A stretch of 63,357 nucleotides of DNA, counting the filler, from Craspedostauros australis (taxonomy: Eukaryota), in the NCBI GenBank assembly GCA_030167865.1. It is 4 parts of 4 records of this genome, joined end to end, with 100 filler letters (N's around TTAATTAATTAA, not from the genome) between each part and the next. Parts side by side here need not be neighbours in the genome. Positions count along the whole stretch, not along the records: positions 24,513 to 36,173 come from JALAGF010001261.1; 3 more parts are not named here. One strand, 5' to 3'. The translations under genes were made by a program, and so were the position numbers. The first letter of the stretch is position 1. Every line of letters begins with the position of its first letter. The notes under the pieces were generated by a model that was not told the DNA's origin, ran no database searches, and worked only from the letters and a program-made list of their open reading frames with translations. This document shows, one piece after another, positions 1-63,357 of this stretch.

Positions 1-848
1 TACATCACATCACTCTCCACACAACAAGAGTTTTGTGTCCACACCAACGATTCTGTGTGAGCACAAGGTAGAGTCACTCTCCGGAAATTCAAGAATCGCG
101 AACAAAGCCCAAACGATGGAAGAAAAAAGAACGTTTTGGGACGAATGACCACTGCGACTCTATTGAAGCGCCAATGAGCACTGTTGCGTCTGTGCGTTAT
201 TCACCTAATAGGTAGATTCGACATGATTTTCAACCCTCCATAACTTTAAAATGATTGGACGGAACAATTCTAGTTCTTGCCATATGATGTATTTGATGTA
301 GGACAAGAGATATACGCAGTTATTTTTAACACAGAAACGACGTTCCCGAGAAAGGTGTACTATTTTCACTCAGGCGGGTCTTAATTGGGGAGTAGACTTC
401 GCGAGCACATTTGTCACAACACGGGAGGCGTGGATGTGTTTCGCCAGCGTCGCGGATTGCGATGACGCGTAGGGCATGATCACCAAACAGAGATAGATAG
501 ATAGAGAGAGTGAAGCACAATGAACACACAGCGAAGATGCGCTCAGTTGCCACCGGCATCAACAGGACATCTTGTGTGGCGGCCATGTTCTGTCACGACA
601 ATCACCGAGGTGGTTGGATACCATCCGCGAGTTGGATACTTGCTGGTACTGGTGCATAGTTACAGCACCAAGACAATCGAAGGCAACTTAGCTTGGGACG
701 ATCACCAAGGAGAGAGGGAGAAGGATCTTCGAAGGACACGATCATAAAATCATATCCTCCATCGACATCGAACGATAACACACCACAAAGGCGCTAACCA
801 AGACGACGCAATCCAGTCTCCGCTGTAAGCACCACCATCATCCTCACA

Positions 849-3800
849 ATGGCAACAAAGAACAGCCAGCCATCGATGATCACAGCGTTCCTCATCCTCA
901 TCGCCTTGGCGTCTCAGATTCCATGCACCATCGCTCATCAGGAATGCTGCTCCTGGAACTTTCGAGATTGTGACGAAACCACCAGCGACTATTGCAAAGA
1001 AAACCGCGAACACTGCGAGGATGATTGCGGCGCAGTGTGGATCACTCCAATGAACACCGACTTCTGTGCCGCACGTTGGGAACTCTGCCCGAACACAGCC
1101 GTCCACGTGACTGGAGAATGCTGTGAGGGCACGTGGTGTGAACAGACCAGCGAGGTGAGTCCTTCTATCGAGTACTCCGCAGTGTTCGTCTACCATACTC
1201 CAGCGCGATGCATATTCGGCGATCCTCAACGACAAGATGGAATGTGACAGGATCTGCTTGGCATCAACGACCAAGCCATGGCTTTCCGTTCTCAATTCCA
1301 TCCCATGTGTAGTCTGCTCCGCTCTCACATTTCTCTCAATCGTTCCACCTCTTTGCTTCAATTTGCATACTCGTGCATGATCAACATCTACACCCACAGT
1401 ATTGGAGATCATGCCAACCAATCAAGGACGAGTGCTGTTCCTGGAACAACCGAGATTGCACGGACAACTGGTACTGCAAGCAAGACAAATTCAAATGCGA
1501 GAGTGATTGCAGCGGTGACTGGATCAAGCCGCCGAAGGATTGCTTGGCTCGGTATGACCACTGCCCAATCACAGACATCGGCATGCAGTCCAACTGCTGT
1601 CCCGGGACGGTCTGCACCGACTTTGGGGTGAGTGCACAGTTTGGGTGGGGATAGTCGTGTTGTGTTGCCACGTCCTGGAGATGAACGATACCACGATTCA
1701 CTTGTGCGGCACAACGTAACTCACCTGTTCATACATGCCATGTCTCTATGCTCCATTCTCATACTCCGACTTGCTTCCGCGCGCTACCGCTACTTAGAAC
1801 TGGCAAGCATGCGAACCTGGAACTCCCATTGGCGGGACGGACCCGTCTCCTACACCGTCCCCGACTTGCGAATCTACTCCAAACCCAACTTCAGCTCCAA
1901 CGCGGCAGCCGATTGGAAGTCCAACTTCAGCTCCAACGGGCAACCCGACAGCAAATCCAACTGGAAGCCCCACATCAATGCCAACAGCTTCTCCCACGGC
2001 CTCTCCGACAGCGTTTCCTACAGCGACCCCAACAGTTGTCCCAACAGCGTCTCCAACAACGACCCCGACAGCGTTTCCGACAGCGTTTCCTACAGCGATC
2101 CCAACAATTGTCCCAACAGCGTCTCCAACAACTGCCCCGACATCCAAACCGACGGGTAGCCCAACGATTCGCCTGATCCCATCTCCGACTGCACGGCCAA
2201 CAGATACACCGACAATTGCACCAACGGCGGCGCCCACTACTTCGCCAGTCTCACCTTCAGCAACTACAGAGCAAAAGTGCTGCTCGTGGAACTTTAGGGA
2301 CTGCGAAGACTCCACCACCGACTATTGCAAAGAGAACGGCGATCATTGCGAAAACGAATGTGGCGGAGTGTGGCTCACCCCTGTGGAGACCAGCTCTTGC
2401 GCTGCGTATTGGGAACTATGCCCCAACACTGCTGTGCATGAGACCGGAGAGTGCTGCGAAGGAACGTGGTGCGAGCAAACTAACGAGGTGAGTACACCAC
2501 AACACTTGGGGTGGATGGAACGGTTGATTATCTGCCAACCCTGCTTGGTTGGATTTGATTGGGCATGGGCAGGCATGCTATGCCTCAAAGTAGAGGAGTG
2601 TGTCGCTCGACTCGGCCCTCCATGCAATGCAGGCGCTCTTGAAACTCCTACCACCCTCCAGCTTCTGAAACGAACCTGTCACTCTTCTCCAATCTCACTA
2701 TTTCACCAAAACAACCCACACGATCACACTCAATGCCACAGCATTGGAGATCATGCCAACCAATCAAGGACGAGTGCTGTTCCTGGAACAACCGAGATTG
2801 CACGGACAACTGGTACTGCAAACAAGACAAATTCAAATGCGAGAGTGATTGTAGCGGTAACTGGATCAAGCCGCCGAAGGATTGCTTGGCTCGGTATGAC
2901 CACTGCCCATTCACAGACATCGGCATGCAGTCCAACTGCTGTCCCGGGACGGTCTGCACCGACTTTGGGGTAAGTAGAAGTACCAAAACAGGAAGGATAT
3001 CATCACATCGCAGTCCGAATATTCGAGAAAGTTGTGAAATGCTCAATGCACCCTCATGTTTACACTCACAATTTCACTTCTTCATTCACCGCCAACGCAC
3101 TTTTCATTCAATTCTTCTACTCTTCTCCCCGTTGCCCGCACAGAACTGGCAAGCCTGCGAGCCGGGCACTCCAGTTGGCGGAACAGATCCACCTCGTACC
3201 GCCATGCCAACGAGTCGGCCAACTGCTGGCCCAACCATCGGACCAACCACAAACCCAACACGCAGCCCCACTGTCGCACCAACGAAATCACCTTCGACGA
3301 AGGCGCCGACCTCACCACCAACCTGGTCACCAACTTTGTCGCCAACTTCGCCACCAACGTCGTCACCAACCGAAATACCTGTTGATGGGCCAACCAACGC
3401 ACCGACGCTGGTGCCCACCAATTCACCGACAACTCGTCCCGTGATCCCTCCCACATCGTCTCCGACCATGGAACCGAGCGGTTCGCCCACCAAACAGCCA
3501 GTCGCCTCTCCAACATCATCTCCGACCCTCGGACCGACGACTTCTCCAACAACGACGCCGACTTCAGAGCCAACGCCAAGCCCAACTGACCAAGCTACAG
3601 CGAATCCAACAGCAGACGATATCGGCGATATCACATTCCCCACTGGCGACTTCATTACGGCAGGCACAGCCAACGAAAGGATTACCTTTCCCGAGCCACC
3701 GGAACCAAGCTTCCCACCTCGTGCCAACTGCCCGCACGAAGAATCTGGGCTCCGGGAATGGCAAACGTTTCTCCCATCCACTGGGAACGTACAGATCCCA

Positions 3801-6800
3801 GACGATACTCGTGTGGTCATCCGGCGTTCCATTTCTGAAACCCTCGGAAAGGTGACGATTCCAGCTTCATCCGAACTGATCATTGGTGAGGATGCGGATG
3901 GTATCACCATGGATACAGCCGGCTTTGATGTCCAAGGCAAATTGACGATTGGGTCGCCAGATTGCCGCATCGAAACGCCTGTGACAATCACCCTGCATGG
4001 CAGCCGTCCCAGCGACGTGGTCACGAATGTTCCTGATCCCACCGTCAAGGGAATTTCAGTTTCCGGCGAACTCAACATCCACGGCAAGCGGTATTACAGA
4101 ACGTGGACTCGACTTGCACTGACTGTCGAAGCAGGCGACGACATCCTGATGGTGCAGAACAAGGTAAACTGGGAAGAAGGACAAGAGATTGTGCTGATCA
4201 CGACGGCGATGAAGGATTCTCGCGAATGGCACAGAAATGAAGTCGCCATCGTGAAGCGAGTGATTCACGACCCGATCAACGGCGCAGGCGTCGGTTCTGC
4301 CGTCCTTCTCGAGTCTCCTGTCCAGTACGACCACAACGCCAACAAAGGCTACCAAGGAGAAGTTGGCTTGCTCAGCCGTACCGTCATGATCCAAGGCGAC
4401 GAATCTTCTGAACCTACTGATCCAGACCCGCTGAACTGCCGCGATGACGGCCGGTTCAACCTTGGCGATCGCAACGTGCCATGCCCGAACACTCAGCTCA
4501 CAGGATACGGCGGACACGTGATCATTCGCGACGGCGGCCGTGGGTACGTGGAAGGGTTGGAACTGTATCGTATGGGCCAAACAAACGTGCTCGGAAGATA
4601 TCCCATGCACTTCCATTTGCTGAGAGACAGTTGCGAGGATTGCTACTTCCGCGATTCTTCGATCCATCAATCGTACTATCGATGCATCTCCATTCACGGC
4701 ACAAACTCACTGCAAGTCTCAGAGAACGTAGCCTACGATGTCACAGGATTCTGCTACTACATGGAGGATGGTGTGGAGACGGAGAACCGACTGGAGTACA
4801 ATCTCGGTGCACATATCCACCTCTTGGGCGACTCGCCACCATGGGGTTGGGGTCAAGAGGTCGCGCCAGTGCGCCAAAGCAACACGCTCACGTTGCCAGC
4901 GGACATTGCTGCTTCCGCATTTTACATCACCAACGTGCACAATCACGTCATTGGGAATGTCGCATCGGGTGGCTGGGCTGGATTTGCCTTCCCCAATCTG
5001 AGAGCACCAGTTGGGCTGCACAAGAATGTTGCCATCTCGCCGGAGCAGGCCAACGGACTGACCATCGACGGAAACACCGCCCATTCCACCTCCTGGTGGT
5101 GGTTCCACGCAGCGGCATTCTACTTTGGCGGGTCGCTGTACTACGTCAACGATAATGGCAACGAAATCCTCGAGTACAATGCCGGCAGAGATTTTGGCTC
5201 GGATAGGGCTAGCGACTACCCGCTGCAGGTCACCAACAGCAAGGTATACCTGGCCGCAGCTGTCGGATTGGGTTCGTGGACTGGTCGTTTCGATGTCGTC
5301 GGATTTGAATGCCACGACTGCGGATTGTCCCTCGAATCTCTTTCTAATGGCTTTTGGATCAACGACCTGCTTGTCGTCTGTCGCACCAACGTGCCCATCA
5401 TGCTCCCGGAAGAAGCAGACGTGAGGCAGATTCATGCCGATGGTTTTATTTGGTACGACACCGATATGGAGCATATCATCACCAAGGCCACCTTCCGCAA
5501 CTGCGGGTACCGATCTGACCAGTTCAATCAGTACGATAGCAACGCAGACCGCGGATGTGGCGACGAAAATGATATTGGCTGCTACGATGGCTCGAGCGTG
5601 TGGGGAATGCTCACGCACAGCGACCAGTTCGTCCCGGAACTGATGCAGGCAACGAAGGACATCGAATTTGATAACTGCGGACGGCGCTTCCGCATGAACG
5701 ATTTCCGCTGGCAACCACCGTATTCATCGGTCAGCGCCCGAGTTCAGAATTGGCTTGATATGGACGGCACAATCACGGGCCTGGGCGAAAGATCCGCAGC
5801 TGGGTCTGGGCTTTCCGATGCTGGCATGTGGTGGCAGGCCGACGAAGACAGTAAGTCCGTATGTTGCTACAATGGATTGTTTTGTGTCACCTAGCGGCGG
5901 CTGTGTTTGTTGTTTGCTTCGGAGAAGCGCACGTTCGTGGGCCAAATCAAAGTCACTGAACGCAATACGAGCGCATTCACAATCTATCACCATCAAATCT
6001 CAAACTCCTTGCGCCTCTTTCGACTTTGCGCCGTGTCATTGCGTTCCTCCGCACTGTGCTACACGAAATACACCACACTGCACTGCGGCATCCTTCAACA
6101 CGCTCGCGCGTCTTCTACTCGTACGATAGGTGTGTACGATCCACAAGCACCGCTCTGGTTCTTCAGTCTGGAAACTGGTCCGCAGCGTGGTCTGGGCCAT
6201 TTCAACATGAAATGGGACGACAGCCTCCACAACAGAATTGGTGGGGGCGAGTGCAGTAATGGCGACGTCAACGTGCCATGCCAACCGCATGGGTACCTGC
6301 GCCACCTTGGTGAGCGATACGAGAACGATCCTGGATTGCCTGTGACAGCCAACGGTGACATCGTCGGCCCCGTCGGTGGCTTTGGCTGGAGGCTTGAGTT
6401 GGACGGAGGTGCACCCAGATCCCTCAAGTTTGACCTCATCGAAGTTGACTCGGACACTCCATTGCTGTTGAGCATCGCGTATCCTCAGGGCACCACGTTC
6501 ACCATCGTCGCCCACGCCGCCTGGTGCTACGCAACGCCTTCGTTCGCCTGCACGGCAACCTTCCAGCAGGTCGGATCGGTCTCGGAAGTGCTCCAATCCA
6601 ACGGTGATACCTACCACGTCGACAACGATGGGGTGCTAACATTCCGCGTCGTCCAAACACCAAAGACGTGGGTTGGTACACCCGATTTCTACATTCCAGA
6701 TTACGACAGCCCTGGCAGGAAAGAAGGCGAGTTGGCACTGCAACGATTCGAACGCGACTCGGTTCGACTGCCGAGGAAGTCGTACGGTCCCTGGTTGCAG

Positions 6801-6971
6801 CTGGATGCATCGTGCTCCAACAACGGTGTGTACTGCACCGGGAGCGTCGTCGATTACAGGCCCAATGTCTGCCCTGGTGGGTACGTACAGACTGGATATG
6901 ACACCTGCACCAACTCCCAAAACCCCACGCAGAAGTACTTCGCGGATGGAACATTCTCTGGTGTCCCATAA
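849..6971 (+). CDS. Secreted G8-domain / PbH1 beta-helix protein (CEMIP/TMEM2/fibrocystin-like) with four N-terminal Cys-rich modules and two Pro/Thr linkers; 6 exons, about 1666 aa
   Basis: Exons from GT-AG sites that keep frame: 849-1154, 1400-1627, 1798-2487, 2742-2969, 3144-5850, 6130-6971 (donors gtgagt/gtaagt, acceptors cag/tag). Signal peptide MITAFLILIALASQ. G8-like region (GKVTIPASSELIIGE..FDVQGKLTIGS..VTITLHG..GELNIHG), then family motifs TWTRLA, EVGLLSR, GGHVII, LYRMGQTNVLGRYPMHFH, RCISIHGT, GFCYYMEDGVE. Confidence 0.88.
1843..2265 (+). repeat. Pro/Thr (PTxx) mucin-like linker repeat, about 12-nt unit, in exon 3 of the G8 gene; second linker at about 3204-3610
   Basis: Repeated ccaacagcg/ccgacagcg units encoding PTAS/PTAF/PTTT, with a ~56-nt internal duplication (about 2005-2060 vs 2077-2132). 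Confidence 0.85.
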
Positions 6972-7385
6972 CGACCCTCTCTGCAAGAGTGCGACCTCCG
7001 TGCTCAGCCACGCTCAATCCCACAGGCAACCAACGTTAGAGTTTGCTCCTTTCATGTTGTTGTACCATTGATTATAGCTTTACATGTGTACCATACATAA
7101 GCATTAGTCTCAATATTTATGAACAAGTGGAAGCTGATGCAGTCTCTATGTGTATTGGCGCAGTAACACGAGTGCGTTCAGTGTTCCTCATCATCAGGCG
7201 ACATTGCCACATGTGGAGAAAATGAAACATAGGAGGCGCTGCTCTCAATACCCCATGGCGTTCAATGGCTGTTGTTCCTTCAAAGCTTTCTTTCTATTTG
7301 GTGAATTATGTTCCCATTCACCCAGACACGTTCGTGCTATTACTCCCTGTACGTCCCATTCTTTCACCAGTAACCGGCACCCTGT

Positions 7386-10300
7386 TTATTCGTTGCAGAC
7401 CGATAGAAAGGACAGTGGTTTTCCTGTCTTTTGGAACTTGATCTTGCGCGTGCTGTTTGGCTTCTTCGTCTCCTGCTTTTTCTTCTTCTTCTTCTTGGTG
7501 GTTGCTGCTGCTTTGTCGGCATGCTTCGAGGATACGGCCTTCGCCATTCCGGCGTCGCTTTCCAAACTATCGTCTTCATTCACGCCGCCGCTGCTGTAGG
7601 TCGTGTCGGTCGTGTGGCTCGTGATGCTGTTGTTGGATATGGACTTGTCCACCTGCGTTCGCCCTTTCGACGTCGAGGAAGTGGCAGTGTTGCCATTTCC
7701 TGGTTGTTTGGATGTCGGTGTTGCTGTTGCAGATTGTCCCAGCGAGCGTGACGATAGACCAGAGAATCGAGAAACCTTGCGGCAACTGCCTCCGCTACCC
7801 CGGGCAGTCTCCGTCTCGATGGACCCGATATCCGATTCCGTGATGTCGGCGCTGGCTTCGCTTATGGTCGGACAGTCCTCGCTCCCCTGGAGTGAGACGG
7901 AGGATGACGTCGATGACAGGGTCGCGATGGAGGCATCGCTCGAGGTGGACATCGCGGATCGTGACGCGGTAGATTCCACGCTCCGGATGGACGTGGAGAG
8001 TGGAACTTCGAACGATTTGGTCGGTCGCAGTGGCTTTCTGCGTTTCAGTCCCTTGACATCAGAAGCAGACGGCAGCTTTGTCATGTCACCGCTGAAGGAT
8101 TTCGATTTCTTCAGTGATTTTCGCTCTTTCTTCTTGGACGATTCCTTTTTCTTCTTCTTGGACTTCTTCACGTCATCGCTGATGCCGTCGCGAGAAGCGG
8201 ACACATCAGGAAGCGACATGAAGGAGGTGGCGGTTACATCCATGATCTTGCGCAGCGACCGACTGGATTTTGGCTTCTTCTTGATGCCATCATCGCCGCT
8301 GCCCTTTGCATCTTTCTTGCTGCTGGATTTTCGTCGTTTGAGCTTCTCGCGTGGTTCCCCCGATGACGACTTTTTCTTTGGTTTCAAATTCCTTTGCGAC
8401 GACGCCTTCCTGGTCTTCTTGTGCTTCGAACCTGTTGATCCGAGACTCATCATCGATTGCGGTTTCTTAATTGGATCTGCCTCGCCCTGTTTTGTCGCTC
8501 CGCGCATCATCTCCACCGATGTGCTGAGATGATCCAACAGCGCTCGTTGGCTGGACGGGTACTTTGGACCAGCATTATCATCGTCGTCGTCGCTACTATC
8601 ATGACTTGCAGCATCATTGGAATGTTTTCCTTGTTGCTGATCCGCGAGGGTCCGCGTCTCTTTCAGCTTCGCAATCATGCGTTCCATTTCGTGCAACGAC
8701 GACGAGCTGCTCTCGCTGCTGTCGCAGCTGAAGGACTTGACGTTGAGCGTTCCTGACGATGACAGGATGTACATGGCATTCATCTTCTCCAACGCGGCGA
8801 GCGTCTCGCTGGCCTGCGCCGTGGATTGCGTCAGTTCGGCAAGATCGTCACCAGTCGTCGATGACGTTGACGTGTCCAAAGGATGCGACTCCATCGGTTG
8901 CTGCTGCGACGCCTGCGAACTGCTCGTGAAGGAATGGAATGATTGGGATCTCAAGTTGGCCTTCCGCGGCGTCGCATCTTCATCCATGACGTTGCGATTG
9001 CTGCGCGAACTCTTCTTGCGCACATCCTTGCTGCTCGTGCTCTTGGAACGGCGCAACGATTTTGGCTTCTTCGTTGCCAATTCGCTGCCGCCACGCGCAC
9101 GTTCCGTCGTGTCTTGCAGCACATCGTCGGAATCATGCGACAGCTTGCCGTCCTTCGCGAGATGGCTGGTATCGCGCCGCTGCTTGGCGTTCACCGTCGG
9201 GACGCTCGTGTTCATGACTTGCGAATTCATCAGGGTGTTGTTGCTGGCCGTGGTGCGCAGCGTGGAAAATGACTCATTGGACGAACCCGTCGCATTGTCC
9301 ATGATGTCGCTGCCGGCCATTGAACCCGAACTGAGCGTTCGGGAGGATTGTTGCGTTTGCGACGCGGGGCTTGCGCACAGGCTGTGGGCGGGTGGATCGA
9401 TGATACGCACGCGCGGTTTATCAGACTGCGGTGGTTTGCCCGACTTTCTCGACGATCCGCCTGGAATGAGCGGCGGCGCCGGTGGCAATGTGTTAACGGC
9501 AACAGGTGGTCGTCCGGCCGTCGGGCTCGGTTTGGCCGTTGCTGCCAACGCGTTGATAAGGGCCTGAGACGGAGAGAATTCGTTCTTCTTGGGTCGTCGC
9601 TTTTTGATGAGGACACCGCTGGGGGAGATCAGAGTGGCCGGACGTCCTGGAACACGGCGCGGACCGCCGATGCTGGAACGAGAGTGCGCGCTGCGACCCG
9701 TGGCACTCGCGACGGAGTTGCCGGATGACATGGATTTCTGCTTGTTCATCTTTTGGAAGTGGTCTGTTAACGATGCCCCGATGCTGGTGTCTGAATCGCT
9801 TCTGTGCGTGTCGACGCTCTCTGTCTCCGACAAGATGCCGAACTCGGACGACGCCGACACATCGGATTCATCCGTGACGGAGTGCAATGGAACGTTGTAC
9901 TCGTCCTCGCTGTCATGATCATGATAATCGCCGTTCTCATCCAGATCTTCGAAGGACGACAGCTGCGTCGCCGAGGTCCCGATCGTGGCGTTTGCCGGTT
10001 CATCGGATGACGACGACGAGGACTCGATCGGCTGTCCGCCGTCGGCCCTTCCGGCATACGCCTTGATGTCCTTCAACGTGATGGATTGTCGAATCTGACC
10101 GGATGGCAGAATGACGTGATCCTGTATGATGTCTATCTCGTAGCTTTCATCGGATTCGCAACTGTTGTGGCTGACGCTGTGGTGACTGGTGCTGCCGCGC
10201 CTCTTGCTGGATGCCGCGGTGTCCATGGTGATGGTGGTTGCCTTTCCGTCGCCGGGTCTGGCATCCACTTCGTACGTCGATTCGGCTGGTTTGAGGAGCT

Positions 10301-11930
10301 CGCTGTCCAGAGACAGAGCAAAGTCCGTGAGGGGTGTCTTGTCCTCATCGTCATCGTAGAAGCTGTGGCCGCTGCTGTCATCATCATCAGCTTCAGCAGT
10401 GGATGCGAGCTTCTTGCCAACGCCGAAGGATGTGAGGTTGCCCATCGACAAAGGCCTGCGTGGTTCGGCCACGACAGGTGAAGACAAGAGGGCGTTGTAG
10501 ACGGCGGTCTTGTCGGCTTTCGCGCTGTGCTTGGACTTGTTGTGCTTGACCATGCTGTCTTGCGTGCCTCGAGTGTGATCGCTGCTCTCGCCCGTGCCGA
10601 TGGTACTGTGGGCACTCTTGTTGGCTCTGCTGAGCAAGTTGCGTTCCGACTTGGCCCGCCTCTTCGTGCTGCTGGATTTCTTCTTCTTCTTTCCGCTTTT
10701 GCGGGCCGAGGGACTGCTGCTCCTGCCACCGGACGACTTCTTCTTCTTGATCTTCTTGCTGGCCTTATCTTTCCCATTGTTGTTGGTGGCCACCGCATCG
10801 CTGCTGCTCGTCTTGCGCTCCTTGGACTTGTTGCGTTTCTTCTTCTTCTTGGACACGGGATCGACAGCGCGGCCGCTGCGCTTGTTCTTGCCAGCTTGCC
10901 GCAACGCGTCGCGCTCCGCCGGCGTCGTGAACATCTGCACTTCGCGTTCCAACCGCAGTCCCAACGTCATGGCCACCATCCCGGAGTTGGCCGTGACCTT
11001 GGCGTACATGTTGCCGAGCCGCTCGTGATTGTCGCTTCCCTGCCGCCATTGCTCATCCTGCTCGTTCATGACGGTGTCAAAGGCGATGGCGCGGTTGCGC
11101 TCGCGCTTCTTGGTGCCGGCGATGGTCCAATGCTCCAACCCGCAGGCGCAGAGGTCCTTGCCGCGCACGAAGCCGTACTCCTCCAGGACTTCGGCCGTGA
11201 TCTCGCAGTGATCGAAGATGACGTCGTACTCGTGGCGCGTGTACCAGACGGCGTCGAACTCCTGTTTGGTGAACTCGTCGATGTTGATGATGGGGTGGAT
11301 GGACTCCCACTGGCTGAAGCGCACGTATCGCGATCGTTTGCGCGATTGTTTGTTGGTGTCGTCACCATTGCTATTGGTAGTGTTGTTGTTGTTGTTGCTG
11401 TTGCCATTGTTGCCGTTCGAGTTGGAGTGGGACGATGCAGTGAGAGGCGCAACCATGGCCGCCAGATCATCCGACGATGCCCCGCGCTGCGGTGGCTTGA
11501 GGCTGCTGCCGTTGGCCGCCACCTTGGTCTGCAGGATGTTCTTGACTCTCTGGCTGTGGTTGCTGTTGCTGTTGTGGTTGCTGACGCTGACGTTCCGGCC
11601 GTTGCGGTTGCTGTTGCTGACGCTGTGCCGGCTGATGCTGTTCCGGCTGTGCGTACTTGTACTTGTGCTGCTGGTGTTCCTGTGGCTGCTGCTGTGGGTG
11701 CTCATGGTCATGGTCTTGGCGTGGTTCGAGGCAATGATGCCGTCCACAACGTCGGTGCCGCCGTTGGGATGGAACCTCGAGGTCACGGAGACGGGCTGCG
11801 GGTTGACAGGCGATGGCAAAGTGGCATGGTCGGAGGAATCGGGACACTCGTGCGGTCGAAAGACGGTGTCCATGGCGTTGGCGTTGGTATAGCTGTTGCT
11901 GCTGGTCTTCCCACGCGTGTGGTGTGGCAT
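7386..11930 (-). CDS. Large Ser/Lys-rich low-complexity hypothetical protein with one compact domain of a type common in diatom proteins
   Basis: Uninterrupted ORF (up to 1573 aa from 12107; likelier start MPHHTRG at 11930). Compact segment at about 10940-11330: VRFS..AVWYTRHEY..CACGLE..AFDTVMNEQDEQW..LGNMY..AMTLG. Many poly-Lys NLS-like tracts. Confidence 0.75.
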   Translation of the reverse strand: MPHHTRGKTSSNSYTNANAMDTVFRPHECPDSSDHATLPSPVNPQPVSVTSRFHPNGGTDVVDGIIASNHAKTMTMSTHSSSHRNTSSTSTSTHSRNSISRHSVSNSNRNGRNVSVSNHNSNSNHSQRVKNILQTKVAANGSSLKPPQRGASSDDLAAMVAPLTASSHSNSNGNNGNSNNNNNTTNSNGDDTNKQSRKRSRYVRFSQWESIHPIINIDEFTKQEFDAVWYTRHEYDVIFDHCEITAEVLEEYGFVRGKDLCACGLEHWTIAGTKKRERNRAIAFDTVMNEQDEQWRQGSDNHERLGNMYAKVTANSGMVAMTLGLRLEREVQMFTTPAERDALRQAGKNKRSGRAVDPVSKKKKKRNKSKERKTSSSDAVATNNNGKDKASKKIKKKKSSGGRSSSPSARKSGKKKKKSSSTKRRAKSERNLLSRANKSAHSTIGTGESSDHTRGTQDSMVKHNKSKHSAKADKTAVYNALLSSPVVAEPRRPLSMGNLTSFGVGKKLASTAEADDDDSSGHSFYDDDEDKTPLTDFALSLDSELLKPAESTYEVDARPGDGKATTITMDTAASSKRRGSTSHHSVSHNSCESDESYEIDIIQDHVILPSGQIRQSITLKDIKAYAGRADGGQPIESSSSSSDEPANATIGTSATQLSSFEDLDENGDYHDHDSEDEYNVPLHSVTDESDVSASSEFGILSETESVDTHRSDSDTSIGASLTDHFQKMNKQKSMSSGNSVASATGRSAHSRSSIGGPRRVPGRPATLISPSGVLIKKRRPKKNEFSPSQALINALAATAKPSPTAGRPPVAVNTLPPAPPLIPGGSSRKSGKPPQSDKPRVRIIDPPAHSLCASPASQTQQSSRTLSSGSMAGSDIMDNATGSSNESFSTLRTTASNNTLMNSQVMNTSVPTVNAKQRRDTSHLAKDGKLSHDSDDVLQDTTERARGGSELATKKPKSLRRSKSTSSKDVRKKSSRSNRNVMDEDATPRKANLRSQSFHSFTSSSQASQQQPMESHPLDTSTSSTTGDDLAELTQSTAQASETLAALEKMNAMYILSSSGTLNVKSFSCDSSESSSSSLHEMERMIAKLKETRTLADQQQGKHSNDAASHDSSDDDDDNAGPKYPSSQRALLDHLSTSVEMMRGATKQGEADPIKKPQSMMSLGSTGSKHKKTRKASSQRNLKPKKKSSSGEPREKLKRRKSSSKKDAKGSGDDGIKKKPKSSRSLRKIMDVTATSFMSLPDVSASRDGISDDVKKSKKKKKESSKKKERKSLKKSKSFSGDMTKLPSASDVKGLKRRKPLRPTKSFEVPLSTSIRSVESTASRSAMSTSSDASIATLSSTSSSVSLQGSEDCPTISEASADITESDIGSIETETARGSGGSCRKVSRFSGLSSRSLGQSATATPTSKQPGNGNTATSSTSKGRTQVDKSISNNSITSHTTDTTYSSGGVNEDDSLESDAGMAKAVSSKHADKAAATTKKKKKKKQETKKPNSTRKIKFQKTGKPLSFLSVCNE

Positions 11931-13544
11931 GAACACGGTAGGACTCCTCGGCCTCTCCAGCTGATCGTGATCGTGATGCTGGAGGATCAGTATCAGCGTT
12001 TGTGTCAGCAACGACGTTCGCTGTTGCTGCTGTGGATGGAACTCCTCTAGTCGTACTCTGCTACTATTCGTACGATCAGGCGTGCAGCTGCGCAGTTGTG
12101 TTGGCATCCACTCGCGCAGACGGCATCGATCGCAGCGTCGTCCTCCCTCCCCTCACAACGCGCTTGCGATTGTTGCAATAGTTGCTGTTGCTCCAACGTA
12201 TTGATGTATCGATGTATCGATGTATTGGAATAGTATGATAGTATGATAGTAAGGTAGTATAGATCGGAGAGTAGAGTATTGGAATAGAGAGTCCTCGTAC
12301 TGGTGCTCCTTGTCTTGGTACTCTTTGTATTGGTGCGATCTACGCTGTCCACTCCCAGAGTCGCAGAGGCACAACCTCCCCTCGATCAATCCCGGAGAGG
12401 CTGAGGTGTTGGCGTTGTCGTCGTTGCTCTCGTGTGATGCCCACCGCGCGCAATGTCGGACAGGGACAATGGAGATCGCACAGAGAGAGCGGAGAGCAGA
12501 GTGCGCAACAGAACCACCGACTCCACAAGAGCACGTCTCTCTCTCTTCTTTGTCCCCAACAACTTGGTTTCTCCGTGGTGATTGTTCGGCGTCGTGGTTG
12601 TTGTCGCCACTTCCCCCCTTTGTCGATGCCTGTGTCGATGGTCTTATCTGTTGGGAGCCAGTCAGTTCGTTCCCTTCCTCTCTGTCTTGTTCCACCTCTC
12701 CCAGAATTCAAACTCTTCCAGCACCGACACCCTTGCTTCGATGCGACCGACAACTTGGTTTGGCCCAATCCTCCGCCGCGGTGTTTCTGCCACTCCAAAA
12801 GAACGGAATGCTCGCCGTCCACCCCTCGTTGGGAACAGTCGGACGGCGCAAGCGAGGAAGGAAGTTTGCGGGTCTTGGCGCTTCCGCACAACGGCAGTTG
12901 TCATGGTCATGTCCAATCGTCATCTCCACACAATTCCACCGCGTACCACCACGATCAACACCAACGGCAAACGTGACGTGCGCACAACAGTTTTGCAAAA
13001 AAGGAAGTTTCATTTTCCGTTGTGAGACGCACAACACTTATCCGGGATCAAGATTGGGGCTATCAACACATATGCCCATATGCGTCGCATGCATGTCTCA
13101 AGGGACAATCGATACAATTCAAGACCCACTTGGTTCATCTTTGGGCCTCATCGAAGGATAAATAAGCCATCATCAATGATCCAGCATTCATCGGACATTG
13201 CGATTGGCCGAATCCCGTTTTCGTATTGCGTGACATTCTTGTGGTCGGAGTATTCCAGCGAAAACACAATTTTGAATCTGGCGGTTGTGCTTCTTGCCAA
13301 ACAACATCAACAAATCCAAAAACGGATCGACCATGGCGACATGAACATCCCCTTCCGCCGTTTTCTCGTCTCCAACCACCTGGCCGCTCTGCGTTCCTGA
13401 ACATAGGTACATAGGTATGCATAATACATCAGCTCGCCGCCGCCCCACTGCTCCACCGATCTCGCCACATCCTTCTTCCATCACGCCAGAGCCGCCATTC
13501 ACACACCACCAGGTGGGCGTGCGTATCCATTGCTGCGAGTAACC

Positions 13545-15785
13545 ATGGCGGAACCACCATCGCCAGCATCGGCTCAACCACCGGCCCAAGCCGCAGCGCC
13601 ACCGGCGGACTGGAGATCGGAAGTGCTGCTGTCGTACCGCAACAACGAAGTGCGCGAGATCTCCAAGGTCCTGGCGGCGCTGGAACCCGACGCGACGCCG
13701 CAATCCAAGCTCTCGCTGGCCATGCGGTTCGAGGATGGCATGTTCAAGTCGGCCTCGTCGTTGACAGATTACAAGAAGAAGATCACGAAGCGCCTCAAGA
13801 AGCTGCAGAAGAATTACGTCCCACCACCCGACAAGGATCCCTCCGCGCCCAAGGACAAGGAGGCGCTCGAGAAGGAACGCGAGGCTCTTCTGTTGCGGCT
13901 GCAGCAGAAATGGGGCGAGCCGTTGCGGTACATCCATCAGCATGCCGACACGGCCGTCGCCGAGATCCGCAAGCGTATGGGCGATGAGCGCGCCACGCAG
14001 CTGGAGCAGCACACGAAGAGCGCCACGCAATGGGCCATGGATCTAGGCGTTCTGGATAAGGGATCCATGCAACGGCAGGCCACGATAGCCGCGGCGAAGG
14101 CCAAAGCGGCGGCCGCCAAGGAAAAAGAAAAGGCTAAAGCCAAATCAACAAAGCCGACGACCAAACCATCATCATCATCATCATCGACGCCACCCAAACT
14201 GAGCGTGGATCATCTCAAGCGCATCGAGCAGCATCTCGAACGCCGTGTGGACAACATCCGCAACTACGTCGTCAAGCACGCCCAACCGGACGTGTTCCTG
14301 GTCGAGACCTTGGTCAAGAGAGATTCGGAGCTGGCGGAACGCCCCATCAAGATGCTGGGCGTCAACTTGCGCAAGAGGATGGAGCAGATCCAGAAGTACA
14401 AGCTCAACGAGACGCAGCTCTTGCAGACCTCGCTGGAGAAGGCCGCGACGCCCGTGCCGCCACCCACGCGCAATCGTGACAACGACAAGCAGGCGTCGTT
14501 GCTGCATCTGGATCGAATGCGCGCCGCGTCGGCTGCCGTGCTCGCCTACCTGTCCCACACCAATCGCACCACGGCGCCCAAGGACACCTTGCAAAAATCG
14601 CACGCGGTCGCCACGGAGGGCGTTGCCTTCATTCAGTCCTACATGGCCAAGATCAAGAAGCAGAAGGAAGCGGTCGCGAAACAACGTCAGCTATTGTCCG
14701 GATCGTCCGGGGATGCTGCGACCAACGCCGATGGCGAGAAGGTGACGAGCATTGCGGAGTTGTGCTCCTTGCAGGATGCCTGGAATAAGGTGATGGAACT
14801 GCCGCAGGAGATTGATGACGCGGCACCGTCAACGGCCGATGATGGCATGGCAGCTTTGGGTGGGGCGTCTGCTGCGGAATCCGGCAATGGCAGCCACACT
14901 CCACCGTCCGACAGAGAAGGGGACCCCGCCAAGCGACGCAAACTCAATGACCAAACATCAACGTCGGTCGTCCCATCAGCTACATCAGCATCAGCGTCAG
15001 GATCGTCACCTTCACATCCTCCCATCATCAAAACAAAGGTGCTGCTGGCTCCAAACCGGCGAGTGCCACCCAATTTGGTTGCAGCATTGAAACGCAAGCA
15101 GGCGAAGCTTGTGCGGCCGCCACCATCCGGCATGGGTTCGCACATAGTGCTTGGATTCGGAACGGCGTTCACGATGACCATCTACTTGTCGCCGTTGCTC
15201 GTTTGTCTCCGAGCCATGACGAGGGACGAGAAGGAGAATGCCATCAAGACGCATCTTCGCAGCACGGCGAAGAAGGCGTCAGACGCAGCTGCAGATCAAG
15301 CGTCGCTTGCTGTTGGTTCCATGCTGGATTCTGGCATCACGAGACTCCGGTTGCTGTCGCACGGGCTGGTGGACCAGCAGAAGGGAGAAGCAGGATCATC
15401 GACTCAACGCAGCACTGCCACACCCGCGTCCAACCAACAAACAATGACTATTCAACGCCCCAAGCAGCTTCGCAAGTCCAAGGCAGCCGCAGGCTCATCG
15501 TCCACCATCGGAGGAGCCGGTGCATCGGCATCCGCCCTGTCCGAACTCACCGTCTGGGGCGTCACGGGGTCTTACGATTCTATCGGTCACGTCGTCGAAG
15601 AACGTCTGCGCGATGCGTCGATGCGTTGCACGAGCGTGCTGAGACAGTGCTTCGGCAACACGATCAAGAACGGCAACGGAAGCGACTTTGAAATCGAGAT
15701 TCTCGAGGCAACCGCTTTGCTCGAATTCTTACAGGTCGCGAGGAGCACTTACAATCCGGGCTGGAAAGATCAGGAGGATGACTGA
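13545..15785 (+). CDS. KIX-domain protein, Mediator subunit Med15-like
   Basis: N-terminal DWRSEV..YRNNEVREISKVL..LAMRFEDGMFKSASSLTDYKKKITKRLKKLQ matches the plant Med15-type KIX (KIX_2) pattern DWR..R..I...A..FE...F..A.S..DY...I..KL. Single 746-aa ORF. Confidence 0.7.
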   Translation: MAEPPSPASAQPPAQAAAPPADWRSEVLLSYRNNEVREISKVLAALEPDATPQSKLSLAMRFEDGMFKSASSLTDYKKKITKRLKKLQKNYVPPPDKDPSAPKDKEALEKEREALLLRLQQKWGEPLRYIHQHADTAVAEIRKRMGDERATQLEQHTKSATQWAMDLGVLDKGSMQRQATIAAAKAKAAAAKEKEKAKAKSTKPTTKPSSSSSSTPPKLSVDHLKRIEQHLERRVDNIRNYVVKHAQPDVFLVETLVKRDSELAERPIKMLGVNLRKRMEQIQKYKLNETQLLQTSLEKAATPVPPPTRNRDNDKQASLLHLDRMRAASAAVLAYLSHTNRTTAPKDTLQKSHAVATEGVAFIQSYMAKIKKQKEAVAKQRQLLSGSSGDAATNADGEKVTSIAELCSLQDAWNKVMELPQEIDDAAPSTADDGMAALGGASAAESGNGSHTPPSDREGDPAKRRKLNDQTSTSVVPSATSASASGSSPSHPPIIKTKVLLAPNRRVPPNLVAALKRKQAKLVRPPPSGMGSHIVLGFGTAFTMTIYLSPLLVCLRAMTRDEKENAIKTHLRSTAKKASDAAADQASLAVGSMLDSGITRLRLLSHGLVDQQKGEAGSSTQRSTATPASNQQTMTIQRPKQLRKSKAAAGSSSTIGGAGASASALSELTVWGVTGSYDSIGHVVEERLRDASMRCTSVLRQCFGNTIKNGNGSDFEIEILEATALLEFLQVARSTYNPGWKDQEDD

Positions 15786-18700
15786 AGCGGTGATTCGTTG
15801 CGGATGGCTACTACTTCTGTACTCTTTGCTCATAGCGCTTGTCGTATCCGGTAGGTACGAGCCATGGTAGAACATCGTTGATTTCCGCGCACCACAAATA
15901 TGATCCTTTTCTTTCAGCTGTCTTCTGCGCCTGCCACCCAACACATGATACTCCCTATCTCATGTTTGTGCAATACGCGTCGAGCACTGGTATCAGCAAT
16001 TGCAATTCATGCATTGGCACGTATTATACAAGCGAAGAAGAGACCTGTCGAGACACCGCCTGCGTCAAAATTGGCACCATGGCTCGTACTACCCACGCAA
16101 CATGATCACCCCTTTCGAGAGAGAGAGAAAGTTCGCTCATGTTTCCCTCTTCTGTCCAGGCTGATCAAGAGGGGACATCATTCATCCATGCGAGATACGA
16201 GCATGTACGGCTATGGTATGCGGGGTGTGTGATGCGAATAAGAAGATGACGGCCATGGTCGCCGCCCAATTGATCCAGTCTTGGCACTCGTGGTATGGGC
16301 CCACAAAAGCGAACGGCAAGAGTGTTGCCTTTGCGGTTTTCCCTGCAAGGGGCCATGGGATTCGCAGCGACAGCCATGTGCCTCGCCACCAAATCCTATC
16401 GTCCTGTGGGCATGCCCACCGTCGCTGGTCGTATGAGGATACTCATGGACATTCTACTCCATCAGCCCCGGGCCTCGGGTGGAATAAAAACGGCATTGAA
16501 GACAATGGAATGCCTGTTGGCCCTTGCCCACTAGGCGACCTCCGACAACAGCAGGTGCATGTCCAACCTACTCACATTCATGCATGTAGACACAACCAAA
16601 GTACATTCGAGTAGGCGATGGCTGTTTGAACAGATAACCATGCGTCAACAAATCTCGTCGACAGTTCAGAATGATGGCAGTGTCTCGTGTTTCTCCCGCC
16701 TTCCTGGACCTCGTTGGATGATTTCGACGACGATTATAACGCCGGAGTACGATCTAGTCCACGACCCTCTTGATACCCAAGGGGAGGTGGATGAAGACGT
16801 TTCGGTTTGCGCGGGTGGTGTTACTGAACCGCGAGCATCTCCTTGGGCCATGCGGGTGCCCACGCCCCAGGGGAGAGAACCTCAGCCGCTCGACTTGACA
16901 TCGCAACATGGCTCGTCGCGACCTGAGGACAAACAGGGACGCAAGACGAGTTGCCAAACTGCGATTCCCCTTGTTGGAACATGGATACCGATGGGCGGAT
17001 AATGAGACTCCTTTCCTTTCAACCATGACCTCATCGTGGGAGATTCTGTGCAAGTACCGTGTGTAAGAATCGCGTACGCCAGTTTGGAATGGGCAGGGGC
17101 ACAAGAGCCCCTCGGTTCGCAGCCCGGTTCTTCTTGCATTGACTTTGCATTGCACAAGTGTGTCTGAAAATGTAGGTTGACGATTCTTTGCCTCGTTTTC
17201 GCCTTCTTTCATCGTTCCCTTGAGTTCGTCGTTCACGATGAGCAACTCTTCGGTGCCATGGCCATTGCGGCACCATAAGTGAAGAAGCGAAGTGCAGTAA
17301 CACAAGTTGAGTCTTCGCCAAGAAGCTCCCCTCGTTGGTGTTCCACGCACCTAAGAGTATCCATGCGTGACCACAACTCCACTCTTCTCCCTTCTCAGTT
17401 CACCGGTCTCGCATAGTACTTGTGGGCTCGAAAAGAAAAAGAGGCCGCAACATGTAATACCGACTCTACGACCTACTGTACTCTACTACTTACTGTACTC
17501 CACTACCCACCCCATAGATACTTCGCGGAGTGGATGATACTCTTGTGAGAAGTACTGGTATGTACCCGCGCCCTCATCCACCATCAGGAGGGTGGCACGA
17601 ATGTGCGCTTGTACCGCCTCCACAAATTCACGAGAAGGTTGCCGACCAAATATTTCCCTTCTGGCTTCACAGTCCCAAAGGAGAACAGAGATCTGTTCAC
17701 CCCAAAGCACAACGAATCCATGTGACATTTGTTGGAGCGCAACTTTTCCAACGAAGAGACATTGCGCAGAAGATCACGCTCACACAGAAGCCAGGGGCAG
17801 AAGATTGCTATTCGTACATTCTTGGACTAAAAGACGATCAAGACCTCTGACCAATTGACGGCGTGGTACCATCATCGTCCGCGCTCGTGCGTATCGTTTG
17901 CTGATACGACTTTTGGCCCAAGCACCCGCCTCTGTCTGTTCCCATTCCTGGGCGTAAAATAGGAGCACGAGGTGGCTTCTTGCACTCGCAAATATGCACG
18001 TACCATACAAGCACGAATGCATGGCGCATGATACATCGCAAGGTTGAAGAGACACGATGAGATTGGAGCGGCCCCAGGGGGGCGAGTGTACGGACGAAAC
18101 GGCCACGAAGGGGCACCTCCTTGTTCGGAAGACCAAGGGACGAATTGTGCGCAAAAAGTGACAGGATTGGCATGCCAAACAGCATGTGTACACGTCGTCG
18201 TCTGGACAAAGAACGAGCGCGGCTCTGTCCCTCCAACGCTTCCCGGCGCTCCCCACATTGGATCCGATCTGCCTCGCCGGAGTGCTTCGACTGCACTGGG
18301 ACAATGCTTCTTGCAGAGGACTCCGATCTGGAACGTGAAAGGCGGCGAAAAGTAGAATATCGTCTTTCGATCAACTCCAAGGGGCATGTGAATGGGCAGG
18401 CGAATAGAGTAAAACGATTGGACTGTCTCGTCATACTGCATCACCCAGATGAGTGCGATGTACACTACGACCTATAGCATAGATCTGCAAGAGGGGGGAT
18501 ATGCCACACTGGTGCACATGAGGGTATGGTTCGCGTACAACTCGTTGCGAGCAGACGGTTATCCACGTCAACAGGGGTGGCTATCCTCCAAGTTGCGCAA
18601 AGTCATAGAGAGTAGCACCTCGGATGGTTGGATACATGCACCGCGTGACTTTGATCGTCGTTTGTCTAGCTCGGTCGGAGAACTCTTCTGGTTGAATGAT

Positions 18701-21288
18701 CTCAAGTTTTCGAGGTGACTTGGAGGTGGCGTTTGGCGACTTCGATGCCCTTCTTGGAATAGGTCATGCATGTACCAGAGAAACGGACACCCCGCAAGGA
18801 GGCCTATCGATCCAGAGACTCTCTTTCGTCCCCAGTTTTCCTGCGTGTGCCGAGAAGTAAAGACTACGCTCGATTTGAATGAATGTGATCAACGAGTAAT
18901 ACCCCTATTCACACCCGCAATGAGAGAGAGAGAGAGAGCGAACAAGATCGAAAGCAAGACACATGTCTGTATAGTAGCACGGCTGCCGACGAGGACCTAT
19001 CAACGAGTGCCATGGCCCGCCTTGGCTATTGCCGCCCTGAACACAAGCCATGCAGCTTGATTGCAAAGCGTCCCCTTGTGCAATTCTCCCTGCGGCACTA
19101 CGCCGAGCGACGGAAACCTTCGTATCCGTCAGCAGGTCTCGTCATTAGCTGGTGCCGGCTCAAGGAGATGTCAATGGCCAATGGCATGGCGTCGTGCAGT
19201 ACACACATCTAATGCTGATGCCATATGTGCATGGGCATTACATGTAGGGCCGTGATAATAACTGGCAATATGTCAGGTGGGTGGAGTGTGCGAGCGCAGA
19301 GCAGTGCCAGCGGCTGTATCCCCCCTTTCGTTCCATGTCGAGCATTTCATATCCTATTTCGCCCCTGTTGTCATAGTCGTATGCTCCAAATTGATATGAC
19401 CACGAAAGGCGGTTTCGCTACGGGCGGGGGCTTACCTGTTGACTCTGCCCTGACCGATCATTCAATGCACGACCATTCCACCAATCCAGCCCTGGAGCAG
19501 CTCGTAGTTGTGTGGTTGGTCCGGCACAGGGAAGCCTGAGACAGTATGCCCACACAAAACGAACGGGATTTGTGAGACTGAACGAAGAACCTCACGGGGT
19601 GATGTTGACGTCGACGAGATGAAACGACGCAAAATGTGAAAGAATGGAGAGACGAAGAGCTTTGGGCGTTGAGAGTATCGAACAGCATCTTTACGATTGC
19701 CTTGCCTTTCGTGGCGACGAGTCCACAGGGAACGCAACCCGAGGCTTGCCAGCGTCGGTATCGGCTAGGCTACGAGTATGACCCAGAACAGCGTGGCCGA
19801 ACAACATCTGGCCTGTTTGGAGGTTTTGCGTTCTCTCCTTTGCGGTTTCTCCGCCAAGAGGCGGTGGCGGATGAGAATGTGATTTTGTTTTGCCAACCAC
19901 CCATTTACTCTACTCTACTGTACAATTCCACCTGTGCTGAGTTCGACATGGTCATCAGCAACAACAACGCGAGCAACGCATGAGACAATTGTGAGCGACA
20001 CAGGTCTTTACGACCACAAAGTTGCTCCAACCACGACATTCGCCTCGCCTTTGTCAAGCCGGTTGACATTTTGGCCGTGGTTTGGAACAACGACGCTTTC
20101 GACCCATTCACAGTCAAGGAACCTTGGTACTGGCCCAGGTAGTAGAGGTTCTCCTTGATGGAGCTTAATTGTCAAGGTGCCACCCAAAGATGGGAAAGAG
20201 GAATGCTGTGACTCCGCCCCAGAGTGCTGTTGCGTCGGAAGCCTTTTTCCGTGGGTGTTTGCTACGCGTATTCGTAGAGTACCGCTTTGTGTGTTGGCGC
20301 TTCCGCGCGAAATGATTGCGTCTGCTCTCCACTGTGGCATCCTCAGCTGTCATCGTTGAAGCTGTCCCCATGGCGACACAATCACGCAGCACAATCACGC
20401 AATGAGCGAAGATTGATTTAAGCGGCGGAAATGGCACAAAGCCTGCATCTTTCACTTCACAAAATGTCCACTGGGGGTTGAATGCAAACCTCTATCTCTC
20501 GTTTCGGCAGCCACATTCGATCTCATGGAGGATGGCGCCTGGTTCTACAGGCTTCGCGGACATCATATGTGCCAAAAGAAGCCTTTCGTCATCACGCTAC
20601 TACCTATCTTCTTCCTCTGCTCGAAGGGTGCCGTTTGGAACATGGTTTACTTCCACTCATTCTCGCTTGTTTCCTCTTCCGTCCAACCCTCGGCCCTTCC
20701 GTTGAGACGACACCGCTTCGGAGCCGGGCACAACTGGTTGGACAGTCACAGTCACACTCCTGCCATCGCCGCCATCACCATCCGCCAAGAACTCCAGCAC
20801 CAGCATCAGCACCAGTATCAGCAAAACAGAAGAAGAGAAGAGAAGACACTCCACCAAACAAAAAGTCCCGCCCGAACGAATGGATGGACCGATACATGAC
20901 CCACTCTGGGCTCATTCCGCTCCCGGCGCTACCGCCTCTGACGGTGGTCTTGGTGTGGTGTCCAAAACAAGACCGAGCTCTTTGAGGTTCTCATACCCAT
21001 CGTGTGTGTACATGTGCGCTTGGCAGTACTTCCAATTGTACTTCCAGGGATCAAAAGACGGCCACCGCATACTCACCATAGCTCGTGCCCGACTGGCTGC
21101 GATATCATTTTTATCTTCGGCAAGGTGAAGTGCGCACAACTGTGATAGTCCCACAAAAAAGAAACACCACCAAACATCAGACAAAAGGCAGCAAGGTTGC
21201 AACCGAAAACGACAGGCAGCGGACAGTACGATTCAACTGCTCCACAATCACGACAACGACGACGACGACGACAACAACGACGATAGAG

Positions 21289-23121
21289 ATGGGAACGCAG
21301 ATCTTGCACGCCCAGATCCCGGCAATGGTCCATCACAGGAGCTACAGTAGTGATACGCGCGCCAGCTCAAGCATCAGCGCCAGCACCAACCTCGGCATCG
21401 GCGCCGACACTAATATCAACACCAACGCCAGCATCATCAAAAGCATCAGCCACATCCAGACCCATTTCATGAGCTTTGCTGGGATGAATCGGCAGCAACA
21501 AGAATACGAGTACATGGCGGCCACAGCACCACGCGGAAGCCGCGGGACGGAAACGCAAGGGAAACGCAAACACGAGGATGGCCTGCCACAGACCCACGTC
21601 GATGACGTTGCTCTCAACATCGATGCGTGGTCGGCTGGAGATCTCTTTGCAATCAGCTGTGGTCCTCATGAACTTGGCAGCATTCATCCTGGCCAAGTCG
21701 TATGCCAAGATGCAGACCTGGCAATTAGCAACAGCAACAGGAGCAGCGTTGACGGCAGTGACTGGAAGAAGCGCCGCACAACGGCGAAGGAAATGTCAAG
21801 TACCGATGTTATGCCCGTTGCCGCTCTATCCAGTGGCGTGGCCTTGGAAAACCACTATGCCATGAGCGGAGACAAGGCCATCGCCAAAGAACTAAGCGAT
21901 CTCACAGCGGCAGAGCGAGAGCAGATTTTGCACGATCTGCATGCAGTGGCCCCAGGAATCGAGGTCGCAGACACGATGGTCACCAGGAAGCTTCGGCAGT
22001 TGCAGCTTCGGCTGGAGGGTATCAAGGACAAGAAAGATTACGAGAAGGCTCTCTTCCTCAACCCAACCTACGTCAGGTCAGAGAGATTCCAGCTGGCTTT
22101 TCTGAGGGCGGAAAGGCTTGACGCAGCGAGGGCGGCCAACAACATCGTGAGCCATTTCAAGCTGAAGCGCATACTCTTCGGTGTCGACAGCTTGAGCAGA
22201 GAGATCGTATGGGACGATCTGTCGCAAGAAGACAAACATGCATACCACCGACACGGATATGCTCTTCTGGGTTGTGACGTGGGCGGTCGAAGGATCATTG
22301 TCGGCAACGTTGTCGGCAACACCGGGCCCAACCGATCAATGGCCGCAGACAGAGCCGCATGGTTTTCTCTCATGCCCAGCATGCTGGATGACTGGAGCGT
22401 CCAGAAGCACGGAGCTGTCCTGATCGACACATGCCAGGACAGGTTCCCATCACCAGAGCACGAGGCGATGCATGCAGCCCAGCTCTCTAACACGCCTTCA
22501 CTCTTCAACGCAATTCCGTTTCGGGTTGCTGCAACGCATGTCTTCGTCCATGACGAACGATCTCAAACAGATCTACTCGTGCGCTCGGCCGTGTCCCTCC
22601 TCCCTCAACAGATCCGTCTGCGGCTGAGGCTCCACCATGGCTCTCCAAGCCAGTGCATGGATTCACTTAGATGCTTCGGCGTCACACCGGCCATGCTCCA
22701 GGTTGATGAAGACTTGAATTCCACGGGATCAACACTCAACAAGATGCTCGAGGAACAACTCCAAACTGCCGTTGCGAAGCAACAGAGGCAATCAACGATG
22801 GAGCGCAAGCTCTTCCCTCGTTCCATCGACATCGTCTGCGGCAGAGGCTTCCCCTACAGAACTTTCTCCGGAAACGTTCAGTTCTTAGGCTTCCTGCAAT
22901 CGTACAAGCAAGAGTACGGCACAGCAGGAAGCCAGTTTGCCAAGACAGCTATCACTGTCGAGATATTGCAGGTTGTGAAGGCAAAGGGCATCCGTTTCCT
23001 CAAGCGATGCGTCAACGGCGACTCATGGGAGGAAGTCCCCGACGACAGCGCGCGGATCAAGATTGCCATGACATTCCGCAACCTTTCCAGAAGACGTACA
23101 GGATCAGGCAGTGCCATCTAA
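21289..23121 (+). CDS. Diatom-type CRAL-TRIO-like domain plus C-terminal DUF6824-like domain protein (start uncertain)
   Basis: KELSDLTAAEREQILHDLH..YEKALFLNPTYV..FQLAFLRAERLDAARAA..HFKLKRILFG..REIVWDDL (CRAL-TRIO-N-like). C-terminal DIVCGRG..GNVQF..Y..KTAITVEILQVVK..GIRFLKR..WEEVPDDSARIKIAMTFRN (DUF6824-like). Confidence 0.75.
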   Translation: MGTQILHAQIPAMVHHRSYSSDTRASSSISASTNLGIGADTNINTNASIIKSISHIQTHFMSFAGMNRQQQEYEYMAATAPRGSRGTETQGKRKHEDGLPQTHVDDVALNIDAWSAGDLFAISCGPHELGSIHPGQVVCQDADLAISNSNRSSVDGSDWKKRRTTAKEMSSTDVMPVAALSSGVALENHYAMSGDKAIAKELSDLTAAEREQILHDLHAVAPGIEVADTMVTRKLRQLQLRLEGIKDKKDYEKALFLNPTYVRSERFQLAFLRAERLDAARAANNIVSHFKLKRILFGVDSLSREIVWDDLSQEDKHAYHRHGYALLGCDVGGRRIIVGNVVGNTGPNRSMAADRAAWFSLMPSMLDDWSVQKHGAVLIDTCQDRFPSPEHEAMHAAQLSNTPSLFNAIPFRVAATHVFVHDERSQTDLLVRSAVSLLPQQIRLRLRLHHGSPSQCMDSLRCFGVTPAMLQVDEDLNSTGSTLNKMLEEQLQTAVAKQQRQSTMERKLFPRSIDIVCGRGFPYRTFSGNVQFLGFLQSYKQEYGTAGSQFAKTAITVEILQVVKAKGIRFLKRCVNGDSWEEVPDDSARIKIAMTFRNLSRRRTGSGSAI

Positions 23122-24412
23122 CAGTCTGACCTTGTCCGTTCCCAATGTTCATCCTTTTTATAGTACCTCAGATGGACGATCGATCTACCAGCTGACCAGC
23201 CAACTCAATCACCCCATCCCACGCATTGCCATCCACGAACTTGGTTGCTTGGAGGTCGTATCATGCAGAGTAAAGTATACTCGTGCACCTCCATGCCATG
23301 CACCCAACCGTCGGTGCCGATGATTTTTTCTCAGATGGGCAGACATGTCAGGGGATTTTGCCAGTGTTTTGTGTGAGTGGATCGCGGCTGCTGTTGTAAT
23401 CAGTAATACATATTCCTCCGTTGTGAAATGATTTCCACTTATCTTTTTTGCGACATGTGGTGAGACACCAAAGACGTCATCAAAAGTGGGGGTTGCGGTA
23501 ACCAAATTTCCTGTTTTTAGTGACTCTTCCTTCCTTCGAAACTTGTGTGGTCGTCTCTGGTCTCTAGCGGTGCCAGGTACCACAGCAACAGACCGTGGTA
23601 CCATCCTGTGTGTCACTCGAACAGGTTTTTATCCCCGACGCGCTCCGCCCCTCCCCTCTGTTCGTGGATGTCTTCCCACAGTCATTCTTTGTTTTGTTTC
23701 GTGTTCGCCTGTTTCCTTGTGCTTTATCCACTCCGGAGTTGGGCTTGTCAAGTGCCTGGGCGGTCACGTCGAAGACCCTCTTTTCTGTTGTTTCCGTCAC
23801 ACCAGAGTTGCATTCGTGTGGTTTTCTGTTTGCGTCTGCTCATTGTCGCCAACTCGCCTTCAACACCCATGCGCATGCTACGGCCTTTTTCAGTCTCGTC
23901 CGATGCCACATATCCGTGCGGGTGCGACACAGTGGCTACAGTCAACATCCTGCAGCCTGTGCGCACCTTCCTCGTATCGGATCTCTGCAGTACCCTGTGA
24001 CTCTGCCTGTGCTTTCTCCCATGCAAATATTCCTTCCTGCTTCTATGCATGCCCAACCCCTGGCTCCGACGCCAGCAGCTATCCCATTTTTGTAGCCATT
24101 GCCTGCCTCTTTACTTTCTTGAATCTACAACAACACATGCGATTCATATAATAACTTCTAGATAACTGCTTCTCCATGGGACAAGTTCGGGTGCAGGCTG
24201 CTTTTGCTGCGTTCGACACCTCTCCAGGTTATTCTAATGTACTTGTAATTCGTGCTGCCTCACCGTTCTGTTTGCGATGTGAGGAATCTCTGATGTTGGA
24301 CGGACCATTCACGTGTCATACAAGCTGTGACATGTCCCATTCGGTGTGGTGTTACACCAGAGTAGTCGCAGTAATACCAAGAATAGCGCTCAGCAATACC
24401 ATCGACGTCTGC

Positions 24413-24512
24413 NNNNNNNNNNNNNNNNNNNNNNNNNNNNNNNNNNNNNNNNNNNNTTAATTAATTAANNNNNNNNNNNNNNNNNNNNNNNNNNNNNNNN
24501 NNNNNNNNNNNN
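24413..24512. other. Artificial contig-joining linker (N44-TTAATTAATTAA-N44)
   Basis: Exactly 100 nt; central 12-mer gives stops in all six frames; same layout at 36174 and 38543. Confidence 0.97.
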
Positions 24513-25395
24513 AAAGAAGAGCGATCAGAGCATGGCGAGATTGGACTCCTCGATGTCAAACAGTCGACTCTGCTCTATTCTGGACTGCTCTTGTGTACTG
24601 CTGCTAACCAAGGGATCATTGCTCTCCCAAGCAGGATGGGCGCAACGATACACATGCATCCAAGTTGCTGTTGCCAAGACGGTTGCTGGTGTACGGAATT
24701 CTGGAGTAGAACTAAAACGCTATTGCAGAAGTAATCAACCACAAACAATTACAATGTTTTACGATGAACGAAGTCGCAATGGATGATATCAGGATATAAG
24801 GAACTGATCATAGCATGTGAAGAACACAATGGTTGGCACCACAATGTTTTGTGATCATTTCCACCGCGTGTTAACACGCGCTGGGGCACACAGAAATTCG
24901 CCACGATACATCGCGGTGATTGGCATTCGTGAATGGGATCAACGAGTTCCTGCTCCAAAGAAACAAACAGATCTCGACCACTACCCAACCAATCGCCACT
25001 AAAGTTGGAGTGTGTGATTACAAGCCACACATGAGAGTGCTCACCAAAGGAGAGCCCAAAAAAACGGAGCGGCATGGACTTGCCGAGGAGGTTTGTGTCA
25101 AAAATGGTGGTTTTGGGGCCGGTTTGCGTGGGACTGACGTACAAAATGTACCAGCGTCTACGTCAAAATTGACTCATGCGACTAGTTACCAATTGTTACC
25201 AATGGTTACCAAAAAAATTGGCCTCCACTCAAGCCACGAGACACTAGTCGTAGAAGTAGTAGTACATACTCGTGATGGATGGGAACAGGAGGATCCAAGC
25301 CGCACGAACCAGAGAGAGAGAGAGGGGTGCGATCAAGAGAAGGAGGCAAACACGACGATGCTTGTGCGCAAAGAGAGAAAGAGAGGACACGTGCG

Positions 25396-25444
25396 AACAA
25401 GACAGCAACAAGACAGCAACAAGACAGCAACAAGACAGCAACAA
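25396..25444 (+). repeat. 11-bp tandem repeat (AACAAGACAGC) x4.5 upstream of the ankyrin gene
   Basis: Read directly from the sequence. Confidence 0.9.
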
Positions 25445-25667
25445 CACACCACACAACCCCACACTCGAGCACATCAACAACAGACATCGAATTGCCACTC
25501 ACATTCATCACACGGTGCATAGTACTCATATTATACTAATACAAGCTATTGAAGACACACCATCGATATCTCTGCCTCATAGTAGATAGCTCAGACTACA
25601 CACTTCCTTGACAGCCAATCCAACGCCAAAAGACCACCAACCATCAACCATCAACCATCCTCTCAAC

Positions 25668-27164
25668 ATGCCGAATGTCACGAATGAACAATTCCTTGGT
25701 GCTGCCTGGGCAGGTGACTTGTCGGTGTTGAAGCAATGGAAGAAGCAGAACAAGACGCAGAATGAAGGCGTTGATGTCAACATGGTTACAGGCAGGGGAC
25801 GTATCACTCCCCTTCATTTGGCATGCTACGAAGGCCAGCTGGAGTGTGTGAAGTATCTCATCGAATCATGTGAGGCGAACGTCAACTGCCAAAACAACAA
25901 TGGTATCACTCCCCTTCATCACGCATGCCGCAACGGCCAGCTGGAGTGTGTGAAGTACCTCATCGAATCATGTGAGGCGAACATCAACTGCAAAGACCAT
26001 GATAGTTACACTCCCCTTCATCGGGCATGCATGAACGGCCAGCTGGAGTCTGTCAAGTACCTCATCGAATCATGTGAGGCGGACATCAACTGCAAAACCA
26101 ATGATGGTTCCACTCCCCTTCATTGGGCATGCCACAACGGCAAGCTGGAGTGTGTGAAGTATCTCATCGAATCATGTGAGGCGAACGTCAATTGCAAAAC
26201 CAACAATGGTTCCACTCCCCTTCATCACGCATGCCGCAACGGCCAGCTGGAGTGTGTGAAGTACCTCATCGAATCATGTGAGGCGAACATCAACTGCAAA
26301 GACCATGATAGTTACACTCCCCTTCATCGGGCATGCATGAACGGCCAGCTGGAGTCTGTCAAGTACCTCATCGAATCATGTGAGGCGGACATCAACTGCA
26401 AAACCAATGATGGTTCCACTCCCCTTCATTGGGCATGCCACAACGGCAAGCTGGAGTGTGTGAAGTACCTCATCGAATCATGTGAGGCGGACATCAATTG
26501 CAAAACCAACAATGGTTCCACTCCCCTTCATTGGGCATGCCGCAGCAGCCACCTGGAGTGTGTGGAGTACCTCATTGAATCATGTGAGGCAAATGCCAAC
26601 TGCAAAACCAACAATGGTTTCACTCCCCTTCATGATGCATGCTACAACGGCCGCCTGGAGTGTGTGGAGTACCTCATCGAATCATGTGGGGCGAATGCCA
26701 ACTGCAAAGACAACGATGGTTTCACTCCCCTTCATCACGCATGCTGGGAAGGCCACCTGGAGTGTATCAAGTACCTCATCGAATCATGTGGGGCGGACAT
26801 CAACTGCAAAAACAACTATGGCAACACTCCCCTTCATTGGGCATGCATGAACGGCAAGCTGGAGTGTATGGAGTCCCTCATCAGAGGACTTTCGCCTTCA
26901 GTCCACCCACAACTGCAACAACTGCAGCAACGCTTACAACAAAACGAGCAAGAGAATGAACAGCCACAAGAACAGTTGGGACAGCAGTTGAAGCGAAAGA
27001 AGCAAGAGAATGAACACAAACACAGCAGTCACAAGAGGACCAAAATCAACATTGAAGAAGACAGCTCAGATCCTTCCAACCTGAGAACAGGGCAGACACC
27101 ATCTTCGTATGTGGACAGGACGACCGACAACAACCAATCAAGACAAACTCCGAAGTCTTCATGA
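25668..27164 (+). CDS. Ankyrin repeat ORF, 11 x 34-aa repeats with high internal identity; 5' part of a disrupted ANK-BTB gene
   Basis: TPLHxACxxGxLECVKYLIESCEAxxNCK repeats at a 102-bp period from 25803 to about 26890, followed by a Gln-rich coiled coil and a basic NLS-like segment (LKRKK..HKRTK). Confidence 0.9.
   Translation: MPNVTNEQFLGAAWAGDLSVLKQWKKQNKTQNEGVDVNMVTGRGRITPLHLACYEGQLECVKYLIESCEANVNCQNNNGITPLHHACRNGQLECVKYLIESCEANINCKDHDSYTPLHRACMNGQLESVKYLIESCEADINCKTNDGSTPLHWACHNGKLECVKYLIESCEANVNCKTNNGSTPLHHACRNGQLECVKYLIESCEANINCKDHDSYTPLHRACMNGQLESVKYLIESCEADINCKTNDGSTPLHWACHNGKLECVKYLIESCEADINCKTNNGSTPLHWACRSSHLECVEYLIESCEANANCKTNNGFTPLHDACYNGRLECVEYLIESCGANANCKDNDGFTPLHHACWEGHLECIKYLIESCGADINCKNNYGNTPLHWACMNGKLECMESLIRGLSPSVHPQLQQLQQRLQQNEQENEQPQEQLGQQLKRKKQENEHKHSSHKRTKINIEEDSSDPSNLRTGQTPSSYVDRTTDNNQSRQTPKSS
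25803..26890 (+). repeat. 102-bp tandem repeat array (about 11 units) with a 306-bp higher-order duplication
   Basis: Units start at 25803, 25905, ... 26823. Units 2-4 (25905-26210) recur almost verbatim as units 5-7 (26211-26516). Confidence 0.95.
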
Positions 27165-27707
27165 TCACCGTCCCATCCATTGAGACACTGATCGGCAAAG
27201 GAATCCAACATCAGCACGCGAATGATGGCGCCGAAGATGGCGCAGCCCCCATGCAAGTGACCGTCCCTCTTCTCAACCTACAACCCAAACACGTCTGATA
27301 CGTCCTCCAATGCATCTGCACAGCCAAGATATCCTTTCATGACAGCGTTCGTGACAACGCTGCTGCTCGCGTCGGCGCTCACATCGGCGCTCACACCAGC
27401 GCTCACCACGATGCATATGCCTCTCACCAGCCAACCCCTACCCACACTGGACAGGATGGTCTGCAACAGCTGATCCTTGTGGCCAATGAGTTCGGCTTCT
27501 GGCGACTCAAGCTTGTTCTTGAAGCGGAGTTGGCCCGCAAACATCTCGAAGAGAACACCATGATAAATGCGTTGATATGCGCCGATCAACACAACTGCTT
27601 GGTGTTGACGGATGCAGCAATGAGAATGGCAGCTGAAAATGAGAAAAATATGTTCACTCATCCAGATTTCAGCAAGCTGATTCTACAACCCCAACTGATG
27701 GGAGGCA
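27056..27707 (+). pseudogene. BTB/POZ plus BACK-like (SPOP-type) domain, out of frame with the ankyrin ORF and with an internal TGA
   Basis: Frame from 27062 reads QLRSFQPENRADTIFVCGQ..IKTNSEVFMITVPSIETLI..VTVPLLNLQPKHV*YVLQCICT..LQQLILVANEFGFWRLKLVLEAEL..INALICADQHNCLVLTDAAMRMAAEN..FTHPDFSKL. TGA at 27296-27298. The LINE 3' tail begins at 27708. Confidence 0.75.
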
Positions 27708-27887
27708 TGTTGTTGTTGTGTCACATAGACTATAGTTTTACCTATGCGCCGATGGCGCTTTTGTACCGCCTCGTTTATTCTGCATGTATCATACAGCGGG
27801 AACGGATAAAGTAGAGGTCGTGCAGTCGGAGCCTGTTCGTGTCGCGATGCTGGCCGGGTGGCGCTGTCGAGCCGCGGCGTATGCAAG

Positions 27888-30800
27888 CTAGCAAGGCGGG
27901 GCTGCCGACGAGGCGGGCCGCCCGGACTGGTGGGATTCTGACACAGCGCGCCTCAGCCATGCCACTTGCGTTGGGGGGATGGTGTCGGCCACGTGAGGCA
28001 TGGCATGGAGCATCACGAGCAGCCACTCTGCCTTCTTGGGCGTCGTGCTTGGCACCTGCTGTGCGATCTGGCGAAGATGCACCGGAAGCGAGGCGAGCGG
28101 GAGCTCCCTTAGCGCCGTGGAGTACGACTCCATGCGTTGGGCCATCAGGCTGCGCGTTCCATCCTCATGCAGCTGGCGGTTCCTGGACGTCCACTGCTGA
28201 AGGATCATGAGCCACAGCTCGTGAGTCACATCAGCCTGCCAGTGGACTGGCCGTCTCCGCGCTGCTGTTGGCTCCGGATTCGGGCTGAACTGCTCCCATG
28301 CGGTGGACCACCCTCCCCAAAGAAGTCCGTCCCAACCGACACCATGCTGCGCCACCTCAATGCCATGCGTCGCCGTGCGCCGAATGCCTTGCGGCGGGTT
28401 GCCGCCTTGCTGGAGGATGCGGAGGGCTTTGACCAGCAGTTGGGCCGCCTCTCGTCGGACCCGAGGAGGCTGGATCACTTTCCGAATTCGTTGAACTGCG
28501 TCTTCCCATATGGCCTTGCTGTCATCGCTTGGGCAGCGCACCACATGCCAATTGTCTTCGACGGCCCCGCACCTGGGGCAGGCCCCGGAGGCAGACTGCC
28601 CACGCCGGCACATGTTCCTGCCGGACGCCGCGTTCCCGGACGCCAACTTGAGGATGGCCCGTTGCTGGCCGCCTCTCCATCGGGACGACGCCCTCATCAT
28701 GGGCCTCCAATCGACTGCGTGGCTTGCGGCGGACCCCCAGCGCTGGCGCCACTTGTTGCGCAGGCCCTGAGTTGCCGCCGCTTGGGAGACGGCCTCGTAG
28801 CTGGCCTCTGAAACTGGCCCGCTGAGGTCTGCAACTACCCAGCCCGCTGACTGTGGCGCCCCGGAGACCGAGCCCCACGATTGGGCTTGGTCGATGGCCC
28901 GCCAATGTCTGCCGGCCTCGTGATCCGCCACGACATTGAGAACCTCCCAGTCCGACAACTGGTGGTTCGCCCGTGCGTCCGCATGCCCCTTGACGTGCTG
29001 GACCTTGAACCGCACTGCTGTCGACTGCAGCTGACGCTGGATCTCCTGCCGCAGATCGAAGTCGGCTTCGTCGGATGGGATGAGCCGTGCCCTCGCGCTG
29101 GACCGTATTGCTTGCATGTTGTCACACGCAATGGTGGCAGACCCCTTCACGTCCGCCCACGCTGCGAAGGCCCGCAGGAACTGCATGGCCAGTAGCACTC
29201 CCGCTGTCTCGGCTCTGTTCGACGTCATTGGCTGGGAACCTTCCGGGACCTCAGAGCAGAGCAAGATACCTGAAGTGGGTTGGACGAGGCTGTCCTGAAT
29301 CACCACCGCAGCGGCGCCTCTGTTGTCTTTGGCCGACGCATCGCAGCATGCCACGCACTGCCCGCTTGCGATGGCAGTCGAGATGGATGCTGTCGACCCG
29401 TGGATGCGCACGTGGCGGAGCATTTGGTCTGCGAGGCCTCCCATGCCGACGATGTGCTCTCGGAGCGTGGTCGCCAGCGCAGGGCGCAGGACTTGTCCCA
29501 GCGAGAGCACCACCGTGGTGCCTCGGTGTGCATGGGCGTCTGCGACGGCCTCCCCGCGGACTCGACGACATCTGTACTCCGTGTGGAGAATTTGCTGCGG
29601 CGATTGCCTTGGCCGATGGCTCTCGAGCAGGCCGGACTGGCTCTGCCGCACGCGGAATCTGTCCGCGCTGTGCCACGGCCCCAGAGGCTTGCGCAGTGCG
29701 GCGCCCGGCCGGTCCCTGGCCAGCAAGTGCAACACCAAGGCATCCCACGCGTGCCACGCAGCTTGTGACGGGGGCACCGTCTTCGGCCATGGGAGGTCAC
29801 TGTCCGCACGTGTAGCGGGTAGATGGCGCAGCACCATGGGGTGTATCTTGCCCCCTTCGGCATCGCAGATGTCCGACAGCCACAGTGCTTGCAGATGCAC
29901 CCGGACTGCGTTGGCCTTGCGGAGCTCCACTTCGTCGCTCGTGCAGTCGAGGAACCGGCTCATGATAGTGACATCGCCCACGCGAGGGGGCTGTAAGGCT
30001 GGTGACACCTGTCGCATGTGAAGCTCGGACTGGCTCATCATGTCAAAGGTATGTGACCACCACGTGTCGTGGGTCCACTTCCGCCAACGGCGATGGAGCT
30101 GCTGGATCCGATCGACGACTCCAGACCACAGTTGAAGCTGCAATAGAGATGACCGTAGGAGCCGTCCTGTGGTGGTGTCAGCCTCAAAGTGTCGCCAAAC
30201 CAGCTCCAAGTGCGCTTTGCATTGCACTGTGAACAGGTGAGGTATGCCAAGGCCATTCAGCCGCCGGGGCCCGTGCACATACGGCCTTGCAATGGACCTC
30301 ACGATCCCCATGTGTGGAAGCGCCACACTGAGCGCGGGCCTCATTATGGTCTCGCACTGGCCGCGGGTGAGCGTGGTGGCAGCTAGCGAGTATGTGAGGG
30401 CCGGCCACAGGACCGCCTTGAGCGCAATCTCGGTGTCCTGCTTCGAAATCCGGGCCGTCTGGATGTGGGCAGCCCACTCGGCAGCCTTCGCCCGAAGATA
30501 TTCGGCGTGCTCCCTCTGGTTGCCGTCACGGCGCGACATCATTCCAAGGTATTTGCTGGCCTCGTCCACTGGCTTGTGTTGGAGAACCTGCCCTTGCTCG
30601 CCGTCGCCCCGCATTGTTATGTCTTGGGGCTGGGTTCGCCTGTCGTATTGCCATCTGTAGTTGCCCCACCGGAAGCGGACAAGCTGCCAGAAGCTTTTCT
30701 CAGGTGCCAGGCAGCCTCCTGAAGCGGAGAGCATGTTCTCCCACAAGGAAACCATGTGTTGGAACTCGCGTGACTGCGATGCTGCGTCGGAACTCTCGAG

Positions 30801-33482
30801 CGAGTGAACGAGATTGGTGTCGTCCACATATGCGAAGCAGACCACCCGGTGCTCCCTTTGGCCCGTCTCGCCGTACTGGAACCCATAGCCTTTGTTCTGC
30901 ATTCGCTCGATCAGCGCCGAGCTGATCATGAGCCATCCCGTGGGGGCAGCTCCCAGGCCTTGGACGAGGCCTTGGATCGGGTTGGAGAGACCTGCACCCG
31001 AATAGCTGGTATTGGATACACCTGACCCCATGCTGATGCGATGCTCCATGCGCTGCAGTGTGCGCAGCACGCTTTCAATGGGAGCTTTGGGGACGCCTTG
31101 GCGGCGCATGGCCATGCCGAACGCGGGGTGTGAGATGCGGTCGTAACACCCTTTGGCATCGTTGGAGCATACCGCCGTCGCTCTCCCAGAGATCCTCATA
31201 ATGTCGTCCGCCATGCAGACGTTGGCGAGCACCTCCTGAGCGGTATGGTTCTGGCGGCTGCCGTATTGGTCCTCGGCAATGGTCCCAGTGAGCTCAGCGT
31301 GGCCCCTGGCAGCCCGGCCAAGCTGCCTGGTGTTCATATTGAAGTCCCCTTCCATTAGCCCTATCGTGCGGGTCTTGGTGACAGACAGATTTCCTGGCTG
31401 CTTGCGCAACTGAATGTCGGTGCACTGTTGCCACCTCCGCAGACTGTAGCCTGTGCAGTACGGAATCGACCGCATGATCGCGTCGATGGCCGCCAGCTCT
31501 GGGCGCCTTGTGTTCGCCTTCCAACAACCAAAATGAATGCCGGACGGACCGGAAGACGTGCGCTCCTTGATCTTCCGCCACCCGTCTGTGTGGCACTCCG
31601 TGGAGATGACGGTGTCGGACGGGCGCCACGGAGTGACTCGAGGCGACTGCTGGAGAGCTATGAGAAGCTCTGACGTGCCGTGCTGGACTTGTGTCGGCAC
31701 CAGCCCCATGATGATGGCGTCGGCGCCCGCGGTCGTGCCGTACTTGCCCACGAGTTGGCTCAGGCCTGGCTGGCACAGTTCGGAGGACCACGCTTGTTGG
31801 TATTTGGCGATGTTCGTCGCACAGCATGCTCCTGCTACCTCTTCGGAGTCTGTGAGAATCTCCCCGCTGCCGCCTGGCCCGTCGTGGACGACCATGCTGA
31901 CCTGTGAGTCGCTGGCCGTGCCTGCCAGAGCTTGCTTGATGCGTCTGAACGTCGCACGGGTCTCCTCCCGTTCGGCCATCTGCTTCCTGTATTTTAGGGG
32001 ATCCCCGCCACCTTCTTGGATGAATCCCTCATTCGCTCGGAGGAAATCGACTCGGTGTTGCGCCGCCAGCCGTTTCTCCTTCTTGAGCTGACGCCACGTC
32101 TTGTTTCGCTCGACTGTCATGTCTGCCGTGCTCATGTCACGGGTGCGGACGTGCTCCAGGTGCGCCTTCTTCTTCAGCCTGTCGATGGTGGATCCTTTGA
32201 CCTGGTGGCCCGACCTTCGCCGCAGGGACTCGGTCCAGAACTGATGGGCTTTCTGAATGCGGTTCACCAGTGGCGAGTACGGGACGTTTCCCACTCGGAT
32301 TTTGCGGCACGATCGCTCTGCTTTGAGCATAGCCTTCGTGCGATCCGCATCAATGTCCTCGATTGCTCTCGCTTGCTCCTGGGTGAGGGGCGCCCCTGTC
32401 ACCTCCCGCTCCAGCGCGTTGGCGCGCTCCAGCAACCTGCTCTGTCGAGCCGCTTCGGCGTACGAGTCGAGATACCGGCTGACCGTGGCCGGCCTTTGCA
32501 GCTGAAGCCTGCGACCGCGGAATGGTTGTGTTGGACTGCGGCCTCTGCCCATGAGCTGTTGGGTTGCGTAGTCCACCCATACCATGCGATGGTCCCACGG
32601 ACCGAATGGTGTGGCCCCTGATTGAGTAGCCATCGCCTCCGGAGTGGACCAGATGCCATCGATCTGTACGTTGCTGCGGTTCCGAATGTGGGTGGCTGCT
32701 GACTGTGGGTGCTGCGTGGAAAGTGCCTCTGTCATTCCTTCGTCAGCCAACATCGCACTCACTCGGGACTTCCTCACGTCCATATTGACATCGCCACCCA
32801 GGATGATCGTCTCACCCGCTTGACGCCATTGATGAAGCTGGCTTTGCAACTCACTCAGGTGGAGGTCGATGGGATCCGCGTCGATGCCCACTGCAGCCGC
32901 ATTGGACGCCTGTTGGTTGTACACCGTTCCTGGGGTTTTGGTTGACCGGTTTGCTACGTAGGTAGCCACCAGCCGCACCTTGATGTGGCCTTTGCCCTGT
33001 AGAAGCACGCTGACCCATCTGCCCCATTGGTGGGTGTCTTTCTCGCTTGTCAATATGCGGCCTCGGGTGCTGCCTTTGATAAGGATTGCTGTCCCACCCC
33101 ACTGCCTCACCCGCATCGGGTTGGACTGATTGTGCGACGTGACGGTGCGTGACTGGGGTACGTTCTGCTGGACGATTTCGTGGAGCCGTTTGTGCCGCGG
33201 CACCTTGCTCCAGTTGATACCAACCTCGGTTAGGAGCATGACGTCGACGTTGTACTTGCGGATTGTCTCCCAGAGGTCCTGATACTTGGGGTCGGTCTCG
33301 TCCATGGGTAGGCCGCCGAGGTTGAGCGCTGCGACCCGAATGTGACCTGGGACGATGTTTTGGGTGTCCCCACCTATGGAGGCGAATTGATCGATCACCT
33401 CTTCCGTGCCTGATCGATCGGTGTTGTCTTGCCTGTTGCTCTGCCGGCCGGACTGCGCGCGGCTTGCAGTGCTTGCTAACAT
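27888..33482 (-). CDS. LINE ORF2 (1864 aa): APE endonuclease, reverse transcriptase, RNase H, CCHC zinc knuckle
   Basis: APE: ALNLGG, DVMLLTE, GGTAIL, ILGGDVN, QIDGIW, DHRMV. RT: SSGPSG, RTIGLM, QYGSR, DAKGCYDRI, GLVQG, AYVDD, KYLG. RNase H: CDAS, RAETAG, ACDN, HVKGHAD, NVVAD. Zinc knuckle: CPRCGAVEDNWHVVRC. Confidence 0.95.
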   Translation of the reverse strand: MLASTASRAQSGRQSNRQDNTDRSGTEEVIDQFASIGGDTQNIVPGHIRVAALNLGGLPMDETDPKYQDLWETIRKYNVDVMLLTEVGINWSKVPRHKRLHEIVQQNVPQSRTVTSHNQSNPMRVRQWGGTAILIKGSTRGRILTSEKDTHQWGRWVSVLLQGKGHIKVRLVATYVANRSTKTPGTVYNQQASNAAAVGIDADPIDLHLSELQSQLHQWRQAGETIILGGDVNMDVRKSRVSAMLADEGMTEALSTQHPQSAATHIRNRSNVQIDGIWSTPEAMATQSGATPFGPWDHRMVWVDYATQQLMGRGRSPTQPFRGRRLQLQRPATVSRYLDSYAEAARQSRLLERANALEREVTGAPLTQEQARAIEDIDADRTKAMLKAERSCRKIRVGNVPYSPLVNRIQKAHQFWTESLRRRSGHQVKGSTIDRLKKKAHLEHVRTRDMSTADMTVERNKTWRQLKKEKRLAAQHRVDFLRANEGFIQEGGGDPLKYRKQMAEREETRATFRRIKQALAGTASDSQVSMVVHDGPGGSGEILTDSEEVAGACCATNIAKYQQAWSSELCQPGLSQLVGKYGTTAGADAIIMGLVPTQVQHGTSELLIALQQSPRVTPWRPSDTVISTECHTDGWRKIKERTSSGPSGIHFGCWKANTRRPELAAIDAIMRSIPYCTGYSLRRWQQCTDIQLRKQPGNLSVTKTRTIGLMEGDFNMNTRQLGRAARGHAELTGTIAEDQYGSRQNHTAQEVLANVCMADDIMRISGRATAVCSNDAKGCYDRISHPAFGMAMRRQGVPKAPIESVLRTLQRMEHRISMGSGVSNTSYSGAGLSNPIQGLVQGLGAAPTGWLMISSALIERMQNKGYGFQYGETGQREHRVVCFAYVDDTNLVHSLESSDAASQSREFQHMVSLWENMLSASGGCLAPEKSFWQLVRFRWGNYRWQYDRRTQPQDITMRGDGEQGQVLQHKPVDEASKYLGMMSRRDGNQREHAEYLRAKAAEWAAHIQTARISKQDTEIALKAVLWPALTYSLAATTLTRGQCETIMRPALSVALPHMGIVRSIARPYVHGPRRLNGLGIPHLFTVQCKAHLELVWRHFEADTTTGRLLRSSLLQLQLWSGVVDRIQQLHRRWRKWTHDTWWSHTFDMMSQSELHMRQVSPALQPPRVGDVTIMSRFLDCTSDEVELRKANAVRVHLQALWLSDICDAEGGKIHPMVLRHLPATRADSDLPWPKTVPPSQAAWHAWDALVLHLLARDRPGAALRKPLGPWHSADRFRVRQSQSGLLESHRPRQSPQQILHTEYRCRRVRGEAVADAHAHRGTTVVLSLGQVLRPALATTLREHIVGMGGLADQMLRHVRIHGSTASISTAIASGQCVACCDASAKDNRGAAAVVIQDSLVQPTSGILLCSEVPEGSQPMTSNRAETAGVLLAMQFLRAFAAWADVKGSATIACDNMQAIRSSARARLIPSDEADFDLRQEIQRQLQSTAVRFKVQHVKGHADARANHQLSDWEVLNVVADHEAGRHWRAIDQAQSWGSVSGAPQSAGWVVADLSGPVSEASYEAVSQAAATQGLRNKWRQRWGSAASHAVDWRPMMRASSRWRGGQQRAILKLASGNAASGRNMCRRGQSASGACPRCGAVEDNWHVVRCPSDDSKAIWEDAVQRIRKVIQPPRVRREAAQLLVKALRILQQGGNPPQGIRRTATHGIEVAQHGVGWDGLLWGGWSTAWEQFSPNPEPTAARRRPVHWQADVTHELWLMILQQWTSRNRQLHEDGTRSLMAQRMESYSTALRELPLASLPVHLRQIAQQVPSTTPKKAEWLLVMLHAMPHVADTIPPTQVAWLRRAVSESHQSGRPASSAAPPC

Positions 33483-36088
33483 TGCGGGAGAGCCCCGGCC
33501 CCGGGGTTGGCGTTGCTGCGCTGGGCGTCGAGCTCCTTGCGTAGCTTGTCGATCTCCGCGCGCTGAATTTCGAGCCTGGCCTGGTTGAGGGACTCCTTTC
33601 TTTGTCGTTCCTGCTCTCGCGCCGCTGCTCTAGTGGCCTCCCTGCGTTTCTCGGAGTCTGTTGTCGCGATGGACGCTGCGTCGCCTGAGCCGGGAACTCC
33701 TGTCACTGCGGAGTTCATGGTCATGTGGGATCCCACCGTAGTTCCTGAACCAAACAGGCTTCTGTAGTCGAGCGCTGCCGGTCGGTGATTCTCCACGGAG
33801 GCAAGGTCTGGTGGTAGATTGGTGATGACCACACTCGCCGGAAACTCCTCCTCAAGGAGGTGCTCGAGGTTGCTGTGGTCTGGCGCATTGTATTCTTTAG
33901 TCGTGCTGTCATACGTGACGTTGAGATTTGCATGCCACGCATCGACGCTGAACCACTTCTCTGTCTTGGTGCCCAGCTGAATGCGCGCAACGGCTGGCAG
34001 GAGGCTCATGATGGCAGAGGCTTGGGCCATGTTCTCCTCAAACACGTGGCCAATGAGCTGGTCGTCATGTGCACGTGCCATGTCAAGGCTTTGAAAGATC
34101 GGCCGTCCTTGATCATCCCGCATGCTCATTATATGGGACCGGAGCGTGACGTGCTCCCGGTTGTCCCCATGAACTGGGTCGTCCAGCTTGGTGACCCCCG
34201 CCGTGTCCACGTACTTGAGACTCGACAGCACTGCCTGATGTTTTTGCACCAGGTTTGTACGGTGCCGTCGCTTCTTCTCCGTCATCTGCTCGTACCTGGC
34301 TTCCGGAAGGAACCGGAGGCGGAGCCCTGCTGGCCGGTTGTCGTCTTCGTTGAGGAGCGCACACATTCGCTCCACCGCGATGGCTGCTTGCGAACTCTCC
34401 GTTTCGACCTTGATAGCACGCCAGGGCTGCATCGTCCAATGCTTGCCGCTGTTCTTGTAGGCTTCTCTTGTGCTGTCGCACACCATGACTATGTTTTTGA
34501 GCTTCCCGCCGACTCTGGTGTTCTTGTGGCGTCTGCGGAACTCGCGGTTGAGTAGCTCCATGGTGCCCTTGACATCGTTGAAGCCTCCAGAATATAGCAG
34601 GAACCCGATCTCCTTGGTACTCTCGACCTGTAGCATGCTGATGTACAGTCCTTCCTGGTGCTTGTAGTAGTACGGATTCATCTCCGCATCTCTTTCCGCA
34701 GTGATGTTGGTGGGGTGCATGTCTGTTGTGATTCTGACGTTGGTATATGCCAGGCCACTGTCCATCGTGGATGCTCGAATGCCTTTGAAGAACACGCGGA
34801 GATCCTGTAGTTCCACTGGGATTTGACCCACGTGCTGGATGTACCGACGCTCGTCGAGTGTATCTTTCCACGGCAGGATGATGGCCGATGGATCAACAAT
34901 TCTGACCTGCCGGAACCATGCCACAATTCTGTCACGGAGTGCTTTGGTGGTGTCAGGCTCAGTTTGGTCAGCCTTGATCTTGAACATGAACCTGGTGGTG
35001 TGCTGGAGGCTGGGCAGCCCGATCAGGATTTGGCTTGTGTCGGATTCCGAGGACTGGTCGTCCATGGCAATTGTGGAGGCCACCTGGCTGAACGTGACGC
35101 CTGCGCGTCGTGCTGCCGTCTTCCGGCTGCCGCTTGGGGCAGGGGCTGTTGGTGCGTGCGCCGCTGGTTGCGGGGGTTGTTTGGAGCCTTCATCGTTCAG
35201 TTGCATTGGCACGTCACTGGTTGGCTCCGGCTGCGTTTCTGGCTCTTCGCCCGCTAGTGCCGCGAATCTGTTGGTGCTTGTGCCCAGCACTGATGTGCTG
35301 CGATTCGGAGATTTCGAGATCTTGGACCGTTTGGCCGGGTTGGGGCCGCCTGGGGATCCTTTGGATGCATCTTGGCCTGCCATGACTGGCAGCTTTGGCA
35401 CGTTGTCTGGGTCCCGTTCTTCATCCTCACTGTCAGTAAGGCTTGTGACGGAGAGATCTGGGGCCGTTCCCACGTCGTAGTTGGTGCCCAGCACCCTACG
35501 CGCTGCCTCCCAAGCTCTGGCTGGCCTGGATCTGGAGCTGACGCCCCCACTTGGCTTGACCTGGAAGACTTTCCGTGGATCGGTGGACGCCATCCGCATG
35601 ATCGCCATGCACACTCGCTTGCGCCTTGGGTCGTCGGACGGGAGACTCATCGGGCCGTACTGCGTGTGTCGCCCATTGAGAACTCGCCGGAAAAACAGTT
35701 CCCAATCCTTGACTGAGGGGTTTGCGGCTGTTGCCTCCGTCTCGTCTTTGCCGTACCATTTGGCTCTGGCGCTCCACATCTGTCCTGCCATGTAGTCAAT
35801 AGAATGGGCACCAGAGGCTGTCGCGAACGGCTCGATGTTGTCGCCGTATTTCCTCAGCGTCGTTTTCCACGTGCTTGTTCTGGGCTTGTACTCGGTGGTG
35901 AACTCTTCGGGAGCCAGTTCAACCATTACTCCACCGTTTGCCTCCGCTCTTTTGGCTGTGACACTGGTGCGATGAGGTGGTTCCTGAGCATGGGGGATAC
36001 TGTGTGGAGGCTGCTCCGTATCGCCGTTGTTGCGGCTGGAAGGTGGCCCTTTTTCGAGGTCCGCCATGGTCGGTTCGTTGCTTGACAT
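33476..36088 (-). CDS. LINE ORF1 (870 aa), with a C-terminal coiled coil
   Basis: Long ORF directly upstream of ORF2 on the same strand; its TAG overlaps the ORF2 ATG region (ATGTTAG). C-terminal charged helix EKRREATRAAAREQERQRKESLNQARLEIQRAEIDKLRKEL. Confidence 0.85.
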   Translation of the reverse strand: MSSNEPTMADLEKGPPSSRNNGDTEQPPHSIPHAQEPPHRTSVTAKRAEANGGVMVELAPEEFTTEYKPRTSTWKTTLRKYGDNIEPFATASGAHSIDYMAGQMWSARAKWYGKDETEATAANPSVKDWELFFRRVLNGRHTQYGPMSLPSDDPRRKRVCMAIMRMASTDPRKVFQVKPSGGVSSRSRPARAWEAARRVLGTNYDVGTAPDLSVTSLTDSEDEERDPDNVPKLPVMAGQDASKGSPGGPNPAKRSKISKSPNRSTSVLGTSTNRFAALAGEEPETQPEPTSDVPMQLNDEGSKQPPQPAAHAPTAPAPSGSRKTAARRAGVTFSQVASTIAMDDQSSESDTSQILIGLPSLQHTTRFMFKIKADQTEPDTTKALRDRIVAWFRQVRIVDPSAIILPWKDTLDERRYIQHVGQIPVELQDLRVFFKGIRASTMDSGLAYTNVRITTDMHPTNITAERDAEMNPYYYKHQEGLYISMLQVESTKEIGFLLYSGGFNDVKGTMELLNREFRRRHKNTRVGGKLKNIVMVCDSTREAYKNSGKHWTMQPWRAIKVETESSQAAIAVERMCALLNEDDNRPAGLRLRFLPEARYEQMTEKKRRHRTNLVQKHQAVLSSLKYVDTAGVTKLDDPVHGDNREHVTLRSHIMSMRDDQGRPIFQSLDMARAHDDQLIGHVFEENMAQASAIMSLLPAVARIQLGTKTEKWFSVDAWHANLNVTYDSTTKEYNAPDHSNLEHLLEEEFPASVVITNLPPDLASVENHRPAALDYRSLFGSGTTVGSHMTMNSAVTGVPGSGDAASIATTDSEKRREATRAAAREQERQRKESLNQARLEIQRAEIDKLRKELDAQRSNANPGAGALPQC

Positions 36089-36173
36089 CGTGATGACTTT
36101 CGTGTTGTTTGCTGTCTTTTTGGTACTGATTTAGATTTTATTTGTGTGCTGTTCGAGTTGTCGGAGTTCCGAA

Positions 36174-36273
36174 NNNNNNNNNNNNNNNNNNNNNNNNNNN
36201 NNNNNNNNNNNNNNNNNTTAATTAATTAANNNNNNNNNNNNNNNNNNNNNNNNNNNNNNNNNNNNNNNNNNNN
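36174..36273. other. Artificial contig-joining linker
   Basis: N44-TTAATTAATTAA-N44. Confidence 0.97.
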
Positions 36274-36357
36274 TTCAAGTGTGTATGAGAGAATAGCGGG
36301 TGAACGATGCACATATACACGTACATCTTGACATATACTCACATGTACATCTCGACA
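36274..36357 (-). mobile_element. Partial Ty1/copia LTR (5' end of an LTR; 5' LTR or solo LTR)
   Basis: About 84 bp nearly identical to 38246-38329, beginning TGTCGA on the minus strand and not preceded by the polypurine tract. Confidence 0.7.
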
Positions 36358-37333
36358 GACCGGCATAAAATCTTGAGGAGGCATTTATGGTAGTTGCGGC
36401 GCTGGATGCGGGAATTGCCATCAATATGACCGCCATCCTGCAAAGCCAGCTTGAGGGGTCGGTCCATCTCAGGGCTACGAGCCTGGGCAGCTCTCTCTAT
36501 GAGGCGGTTCGGCAGCAGTTAGCTGTGGGTCCACAGGCACTCCAAAAAGGAATCCTAGCCAGGCAGCGGGAACCAATGCAGAGCGAATTCCTGCAGCAGC
36601 AACAGTCTCAGAAATCGGAAGCCAAGTGGTCCAGACAGCTCATATGTCGCAGTTGGTGCATTTCCTGGGAGCAATGGAGAGCATGCAATGAGGCATTGTT
36701 CGAAGGTCAAGACTCGGCCAAAGCTGGACAGTTCAGGCCCTACATGACAGGGCAGAGTCACTCTGTCTTCTCCTCGAGCAGGACTGCACCAAGCATCTAC
36801 GACTACTCCAGACGGTGCTGGCCGGCGCTGGCTGGCAAGGCACAGGTCACGGTATGGGTGGAGCAAGCCGCGCTGACGCTACATGCACCGGCCGCCTCTG
36901 GCGCCCTGCTCAAGTGGCTGAAATGCAANNNNNNNNNNNNNNNNNNNNNNNNNNNNNNNNNNNNNNNNNNNNNNNNNNNNNNNNNNNNNNNNNNNNNNNN
37001 NNNNNNNNNNNNNNNNNNNNNNNNNNNNNNNNNNNNNNNNNNNNNNNNNNNNNNNNNNNNNNNNNNNNNNNNNNNNNNNNNNNACTCCCTTGGCAGCACG
37101 CAAGGAGAAAACACAGACACAGCATGCACACACAACGCATAGATTCCGTGCTCCCTTCGTACCCCGCACGAAGGTGAAAGGAGGCGGAGAATAGCGCCAC
37201 CAGCGCAGCCTCATACGTGGGTTTAATCTCTGTGTTATTCTTATTATGGTAGTTGCAAGTGTGTTATTAGCAATGGTATTGCATTAAAAATAGAGAGCAA
37301 TCAACTTTGTATTCAATGCACACAACGACAACA
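36358..37333 (+). mobile_element. 3' fragment of a second, divergent non-LTR retrotransposon (ORF2 C-terminus, 3' UTR and tail); includes gap 36929-37083
   Basis: AVRQQLAVG..GIL..KWSRQLICRSWCISWEQWRACNEALF aligns with the intact ORF2 C-terminus (AQHGVGW..WQADVTHELWLMILQQWTSRNRQLH). Shares a 3' UTR motif at 37144-37207 and ends in ACAACGACAACA. Confidence 0.7.
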
Positions 37334-38052
37334 CGTACCGAGTGTCCGAAACTACGCCATTACTACGTGAAAACGTGGACAACAAAAAAGTACGAAGAAA
37401 TACACGAAGAAAATGTGTGACGAGACGAGTCTCCAATTCTAGTTTTAGTCCAACTGGTCGACCACTGTTCCCATCGCGAGGAAACGTCGTGTTATTTTTG
37501 GTTTTGTCTCAGGAGACAAGGTCCTCGCACAAAGGTCAAAAAGTTTGCCTCCTGAGACATCAGGGGTCCTCTATCGCGACAGAATTTCCTCATGGATATT
37601 TCATTACTTGAGCACTCCGATCCTCTTGATGTCTCTGTTCTCTTGCCCGATGCTCTTGGCGTATCTGTCTGTTTTGTAGATTGGGTCTCCGACTACAAGT
37701 CAGTGCACGAGATGCTCTCTCGCTGCTATTCGTATTCTCTCTCTCAATGTTGTGTGTTCATGCTACACGATACTCTGTGTTCAATGTGTACTCCACATTT
37801 GACACTTCGTTCATTCACTACTGGCTTGCCACTCCATGAGTGCTTGCCACTTGAACTCTTCCTCATGTATCCACAATCTTCATGCCCTTCGGTCATCAAA
37901 TCTTCAATTTCTGCTTCTGACATGGAGACAGATGTCGACGTGGTGACATGATGACATCCTGTCGACTTCAGCTGTCGCCTTCCTGTTCCTCCTGATGTCA
38001 TGCTCCATTGATGATGTTGATGACTTGATGAGGATGTTGTTATTTGAGGTTT

Positions 38053-38329
38053 TGTTGGGAAGTACATCGAGGCTCGCTCGATACCATACGTTTCCATTGA
38101 TGGATGGACGGACAATATTCTTGATTCTCTCAGAAATCGTTGATTGCAAATTTCCTCCAGAAATTCTCCTCATGTTTCTGTGTTCCATTTCCACTGTGAT
38201 TTTGCCAAATTACAGCATACTATCGACACGAGTGTAGTTATACCGTCCAAGTGCGTATGAGAGAATAACAGGTGAACGATGCACATATACACGTACATCT
38301 TGACATATACTCACATGTACATGTCGACA
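38053..38329 (-). mobile_element. Putative 3' LTR (about 277 bp) of a Ty1/copia (CoDi-like) element
   Basis: Starts TG directly after the PPT AGGAAGGG (38330-38337). Candidate end ...TTCCCAACA at 38053; this end is inferred, not confirmed by a second full copy. Confidence 0.6.
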
Positions 38330-38349
38330 CCCTTCCTGTGTGCATTCGG

Positions 38350-38541
38350 TCATTCGAATGTTCTCGATGTATCAAGGTACGACTTCTCATGTTCACATTG
38401 TAAGTCGGCCTTGATGTTCTTGGTGAATCCATTGCTTGTGCTCTGCTCGGATTTGACGAAAATGATTTCGATGGTTTTGTTGATTACCATGTTCCTCACG
38501 TAGTGATGACGCACGTCGATGTGCCGCGATCGTTGGGATGT
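38350..38541 (-). pseudogene. Ty1/copia pol C-terminus (end of RNase H), truncated by the linker
   Basis: TSQRSRHIDVRHHYVRNMVINKTIEIIFVKSEQSTSNGFTKNI matches the copia KHID.R.H.VR...ADxFTK motif; the conserved Asp is Asn here. Confidence 0.85.
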
Positions 38542-38542
38542 T

Positions 38543-38642
38543 NNNNNNNNNNNNNNNNNNNNNNNNNNNNNNNNNNNNNNNNNNNNTTAATTAATTAANN
38601 NNNNNNNNNNNNNNNNNNNNNNNNNNNNNNNNNNNNNNNNNN
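38543..38642. other. Artificial contig-joining linker
   Basis: N44-TTAATTAATTAA-N44. Confidence 0.97.
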
Positions 38643-39761
38643 TTTGACACAACACACACACAAACGAGGAAGCACACAACAGAACCAAATCACCAACAAC
38701 GCAAGGAATCAAGGCAACACCGAATCCGCGACAACGTCACCATCCACAACATTGGATTCCATTGCCGTCTGATATCGACCGTCAAAGACGTCATCAATTC
38801 TGTCTATGGCGAAGACAAGTCAGCCAGGTATTTGTGTCGTAGAAGCTAGCTAAATATATCTAACCCTAATGGACAACACGAAAAATCATGTTCTAAAAAT
38901 ATCACGTGTTACGATGTCAAATCCGCAAAAACGTACGATTCTATCCTGAATGGGGCCGTACTCTGACGACAACGTGCTTCCGCTTTTGGCCAAGGATTGC
39001 GGTCGGCACCGAAAGCAGTCCAAATCGCGACGATCACCAATCACGACTAAAACGGGCGCGTTTGTTGTGTTGGTCCAGTTCAGTCCAGTCCTGTGTATCC
39101 ATTCAGTCTCGTTGGTGATTCGACCAATACGAGTGTCACAGACAAACTCAACCACAAATAATGAGAACAACTTGAAGACACCAAAAACACAAGCGCAGAA
39201 CTGCGGAAAACACCACGAACACAGAACACGACAATGAGAAACGACAGGAAGACCAACATCAGCCGTGTTGACGGCTCTCCTCATTCAATCCATAGGTATG
39301 GGACGAGCCACGAGCAAAGAACAATTCATCCACATCGTTGACGCTGCCTGTGGGAGCATTCCTCGGCGAGATCACGTATGATACGAGCGGACTAGAGAGA
39401 CTCTTGTTGTCTTGCATGGCAGAAGTACAGTTGAAGCAGAAGTAAATTGCTGTTCACATTGCGTCTCATGGCATTCCATCACATCAGGCAATCCTGGTCG
39501 GGTGCACTCCGACTGCTGGGATTGTATCCTTTTGCTCCCAAGAGTGCGCGAGACCATCCATCGCTGCCATCGTCACCAACACCACCATCATCGTTAACAT
39601 TGACCTAACCGTCATCAGCATTGTCATCGTCATTGTCATCATCGTTGCGTTCTTTTCGATCGGCTCCATTCTCTTCCCCACGACACAGGTAGAAAACAGA
39701 GTACATTCCTTGGACTGTGTCAAGCGTATACTCGTACAAGCAGAACAACAGCGCGAGCACC

Positions 39762-41060
39762 ATGTACTTCCAACCTCCGCCACTCTCCAAGCTGCAAGAG
39801 GCAGTGGAAGATCCCTGCAATCCCATCGGAATGAGGATGCGGGCGGCTTATTTCCTCAAGCAGGCTTTCGTGAATAGTCTCAGTAACAGTGGTGGATCAG
39901 CGGATGCGTCAACAACGAAAGTGGCAGCGGCAGCAACAGTGGCAGCATCAGCATCAACGCCAGGTGCAGTGACGGATGAGAACGATGGCAATGACGAAAA
40001 GACCAGCGAGGAAGTCGATGATGCTGAGCAGCGGGATCTGCAGGACGCCATCATTCAAGCGCTGTCAAATGGGTTGGGCAACGAACTGCACGGATCCTTG
40101 ATGAGGCACGAGTACGCCTACGTGTTGGGTCAATTGAGGGACGATAGATGCTGCCCCGCCTTGGAAGATGCGTTGAGCAAGGACGGGGATTGCGTAATGG
40201 TGCGTCACGAAGCTGCAGAGGCCTTGGGAGCTATCGGTGCAGAACGATCGCGGTCGGTGCTGCAGGATGTGGTCGAGAAGAACCCCGACACTCCGGAGTT
40301 GTCGGACACGTGCCGGTTGGCGCTGAATGTGATGGACTGGAGGATCCGCGGCGATCCAGCTGAGCCTGCCCCAGCAGCATGCGCATGCATGTTGAATCCC
40401 TACAGCAGCGTGGATCCTGCACCGCCGCATCCATCGCATGAGAACAAGTCGGAGGCTGAGCTTGGAGCGATTCTGCTAGATGACGACATCCCCATCTTCG
40501 ATCGGTACCGTGCCATGTTCTCGCTGCGCAATCGCGGTGGCAGTGCAGCAGTCAGAGAGCTGGGTCGTGCGTTGGTTGAGGATACGTCTTCGGCCTTGCT
40601 CCGGCATGAAGTAGCGTACGTGCTGGGGCAGATGCAGCATCCCGACAGCATCAGCGCGCTCACGGAGTCGCTGTCACGCCAATCGGAGCACATGATGGTC
40701 CGCCATGAAAGCGCGGAGGCATTGGGTGCCATCGATGGTGGCGATTGGTTCAAGATCGAAGCGACGTTGGAGCAGTACTGCAAGGATGATTGCGTGGCGG
40801 TCGCAGAATCGTGCGTTGTTGCCTTGGACGCTGCTGACTACTGGGGACACAGCTCCGCTCCAGCAGGCGGAGACAACTCAGATGAGGCAGTGCATGACGA
40901 ATCGAAAGAGACGGAATCGGGAGCAGTCATCTCGTTTCGGGACCAGAAGAATCTTTTGGAAGGTAAAGGAGGACCAGCTGGTGTTGAAGATGCCACGATG
41001 AGTTCTGCTCCACGAAACCCGCAGGTTCTGGCTGGGCACTTCAATGTTCTTTCATCATAG
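39762..41060 (+). CDS. DOHH: Deoxyhypusine hydroxylase (HEAT-repeat di-iron enzyme)
   Basis: Four His-Glu motifs (LMRHEYAYVLGQ, MVRHEAAEALGAI, LLRHEVAYVLGQMQ, MVRHESAEALGAI), linker YSSVDPAPP and RYRAMFSLRN. Intronless, 432 aa. Confidence 0.95.
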   Translation: MYFQPPPLSKLQEAVEDPCNPIGMRMRAAYFLKQAFVNSLSNSGGSADASTTKVAAAATVAASASTPGAVTDENDGNDEKTSEEVDDAEQRDLQDAIIQALSNGLGNELHGSLMRHEYAYVLGQLRDDRCCPALEDALSKDGDCVMVRHEAAEALGAIGAERSRSVLQDVVEKNPDTPELSDTCRLALNVMDWRIRGDPAEPAPAACACMLNPYSSVDPAPPHPSHENKSEAELGAILLDDDIPIFDRYRAMFSLRNRGGSAAVRELGRALVEDTSSALLRHEVAYVLGQMQHPDSISALTESLSRQSEHMMVRHESAEALGAIDGGDWFKIEATLEQYCKDDCVAVAESCVVALDAADYWGHSSAPAGGDNSDEAVHDESKETESGAVISFRDQKNLLEGKGGPAGVEDATMSSAPRNPQVLAGHFNVLSS

Positions 41061-42187
41061 CTCGTACGAATAGAGAGGAATGTGAGCACAAGTGCGAACG
41101 CGGGCTAGAGCAGCCATTGAAGCTGGTCAAAACAGCGTTCATATTCTTTGTTGAACTCCAATCCACGGTTGGCAAGAAAGTAACTGGCAGGGTCATTTGG
41201 GACAACGAGAAGATCATCGCCATCATCATCAGGAGCAAAGGCAACGACCTTCGCCGAAGCAGCAGCAGGAACGACAACACGAATGGCACAGTCGGAAAAC
41301 GCTTCCATGAAAGTAGCAGTAAAAAAAAACAATAGCGAACGCAACACTAGTAGCAGTAGCAACGTCAACAGTGATCGTGATGCTCGTCGTGAGCAGCCAC
41401 CACAGACGACCATTCCAGCACAAGCGCCCCATACGTTGGGATCACGAATGGCAACGTGTGGCGAACGTGGTGGACGCGTCATCTGCACAGGCATTGTGAC
41501 GCAAGTCAGCATTTTCCCCCAAGGAGAGGAGTTTCGATGATGTACCTCCAATGATACTATGCCTACCCGCCTTCCACAGCAGCCAACGATCAAGCAACAC
41601 TCCGCAGGCAACTGAGGTTTTTCCTTCAGCCCCAGCAATGCACACCAATACAAGTCTGTCGAGGAAGAAAAGACAAGAATCGAAAAGAAAACAGAGGTAC
41701 GATCGACAGATGTGTAGGTTTCTGGTTGAAAGAAAGAAACAGACGCTCTCTTTCATGGCTACATGCTTGTTTGCTTGCTTAGCTCGTGCTTGCCGGCTTA
41801 TTTGGTGGAAATGAATGGAGTCTAGAATATGATTTATTTCTGTTTACGTTCTATTGTATAATATGATATGATCCGTGCTTCAAGGCGATTGCTTGCGCTC
41901 AGCTCGGTGGTGTTGCTGTTGCGCGATTGCGGCTGTTTCTGTTGGTGATTTGTGTGTACCACCGACCCTCAGCCGTTTGGAACCTTGCACCAACATGAGT
42001 GGTTGCGGAATGAGGCATCCTCGCAGCACTGAACATCATGTGTCCGCACGTGCGGTATGTGACGCTGGCTCCAAGCGCCTCGGCACGGTTGCATGAATAT
42101 GAAGAGGAGTAGAGCATGTATGTATGTTTGTGGAGTAGAGAAGAGTATCTTGGTATGGCATGGGAACGGCTTGAATAGCTCGTTCGC

Positions 42188-42577
42188 TCACTGTGACACA
42201 GTGTCGTCTGGCATCATATCATCATCACTGTCGCTGTCACTATCGCCACGAGTATCTCTCGCGCTGTGGCTTGCGCCGAGCTGGCTGCGTCGCCGTGAGA
42301 CCCTTCGTGGCTGTGAAGCCGTTGGCATGTCGTCGCCGATGATGGACAACGTTTCATCGATGATGTTGACGATGTCCATGGATGAGATCGCTGAGGACAG
42401 TGGGAGCACGGGGTACCGGCTAAAACTTCCATCCAGCGGTGTGGCATGCGACATTCGCTGCTGCTGGCGTTGCCATTCCTGGACGCGATGCAACGACATC
42501 GATGTCCGCAGTGATCGTGGTGATGCCAGCAGCGCTCGGCTGGGAGACATGAAGGATGAGCAAGAGCCGGTGGACAT
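42188..42577 (-). CDS. Small Ser-rich hypothetical protein (129 aa)
   Basis: ATG after a CA-rich leader; protein-like composition with an amphipathic SSMDIVNIIDETLSII segment and an acidic tail. No domain recognised. Confidence 0.45.
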   Translation of the reverse strand: MSTGSCSSFMSPSRALLASPRSLRTSMSLHRVQEWQRQQQRMSHATPLDGSFSRYPVLPLSSAISSMDIVNIIDETLSIIGDDMPTASQPRRVSRRRSQLGASHSARDTRGDSDSDSDDDMMPDDTVSQ

Positions 42578-45468
42578 GGTCGATTCAGATGTGGTGTATC
42601 GTTGGGTTGGGCAGACCTGTGTGTTTGCGTTAGTTTGCGTTAGTTTGCGTTGCAACGACGAGGACGGCGTGTTTGTGATGGTGTTTTTGGGGTTGCTGAA
42701 ATTGTGAGAACAGACCAGAACGGGCCAACCATTTTTGCGATGGTCACGACACAACTCGGCTTCGTCGTGTTGAGTGGTGTGTAAATCGTGGTGGGAGTTG
42801 TTGTATGGTCTTTTGTGGATCGCATCAAGTGACGCCTTTGTTGCACGACCACTCCTTCCTCTGTTTGCGAGCCCAACAACGCAATTGTGTTCGCGCCGTC
42901 TGGTCTTGCGTACGGATGGTGGATTGTTTGGCGTGTTCACACCCACCCAACAGGGAGACAACCAAGGTGGAACGAAACGACGGCGTTCTCTTCTGCCCGC
43001 TTTGCTTGCCGAAGAAGACCAAACATGTGATGTGTTCCCTCAACACGACCAATAGCCTTCTTTCAACCGCTGTCATGTTAATTCCAAGGGTATTATCCCT
43101 TGTGACCACGCCAATGAAGAACACAGTCGATCGAAGCCAGGGCGGGAGGAACGCCTCTTCCAGAGATCGTGCTTCACGTATCTTGTTGGGCGTCATCCAT
43201 GCATGTGGTTGGATGGTCTTGGGCCTGCGTTGACGTGGTTCATCCAAGTGAAACAATGACCCTGCACTGTTTGACCAATTTCGATGACCAGTGTCCAAGG
43301 CCGGTCCACCAAGACCCACCAGGTGCAACTTCAAGACGCCATTTTCTCCTCGACCCTTTTCGCGCAATGCGGCGCGATGAAGTTTGTGACCACAGAGGCA
43401 TTCGTGTCCACGACACGAATACGAGAAAGAACACGAATACGAGTGGAGAGTGGATACGGGTAAGAACTCCGCCCCCCTGCGATCTGACCCCAACGACGCT
43501 GTCCCAAACACAAGTTTGTTCTTGCTGACGCACGTCATCGCCACCGAACAAGGTATGGAGTGGTACTCAACAACAGAGCAGTGCATCATTCTCCTCTATT
43601 GGTACCATACATCACAATTGTGGCTCGTGTTGGGCCCATGCCGTGCCATTCGTGCTCGACGTGGTTGTCGTATGTTGGCATCAGCAACATCGCTGTCGGC
43701 GTCTGACTGGCACATGCAGCTGATGTTGTTAGCAATGTTCGCGAATCGTTGCGTTTCGCCGGTCGAATTCGCTGGTTTGGGTGGCGGCTTTCAGGGCGGG
43801 CATGAACGATGTGTTTGCAAACCGTATCACAAACACAAGCACTTCTGTGCACTCTGCTCTGCGACGCGCGGTACCTCCTCAACAACAATGTGGAACGCAG
43901 TTGTGCAAGGTCCAATAGTACACAAATACGAACCTGACACCGATACCGGCGACAATCAGAGCTCCTCCGTGATGTATGTACACAATACGATCAACAAGAC
44001 CGGTGAACGTGTCCGTTGTCGGTGGCCAGCCGGCCGGTGAAGTGTTTGGTTGACCCATTGATTGAATCACTGCATTGGCACAAGCAATCAACTGATCTGT
44101 TCTGTTCGTCATCATCTCCAGCCATTTCCCAGCTCCAGCTTTTGCCACACAGTGCCAGACCGCGTGTCTGGAACTGGCACGAAGAGTTGCTGCTTGAAGT
44201 CGGTAAGGTATTGTTCGGCGAGGTGAAGGACATGCACGTTTTGGCCCCGGTATCGAAGCAAGGAGCTCATTTCTTTCTCGCGCACTGTTCTGCCCATGAT
44301 GCCATACGATGCTGTGGGCAGCCTGCTTGATCAAAAAGCTGTCGTTAATGTGAACGCATGCATTTGATGCACTTGTAACTGTACGTGCAGACCTTCAGGT
44401 CCACCCGACTCAACTCGGCATGAGAAACCGTTGATGTGCCCAACAGTCTTGTTTTGCCTCAGGTTCAATGTTTCTCATCATCCATCAGCGCAACTACAAT
44501 CATGTTGTTCTTGGGTCTGCCGCGGGTCTGCGCCGTCAAAAGATCAACAGGTGACCTGATACAGTTTTGTTCGCCTCCGCGAGAATCGCCTCCTGAACAA
44601 AGCGCGAGAGGATGCGCCCGCGTGCAAGTAGTGTGTCTGTACGAGGCATGGCACCGCATCGAATTGGTGCCACTGATGAGTTGTGCAGAGTAGTCGTATC
44701 ATCGTGCATTCTGAATTCAGCAGATTCACGGCGGATATGTGTGGAGCGTATGGTATAGTGCGCATATATGGTATGATGTATTATTATGAGTGCTCTATGG
44801 CTCACCCGAGAACAAACTGTATGGAGCATGTCTGGAGAGGTGTACCTGTCGTTGGCTGATGCGTTCGTTGCATTCTCTGTGACGTAGTTCCGCAGAGAAA
44901 GGAACCGGATCCTGATTCCCCGCCTCTCCAACCGCGAACCACTGTTGGGTGGAGCGAAGGTTGAGAGCATGGGGCGGGCCCGTTGTTGGAATGTCCACCC
45001 CCCAAAGCGCAGCAGCCAGTGCAAGAGCGCACGATCGCATCAGAATCCGATCCGCCAGCAAGAGCCTGGCCTTTTGGAAACGCGAAGACCGAGGGGGTCA
45101 CATGAAATTCGGAGGACGATTGATCGGTGGTGATCTTGTGACTCCATCCTTCTCGGGGAAATGCGTCATCAGATGTCCACGTGCAGACGACCAATTTCCG
45201 GACTGTCGGAACCCAGGAGCGGCGCTTCCAATCACTCCCCACGACCGCCGAGACCCATGATGCGTGTTCTGGCGCTTTGGTTCCAGGGCGATCGACCGAT
45301 GGTTGAGGCTTGCAGCCTCAACGATGTCGTTGGTAGCGATCGTTTATGTGATTGGCGGGATCGATACGTTCGGTCAGGAGAGGAGAAAGAGACGGAGAAG
45401 AGGGGAGCGGTGGAGGGGACGTGTGCCTTTGGGTCCCCACGTCTCAGCCCGTTAACGTGTCGAGCTTC

Positions 45469-48087
45469 CTAATCGAAGAAGTTGGTCCCACCGTCTGCTC
45501 TCGGCGCTGCCGTTTGCTCGAGCCCTCCTCGGTGTCTCTGTTGCCAATCTGCCTCAACACGGTCCATGGCGATACTGTTGGAATGATCACCATCGTCAAC
45601 GTGAGGGAATGAATCGACCTTGAGTATCCACCCTGATCCGGAGCTTGTCGAAGCATCCGAGGTGCTTGTGGGTGGCGGCAGTGATGCTGTTGGGGACGCC
45701 TGCGGCGGGTTGTGGTCTTTATTTATTTTCCGCCGAACGATGCCATCGAGGTAATCAAGACCGTCACTGTCAACGTCACCACCAACAGCACCGCCGGCAT
45801 TCGCAGTTGTGCCAGTCTCAGCTCCGATCTGCACAATTGCGATCTTCTTCGTACAGTCGCATATGGCGAGGTATTGGCGGAGCGGTGTGTCTCGCATTGT
45901 AGTCGTCAGCCCTCCCCAGGCAAGGCTTGCGATCCCTCCATGCCCCATGCTGGCATTGAACACAGCCGCGTAGTTCACCGTTTCGAGCACAGCGCATGTC
46001 CCGTCGGACTTTCCGACCGCCAGGAATGCGCCATCACCACTCCAACACAGTGCATTGATGCGTTGGTTGGAGGCACCATGGTGTGCACCGTCTTCAGGAT
46101 CATTGCAGCCAGATATGCTGATTTCGTGCTGGATCTGATATGACGCAGCTGCGACGTTGACCTGCATGATGGTGACCGTGCGAGAGGCAATGGCAAGGGC
46201 TGATCCATCCCCATTCCATCGGACGCATTGGATCGATGATGCGCAATTGGTCTCGTGCACGATGCATGACGTGTGATCAGTCACAGTGCAGCATCCTTTG
46301 CTCGTTCCGATGCACACCAACTCATTCTCACGATGCCAGTCGAAGGATAGGACGAGCCCGTCCAAGTTCGATAACTCCTGCATTGGAGGCCGAGTCGCGG
46401 TGGGCTGATCCGCTAGCAGATCCTGGATGGCGATCGTTGCAAACTTGCCGTCGTAGCCGCCGACGCCGATCATTTGACCGTCGGGACGGAACTGAGCGCA
46501 GCAGATGCGGTCAGAACGTTCAACCTTTCGGAGAATCTGCACAGATGTCAGATACCCATGCTGTGTTTCTGACGTGTTGCTGCGTTCTCTGGTGCGCGGT
46601 GTTGAATGAGGAGAAGGAGGCACGGTAACGGCAACATCATTATCAGCAGCGGCGTCTGCATGTGATAGACTTGTACCAGTGCATGCTTGGCCATCATCAC
46701 CGTTGTGGCCCGCACCATCGGTCGCTTCATCGACTCCGCCGCGATCGTTCGTTGCTTGATCACCTCCATCTTCCTGGGTGCACTCGTTGCTGTACTCGAT
46801 GGCCAGAATCACGGCCGTGCAATCATCTTCGGTGGCAACCAGTATCATTTTCGCATCAGACGAAAAGTCGATGTACCGGATCTTGGACTTCAGATGGACA
46901 CTTGCCGACCTTCCGAAGTGCTTGGCAGCATCCGTCTTCGGTTCATTTTGGCAACTGTTGCGTTGATGATGAGCACTCGGCTGGTCGATGATCTCCGTTA
47001 TGGTCAGCAAACCATCGTCGTTCCCAACTGCAATGAGCAAGGGGGAGGCTGCTGCTTTCGACATGGCGACAGCGGATGCATTTGATTCGCCGGATATCTC
47101 TGCGCAGAAGGCCATCGAAGCTGCAGAACTCCAGGTGGCATTGTGCCCTGCAGTGAAATCACTCGAGAGCGGCGAAATCGATGGGTCGAAACGCACGCCT
47201 TGGGACTCTTGAGGACGGGGAGGGCATGACTTCGTGGAGAGATGCAAGTTTGACTTCGATGGAGCCTGTGAACGTGCGTCAGATGATGATGCGATCACCG
47301 GCAATGACGATGACGACGAAGGCGGGATATGCCCATCTACTTTTGGCTGCGGCGAAGAAGCATCGCGACGGCGGAACCGCGTGGACGGGAGGCACAGCTT
47401 GATTTCTTTTTGCGGCACGTCCCACTCCACCTCCACCTTGAGTTTGTTGCGGTGGTGTGTCGTCGAAGGCGTATTCTGTTGGCGGGGGCCGTCGCATGTG
47501 ACTGAACTGACCGATGTCAACGTGGATTGGTTGGACAATGGTGAGTGCGTACCAGTAGAGGCTTCGTGACATCCCCTGCTGCGATCATCGTCGGATGATG
47601 TCCTGAACAGGCGATTTCTGTCGTATGGATGGTGCTCATCGGCGATTGCCTGCCCTGGCGAAAACAGATCCAACAACCGCGAACTTGGCTGTCTATCATC
47701 TATCAGGTTGCAGCTGCCATGAGATGCAGGATGATGGCACCCATGATGACCATGCGAGTGGCAATCATCTGTGATCACGGATGTGTGATCAGACATGGCA
47801 ACTGCGTCGGTGTCAGTATCAGTGTCGCCATCGTAATTCCCACCGTCATCAATATCCCCACGCTGACAACAACGATGATGCTTTTGAGACGTATGACCGC
47901 GATTGACGCTGCCGTCCTCGATTTCGTGTTGCTTGTTCTGCTTCTTTCCAAAACACCACCTCCTTGGTTTCGACTTGGACTTGGACTCGGCGAGCGAGTT
48001 CCTCGTCATCACCTTCTCGAAGTAAGCGTCGCTGTGGTCGCGCAGCCGCTCGTGGCGTGATTGCGATACTCCCATCGTATTGCCCAT
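45469..48087 (-). CDS. WD40-repeat protein with a disordered N-terminus; possible N-myristoylation; C-terminus may be truncated
   Basis: About 7 WD40-like blades: LIAVGNDDG, IRYIDFSSDAK, CAQFRPDGQMIGVGGYDG, VLSFDWHRENELVCIG, IQCVRWNGDGSALAIA, INALCWSGDGAFLAVGKSDG, IASLAW. Starts MGNTMGVSQS. Confidence 0.8.
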   Translation of the reverse strand: MGNTMGVSQSRHERLRDHSDAYFEKVMTRNSLAESKSKSKPRRWCFGKKQNKQHEIEDGSVNRGHTSQKHHRCCQRGDIDDGGNYDGDTDTDTDAVAMSDHTSVITDDCHSHGHHGCHHPASHGSCNLIDDRQPSSRLLDLFSPGQAIADEHHPYDRNRLFRTSSDDDRSRGCHEASTGTHSPLSNQSTLTSVSSVTCDGPRQQNTPSTTHHRNKLKVEVEWDVPQKEIKLCLPSTRFRRRDASSPQPKVDGHIPPSSSSSLPVIASSSDARSQAPSKSNLHLSTKSCPPRPQESQGVRFDPSISPLSSDFTAGHNATWSSAASMAFCAEISGESNASAVAMSKAAASPLLIAVGNDDGLLTITEIIDQPSAHHQRNSCQNEPKTDAAKHFGRSASVHLKSKIRYIDFSSDAKMILVATEDDCTAVILAIEYSNECTQEDGGDQATNDRGGVDEATDGAGHNGDDGQACTGTSLSHADAAADNDVAVTVPPSPHSTPRTRERSNTSETQHGYLTSVQILRKVERSDRICCAQFRPDGQMIGVGGYDGKFATIAIQDLLADQPTATRPPMQELSNLDGLVLSFDWHRENELVCIGTSKGCCTVTDHTSCIVHETNCASSIQCVRWNGDGSALAIASRTVTIMQVNVAAASYQIQHEISISGCNDPEDGAHHGASNQRINALCWSGDGAFLAVGKSDGTCAVLETVNYAAVFNASMGHGGIASLAWGGLTTTMRDTPLRQYLAICDCTKKIAIVQIGAETGTTANAGGAVGGDVDSDGLDYLDGIVRRKINKDHNPPQASPTASLPPPTSTSDASTSSGSGWILKVDSFPHVDDGDHSNSIAMDRVEADWQQRHRGGLEQTAAPRADGGTNFFD

Positions 48088-49829
48088 TTATCTGCTTGTT
48101 GTTGCAGGCTCTGCTCGGTGTCGTCTCTCCGGTTAGTTTGTTTTGTGAGGAGGATGGTTCTCGAGGACTCGTAACCTGGAGGATGAACGGCGCCACTATC
48201 GTATCCGTATGGTCGCAGGTGCTACTGCCGGGATGGACGATGGGTCGTTGCTTGAATATGCTGGTCTAGATAGTTGTATTGTGATGCGTTGTGTTGTGTT
48301 ACGGATACGATTGCTGCAGAACCTGGTGAATTTGTGGATGGACTGCATTCTCATGAAGTTGATGAATCCTTGTGCGCGAGTTCGATGGCCATTCGTACGA
48401 GTAAAGGTTGCCAATCGGCACGATGATTTTGGCGATATCGTGGTGTGGAGGAACTTGAATCCGTTACAGGAACGGTCGATCCCAACCAGAACGTCATGAG
48501 AAAGGCGGAGCAGTTCAGTTCGAATCATGTTGCACTATCATGTAAATAGAGCTAAGTGCCGCAGAGCGCAGTACGTGCGGGCACTCCGGATGCGTCGAAA
48601 CGAATCCCGTGTCCAACATACATGCTCCAACTGCGGTGCTCGTCGGCAGGTATTGCTTCTCTTCTCCCCTTGTGCTATTGCCATTGCCATTGCCATTGCC
48701 ATTGCCATTGCCGTTGTCATTGCAACGGCCAATGATCACAGGACCGCTGGTTGGCTCGTGAGCAGAGCCCAAAGGACTGACCAGGCAAGCGTTCATTGCA
48801 TTGCGGGTCGATTCTGGTGTGAAACAGGAAGGCGGAGAGAGGATGTGTGAGAAAGCAAAGAGCCGTTGCACATGTAAGTCGGGCTTGAACAGAAACCGTC
48901 AACAACCATGAGTGTTTCCCTGCGTCTGCACTACGAGCAGGACTATGATCAGTCTGACGAGCATTTCCGCGAGCAGTACCGTTGCGGCAGTGGGACTCCG
49001 ACGAAGTGATTGTCAACCAACGTCGGATGTCGTGGCATCCTCCCATTATGATATGGTGGGTATCATACTAGTATAATATGTATCATGCTACGACTATACT
49101 TTACGTCCTTGATGGAGCAAGGCTGCCCCTTTACGAGCTGCGAATTATATTTTACTCTATGTACGATGTTGTACGTTGACGCGAGCCAAGTTTTGGAGAG
49201 ACGAAACGCACAACAAAACACGACGCAACAAAACGTGAAACTGCGTCTCGAACACAAGGGAACATCACAAGCGAGAGCGAGAATTTTCGACAAAACACCC
49301 ATCAGAACGCTTGCGAGATCCAGTACTTGTATAGTCTCAACATGATGTGGTATCTATGCCGGTGGTGAGATTCAACCGTGTCAACAAGCGTGTTCTGTTC
49401 TGTGACATCGTGTCGGAGTGCGGTTTGTCGGTTGATGGATCGATCGGTTGATCGATTGTTTTGGATCGTCCCAACAAAGACCAACAGCGGCGGCCGCCGA
49501 CGACCCACCACCCGTTGAGCCACACTCATGCCACTCGGATTTGAGGTATTCTGGAGTAATTACATGATAATAGTAGCAGACGCCACAAGCAGGCAAAGGC
49601 GCAAGGACACAACAGGACACAACAGGACACAACACTGCAAACAGACACGGAGGTCCCACAATCACAGCTGCGATCACAATAGCAATCACAATTGCAATCG
49701 CATCGAACTCGAAGTACGCCACCATTCGCATCGCAAGACCAACAGAGTAATCGCGCATCGCCACCAGAACCTACCAAGATGAGAGAGGAGACGACCAACA
49801 GCGCCAGTGCAAACCGCCGGGCCACAACG

Positions 49830-51089
49830 ATGGCCGGTCCTCGCTGGCCGGTGGCCATGGTGCTCGTGCAGTTGCTGATTGCGGCATCGCACGTGGGAGG
49901 GTCAACGTGGAAACCATCACATAGTCCTCTTGCATCCGCTCCGGGGTTTTTGCGCAAGACCCGTCCTTCGTTGGGCAACATCATCCCTGATGGGGGTCTT
50001 CCCAGCCATGCTGCATCCCAAGCTGCGTGGCCTTCCTGGTCCGCTGAGCCTCATGCGATCTCCATGGTCGATCCTATCTCTATCGCCGCGTCCAGCAGCG
50101 ACGGCGGCACTAGTGGTCAGACACCCATCTCCGTCCGAGTGGATTTCGACGATAAATTTGCCTTGTGGCGTTCTAAGATCGAGGACTTCTTTCTGGATCT
50201 CGTCGCGGGCGCAAGAGACGCGGTGATCTTCGGAAAGGCTTGGCGTCGAAAATTTGGAAGGGTTGTATTGGCACAGCTCTTCTCGATCTGTCTCATTCCC
50301 ATTCTGGCCAGGGTCCCTGCCTCCGTTCAGGTGGCAATTGGCAGCAGTATGTGCACTCTGTGCAAGCCCTTATCGGCTTTGTTCAGCAAGATGAATGGCT
50401 TCAACTTGTTCATTCTGAAGGCATTATTTGGATCATCCGCCAGCGTGCTCTTCACGCAAGTTGAGGGCGTCCTCACGCATTCCGGATCCTACTCAAGTGA
50501 CTTGCCTCTTCTGCCGTTCTGCTTCCTGAATTTGATTATCGATCCAATCACAACAACCATCATCTTCCAACACCTTCTGCCAAAGTTGATTCGTACCATC
50601 CATGCAAAGCACGTGGACGCGGCCATTCAGCGCAAGAACAAAGTCGAACTTACGGCCAACACTACGGACCACCAAAACGAAATCGACATAGGGGCGAGCA
50701 CAGATGCCAGCATCGACATGGAAATGATTGGGAATGTGGATGCGGATAAATGGATCTCCATGGCATTTGTGCAACCACTGATTATGTCGTCGGCCAGTGC
50801 CTGTACGTTGTTGCCACCGTTGAATGCTGCACTGGAGATGGCTCCCAATGAAACGTCACCTGTAACAACGCTTAGTGTGGTGTGGGTCATTGCAGTTAGT
50901 GTGTGGTCCCAAAGCGCGCACGCTGTGTTCGAGACTATTCCTATTCTCGAGGCCTACGGCATGGCTGGAACACTTGGACAGACGTACGCCAGGAAACTAC
51001 AGGCATTAGGACTCAAATTCATTGCTGGCCTGTTGTTTCGCGTCTCGATGGCGGGGCGAACTGGAGTTGAGATGAATGCGTTGGATTGA
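49830..51089 (+). CDS. Hypothetical multi-pass membrane protein with a signal peptide; weak CPBP/Abi-like pattern
   Basis: Signal-like RWPVAMVLVQLLIAASHVGG, several hydrophobic helices, 419-aa ORF. Start could also be 49779. Confidence 0.6.
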   Translation: MAGPRWPVAMVLVQLLIAASHVGGSTWKPSHSPLASAPGFLRKTRPSLGNIIPDGGLPSHAASQAAWPSWSAEPHAISMVDPISIAASSSDGGTSGQTPISVRVDFDDKFALWRSKIEDFFLDLVAGARDAVIFGKAWRRKFGRVVLAQLFSICLIPILARVPASVQVAIGSSMCTLCKPLSALFSKMNGFNLFILKALFGSSASVLFTQVEGVLTHSGSYSSDLPLLPFCFLNLIIDPITTTIIFQHLLPKLIRTIHAKHVDAAIQRKNKVELTANTTDHQNEIDIGASTDASIDMEMIGNVDADKWISMAFVQPLIMSSASACTLLPPLNAALEMAPNETSPVTTLSVVWVIAVSVWSQSAHAVFETIPILEAYGMAGTLGQTYARKLQALGLKFIAGLLFRVSMAGRTGVEMNALD

Positions 51090-51450
51090 TGGGACCGGTC
51101 CAGCTCTGGCAGTGTCGCCATATATCACAAAAAGACAACACAGGAACTCAGATCAACATGCACGGTAGTGGAGAATCTAGGTTGACAAGCAGCGAACAAA
51201 GAGAAGTAATACTCGTACAACATTAGCAGAATATCTGGCTTTGTCAATAGCGAGGGTAGTTGTAGCTCGTAGGGTACACCCTCGTTCTCTGGCGAAGACC
51301 GCGAGTCTCTTTGCCTTTTTTATGACGTATGGATACGAGATAGTTTTGTTCATGACAAGTCAAGTCTCGCGTTTCACTGACAGTGGCACTGACAGCGACA
51401 CTCCCACGCTGCTGCTACTGCTTCAGTAGCCCACACGAGCACAACATAGT

Positions 51451-53021
51451 TCATGCACTCGACGTCTTGGAGCTGATGGCAGCTCCGATCTCCTTGGACA
51501 CGACGGCTGGTGCCTGGTTGCCATCGATCGTGACCATGATATCCTTGTAGCTATCCTTGACGGCATCGACGTTGGCGTGGAACTGTTCCAGACGGACCTT
51601 CACCTTCTCCTCGGTGTCGTCGCTGCGCTGCACGAGACGCTTCTTGACCTCGTCGTCTTCTGGTGGGGAGAAGGTCATGTGGTAGATCTTTCCTGTCTCC
51701 GGATCCGTTCTGCGGCCGACAACGCGCTCCACGAGGACCTCATCCGGAACGTTGAGGAAGAGGAAGCAGTCGGCATCGACGCCGGCATCCTCCAGAGCCT
51801 TGGCCTGCGCCTGGGTGCGTGGGAACCCATCCAGCAACCAACCGTTGGTCTGGCAGTCGCTCTCGGCGAGGCGGTCCTTGACCTGCAGCATGGTTCGGTA
51901 CACCGTGCGAGTATGTACGTATGGTGGGTGCCAGGCATATATTGGTGGAAAGGAATGTGGTGCAAAGACAGAGTTGTCAAGAAATTCGGTGTGAGATGGT
52001 GCAAGAGCATCCTGATTGCGCGATTGCTTTGGTTTGGTTTGCCGCATGAGGACTCTATGGTATTTTGCACTGCACTGCACTGCACTGCAGTCTGCTGCAG
52101 CTTGGCTTGGCAGTCCGCTCTTTGTGCTCGTCGTCCGAGATATCGACGAAAGTGAAGGCGCGGCCGGGGAGGTGTCATAGTTGTGCGCGTAGAGCAAGTT
52201 GTCTCTCCACGGAGTAGGCGGTTGCCGAGGTATGGCCCACGCAACCCTCGCAGGCACATTTCGATCAGCAATTCTCCGAATTGGATGAATTCATGATCGA
52301 GTCAAAGGCAATGCTCACGCATCAATCAAATGTTTTGTTCTGAAACACCTCCAATTGATCTGACTGATCCAACCAAGTCTGTTCGTATCTTGCACTCTAT
52401 GGTGTCGATGGCTTCTCTTCAGCAACCGAAAATCCTGTTCAGAAGAAGAAGGCTTGGAAGAAAGGTTCTCAATCGATCCATACTTGTGAAGTAGTTCGCA
52501 TGTATGGTACTATAGGCCGGTGGTGTGCCAAACTCAAATGCTATTCTGCAACAAGATGATGGGAGAAATCAGCATCAGCATCAGCATCAGCAGCACCAAC
52601 AACAACAGATACAAACATAACCCGAGATAGCGGTTGCACTCACCACTCCGATGATAACATCATCAGGCACGAGCTTTCCGGCATCCATGAAGTCCTTGGC
52701 CATCTTGCCGACCTCGGATTCAGCCGCAACGGCCGCACGCAGCATGTCGCCTGTGGACAAGTGAACGACACCGAATTCTTCCTTGATGATCTCGCACTGG
52801 GTTCCCTTGCCGGAGGCTGGAGCACCTGCGATGATGATGTTCAAGGCATCGGCGGCGAACAGCTGGGTGGCTTGCTGGTATCGCATGGTGCTGCTGCCGC
52901 GCACACCCCAGACACCATCCTGGACAGCTGGTTGGCAACGCTGCTGCTGCATTGGCTGGGCGACGAATCCCAATGCGCCTGCTGGAAGAGCGAGGCCGAC
53001 GCACAAACTGACGAGCTTCAT
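51451..53021 (-). CDS. adk: Plastid-targeted adenylate kinase; 2 exons (53021-52644, 51882-51451), 269 aa
   Basis: P-loop [58 protein letters not shown]. Phase-0 intron gtgagt...ctgcag. Signal peptide ending ALG-FVAQP (ASAFAP-like). Confidence 0.95.
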
Positions 53022-53726
53022 GATCAAGTTGATGGATGTATCGAACGGATGATGGTTCGTTGGAGTACGGCAGACCGCGGGTGTGTGCTGTTCGGATGCT
53101 TGTATGTGTGGACTGAAGTCAAGATGGCATCGATTGCTTCCTGGTTGGTCGTTGGCCGTTGCTCGATGATCGATGATCGATGATACGCAGCGGTGCAGAG
53201 GTGTCAATGTCTTTGTCGCTGTGAACGGTTGCGTTGTGGTTGTTGCAGACGAGAAAGATCTCGCAAGACGGTGAGATTGTTGGCGCCATGGTCGGCATCT
53301 CTTTCTTCCGTCTGTCAGGGTCCCGTTCGTGCGTCACCTTGTGTTCCGTCTGGTCCAAGGTGTCAGTATCTCGTGTCACAAAAAAGACAGTATCGTTCCT
53401 CCAAAGGTATCATGAAAACGATACTGGTTTCGCGGAACAGGAGAAGAAAGTCTGCGAACGCAGAAGACGGAACACAGAACACTGGAGAGGAAAAGGATTC
53501 TTGTGTTGTGTGATTGACAAGAACCAGTCTTGGGTGTGTGACCACCCCTCTCTGGTGTCATCCCTTGTCATTGGCATCGTCCTTCAGATTTGTTTGACTC
53601 GTGTGCTTGCATCGATTCGTGGTTGTTGCGACGGGTGGAGATGCCTCGCTCTGTGATTGTCTCTCTGATTGCAGGGCATCTTGGTTGCCTCCTCGGTTGA
53701 TTGATCAATAGGCCGGCCCAGCAGTG

Positions 53727-53975
53727 CCTCTCTCTCTCTCTCTCTCTCTCTGGAGTTGGTTGATTGGCGGTGGCACTTCCCTCCCCACAGAGGAACAGAT
53801 AGATAGAGAAGGGAAGGGAAGGATACAAAGAAGTAGCGGGAAGGGAGCGTCGACGAATGTGCATCTTGTGGGAATGGTAGAGTACAATTCTCCCTCCCTC
53901 CCTATCCTGTTGACATGCGATCACACACGATACAACTGCAACTGCAACCACCTCTCTCTCTCTCTCTCTCTCTCT
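53727..53975. repeat. Two (CT)n microsatellites (about 53727-53751 and 53952-53975) between the divergent adk and HMG genes
   Basis: Read directly from the sequence. Confidence 0.85.
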
Positions 53976-56900
53976 ACGGAGCCAAACACCATTTGCTTTC
54001 GCATGTTGTTCCACTGTGTCAGCGGGATTCGATCTTGAAGTTCTCTTCCTGTGCACTCCGCACTCTGCTCTGTCCAACTCCTCTTCTCCAGCTCGCATGG
54101 CAGTACAGAGCAATCGCCCTTGGATGAGATCCCCAGGCTGTGATGTTGTCTGCTGTTGGTGTGCTTTGAGTCCGCGTCGTAGACATACAGATGGATTATA
54201 TATGGTGTACGAGTATTGCGAAGAGCATGATTGCTTGTCCATCATACATACATAGGTCGTACGATGCTGCGCAGCGCCATTTGCATACATAGAGCAGAGC
54301 AGAGTACGCTGTTTGCATTCAGAATTATAGCGAGATTGATCTGCACGATTGGCGGCGGCACGCAATAGAGATTGCCATGCCGTAACAGCTCCATGTTCGT
54401 GCATGCATGCCGCGAACAGAGATGTAATTCTGCTACCTCCCACAAATGCCGATGTCGAATCTTCTCGTTCTACTGTTGGTGGTGCGACTCTCATTGCTGC
54501 GCATTCCGCCGCGTTGAGGTGTGGTGGGCTTCTGATTGAGGTTGGCGACTGCTTTCGACGTCAATGGTTTCGCCGATGGATTGAAGGAGCGGTAGGCCCA
54601 CTTCCTTCGACAGATCTCTCTTGGTCGATCAGTTTGCGCGCATCCAAGTTGCGTTTGATGCTGTCTGTTTGTCTATTGGCTTGCATCGATGCACAGAGTG
54701 AGAACCAGGCAGAAAGGCCACGACGCGTGTCGCGGAATCCCTTGTGAGCGTCGAAGATGTGTTGGATGGAGATGGCGCGTGTTCGCGGTATCTCTCATCG
54801 TTTTGTTTCTCTGTGGTCATTTGGTGACGTTGAACTCGTGAATGCCCGGAGAGCCGGAAATGATGGTGCTCGCCAAGATTGTGATGGATGGGCCAACTTC
54901 TGCGAATGAGTCCACAACAGAGGAAGCAGGCCTCCACATTCGTGTGGGCGCCTGCGATGCAGCATCGGATCCTCTGTTACAATTCGCTTCCTGCCAAGGA
55001 TCCAAACGCAGCTCGTGCTCACGCCACGTCGTCATGTTCTCGTTTCTCCCACAAGACTACGCGAGTAGGTACCGCACTATACACCTGCACGAGTCACTGC
55101 GTGGCCTGAGGACACGTACGTTTGTGCGCGCCATCACCAATAAAACTCTTGTGGAGCCACAAACCATCACGACATTTGTTTCCTATCCTTTTCAGAGTTT
55201 GCTTGCAGCCATCGCCGGGTTCTTGGTGTTGGCATCGTCGGCATCGTCGGCATCGTCGGTATCACTGAACCTGTTCCGGCAACCATCGGAAGAATAGCTG
55301 ATGGCTCAAGTCGCTGCTGTGGTCACGAGTTTGCTTGGGCTCCCTTTGCCCGAACCTTCAAGTGCGCACATGTATTCTATTAATGTATGCTCGAACCTCC
55401 ATGGTATTATTGGCCATCCATGCATCCGCGCCTTTCCTATGGCATGACTATGTTTGACCTTGCCGTTCTTGGCATCATTTTTCTGTTTGCAGCCGCCCGA
55501 GATGAGCAATACTGTTGGAGCAGATCGGAGTATAGCGGGAGAGCAATACGGGAGTGCTCCGACGTGCGTACGGGAATGATACCTGGCGAGGCCTTTTGTC
55601 CCCTTCTCTGACCGTTCTATCTTGCTTCTCTCCCTCTCGTTACGAGAGACAACATCAGCGCCCTCGTCTTCGGCCCTGATTCCAGTAGATCTCAGAACAG
55701 CATGCGCGTGAGGCTGGTGCCGCGCTGTTGTTGCTCGTTTGTCTCTGTTTCTGTTGGATGGCCTCACGTTTGTTCTGCACAAGACCTCTTTTGTTCTGAT
55801 GAGGAACAACGTCAACGTGTGCGCGTCTCAGGACCAAATCACACGACGAACCCCAGTGATGGTGCATTTGAAGCAATGACGCAACAGACCGCAACAGAGA
55901 CAGCAAAGCGCAAGGGAACAATACCCAAGACCAACACCCAATGTATAATAGAATCAACGGTGCTCTCTTGGGTCCTGTGAGTATTCGGAGTCGCACGTAG
56001 CAAAATACCACCATACAATAACATGATAATAGATCGCAATGCAACGCTCCATGCGAGCATGATGGACTGCGAGTATAGAATAGAATAGTTCTGTCAGCGT
56101 AAATCATGTGGTAGGCCGTATTGCTCCATGACGGTACTCGAAAATACTGTTGTAGTTCGTACTCTGCGCGCTTGTGCCACACAATAGCGGAGCAAGGACC
56201 ACTACGACGGTTGGGAAGAGGCGAAAAGCGAATGTGTCGAATACAGCACAAAGGGAGTGTGTGCGCATCGAACGTGGAGGAATTGTGACTGCGAGATGTT
56301 CGGCGCGCGGTTGTGAGTCACTATCCCCATATGTAGGGCAATCGTGTGATGAATGACCCATGCGTAGCGGGGTCGCATAGTTTGTCCTGGTCCAAGATTG
56401 TTTGATTAAGCGATGGAATATCACAAAGAATGGTGCTTCGTGGAGTGGGACTCATTCTCGCCATGTTTGCTCAACCTGTTTTCCGAGAGTCTCCGATCGT
56501 GAGTTGCGCCCCAGAAAGCGAGGGAAGCCAAGCTTCAGAACGCGCGCTTCGGGCCGCTGTGTGCGGATGGTACAATGCGTGATAGCGTCCATGTGATGTT
56601 TGCCAAATGAGGAAAAAGCGGCATCGATCGTGCCTCACCTCACAAAAAGAGCAATGCCCATCGATACTTTGACGAGGCAACTGACCAGAACACAAACACA
56701 AACGCCCCATGCCTGCGATACTCAACACACATAAACTCGGACGCGCATACCACCCATACTCACAAATACTCGTACTCGTTCGCACGAACAGACACACGCA
56801 CACATACGACTGACACTCACGCAAACACAAGCACAAAAGAAGTTGGAAAGAACTGCAAGGTAGAAGGAGGGATCAAGTGATAGAGCATCGCAGAGAGCAG

Positions 56901-58413
56901 TAGGAAGACGCGAGGGACAAAGGAAGCGGCTTGGCTGACAGAGTACTAATACAAGAGAGTAGAATACCTCGCACCACAAGGGGCATCTGTTCTGACACGC
57001 ACCCAAAGAACTTGGTTGCGCATCCGCACTGAGAGTACAGAGAGCACACAACCCACAACATCATACTCCAAAGCGCTATACGACATCGCCAGTAACGGCA
57101 ACAGCAAGAACAATACAAACAATACAACAAAGACACAACAAAGACACAACACAACCACGGACTTGATCACAAAGCAATCGCATCTGCAACCGCAACGACG
57201 CGGACAGGAGAGACGAAGGCAGGCAGACGAAAGAGCATCAAGGCATTGGTTTGGAGTCCACCCATAGAGTGCCCTTTCTGGTACTCGTTCTCGTTCCTGA
57301 ACTTGCGCCCATAAACCATACTCCGCCTTGTCCCGTCCTTGTCCCGTCCTTGTGCCGTACTCCTTGAAATCAGCAACCAACAGCAGCAGAGACGACAAGT
57401 GCCCACGCCCAGCACCCCATTCCCTGCGCCAACAACGGCACCGGCATCAGTATCAGCACCAACAGCCTCGGCAAGGGCAACAGTCGCCAAAGACATCCAA
57501 GACACAGAAGACAATCCAGCGCATTCAACACAACCCGCACGGCAGACGTAGACACAAACACAGCCACAAACGCAGACACAGGCCATCATCAATACGAGCT
57601 ACCACACCGCAAACCGGACTGATTTCTTCCGCGGTTTCTTCTTTGCCACTCCGTCTCATCAACAACCAAATTGCCCAAGTCGGCATCTGCACTGGTTAAC
57701 TGCTATCGTAACATTACTCTTGTACCATACGCACGAGCAATCAGCTGTGAGCCATCCCACACCGGTCTCAGTATCAATCACCATCGACCACCAGTTTCCT
57801 CCACAAACGACCAAGGCCAACGCTAAGGCCAACAACAACAACGACACATCAAGTTGCTGTACTGTGGGAGACCTGGACTGATCCCAGACGAACAGACTTG
57901 TGACCAGGACCCGCAACAATCGTGCCCAGGGCCAAGAGAAGGCAGCACGACAGGGCCATTGCCACACGAGGAAGCGCAAGGCATAGCGTCACGCACGAAC
58001 GGAAGCAACGCGGTCACCACAACACCTTTCGAATCGAAAAGAGAGACCAATACACATACTGCGAGCAGCACACGCTCCCAACACGAGGACACACACAGAC
58101 ATCCGCACGCATACAACCACGCGCATTACGTGCTGCAATCGTAGCCGAATCTCACCGAAACCTATCACCCCCTCCGTCTTCAGAGCGTGCTCACTCTTCT
58201 GCGGTTCGCGTGTTTTGGACATCGCCATCGCAAGTTCATCATTGTGAGTTAACCTTTGTGAGTTGGCAGCCATCCACACAAGAACATCATCAGCATCGGC
58301 ACCAGCATCAGCATCAGCACCAGCATCTTCGCCCAACTCCGCTAAACGCAGCGCAACTCAAGACGAAGTCAGGCCAAGCACAACGCTACCACAAGCAATG
58401 CACCTACAGCTCG

Positions 58414-61194
58414 ATGCCTACTCTGTTCTCCACCGTCTTCGATACAACCACATCGCGCCGACTTGGGCTGCACAGGGATAGCGAGCCAAAGAAGTCGCTA
58501 CCCCTCCCCTTCCACTTCAGCCGAGGCAGCCCCGGAGCTGAGTCAGCAGTGTCAGCATCGGCCTTAGCCTCAGTAGCAGGCGACAACACCGCAGACATGG
58601 ACTTCTCCAGGGGCACAGGCGGAGGGAATGTTGGCAGCGGCAGCAGCAATGCCAGTGGCTATCGCAACAGGAACCTCGACACCAACAACAGCAACGACAA
58701 CTCCATGACGCAGCTTGGCGATGGTGGAATCGATTTGACGAATCAAGCCCACCAACACCTCCAACAGCAGCACCAACAACACCAACAGCAACAGTTACGC
58801 CACGCTCTCCATCAGCAGAGGAGCCAACTCTACCTGCAGACATTCCCCAACGACCTCGCAGGCAATGCCCATTCCGACCAATCGATGACAAACCAGTACC
58901 CCTTCGGTCTCCATGCTGCTGCTGCTGCCGGAAGCGTGCACAGCGGCAACAACAGCAACAGTGTCGCCGATGGAAACAGAGAGAGGACAACGATGCGCGG
59001 TGGCAATAGCGGCAACAGTGTTGCTGGCGACAGCACCAGCAATCGCCACCACAACAGCATGTTGCTCTCCACGCTGGGGGCTGGAGGTAGAGCAGGGAGC
59101 AATCAGTCAGCAAACTCTGGCAACCCGTTGCAAGCCGGGGCCATGAGTCAGAATACCACTCAACAGCATCAGCAGCAGCAACAACAACAACAGAGCCAGG
59201 GTCAGCAGCAGTCTTTGGGGCATGACGATAGAATGCTCTTCCAGATGTTGATGGCGCACCAACAGCAACAGCAGCAACAACAGCAGCATTCTGGGCAGCA
59301 ACACTTTCGCGCAGGCCTCGCTGAAGGCAACGCAGGCGCAGGCATGGCCCAATCCAACATGTGGCACTCACCGCAGCAGCAATATCCGCACCAACAGCAG
59401 CAACAACAAATGTCCTCGACTTTCCAACAGTCTCACCTCCTCCAAGATCAAGGCACCGCAACGTCGATCGCAGACGACTTGATCCGGATGCGGAACACGC
59501 AGACGTCTTCCATGGCTTCAGGGATGTTGAATACGCCAAGCAACTCCGCCAACATCGACCCCACAAGAACTCTGGCTTCGAACCTTGCATTCGGCGGCAG
59601 CGTGGGTGGCGATGGTGGCAACGCCAATGCCACATCCAGAACTGGCGCAGCCATGGCGAGCTTTCCGTTTGGCACAGGCCTGGCATCATCCAGCCACAAC
59701 ATGAACACGCCACCCATGGATGTGTTCAGCGGCGCACTGATGCCAAGGCCGATCGGAAACCTCAACCAGAACAGCATGCAGCCGGAGAGAATATTCAACG
59801 ACCAGGGCCTCAATGCCATGGGATCGGCTTCCATGCCTCTCACGATGGATTTGGCGAATCAGCTCATGCATGGACAATCCCAGTCGCGTGCCCAGGTTCA
59901 TGGTCACGGTCATAGGCATGGACACAGGCCATCATCACAGCAGTCTGAAGCGCAAGCCGCACTGTTGGGCTTCGTCTCTCCAGCCAATGCCGCGGCAGCA
60001 ATGGCGGCACGGACGGCGACGGAAAGGGGCGCAGGGATGGAAGGAGGATCCGATTCTGTCGCAGGATCTGCTTCTGTTTCTGCCCAGCTGTCCAACCAGC
60101 GCGGCCTCAGCAACTACCAAGCCATGCTGGCCGCAACGGCGGCATCGCCAGCGGCGTTCTCCGCCCAGCAGCTCGACTTCGGCAACCCTGCGGCAATGAT
60201 GGCCGCGGGCATGGCAGGATCCTCCTCCTCCTCAGCAGCAGCGTCTTCTGGGGGCATGCAATCCGCACAGCACAATGATCCAAGATACGCCATGCTCCAG
60301 ACCCTGACACGAGGTGATCTGGAGAAAGCGGATCCATCACACTTCATGGCCGGCGCGATGGCCGCAGCCGCTGCCTCGGCACAGCCCGGACAGCAATCGA
60401 TGTTCTACCCCTCCAACCAACAAGGTGTCTCCGCCAACTTCGCTTCGCCATCGTCGCTGATGCCGACGCACCCCATCAACACCACCAGCACAGCAATGAT
60501 GACACCTCCCAGGCCCCGGCCAAAGAAGAAGCGTCTCCACAAGAAGAAGCCTGCCGACATGCCAAGGCGGCCATTGAGCGCTTACAACCTGTTCTTCTCC
60601 GAGGAACGGGAGCGCATACTGAAGGAGCTCGATCCAGCATCGAATCCTGCTGACGGATCCGCAACTGCAGGTACCAGCACCACCACCGGCACAGGGAAAG
60701 ACGGAGGCGCGATGGACAAGAGCGGAACACCGAGCTCAAGCGAAGAAGGCGGCAAGAAGAAGGTCCCAAGAGCGTTGCTGCGTCCGCTCTTGCCTTCTGA
60801 GAAGAAACGCCGACCGCACCGCAAGACCCATGGCAAGATCAGTTTCCGATTGCTCGCCCAGAAGGTGGGGCAGAGGTGGAAGGCTCTGCCAGAGACTCGG
60901 CGCAAGTACTACCAGAAGCTGGCACAGGAGGACATGAAACGCCAAAAGCAGGCCATGGAGGAGTACTACAAACGGCAGGCCGTGGCCAAGCCAACCGAAG
61001 CTGCCGTAGCGAAAGAAGAGGAGAGGGATGAAGAGGTAGGCACAGAAACAAGGACAGCAGCAACCAAGGAATCAGCTCCAACAAAGACGAAGGAAGAGGA
61101 CGAAGAGGATGCTGCTGCTCCTGCCGAGGCATCGAGGACATCTGGGGCTGGTGTGCGCAAACGCGCCAGGCCAAGCAGTGCAGCCACAAAGTGA
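58414..61194 (+). CDS. Gln-rich HMG-box transcription factor (split HMG box); start uncertain (58414 or 58597)
   Basis: PRRPLSAYNLFFSEERERIL...RRPHRKTHGKISFRLLAQKVGQRWKAL..YYQKLAQEDMKRQKQAMEEY, preceded by polyQ and Ala/Ser/Met-rich regions. Confidence 0.88.
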   Translation: MPTLFSTVFDTTTSRRLGLHRDSEPKKSLPLPFHFSRGSPGAESAVSASALASVAGDNTADMDFSRGTGGGNVGSGSSNASGYRNRNLDTNNSNDNSMTQLGDGGIDLTNQAHQHLQQQHQQHQQQQLRHALHQQRSQLYLQTFPNDLAGNAHSDQSMTNQYPFGLHAAAAAGSVHSGNNSNSVADGNRERTTMRGGNSGNSVAGDSTSNRHHNSMLLSTLGAGGRAGSNQSANSGNPLQAGAMSQNTTQQHQQQQQQQQSQGQQQSLGHDDRMLFQMLMAHQQQQQQQQQHSGQQHFRAGLAEGNAGAGMAQSNMWHSPQQQYPHQQQQQQMSSTFQQSHLLQDQGTATSIADDLIRMRNTQTSSMASGMLNTPSNSANIDPTRTLASNLAFGGSVGGDGGNANATSRTGAAMASFPFGTGLASSSHNMNTPPMDVFSGALMPRPIGNLNQNSMQPERIFNDQGLNAMGSASMPLTMDLANQLMHGQSQSRAQVHGHGHRHGHRPSSQQSEAQAALLGFVSPANAAAAMAARTATERGAGMEGGSDSVAGSASVSAQLSNQRGLSNYQAMLAATAASPAAFSAQQLDFGNPAAMMAAGMAGSSSSSAAASSGGMQSAQHNDPRYAMLQTLTRGDLEKADPSHFMAGAMAAAAASAQPGQQSMFYPSNQQGVSANFASPSSLMPTHPINTTSTAMMTPPRPRPKKKRLHKKKPADMPRRPLSAYNLFFSEERERILKELDPASNPADGSATAGTSTTTGTGKDGGAMDKSGTPSSSEEGGKKKVPRALLRPLLPSEKKRRPHRKTHGKISFRLLAQKVGQRWKALPETRRKYYQKLAQEDMKRQKQAMEEYYKRQAVAKPTEAAVAKEEERDEEVGTETRTAATKESAPTKTKEEDEEDAAAPAEASRTSGAGVRKRARPSSAATK

Positions 61195-63357
61195 AGAAGT
61201 TCCGTGGGCCAGGAGTGAAGGGTGAAGGGCGAAGTGTGACGGGAAATAAATGTCGACGGGCCACGGGATCGTTAGAGGGGCTACTGATTCAACGCGCGTG
61301 CGTATAGAGTAAATACGGCTCTGCTTAGCCCGTACCAAATCAAACCAATCATGCCAATAGCTCACGCCAATCCTAATACCGATGTCGTCAATACACATAG
61401 CTATTCCTCCGGACAGAGAGACACCACGCCTCATCTGTTGCCAACCATCCTGACTCGGTACCTTTCGTGTTCATGTGCCTGCGAAGGCGCGAACGAAGTC
61501 ATTCGTGCCGATGTCCTGACACATGCTCTGCTTCTCTCCGGGCCCCAAAAGAGCCAACCGCCGGCCTCGTTCACCCGCTTCTCACATCCACACGCATTGA
61601 TACTCTTTGTGCGAACGAAAAATGATGCCTTGTGCAGGAACATGGAGGAAATGGGTGCTCGCCCAGTTTCACCGTCACGCTTGCGCGCCCCAATGACGAG
61701 TGTCATGACGATGATAATCTTGCGTGCGCGACCGCTTGGTGGTTGCTCTGCACGCAAAGCAGAGTCGGTCGTACGTGGTTCTTCCTTCTGTGATGGTGCT
61801 GCTTATTTCGCGTCTTCTCACCACGATGGGGATGCTCCCTGATGTACATCAAACTGATGACAAAGTGATCGTCCGCGAATGCCGAAGGAAGTAGCAGGCC
61901 CAAACCCCATGGGCTCTCCTTGGGAGGCGCACTTGGTTCTCGGCGAAACATCTTGCCGTTTGTTTCTACCCTCGCGCGGGTTGGTGATGCTCTGTGCGTC
62001 GCTTCGGAATTGCATTCGGCCAACAGGATGACACATCCCAACACCAAAAGACATCGTCTTTCATCTCCGGTTCGTCTCCGGACGAAACGAGAGACCAAAC
62101 TCGCAGTCTGTCACCGCCTCCTCTATTCTTTATCGTGTGGCTTGATGAGCCTCATGCTCTCTCCCTTCCTGGTGCCGCCTCTTGCGAGTTTGACATCTGC
62201 CATGATCCTTGGAGGCACATCTCATTGCTGTTCCATTCACCATCATGTCCAACATCTGAACCATCGTGGAAACGTGGAGGGGCACAACATTAGAATGCAG
62301 CAGGTTGCTCTGCCACGAAGTATTATATTAGTTGCAAACTCGGAACGTTGGTTGATTCCATCTGGAGTCGTGATGACGAATGACAATGCATACGAGAGTG
62401 ACATAACCTCCACGTACACTTAAATAGTTACACACTCGTCCTTACCTCGCTGTGCTACTCTCTACCCGCCCTCCGTTGCTTCTTTCAAATCGGCCAGGTT
62501 GGTTTGAAACATGAAACAAACTAGCTATGATTACTAGCCTGTTGGGAGCTCGGAAATGAATCGTGGCAAGAGTTGTCGCTATTCAATTATCGGACACAAT
62601 ATCGAACTTTCTAACGAACAAGATGGGAGCATGAATTAGTTGAATATATTGTATTTTACCGCGTACCCATAAATGAAACAAGTACATTATTTACTAAGAT
62701 ACCGTTGCTTCTGATGAACCTTTTCATAATACAATGCATAAATATATTATTTACCGCATATCCAGAAAGACTTCGATTTAAGCTAGAAAATGACAATACC
62801 TTGTTACCACGTTGACGGTGCCAATTGCCGAGAACCCTGATGCTTTCGTGGGTTGGGTGGATGTGTCTTCATACTCTGCCGATGTTGATCACTCCTGGTT
62901 GCTCCAGCCAATGGCCTTGCCATCAGGAGAACGTGGCTGTTGGCAAACCCAAAATTCATCTCTTGCGCAAACACCACAGCTTTTGTTTGTTGAGAGTGTC
63001 TTTGATTCCGGAAGTGATAGAACAGAATACAATACAGGGTACTTACTTCAAATAGAGACTGATCAGATCCGACAATGAAGTATGTAGATGGTTGGTATTG
63101 TGTGTGTGTGCTCAAGTAGNNNNNNNNNNNNNNNNNNNNNNNNNNNNNNNNNNNNNNNNNNNNNNNNNNNNNNNNNNNNNNNNNNNNNNNNNNNNNNNGA
63201 TGATGATGATGCAATGAGATTGCACAAGTTTCACACAGCAATACTGCTGTAAAATGATGCCTTGCACTGTTGCATTCACATGTGGGAGGAAATGTATGTT
63301 TGCAAGCACAGAGGTGAAGACAAGATCAGATGGCACGTTCAGGTCCACGATGACCAG

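What the first reader, a model, noticed from the sequence alone, without database searches (positions are those of the whole stretch)
25803..26890. Ankyrin repeats vary almost only at binding-surface positions (natural DARPin-like array)
Seen: the framework (TPLH, AC, LEC(V)KYLIESCEA, NCK) is nearly invariant even at synonymous sites. The residue after TPLH runs L,H,R,W,H,R,W,W,D,H,W. The pair after AC runs YE,RN,MN,HN,RN,MN,HN,RS,YN,WE,MN. The beta-turn varies (QNNNGI, KDHDSY, KTNDGS, KTNNGF, KDNDGF, KNNYGN). Many changes are multi-nucleotide and radical (ttg/cac/cgg/tgg/gat). Established: helix 1 and the beta-turn form the ligand-binding face, and most of these positions are those randomised in designed ankyrin libraries. 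Inference: concerted evolution of the scaffold with diversifying selection on contact residues.
Basis: partly seen in the sequence, partly recalled or inferred. Interest (0 to 1): 0.72.

Follow-up and report, generated by a model that had tools for sequence, protein, structure and literature searches.

The report
Diatom ankyrin binder repertoire under selection
A diatom carries over a hundred genes built from near-identical ankyrin repeats that differ mainly at the residues used to grip other proteins, which looks like a natural library of binders, probably for recognising invaders, and some copies are joined to a domain that sends bound proteins for destruction.

Summary
The array is real: 11 in-frame 102-nt ankyrin units in a 498-aa ORF (25668-27164), though units 5-7 duplicate 2-4. 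It is one of at least 107 paralogues in this diatom genome. In 494 distinct units from 101 genes the framework is about 90% identical across genes, while four codons carry 9-13 common amino acids each. All four are positions randomised in a designed ankyrin library. At those library positions, closely related units differ by 104 replacement and 2 silent changes, against 7 and 6 on exposed helix-2 positions. Tree-free tests reject neutral drift and adenine-specific mutagenesis; a site-wise likelihood test failed its control and was discarded. The variable codons are almost unlinked. BTB is in frame in 15 of 77 genes where it was seen; in 62, including this one, it is a decaying relic while the array stays open. 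Best reading: an intracellular non-self binder repertoire with some Cullin-3 adaptor members. Ligands and function are not shown. The evolutionary regime is known from fungal NLRs; this scale and architecture were not found in print.

The parts
25250..25667 (+). Upstream segment shared with paralogues (probable promoter/5' UTR); start of the duplicated unit
   Evidence: blastn of paralogue L096 starts at 25250; homology among copies fades at ragged points about 250-400 nt upstream of ATG
25668..27164 (+). Intronless ORF, 498 aa (P0001): N-cap + 11 ankyrin units + Q-rich linker + out-of-frame tail
   Evidence: translation; Pfam Ank, 11 stretches
25668..25805 (+). N-terminal capping repeat; across 97 distinct caps the variable residues are 7, 11, 14, 15, of which 11, 14, 15 correspond to unit positions 5, 8, 9
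   Evidence: helices 6-15 and 18-29 in the model
25806..26894 (+). Ankyrin array: ten full 102-nt (34-aa) units and a terminal capping unit; hypervariable codons 5, 8, 9, 32, 34 of each unit (numbered from T of TPLH)
   Evidence: helix-turn-helix-loop repeat in the model; ankyrin and DARPin fold matches
25907..26467 (+). Recent three-unit (306-nt) internal duplication: 25907-26161 is repeated exactly 306 nt downstream
26895..27044 (+). Gln/Glu-rich putative coiled-coil linker with a basic KRKK motif (about 26991-27002; possible nuclear localisation signal, inference)
   Evidence: sequence; a basic motif is kept in 50 of 79 stop-terminated genes without in-frame BTB
27045..27708 (+). Relic of the SPOP-like BTB-BACK coding region: out of frame after a 1-nt deletion near 27063, in-frame TGA near 27296, 3' end cut off at 27708
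   Evidence: alignment to intact paralogue L091; BTB/BACK in paralogues
27709..36173 (-). LINE retrotransposon adjoining the cut BTB tail (ORF2 27888-33629 with endonuclease and reverse transcriptase; ORF 33476-36130); not part of the family unit
   Evidence: no match in the other fetched loci

Best explanation
The gene is one member of a young, greatly expanded diatom family that works as a repertoire of intracellular protein binders. Shown: a near-constant ankyrin scaffold; diversifying selection at the codons that line the concave face; those codons assorted almost independently; repeat number 2-15, up to 58; arrays kept free of stops; ancestral architecture ankyrin-coiled coil-BTB-BACK with a SPOP-like fold. 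Inferred: point mutations at the contact codons are favoured when rare, and frequent short-tract gene conversion plus unequal crossing-over within and between genes spreads them while homogenising the scaffold. Full-length members act as Cullin-3 substrate adaptors in which ankyrins replaced a MATH domain, so whatever the array binds is ubiquitinated. The majority that lost BTB, including this copy, are still selected as proteins and act as stand-alone binders (sequestering or decoy) and as donors of repeat variants. The selecting agent is most likely foreign proteins of viruses or other parasites that enter the cell.
For: Family size: 107 N-cap matches, 485 exact 19-mer matches, about 1,100 units by extrapolation. 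Entropy 3.65, 3.54, 3.37, 2.97 bits at codons 8, 5, 34, 32; 0 of 2,400 neutral coalescent simulations reached 2.97. Third-position transversions in those codons: 44 of 546 where silent, 346 of 1,430 where they change the residue. Close pairs 104:2 at a-priori library positions, dN/dS about 5 against pooled dS; 7:6 on helix 2. Proline in 2 of 2,470 residues at the five most variable sites. 463 five-site haplotypes in 494 units; normalised mutual information at most 0.07 for non-adjacent codons. Stops: 0 of 12 possible framework stop transversions seen, 20 of 24 silent ones seen. BTB model pLDDT 89, top Foldseek hits SPOP; nearest non-ankyrin relatives MATH-BTB; a Cullin-3 gene is in the genome. 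Parallels: fungal NLR ankyrins (PMC4986451); nematode F-box/MATH-BTB adaptors (PMC4334554).
Against: No ligand, infection response or phenotype is known, so the immune role rests on analogy. Four in five genes with a visible BTB region cannot make it (62 of 77), which does not fit a pure degradation-adaptor model. Framework constraint is weak for rare variants (ratio 0.65-0.74), so many copies may be near-neutral. Evidence that intact BTBs are constrained is thin (8 silent, 9 replacement singletons) and pairwise pN/pS does not separate intact (0.52) from relic (0.55). In the one run laid, several letters specific to this copy were absent, so expression of this copy is not shown. One genome only: polymorphism within the species was not measured.
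Confidence: 0.6

Rival explanations
1. Same evolutionary regime, but the opponent is inside the genome: the arrays track proteins or nucleic acids of transposable elements or other selfish elements, in the nucleus.
For: Basic KRKK-type motif kept in 50 of 79 truncated genes; no signal peptide; transposon insertions beside several copies. All selection evidence applies equally.
Against: No shared element flanks the copies; variable residues are rich in aromatics (179-188 of 494 at codons 5 and 8), as in protein-binding surfaces, and not mainly basic.
Confidence: 0.15
2. The repertoire serves allorecognition or mate/strain discrimination, as the Podospora het genes do.
For: The best-studied case of this regime is an allorecognition family (PMC2873952 abstract).
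Against: No signal peptide or membrane segment; no NACHT/NB-ARC or death effector in the ORFs; more than 100 dispersed loci is more than a mating system needs (inference).
Confidence: 0.08
3. Neutral turnover: a recently amplified, partly dead repeat family in which surface positions vary only because they are unconstrained.
For: Natural ankyrins are generally most variable at these positions (PMC4308713); rare framework variants are only weakly purged; a tree-based test gave 11-17 false positives of 34 codons in 8 of 8 neutral gene-conversion simulations.
Against: Replacement change exceeds silent change about 3-5 fold at the library positions while equally exposed helix-2 positions give 0.1-0.4; entropy outside all 2,400 neutral simulations; no stop alleles.
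Confidence: 0.05
4. A targeted mutator or programmed diversification (DGR-like or somatic conversion) writes variation into these codons.
For: Variable codons look like NNC, NNT and NNG with 13-15 of 16 first-two-base combinations; linkage is near zero at 6-9 nt.
Against: Silent adenines are invariant (GCA 483 of 494, TCA 488 of 494), against adenine-specific mutagenesis; third-position changes track the genetic code; no template repeat or dedicated RT was seen beside the fetched copies (13 loci inspected).
Confidence: 0.07
5. The mosaic arrays are assembly artefacts of a short-read, fragmented genome.
For: 6,734 contigs; many copies end at contig ends; some pairs share identical blocks up to the contig end (L054/L099, L049/L070).
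Against: Mis-joins cannot unlink codons 6-9 nt apart; 494 distinct units with no stop; an independent run holds 164 pieces at 99% or more and 312 at 95-99% identity to this region. Unit order and counts in single genes may still be wrong.
Confidence: 0.02

Closest known systems
Highly internally conserved ANK/TPR/WD40 repeats of fungal NLR-like proteins (Podospora anserina Pa_3_8560, HNWD family; PMC4986451, PMC2873952)
   Same: Near-identical repeats, repeat-number variation, concerted evolution within and between genes, positive selection on the concave ankyrin face (inner helix and hairpin).
   Different: No NACHT/NB-ARC or effector domain; array is N-terminal and joined to BTB-BACK or to nothing; at least 107 genes share one repeat type, where the Podospora analysis used about ten ANK/TPR genes; diatom host.
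Nematode F-box and MATH-BTB ubiquitin-ligase adaptors under birth-death evolution (passage in PMC4334554 citing its ref. 41; recalled as Thomas 2006)
   Same: Large family, Cullin-binding domain plus a substrate-binding domain under positive selection, frequent gene death; BTB here is SPOP-like and nearest to MATH-BTB.
   Different: Substrate module is a homogenised, shuffling ankyrin array instead of MATH; most copies lost the Cullin-binding domain while keeping the binder open.
Ectocarpus ROCO-LRR and NB-ARC-TPR candidate immune receptors (PMC3341825)
   Same: Stramenopile; repeat shuffling, diversifying selection on the repeat domain, rapid birth and death.
   Different: There each repeat is an exon; here the arrays are intronless ankyrins and no ROC-COR or NB-ARC is attached.
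Designed ankyrin repeat libraries (DARPins; ANK-N5C, PMC4308713)
   Same: Constant consensus scaffold, caps, and diversity at library positions 3, 5, 10, 13 (strong), 14, 2, 33 (weaker); proline nearly absent.
   Different: Natural; 34-aa unit with four conserved cysteines; up to 58 units; positions 1 and 16 also vary.
SPOP/BPM MATH-BTB-BACK proteins; also NPR1 and other BTB-ankyrin proteins
   Same: BTB-BACK fold (Foldseek top hits SPOP; NPR1 lower).
   Different: Ankyrins precede BTB through a coiled coil; 13-16% identity to SPOP; multi-copy and hypervariable.

Membership tests
Ankyrin repeat proteins | Tandem TPLH helix-turn-helix-hairpin repeats forming a solenoid | tested here: met
   Pfam Ank 11 stretches; model with paired helices; Foldseek to ankyrins and DARPins
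Highly internally conserved repeats under concerted evolution and diversifying selection (fungal NLR type) | At least 85% internal identity over at least 100 aa | tested here: inconclusive
   85% DNA matches by TRF; mean within-gene DNA difference 0.162; the paper's amino-acid criterion with its own tool was not run
Highly internally conserved repeats under concerted evolution and diversifying selection (fungal NLR type) | Positive selection on concave-face positions | tested here: met
   face assignment by alignment to a DARPin, DSSP and literature, not by computed contacts
Highly internally conserved repeats under concerted evolution and diversifying selection (fungal NLR type) | Repeat-number polymorphism between individuals at one locus | not testable with these tools
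   One genome; variation shown only between paralogues
NLR/STAND receptors | NACHT or NB-ARC NTPase domain | tested here: not met
   Pfam of the window ORF and two full-length paralogues shows only ankyrin and BTB
SPOP/BPM-type BTB-BACK Cullin-3 adaptors | BTB followed by 3-box/BACK | tested here: met
   In intact paralogue L091: Pfam BTB above cut-off, BACK below cut-off; model matches SPOP BTB, TM 0.82 by target length. Not met for the window copy, where it is out of frame
SPOP/BPM-type BTB-BACK Cullin-3 adaptors | N-terminal MATH domain | tested here: not met
   Replaced by ankyrins
SPOP/BPM-type BTB-BACK Cullin-3 adaptors | Binds Cullin-3 | tested here: inconclusive
   Cullin-3 gene present; see Tried and rejected for the complex job
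Diversity-generating retroelements | Adenine-specific mutagenesis from a template repeat with a dedicated RT | tested here: not met
   Silent adenines invariant; the adjacent RT is a LINE absent from other fetched loci
Transposable element carrying the gene | Common termini, terminal repeats or target-site duplication | tested here: not met
   Ragged, mosaic 5' and 3' homology boundaries on inspection; no formal TSD search was run

The most novel reading that the evidence does not exclude
A unicellular alga keeps an antibody-like intracellular repertoire: about a thousand interchangeable ankyrin modules are re-assorted by very short-tract conversion fast enough to differ between clones or cells, BTB-bearing members route bound foreign proteins to Cullin-3 for destruction, and BTB-less members serve as neutralising binders and as a donor pool.
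Probability: 0.15. Interest if true: 0.92.

Novelty: new variant of a known kind. Interest (0 to 1): 0.66.

Why it matters
Almost nothing is known about how diatoms recognise viruses or parasites; this family gives concrete, testable candidate receptors in a lineage with a closely related transcriptome on record. It joins two strategies known separately, shuffling hypervariable repeats (fungal NLRs, brown-algal ROCOs) and fast-evolving Cullin adaptors (nematode MATH-BTB), in one gene. It also shows natural selection choosing the same ankyrin positions that engineers randomise, with 494 distinct modules as a record of which residues and combinations are tolerated.

Tried and rejected
Site-wise likelihood dN/dS on a tree of units called 9 codons positive, but the same pipeline called 11-17 of 34 codons positive in 8 of 8 neutral gene-conversion simulations; its p-values were discarded and tree-free tests used. 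Nei-Gojobori per-codon pS is inflated at saturated codons and was not used. Complex prediction of BTB-BACK with two separate exon-encoded pieces of Cullin-3 gave no verdict (score 0.02, alignment not used); no evidence either way. Run search: no RNA holder listed; one run of guessed RNA type with a small share. In it the LINE and the flank upstream of about 25108 had no cover; not used as evidence. A full-length homologue search was swamped by generic ankyrins. A search for common element ends found none. A search for allelic pairs among 10 candidate gene pairs gave no clear allele pair with different arrays. Earlier notes on this genome or sequence: none.

Full report
OBSERVATION. The finding lies in an intronless ORF at 25668-27164 (+), 498 aa, with 11 Pfam ankyrin stretches. 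Units 5-7 are a recent copy of 2-4 (255-nt exact run at offset 306), leaving 8 distinct among 10 full units; 66 of 102 nt are invariant, 17 of 34 codons change residue, and silent variants exist at eight codons. A single-sequence model (pLDDT 72.5) gives the ankyrin helix pairs, with unit positions 2-8 as helix 1 and 12-22 as helix 2, and matches ankyrins and DARPins. Units are numbered from the T of TPLH.

FAMILY. The genome holds 485 exact copies of a 19-nt framework word and 107 matches to an N-cap pattern. I analysed 101 of the 107: 99 of the 100 listed plus one unlisted hit were fetched, and the window copy was read directly. Two further genes that miss the pattern carry 20 and 58 units with an in-frame BTB, so 107 is a lower bound; 272 of 642 units hold the 19-mer, which extrapolates to about 1,100 units. 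Detected arrays have 1-15 units. Copies are tandem or dispersed, with ragged mosaic boundaries and no common element ends. Named homologues of the family and of its BTB region are labelled Craspedostauros australis, so the host is a raphid diatom of that lineage. Older ankyrin-BTB paralogues at 43-55% BTB identity have ordinary divergent repeats; the homogenised subfamily is a younger expansion.

WHERE THE VARIATION IS. Of 642 units, 110 were dropped (terminal, non-102-nt spacing, out of frame or containing N), leaving 532, of which 494 are distinct. Amino-acid entropy is 3.65, 3.54, 3.37, 2.97 and 2.58 bits at codons 8, 5, 34, 32 and 9, about 2 at 30, 11 and 31, and below 1.1 at 21 of 34 codons; sampling one unit per gene gives the same profile. 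The ANK-N5C library randomises positions 2, 3, 5, 10, 13 and 33, which form one surface on the beta-turn and helix 1 (PMC4308713, passages); these equal our 31, 32, 34, 5, 8 and 29 (register from the DARPin alignment). The four most variable codons are all in that set of six (chance 3e-4). The single-copy N-cap varies at the equivalent residues 11, 14 and 15, and at 7 (residues 16-24 are fixed by my search pattern). The same paper notes that natural ankyrins are generally variable at these positions, so location alone does not show selection.

IS IT SELECTION? A tree-based site test failed its control: 11-17 false positives of 34 codons in 8 of 8 neutral gene-conversion simulations. I discarded it. 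Tree-free tests: (a) 0 of 2,400 neutral coalescent simulations, with diversity at or above the observed silent level and with rate variation, reached 2.97 bits; 10 of 2,400 reached the 2.58 of codon 9. (b) Within codons 5, 8, 32 and 34 third-position transversions occur in 44 of 546 codons where silent and 346 of 1,430 where they change the residue (counts are copies, not events). (c) In 69 disjoint unit pairs at most 6 nt apart, the a-priori library positions show 104 replacement and 2 silent differences (about 5 times pooled dS), exposed helix-2 positions 7 and 6 (0.36), the remaining framework 54 and 36 (0.65); at most 4 nt apart (31 pairs) the figures are 28:0, 1:3 and 17:16. Adenine-specific mutagenesis is excluded by invariant silent adenines. 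The arrays are kept open: 0 of 12 possible framework stop transversions are seen against 20 of 24 silent ones; 1 of 101 ORFs ends before its last detected unit, and three more (L066, L100, L124) have short or interrupted arrays. Against a strong-constraint reading, rare framework variants are only weakly purged (0.65-0.74).

HOMOGENISATION AND SHUFFLING. Framework distance is 0.092 within genes and 0.106 between (label shuffles 0.1055 +/- 0.0012); 116 of 532 units have their nearest neighbour in the same gene (about 6 expected). So exchange or recent common ancestry spans the whole family, with an added within-array component. Variable codons are nearly unlinked: normalised mutual information is at most 0.07 for non-adjacent codons and 0.06-0.18 for adjacent ones, and 494 units give 463 five-site haplotypes. 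Short-tract conversion or recurrent selected mutation can both give this; I could not separate them.

ARCHITECTURE. Full-length paralogues read ankyrin array, coiled coil, BTB. A model of that domain (pLDDT 89, 61-row alignment) has SPOP as its top Foldseek hits. Among 31 relatives scanned, the closest carry ankyrins and the next carry MATH, which points to ankyrins having replaced MATH in a SPOP/BPM-type adaptor (inference; no tree was built). A Cullin-3 gene is present. Of 101 genes, BTB sequence was not seen in 24; of the other 77 it is in frame in 15 (12 to or near the end, 3 up to a contig end) and cut off in 62 by several different stops and frameshifts clustered in the linker and the first 230 nt (in L100 the BTB seen may belong to the next gene). 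Relic BTBs show 41 silent, 111 replacement and 5 stop singletons (ratio 0.77) against 8, 9 and 0 in intact ones (0.32, small numbers); pairwise pN/pS does not separate the classes. The window copy has a 1-nt deletion near 27063, a TGA near 27296, and a LINE abutting the cut tail at 27708. No intron that would rejoin BTB was evident, and none was tested with raw reads.

EXPRESSION. One run, RNA by guess only, gave 1,247 contig pieces on 24600-28400, covering the upstream segment, array and BTB region, 164 at 99% or more identity; several letters specific to the window copy were absent. Family proteins are on record from transcriptome-derived sets. The family is probably transcribed; this copy is not shown to be.

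MECHANISM AND ODDS. Evolutionary regime (homogenised scaffold, diversifying selection on the binding face): about 0.9. Function as a repertoire against foreign proteins, with Cullin-3 routing in full-length members and stand-alone binding in truncated ones: 0.6, by analogy only. Rivals: intragenomic conflict 0.15, allorecognition 0.08, programmed diversification 0.07, neutral turnover 0.05, assembly artefact 0.02.

KNOWN SYSTEMS AND NOVELTY. Fungal NLR ankyrins show high internal conservation, repeat-number polymorphism and positive selection on the concave face (PMC4986451, passages; PMC2873952, abstract and outline). [quoted passage not shown] Nematode F-box and MATH-BTB adaptors are under positive selection in substrate-binding domains (one passage of PMC4334554). 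PMC8229355 and PMC8683736 were seen as passages for general DARPin facts. This gene is not an NLR and not a MATH-BTB; it works like the first in how it varies and like the second in what the full-length form probably does. Searches listed no paper describing this family; 'ankyrin' does not occur in the main text of PMC7335047 or of bioRxiv 2023.03.06.531300. Subscription papers and all supplements were not seen and could list the expansion. Earlier notes of this scan report the same repeat pattern in bacterial TPR and WD40 genes and a phage ankyrin-like array (unchecked), which lowers the novelty of the principle. Verdict: real, selected, a new variant of a known kind; interest 0.66.

Noticed in passing
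L130:1851-9257 (+), G000:C3870: One open ORF of about 2,440 aa with 58 ankyrin units (53 distinct of 55 full) and an in-frame BTB; L129 has 20 units and BTB. Possible reservoirs of repeat variants.
   Followed up: partly
L116, second unit: In-frame insertion inside the array with SSPAYTP/YTPDYSP repeats that resemble RNA polymerase II CTD heptads (resemblance recalled, not tested).
   Followed up: no
L068, L075, L085: Three genes with identical N-cap and seven identical units but different coiled-coil lengths and, for L068/L075, diverged BTB tails: recent duplication, block exchange or assembly collapse.
   Followed up: partly
window 27709-36173 (-): Apparently intact LINE: 1,913-aa frame with endonuclease and RT, an overlapping 884-aa frame without Pfam match, short CAA-type 3' tail; 5' end runs into an N gap.
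   Followed up: partly
P0002, P0007, P0022, P0058 (unnamed ENA proteins): Arrays of similar 34-aa Cys-containing ankyrin units followed by a P-loop GTPase-like region; internally conserved and variable at positions 8, 30, 34 in the few units extracted. Possibly a parallel system in another lineage.
   Followed up: partly
each ankyrin unit, positions 7, 14, 22, 28: Four conserved cysteines per unit (432-485 of 494); role unknown.
   Followed up: no
window 1798-6971 (+): G8 / CEMIP beta-helix protein with PT repeats, of the kind common in diatoms.
   Followed up: no
window 13425-15785, 21082-23121, 39693-41060, 45469-48087, 57904-61194: KIX_2, DUF6824, PBS-lyase HEAT, WD40 and HMG-box genes; ordinary neighbours unrelated to the family.
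   Followed up: no
window 24413-24512, 36174-36273, 38543-38642: Paired 44-N runs around a 12-nt spacer: scaffolding gap markers, not biology.
   Followed up: no
L092, from about 2.9 kb downstream of the ATG: Long ORFs that look like a copia-type retrotransposon inserted after the gene (by eye, not scanned).
   Followed up: no

Follow-up and report, generated by a model that had tools for sequence, protein, structure and literature searches.

Two LINEs on Separate Contigs

The window, by which the whole analysed stretch of 63,357 nucleotides from the Craspedostauros australis assembly GCA_030167865.1 (filler included) is meant, contains a LINE on the minus strand (element 1) and a truncated LINE copy on the plus strand (element 2), whose 3' UTRs have a short motif in common. 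N44-TTAATTAATTAA-N44 linkers with stops in all frames join the contigs at 24413-24512, 36174-36273 and 38543-38642; the window is thus a chain of separate contigs and adjacency across the linkers has no meaning. Element 1 lies on the contig at 24513-36173 and element 2 on the contig that follows, while an open frame of 679 aa with a DUF6824 domain (E 3.5e-17) is found at 21082-23121 (+).

Element 1 has an open ORF2 of 1913 aa (27888..33629, -) that carries AP-endonuclease as well as reverse transcriptase domains, in which an RNase H match is weak (E 0.006, under the Pfam cut-off) and a C..C..H..C cluster near the C-terminus is invariant across the family alignment. The ORF2 found no match in the PDB, either by sequence or by profile, and a word search with its C-terminal part was likewise without a match. 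An open frame of 884 aa without a Pfam family (33476..36130, -) represents ORF1, and the 5' end of the element is lost at the contig joint (36173). Downstream of ORF2, the 3' UTR consists of an upstream part of 80 nt (27808..27887, -), the motif (27745..27807, -) and a tail of at most 44 nt (27701..27744, -), which reads TAGGTAAAACTATAGTCTATGTGACAC(AAC)n. The tail abuts a host BTB/BACK exon (27452..27700, +), recognized by protein homology to relatives, that is 81% identical to a BTB-domain protein attributed to a diatom and 60% identical to a second protein. Judged from the sequence, element 1 is an insertion that interrupted this exon: the clear homology of the exon ends at residue 83, which corresponds to nt 27700, hence the end of the element falls in 27701-27744, in or near (CAA)4, and, with the 5' junction missing, can be placed no more closely than that. 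The host gene spans 25590-27700 (+) and comprises an ankyrin-repeat ORF (25590-27164) followed by the BTB/BACK-like exon, which is broken by the 3' end of element 1; relatives carry on for at least 25 aa past the break.

Element 2 is represented by a C-terminal fragment of ORF2 (36398..36928, +), identified by protein comparison and by its flanking repeat, and by a 3' UTR, with an assembly gap of 155 N (36929-37083) inside the element. An exact direct repeat of 13 nt (TTATGGTAGTTGC) stands just ahead of the ORF2 homology (36385..36397, +) and again 36 nt past the motif (37244..37256, +); shared words of at least 13 nt occurred in 173/20000 random pairs of equally spaced windows. We read this repeat as the probable target-site duplication of a 5'-truncated insertion at 36398-37243, and such a duplication around a 5'-truncated copy is a mark of target-primed reverse transcription. 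From the duplication it follows that the ORF2 fragment and the tail would belong to one insertion, the assembly gap notwithstanding, and that element 2 ends without poly(A), with the motif in a subterminal position. The variable tail behind the motif is 36 nt long (37208..37243, +), lacks poly(A) and ends in ...TTATTCTTA, the final TTA of which also forms the first letters of the duplication. Overlaps of this kind between the end of an element and its duplication are common when priming by the nicked target takes place at the end of the RNA, as may have happened here. By eye, both elements end in short A/T-rich triplet runs, (CAA)4 in element 1 and TTATTCTTA in element 2, and TRF calls no terminal repeat at either end. 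In element 2, UCUCUGUGUUAUUCU of the tail (37226-37241) can pair with GGAGAAAACACAGA in the opening part of the 3' UTR (37104-37118), enclosing the whole motif in a fold of 144 nt (z -2.28); a counterpart was not seen in element 1.

Relationship of the Two LINEs

In an exhaustive protein search, the 186-aa frame of element 2 gave three weak matches, one of which was P0003 (1965 aa; residues 1771-1833), a protein that is itself 28% identical to the ORF2 of element 1 over 1252 aligned positions. When 28 further ORF2 relatives and the ORF2s read from the fetched loci (described below) were used as the comparison set, the fragment had a collinear C-terminal counterpart in nearly all of these proteins, scoring 35-37 bits with P0002-P0004 and 21 bits with P0024, against 1.8 bits with element 1. 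In a FastTree phylogeny of 33 ORF2s, restricted to rows of at least 1500 aa and hence without element 2, which is too short for placement, element 1 clusters with P0005 and P0006 (support 100), apart from a clade made up of P0003, P0024 and L048 (support 100). Together, the fragment scores and the tree place both elements in one clade of APE-RT LINEs, in different sublineages, which bears out the description of the two as highly divergent in the initial annotation of the window.

A Motif Common to Both 3' UTRs

The motif covers 63 nt in element 1 (27745..27807, -) and 64 nt in element 2 (37144..37207, +), as delimited by direct reading, covariance modeling and RNAalifold; on direct reading, both stretches are exactly as they had been quoted. 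Aligned locally, the two 3' UTRs reach a score of 32 over AAAsGAGGCGG..AGCGCCAyCrGCGCA, a value attained by just 2/5000 dinucleotide shuffles, while blastn of element 1 against element 2 gave no match at the motif. A loose pattern, GAGGCGG..GCGCC..GCGC, drawn up after both copies had been seen, occurs at only these two sites of the window, with 0 expected. When a covariance model was built from element 2 alone on a hand-drawn P1/P2/P3 fold and run over both window strands with filters off, element 1 was the top non-self match (27.8 bits, E ~2e-4), followed by a match of 12.3 bits; the same model without structure gave 12.0 bits for element 1 and 9.8 for the next match. Structure thus raises the gap over noise from ~2 to ~15 bits, a comparison that is approximate, as the structured and sequence-only models are weighted somewhat differently.

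A chance resemblance of two GC-rich stretches would agree with the shortness of the conserved words, with the lack of a blastn match and with the recurrence of the same words in GC-rich bacterial DNA, where 11 viral and 32 metagenome loci match the pattern. Such an explanation is nevertheless very improbable given the rarity of the alignment score among shuffles, the lead of element 1 over the noise in the element 2-only model and the occurrence of both copies at the same place of a LINE 3' UTR, and the pattern-selected loci reach just 12-29 bits in a two-sequence covariance model, vs 83-85 bits for the two elements. At the level of sequence comparison, the view that the shared motif is real and more than chance holds.

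Outside the motif, the 3' UTRs are unalignable, as had been noted by eye: the upstream part of element 1 does not align with element 2, and the likeness of the tails behind the motif is not significant (score reached by 2617/5000 shuffles). Two similar 11-mers lie 14-17 nt past the motif, TAGTCTATGTG at 27731-27721 (-) and TAATCTCTGTG at 37224-37234 (+), and are by themselves not significant by the same shuffle count. Neither a third copy nor a SINE-like partner was found within the 63-kb window, in which ARAGORN detected 0 tRNA genes, which leaves a tRNA-derived tail without support. A candidate third copy at 49749-49811 (11-12 bits) was taken as chance, since its position coincides with the beginning of an ORF whose ATG is at 49780.

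Predicted Fold of the Motif

RNAalifold, run on the model-fitted alignment without imposed structure, gives the same three helices as the hand-drawn fold, namely an outer helix P1 and a hairpin P2 of 6-7 bp, with an A-rich internal loop between them, followed by a GC hairpin P3. In the consensus, P1 consists of CCGU/GCGG and three further pairs, P2 has 6 bp (7 bp in the single sequences) and P3 is GCGC/GCGC. For element 1 (-), P1 is predicted to pair CCGU (27805-27802), C (27800) and CG (27798-27797) with CG.GGCGG (27773-27766), and P2 to pair 27796-27790 with 27786-27780 around the loop AUA; the internal loop would be AAUAAA (27779-27774), the linker UACAAAA and P3 the hairpin GCGCC/GGCGC (27758-27746). 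For element 2 (+), the predicted P1 pairs 37146-37149 and 37151-37154 with 37180-37187, P2 pairs 37154/5-37160 with 37168-37174 around a 7-nt loop, the internal loop and linker would be UGAAA and AGAAUA, and P3 is a putative GCGC/GCGC hairpin (37194-37206). The motif is subterminal and does not form the 3' terminus itself, as read from the element ends, from which it is separated by 36 nt in element 2 and by at most 44 nt in element 1. The internal loop of element 1 is a perfect AAUAAA, 29 nt ahead of the final CA of the motif, and GUGAAA is found there in element 2.

Of the 17 consensus pairs, three are changed on both sides, one is changed on one side and none is broken (RNAalifold, n=2). 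To one of the compensated pairs the AAAsGAGGCGG box contributes its sole variable base, which is C in element 1 and G in element 2 and which stands opposite G and C of the 5' arm. With two sequences this covariation is not significant, since 125/500 shuffles do as well, and the folding energies are modestly better than those of shuffles (z -1.73 and -2.16). Pair probabilities are 0.97 and 0.67 for P3 and 0.3-0.67 for P1, while the alternative GGCG/CGCC pairing has probabilities of 0.03 and, in element 2, 0.32; when the tail of element 1 is included, this alternative appears in the minimum-energy fold. The P2 hairpins had been described as entirely different in sequence, which is true in the register used there but fails in the Infernal/RNAalifold register, where the stems share CU...U/A...AG and P2 contains two pairs changed on both sides and one changed on one side. 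Overall, the proposal that two divergent LINEs have a conserved cis-element in their 3' UTRs is supported in outline, and the alignment, the models and RNAalifold suggest that it is probably structured.

Search for the Motif in Other Genomes

Scans with the pattern returned 11 loci in viral contigs and 32 in metagenome contigs, GC-rich throughout and devoid of LINE features; the metagenome loci all have 55-76% GC. None of them resembled the LINE motif when read by eye with 50 nt (viral loci) or 10 nt (metagenome loci) of upstream sequence. Three alignments of pattern loci to the two-sequence model pass over the P2 hairpin, and of two pattern loci whose gene context was read, one (L029) lies beside an alpha/beta hydrolase and a rhomboid and the other (L012) is without a family. 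Protein-based scans gave 78 pattern matches with 0 ORF2 relatives in viral contigs, and in a prokaryote genome collection 72 pattern matches with 11 ORF2-relative loci (22-32% identity) on contigs filed under metagenome-assembled genomes (MAGs). A C-terminal profile run over those MAGs added 11 further places, four of which were places already found.

The two-sequence model had no match at E<=1 on the resulting 22 loci (L044-L065, including the four re-found), the best value being E 2 on the first 11, and no match on 10 whole MAGs. The sequence block is also missing from all nine relatives whose 3' UTRs are readable (L045, L057 and L064, these three being cut short, and L047, L050, L052, L058, L059 and L061), hence the motif is not a clade-wide sequence. 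In a pairwise alignment of 11 UTRs, only elements 1 and 2, the pair L057/L059 from the same family and one low-complexity match were alike. The initial annotation had tied its proposal to the presence of the motif in other family members; among these distant relatives, which belong to other organisms, it is absent (0/22 loci).

Several features of the relatives' loci were seen in passing. The 3' UTRs of L045 and L050 show, by eye, a similar succession of pyrimidine-rich arm, short hairpin and purine-rich box, and the LINE 3' UTRs of one MAG (G005; L057:1993-2106, L059:721-873 and L061:806-1000) open with a common CCTCC....GGGACGyA; neither resemblance could be distinguished from chance. L059 ends in (TCTG)3, and runs of (TTTC)n and (ATTTC)n in L047 and L050, respectively, 130-300 nt past the stop, are possibly terminal repeats. 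Full LINEs with ORF2s of 1900-1910 aa lie within the first 16-20 kb of the contigs of L045 (266581 nt) and L052 (263298 nt), which are assigned to one archaeal and one deltaproteobacterial MAG, and the L052 DNA becomes GC-rich past ORF2. These contigs could be chimeric assemblies, mis-binned eukaryote contigs or something stranger.

Comparison With Known LINE Tails

The tail of the eel LINE UnaL2 is described as a stem-loop of ~60 nt with an internal loop interrupting its stem, and behind it comes (UGUAA)n, where reverse transcription starts; the tail is given as the only cis element needed for retrotransposition, and partner SINEs carry the same tail (PMC1636434). For zebrafish, ORF2 proteins are stated to bind their cognate stem-loops via the region between EN and RT, each being strict for its own tail (PMC4176376), and the same principle is reported for a plant (monocot) L1 lineage, which has a conserved structured 3' end in common with maize and sorghum SINEs (PMC3472496). 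As far as these accounts describe the UnaL2/ZfL2 tails of the L2 clade, the likeness to the motif lies in a conserved 3'-UTR tail of ~60 nt, a predicted stem that an internal loop divides, a possible short repeat at the terminus where reverse transcription would start, an apparent lack of need for poly(A) and a tail common to different elements. The likeness concerns the design, and there are differences: the C. australis motif has a second, GC hairpin and a variable spacer of 36 nt before the end, its terminal triplets are short and not called by TRF, its sharing partner is another LINE lineage instead of a SINE, and the ORF2 has an RNase H-like region, belongs to an unclassified clade and is without a PDB match by sequence. 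The monocot L1 lineage differs in host kingdom and LINE clade and in its partner SINEs, none of which was seen in the 63-kb window.

With the R2 3' UTR element and with HDV-like and hammerhead ribozymes, the motif has in common that a structured RNA lies in a non-LTR transcript, and it differs from them in that no Rfam model matches: 0 matches were obtained at the gathering score over the whole window, and for 27650-27950 and 37084-37320 the number stayed at 0 even when E values up to 10 were admitted. A literature search, mostly at the level of titles, found no account of 3' tails of LINEs from diatoms or their relatives, and the sole family that PMC2806351, in the part consulted, mentions is RTE-like and from a single diatom. 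Of the claim that the cis-element is undescribed, the part that concerns the sequence stands, as the motif is new so far as searched, while the kind of element is already known.

Template Recognition and Its Alternatives

Because its place, size and general design are those of UnaL2-type tails, the motif is filed with that kind and its function is inferred from it. On balance we favor, with some reserve, the view that a stringent-type LINE 3' tail has its conserved, structured portion in this motif, used for template recognition by the LINE's own protein. According to this model, the ORF2 protein would bind the folded motif, that is the stem split by the A-rich internal loop together with the GC hairpin, and so select its own RNA; reverse transcription would begin at the terminal triplets, which could pair with the nicked target, the TTA being common to the tail and the duplication in element 2. 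The block may have stayed unchanged across two otherwise diverged lineages because the tail is under selection, or it may have been passed between the lineages and then kept. Among the roles that had been put forward for the motif, recognition by ORF2p or its RT appears to fit best, by analogy with the design of stringent tails, while a catalytic RNA does not.

The block could instead be kept for another RNA function, such as 3'-end formation and polyadenylation, stability, export or translation control, perhaps via a host protein. This is unlikely, although the AAUAAA in the internal loop of element 1, so shortly before the final CA, would suit a 3'-processing signal, the motif lies at least 36 nt from the real 3' end, and a host factor would agree with its occurrence beside two very different ORF2s of one genome and its absence from relatives in other hosts. 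Element 2, however, has GUGAAA and not AAUAAA, and its copy extends past the motif without poly(A), which indicates that the RNA was not cut at the motif.

A swap of the tail between lineages by template switching or recombination, after which the likeness would be leftover common descent without selection for structure, would account for a block that is common to different sublineages and missing from relatives elsewhere. We consider it quite improbable, as the likeness is limited to the block, with both UTR flanks unalignable, and as the changes in the helices are compensated with no pair broken; moreover, a swap would leave a function possible too. The weakest alternative, slightly behind the chance resemblance dealt with above, is a self-cleaving or otherwise catalytic RNA, which is suggested by the multi-helix fold and by the ribozymes that retroelements are known to carry, and which is scarcely credible in view of the missing Rfam matches, the 36 nt by which the element 2 copy goes on past the motif and the few conserved single-stranded parts.

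Template recognition by a common tail leads to a further, distinctly tentative and rather doubtful proposition, namely that two deeply separated LINE lineages of one diatom genome rely on a single recognition tail, other tails being in use among their sister lineages in other hosts. Given the strictness with which zebrafish ORF2s are described to recognize their own tails (PMC4176376), one tail for two very different ORF2s is not the simplest expectation, which also counts against the template-recognition model.

Implications

If one tail did serve both lineages, either tails would be exchanged between LINE lineages within a genome, or the lineages would have arrived by convergence at an RNA for one common surface of the host or of ORF2p. 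One would then expect LINE families to cross-mobilize each other, along with SINEs that are as yet unseen, and the competition of P3 with the GGCG/CGCC pairing could act as a switch. The general picture of stringent LINEs is unchanged by these findings. Descriptions of LINEs from diatoms and their relatives are scarce, and a defined tail motif of ~63 nt would provide a handle for finding non-autonomous partners such as SINEs and for annotating LINE ends in these genomes, and would allow one to ask whether a single RNA signal is usable by two divergent ORF2 proteins.
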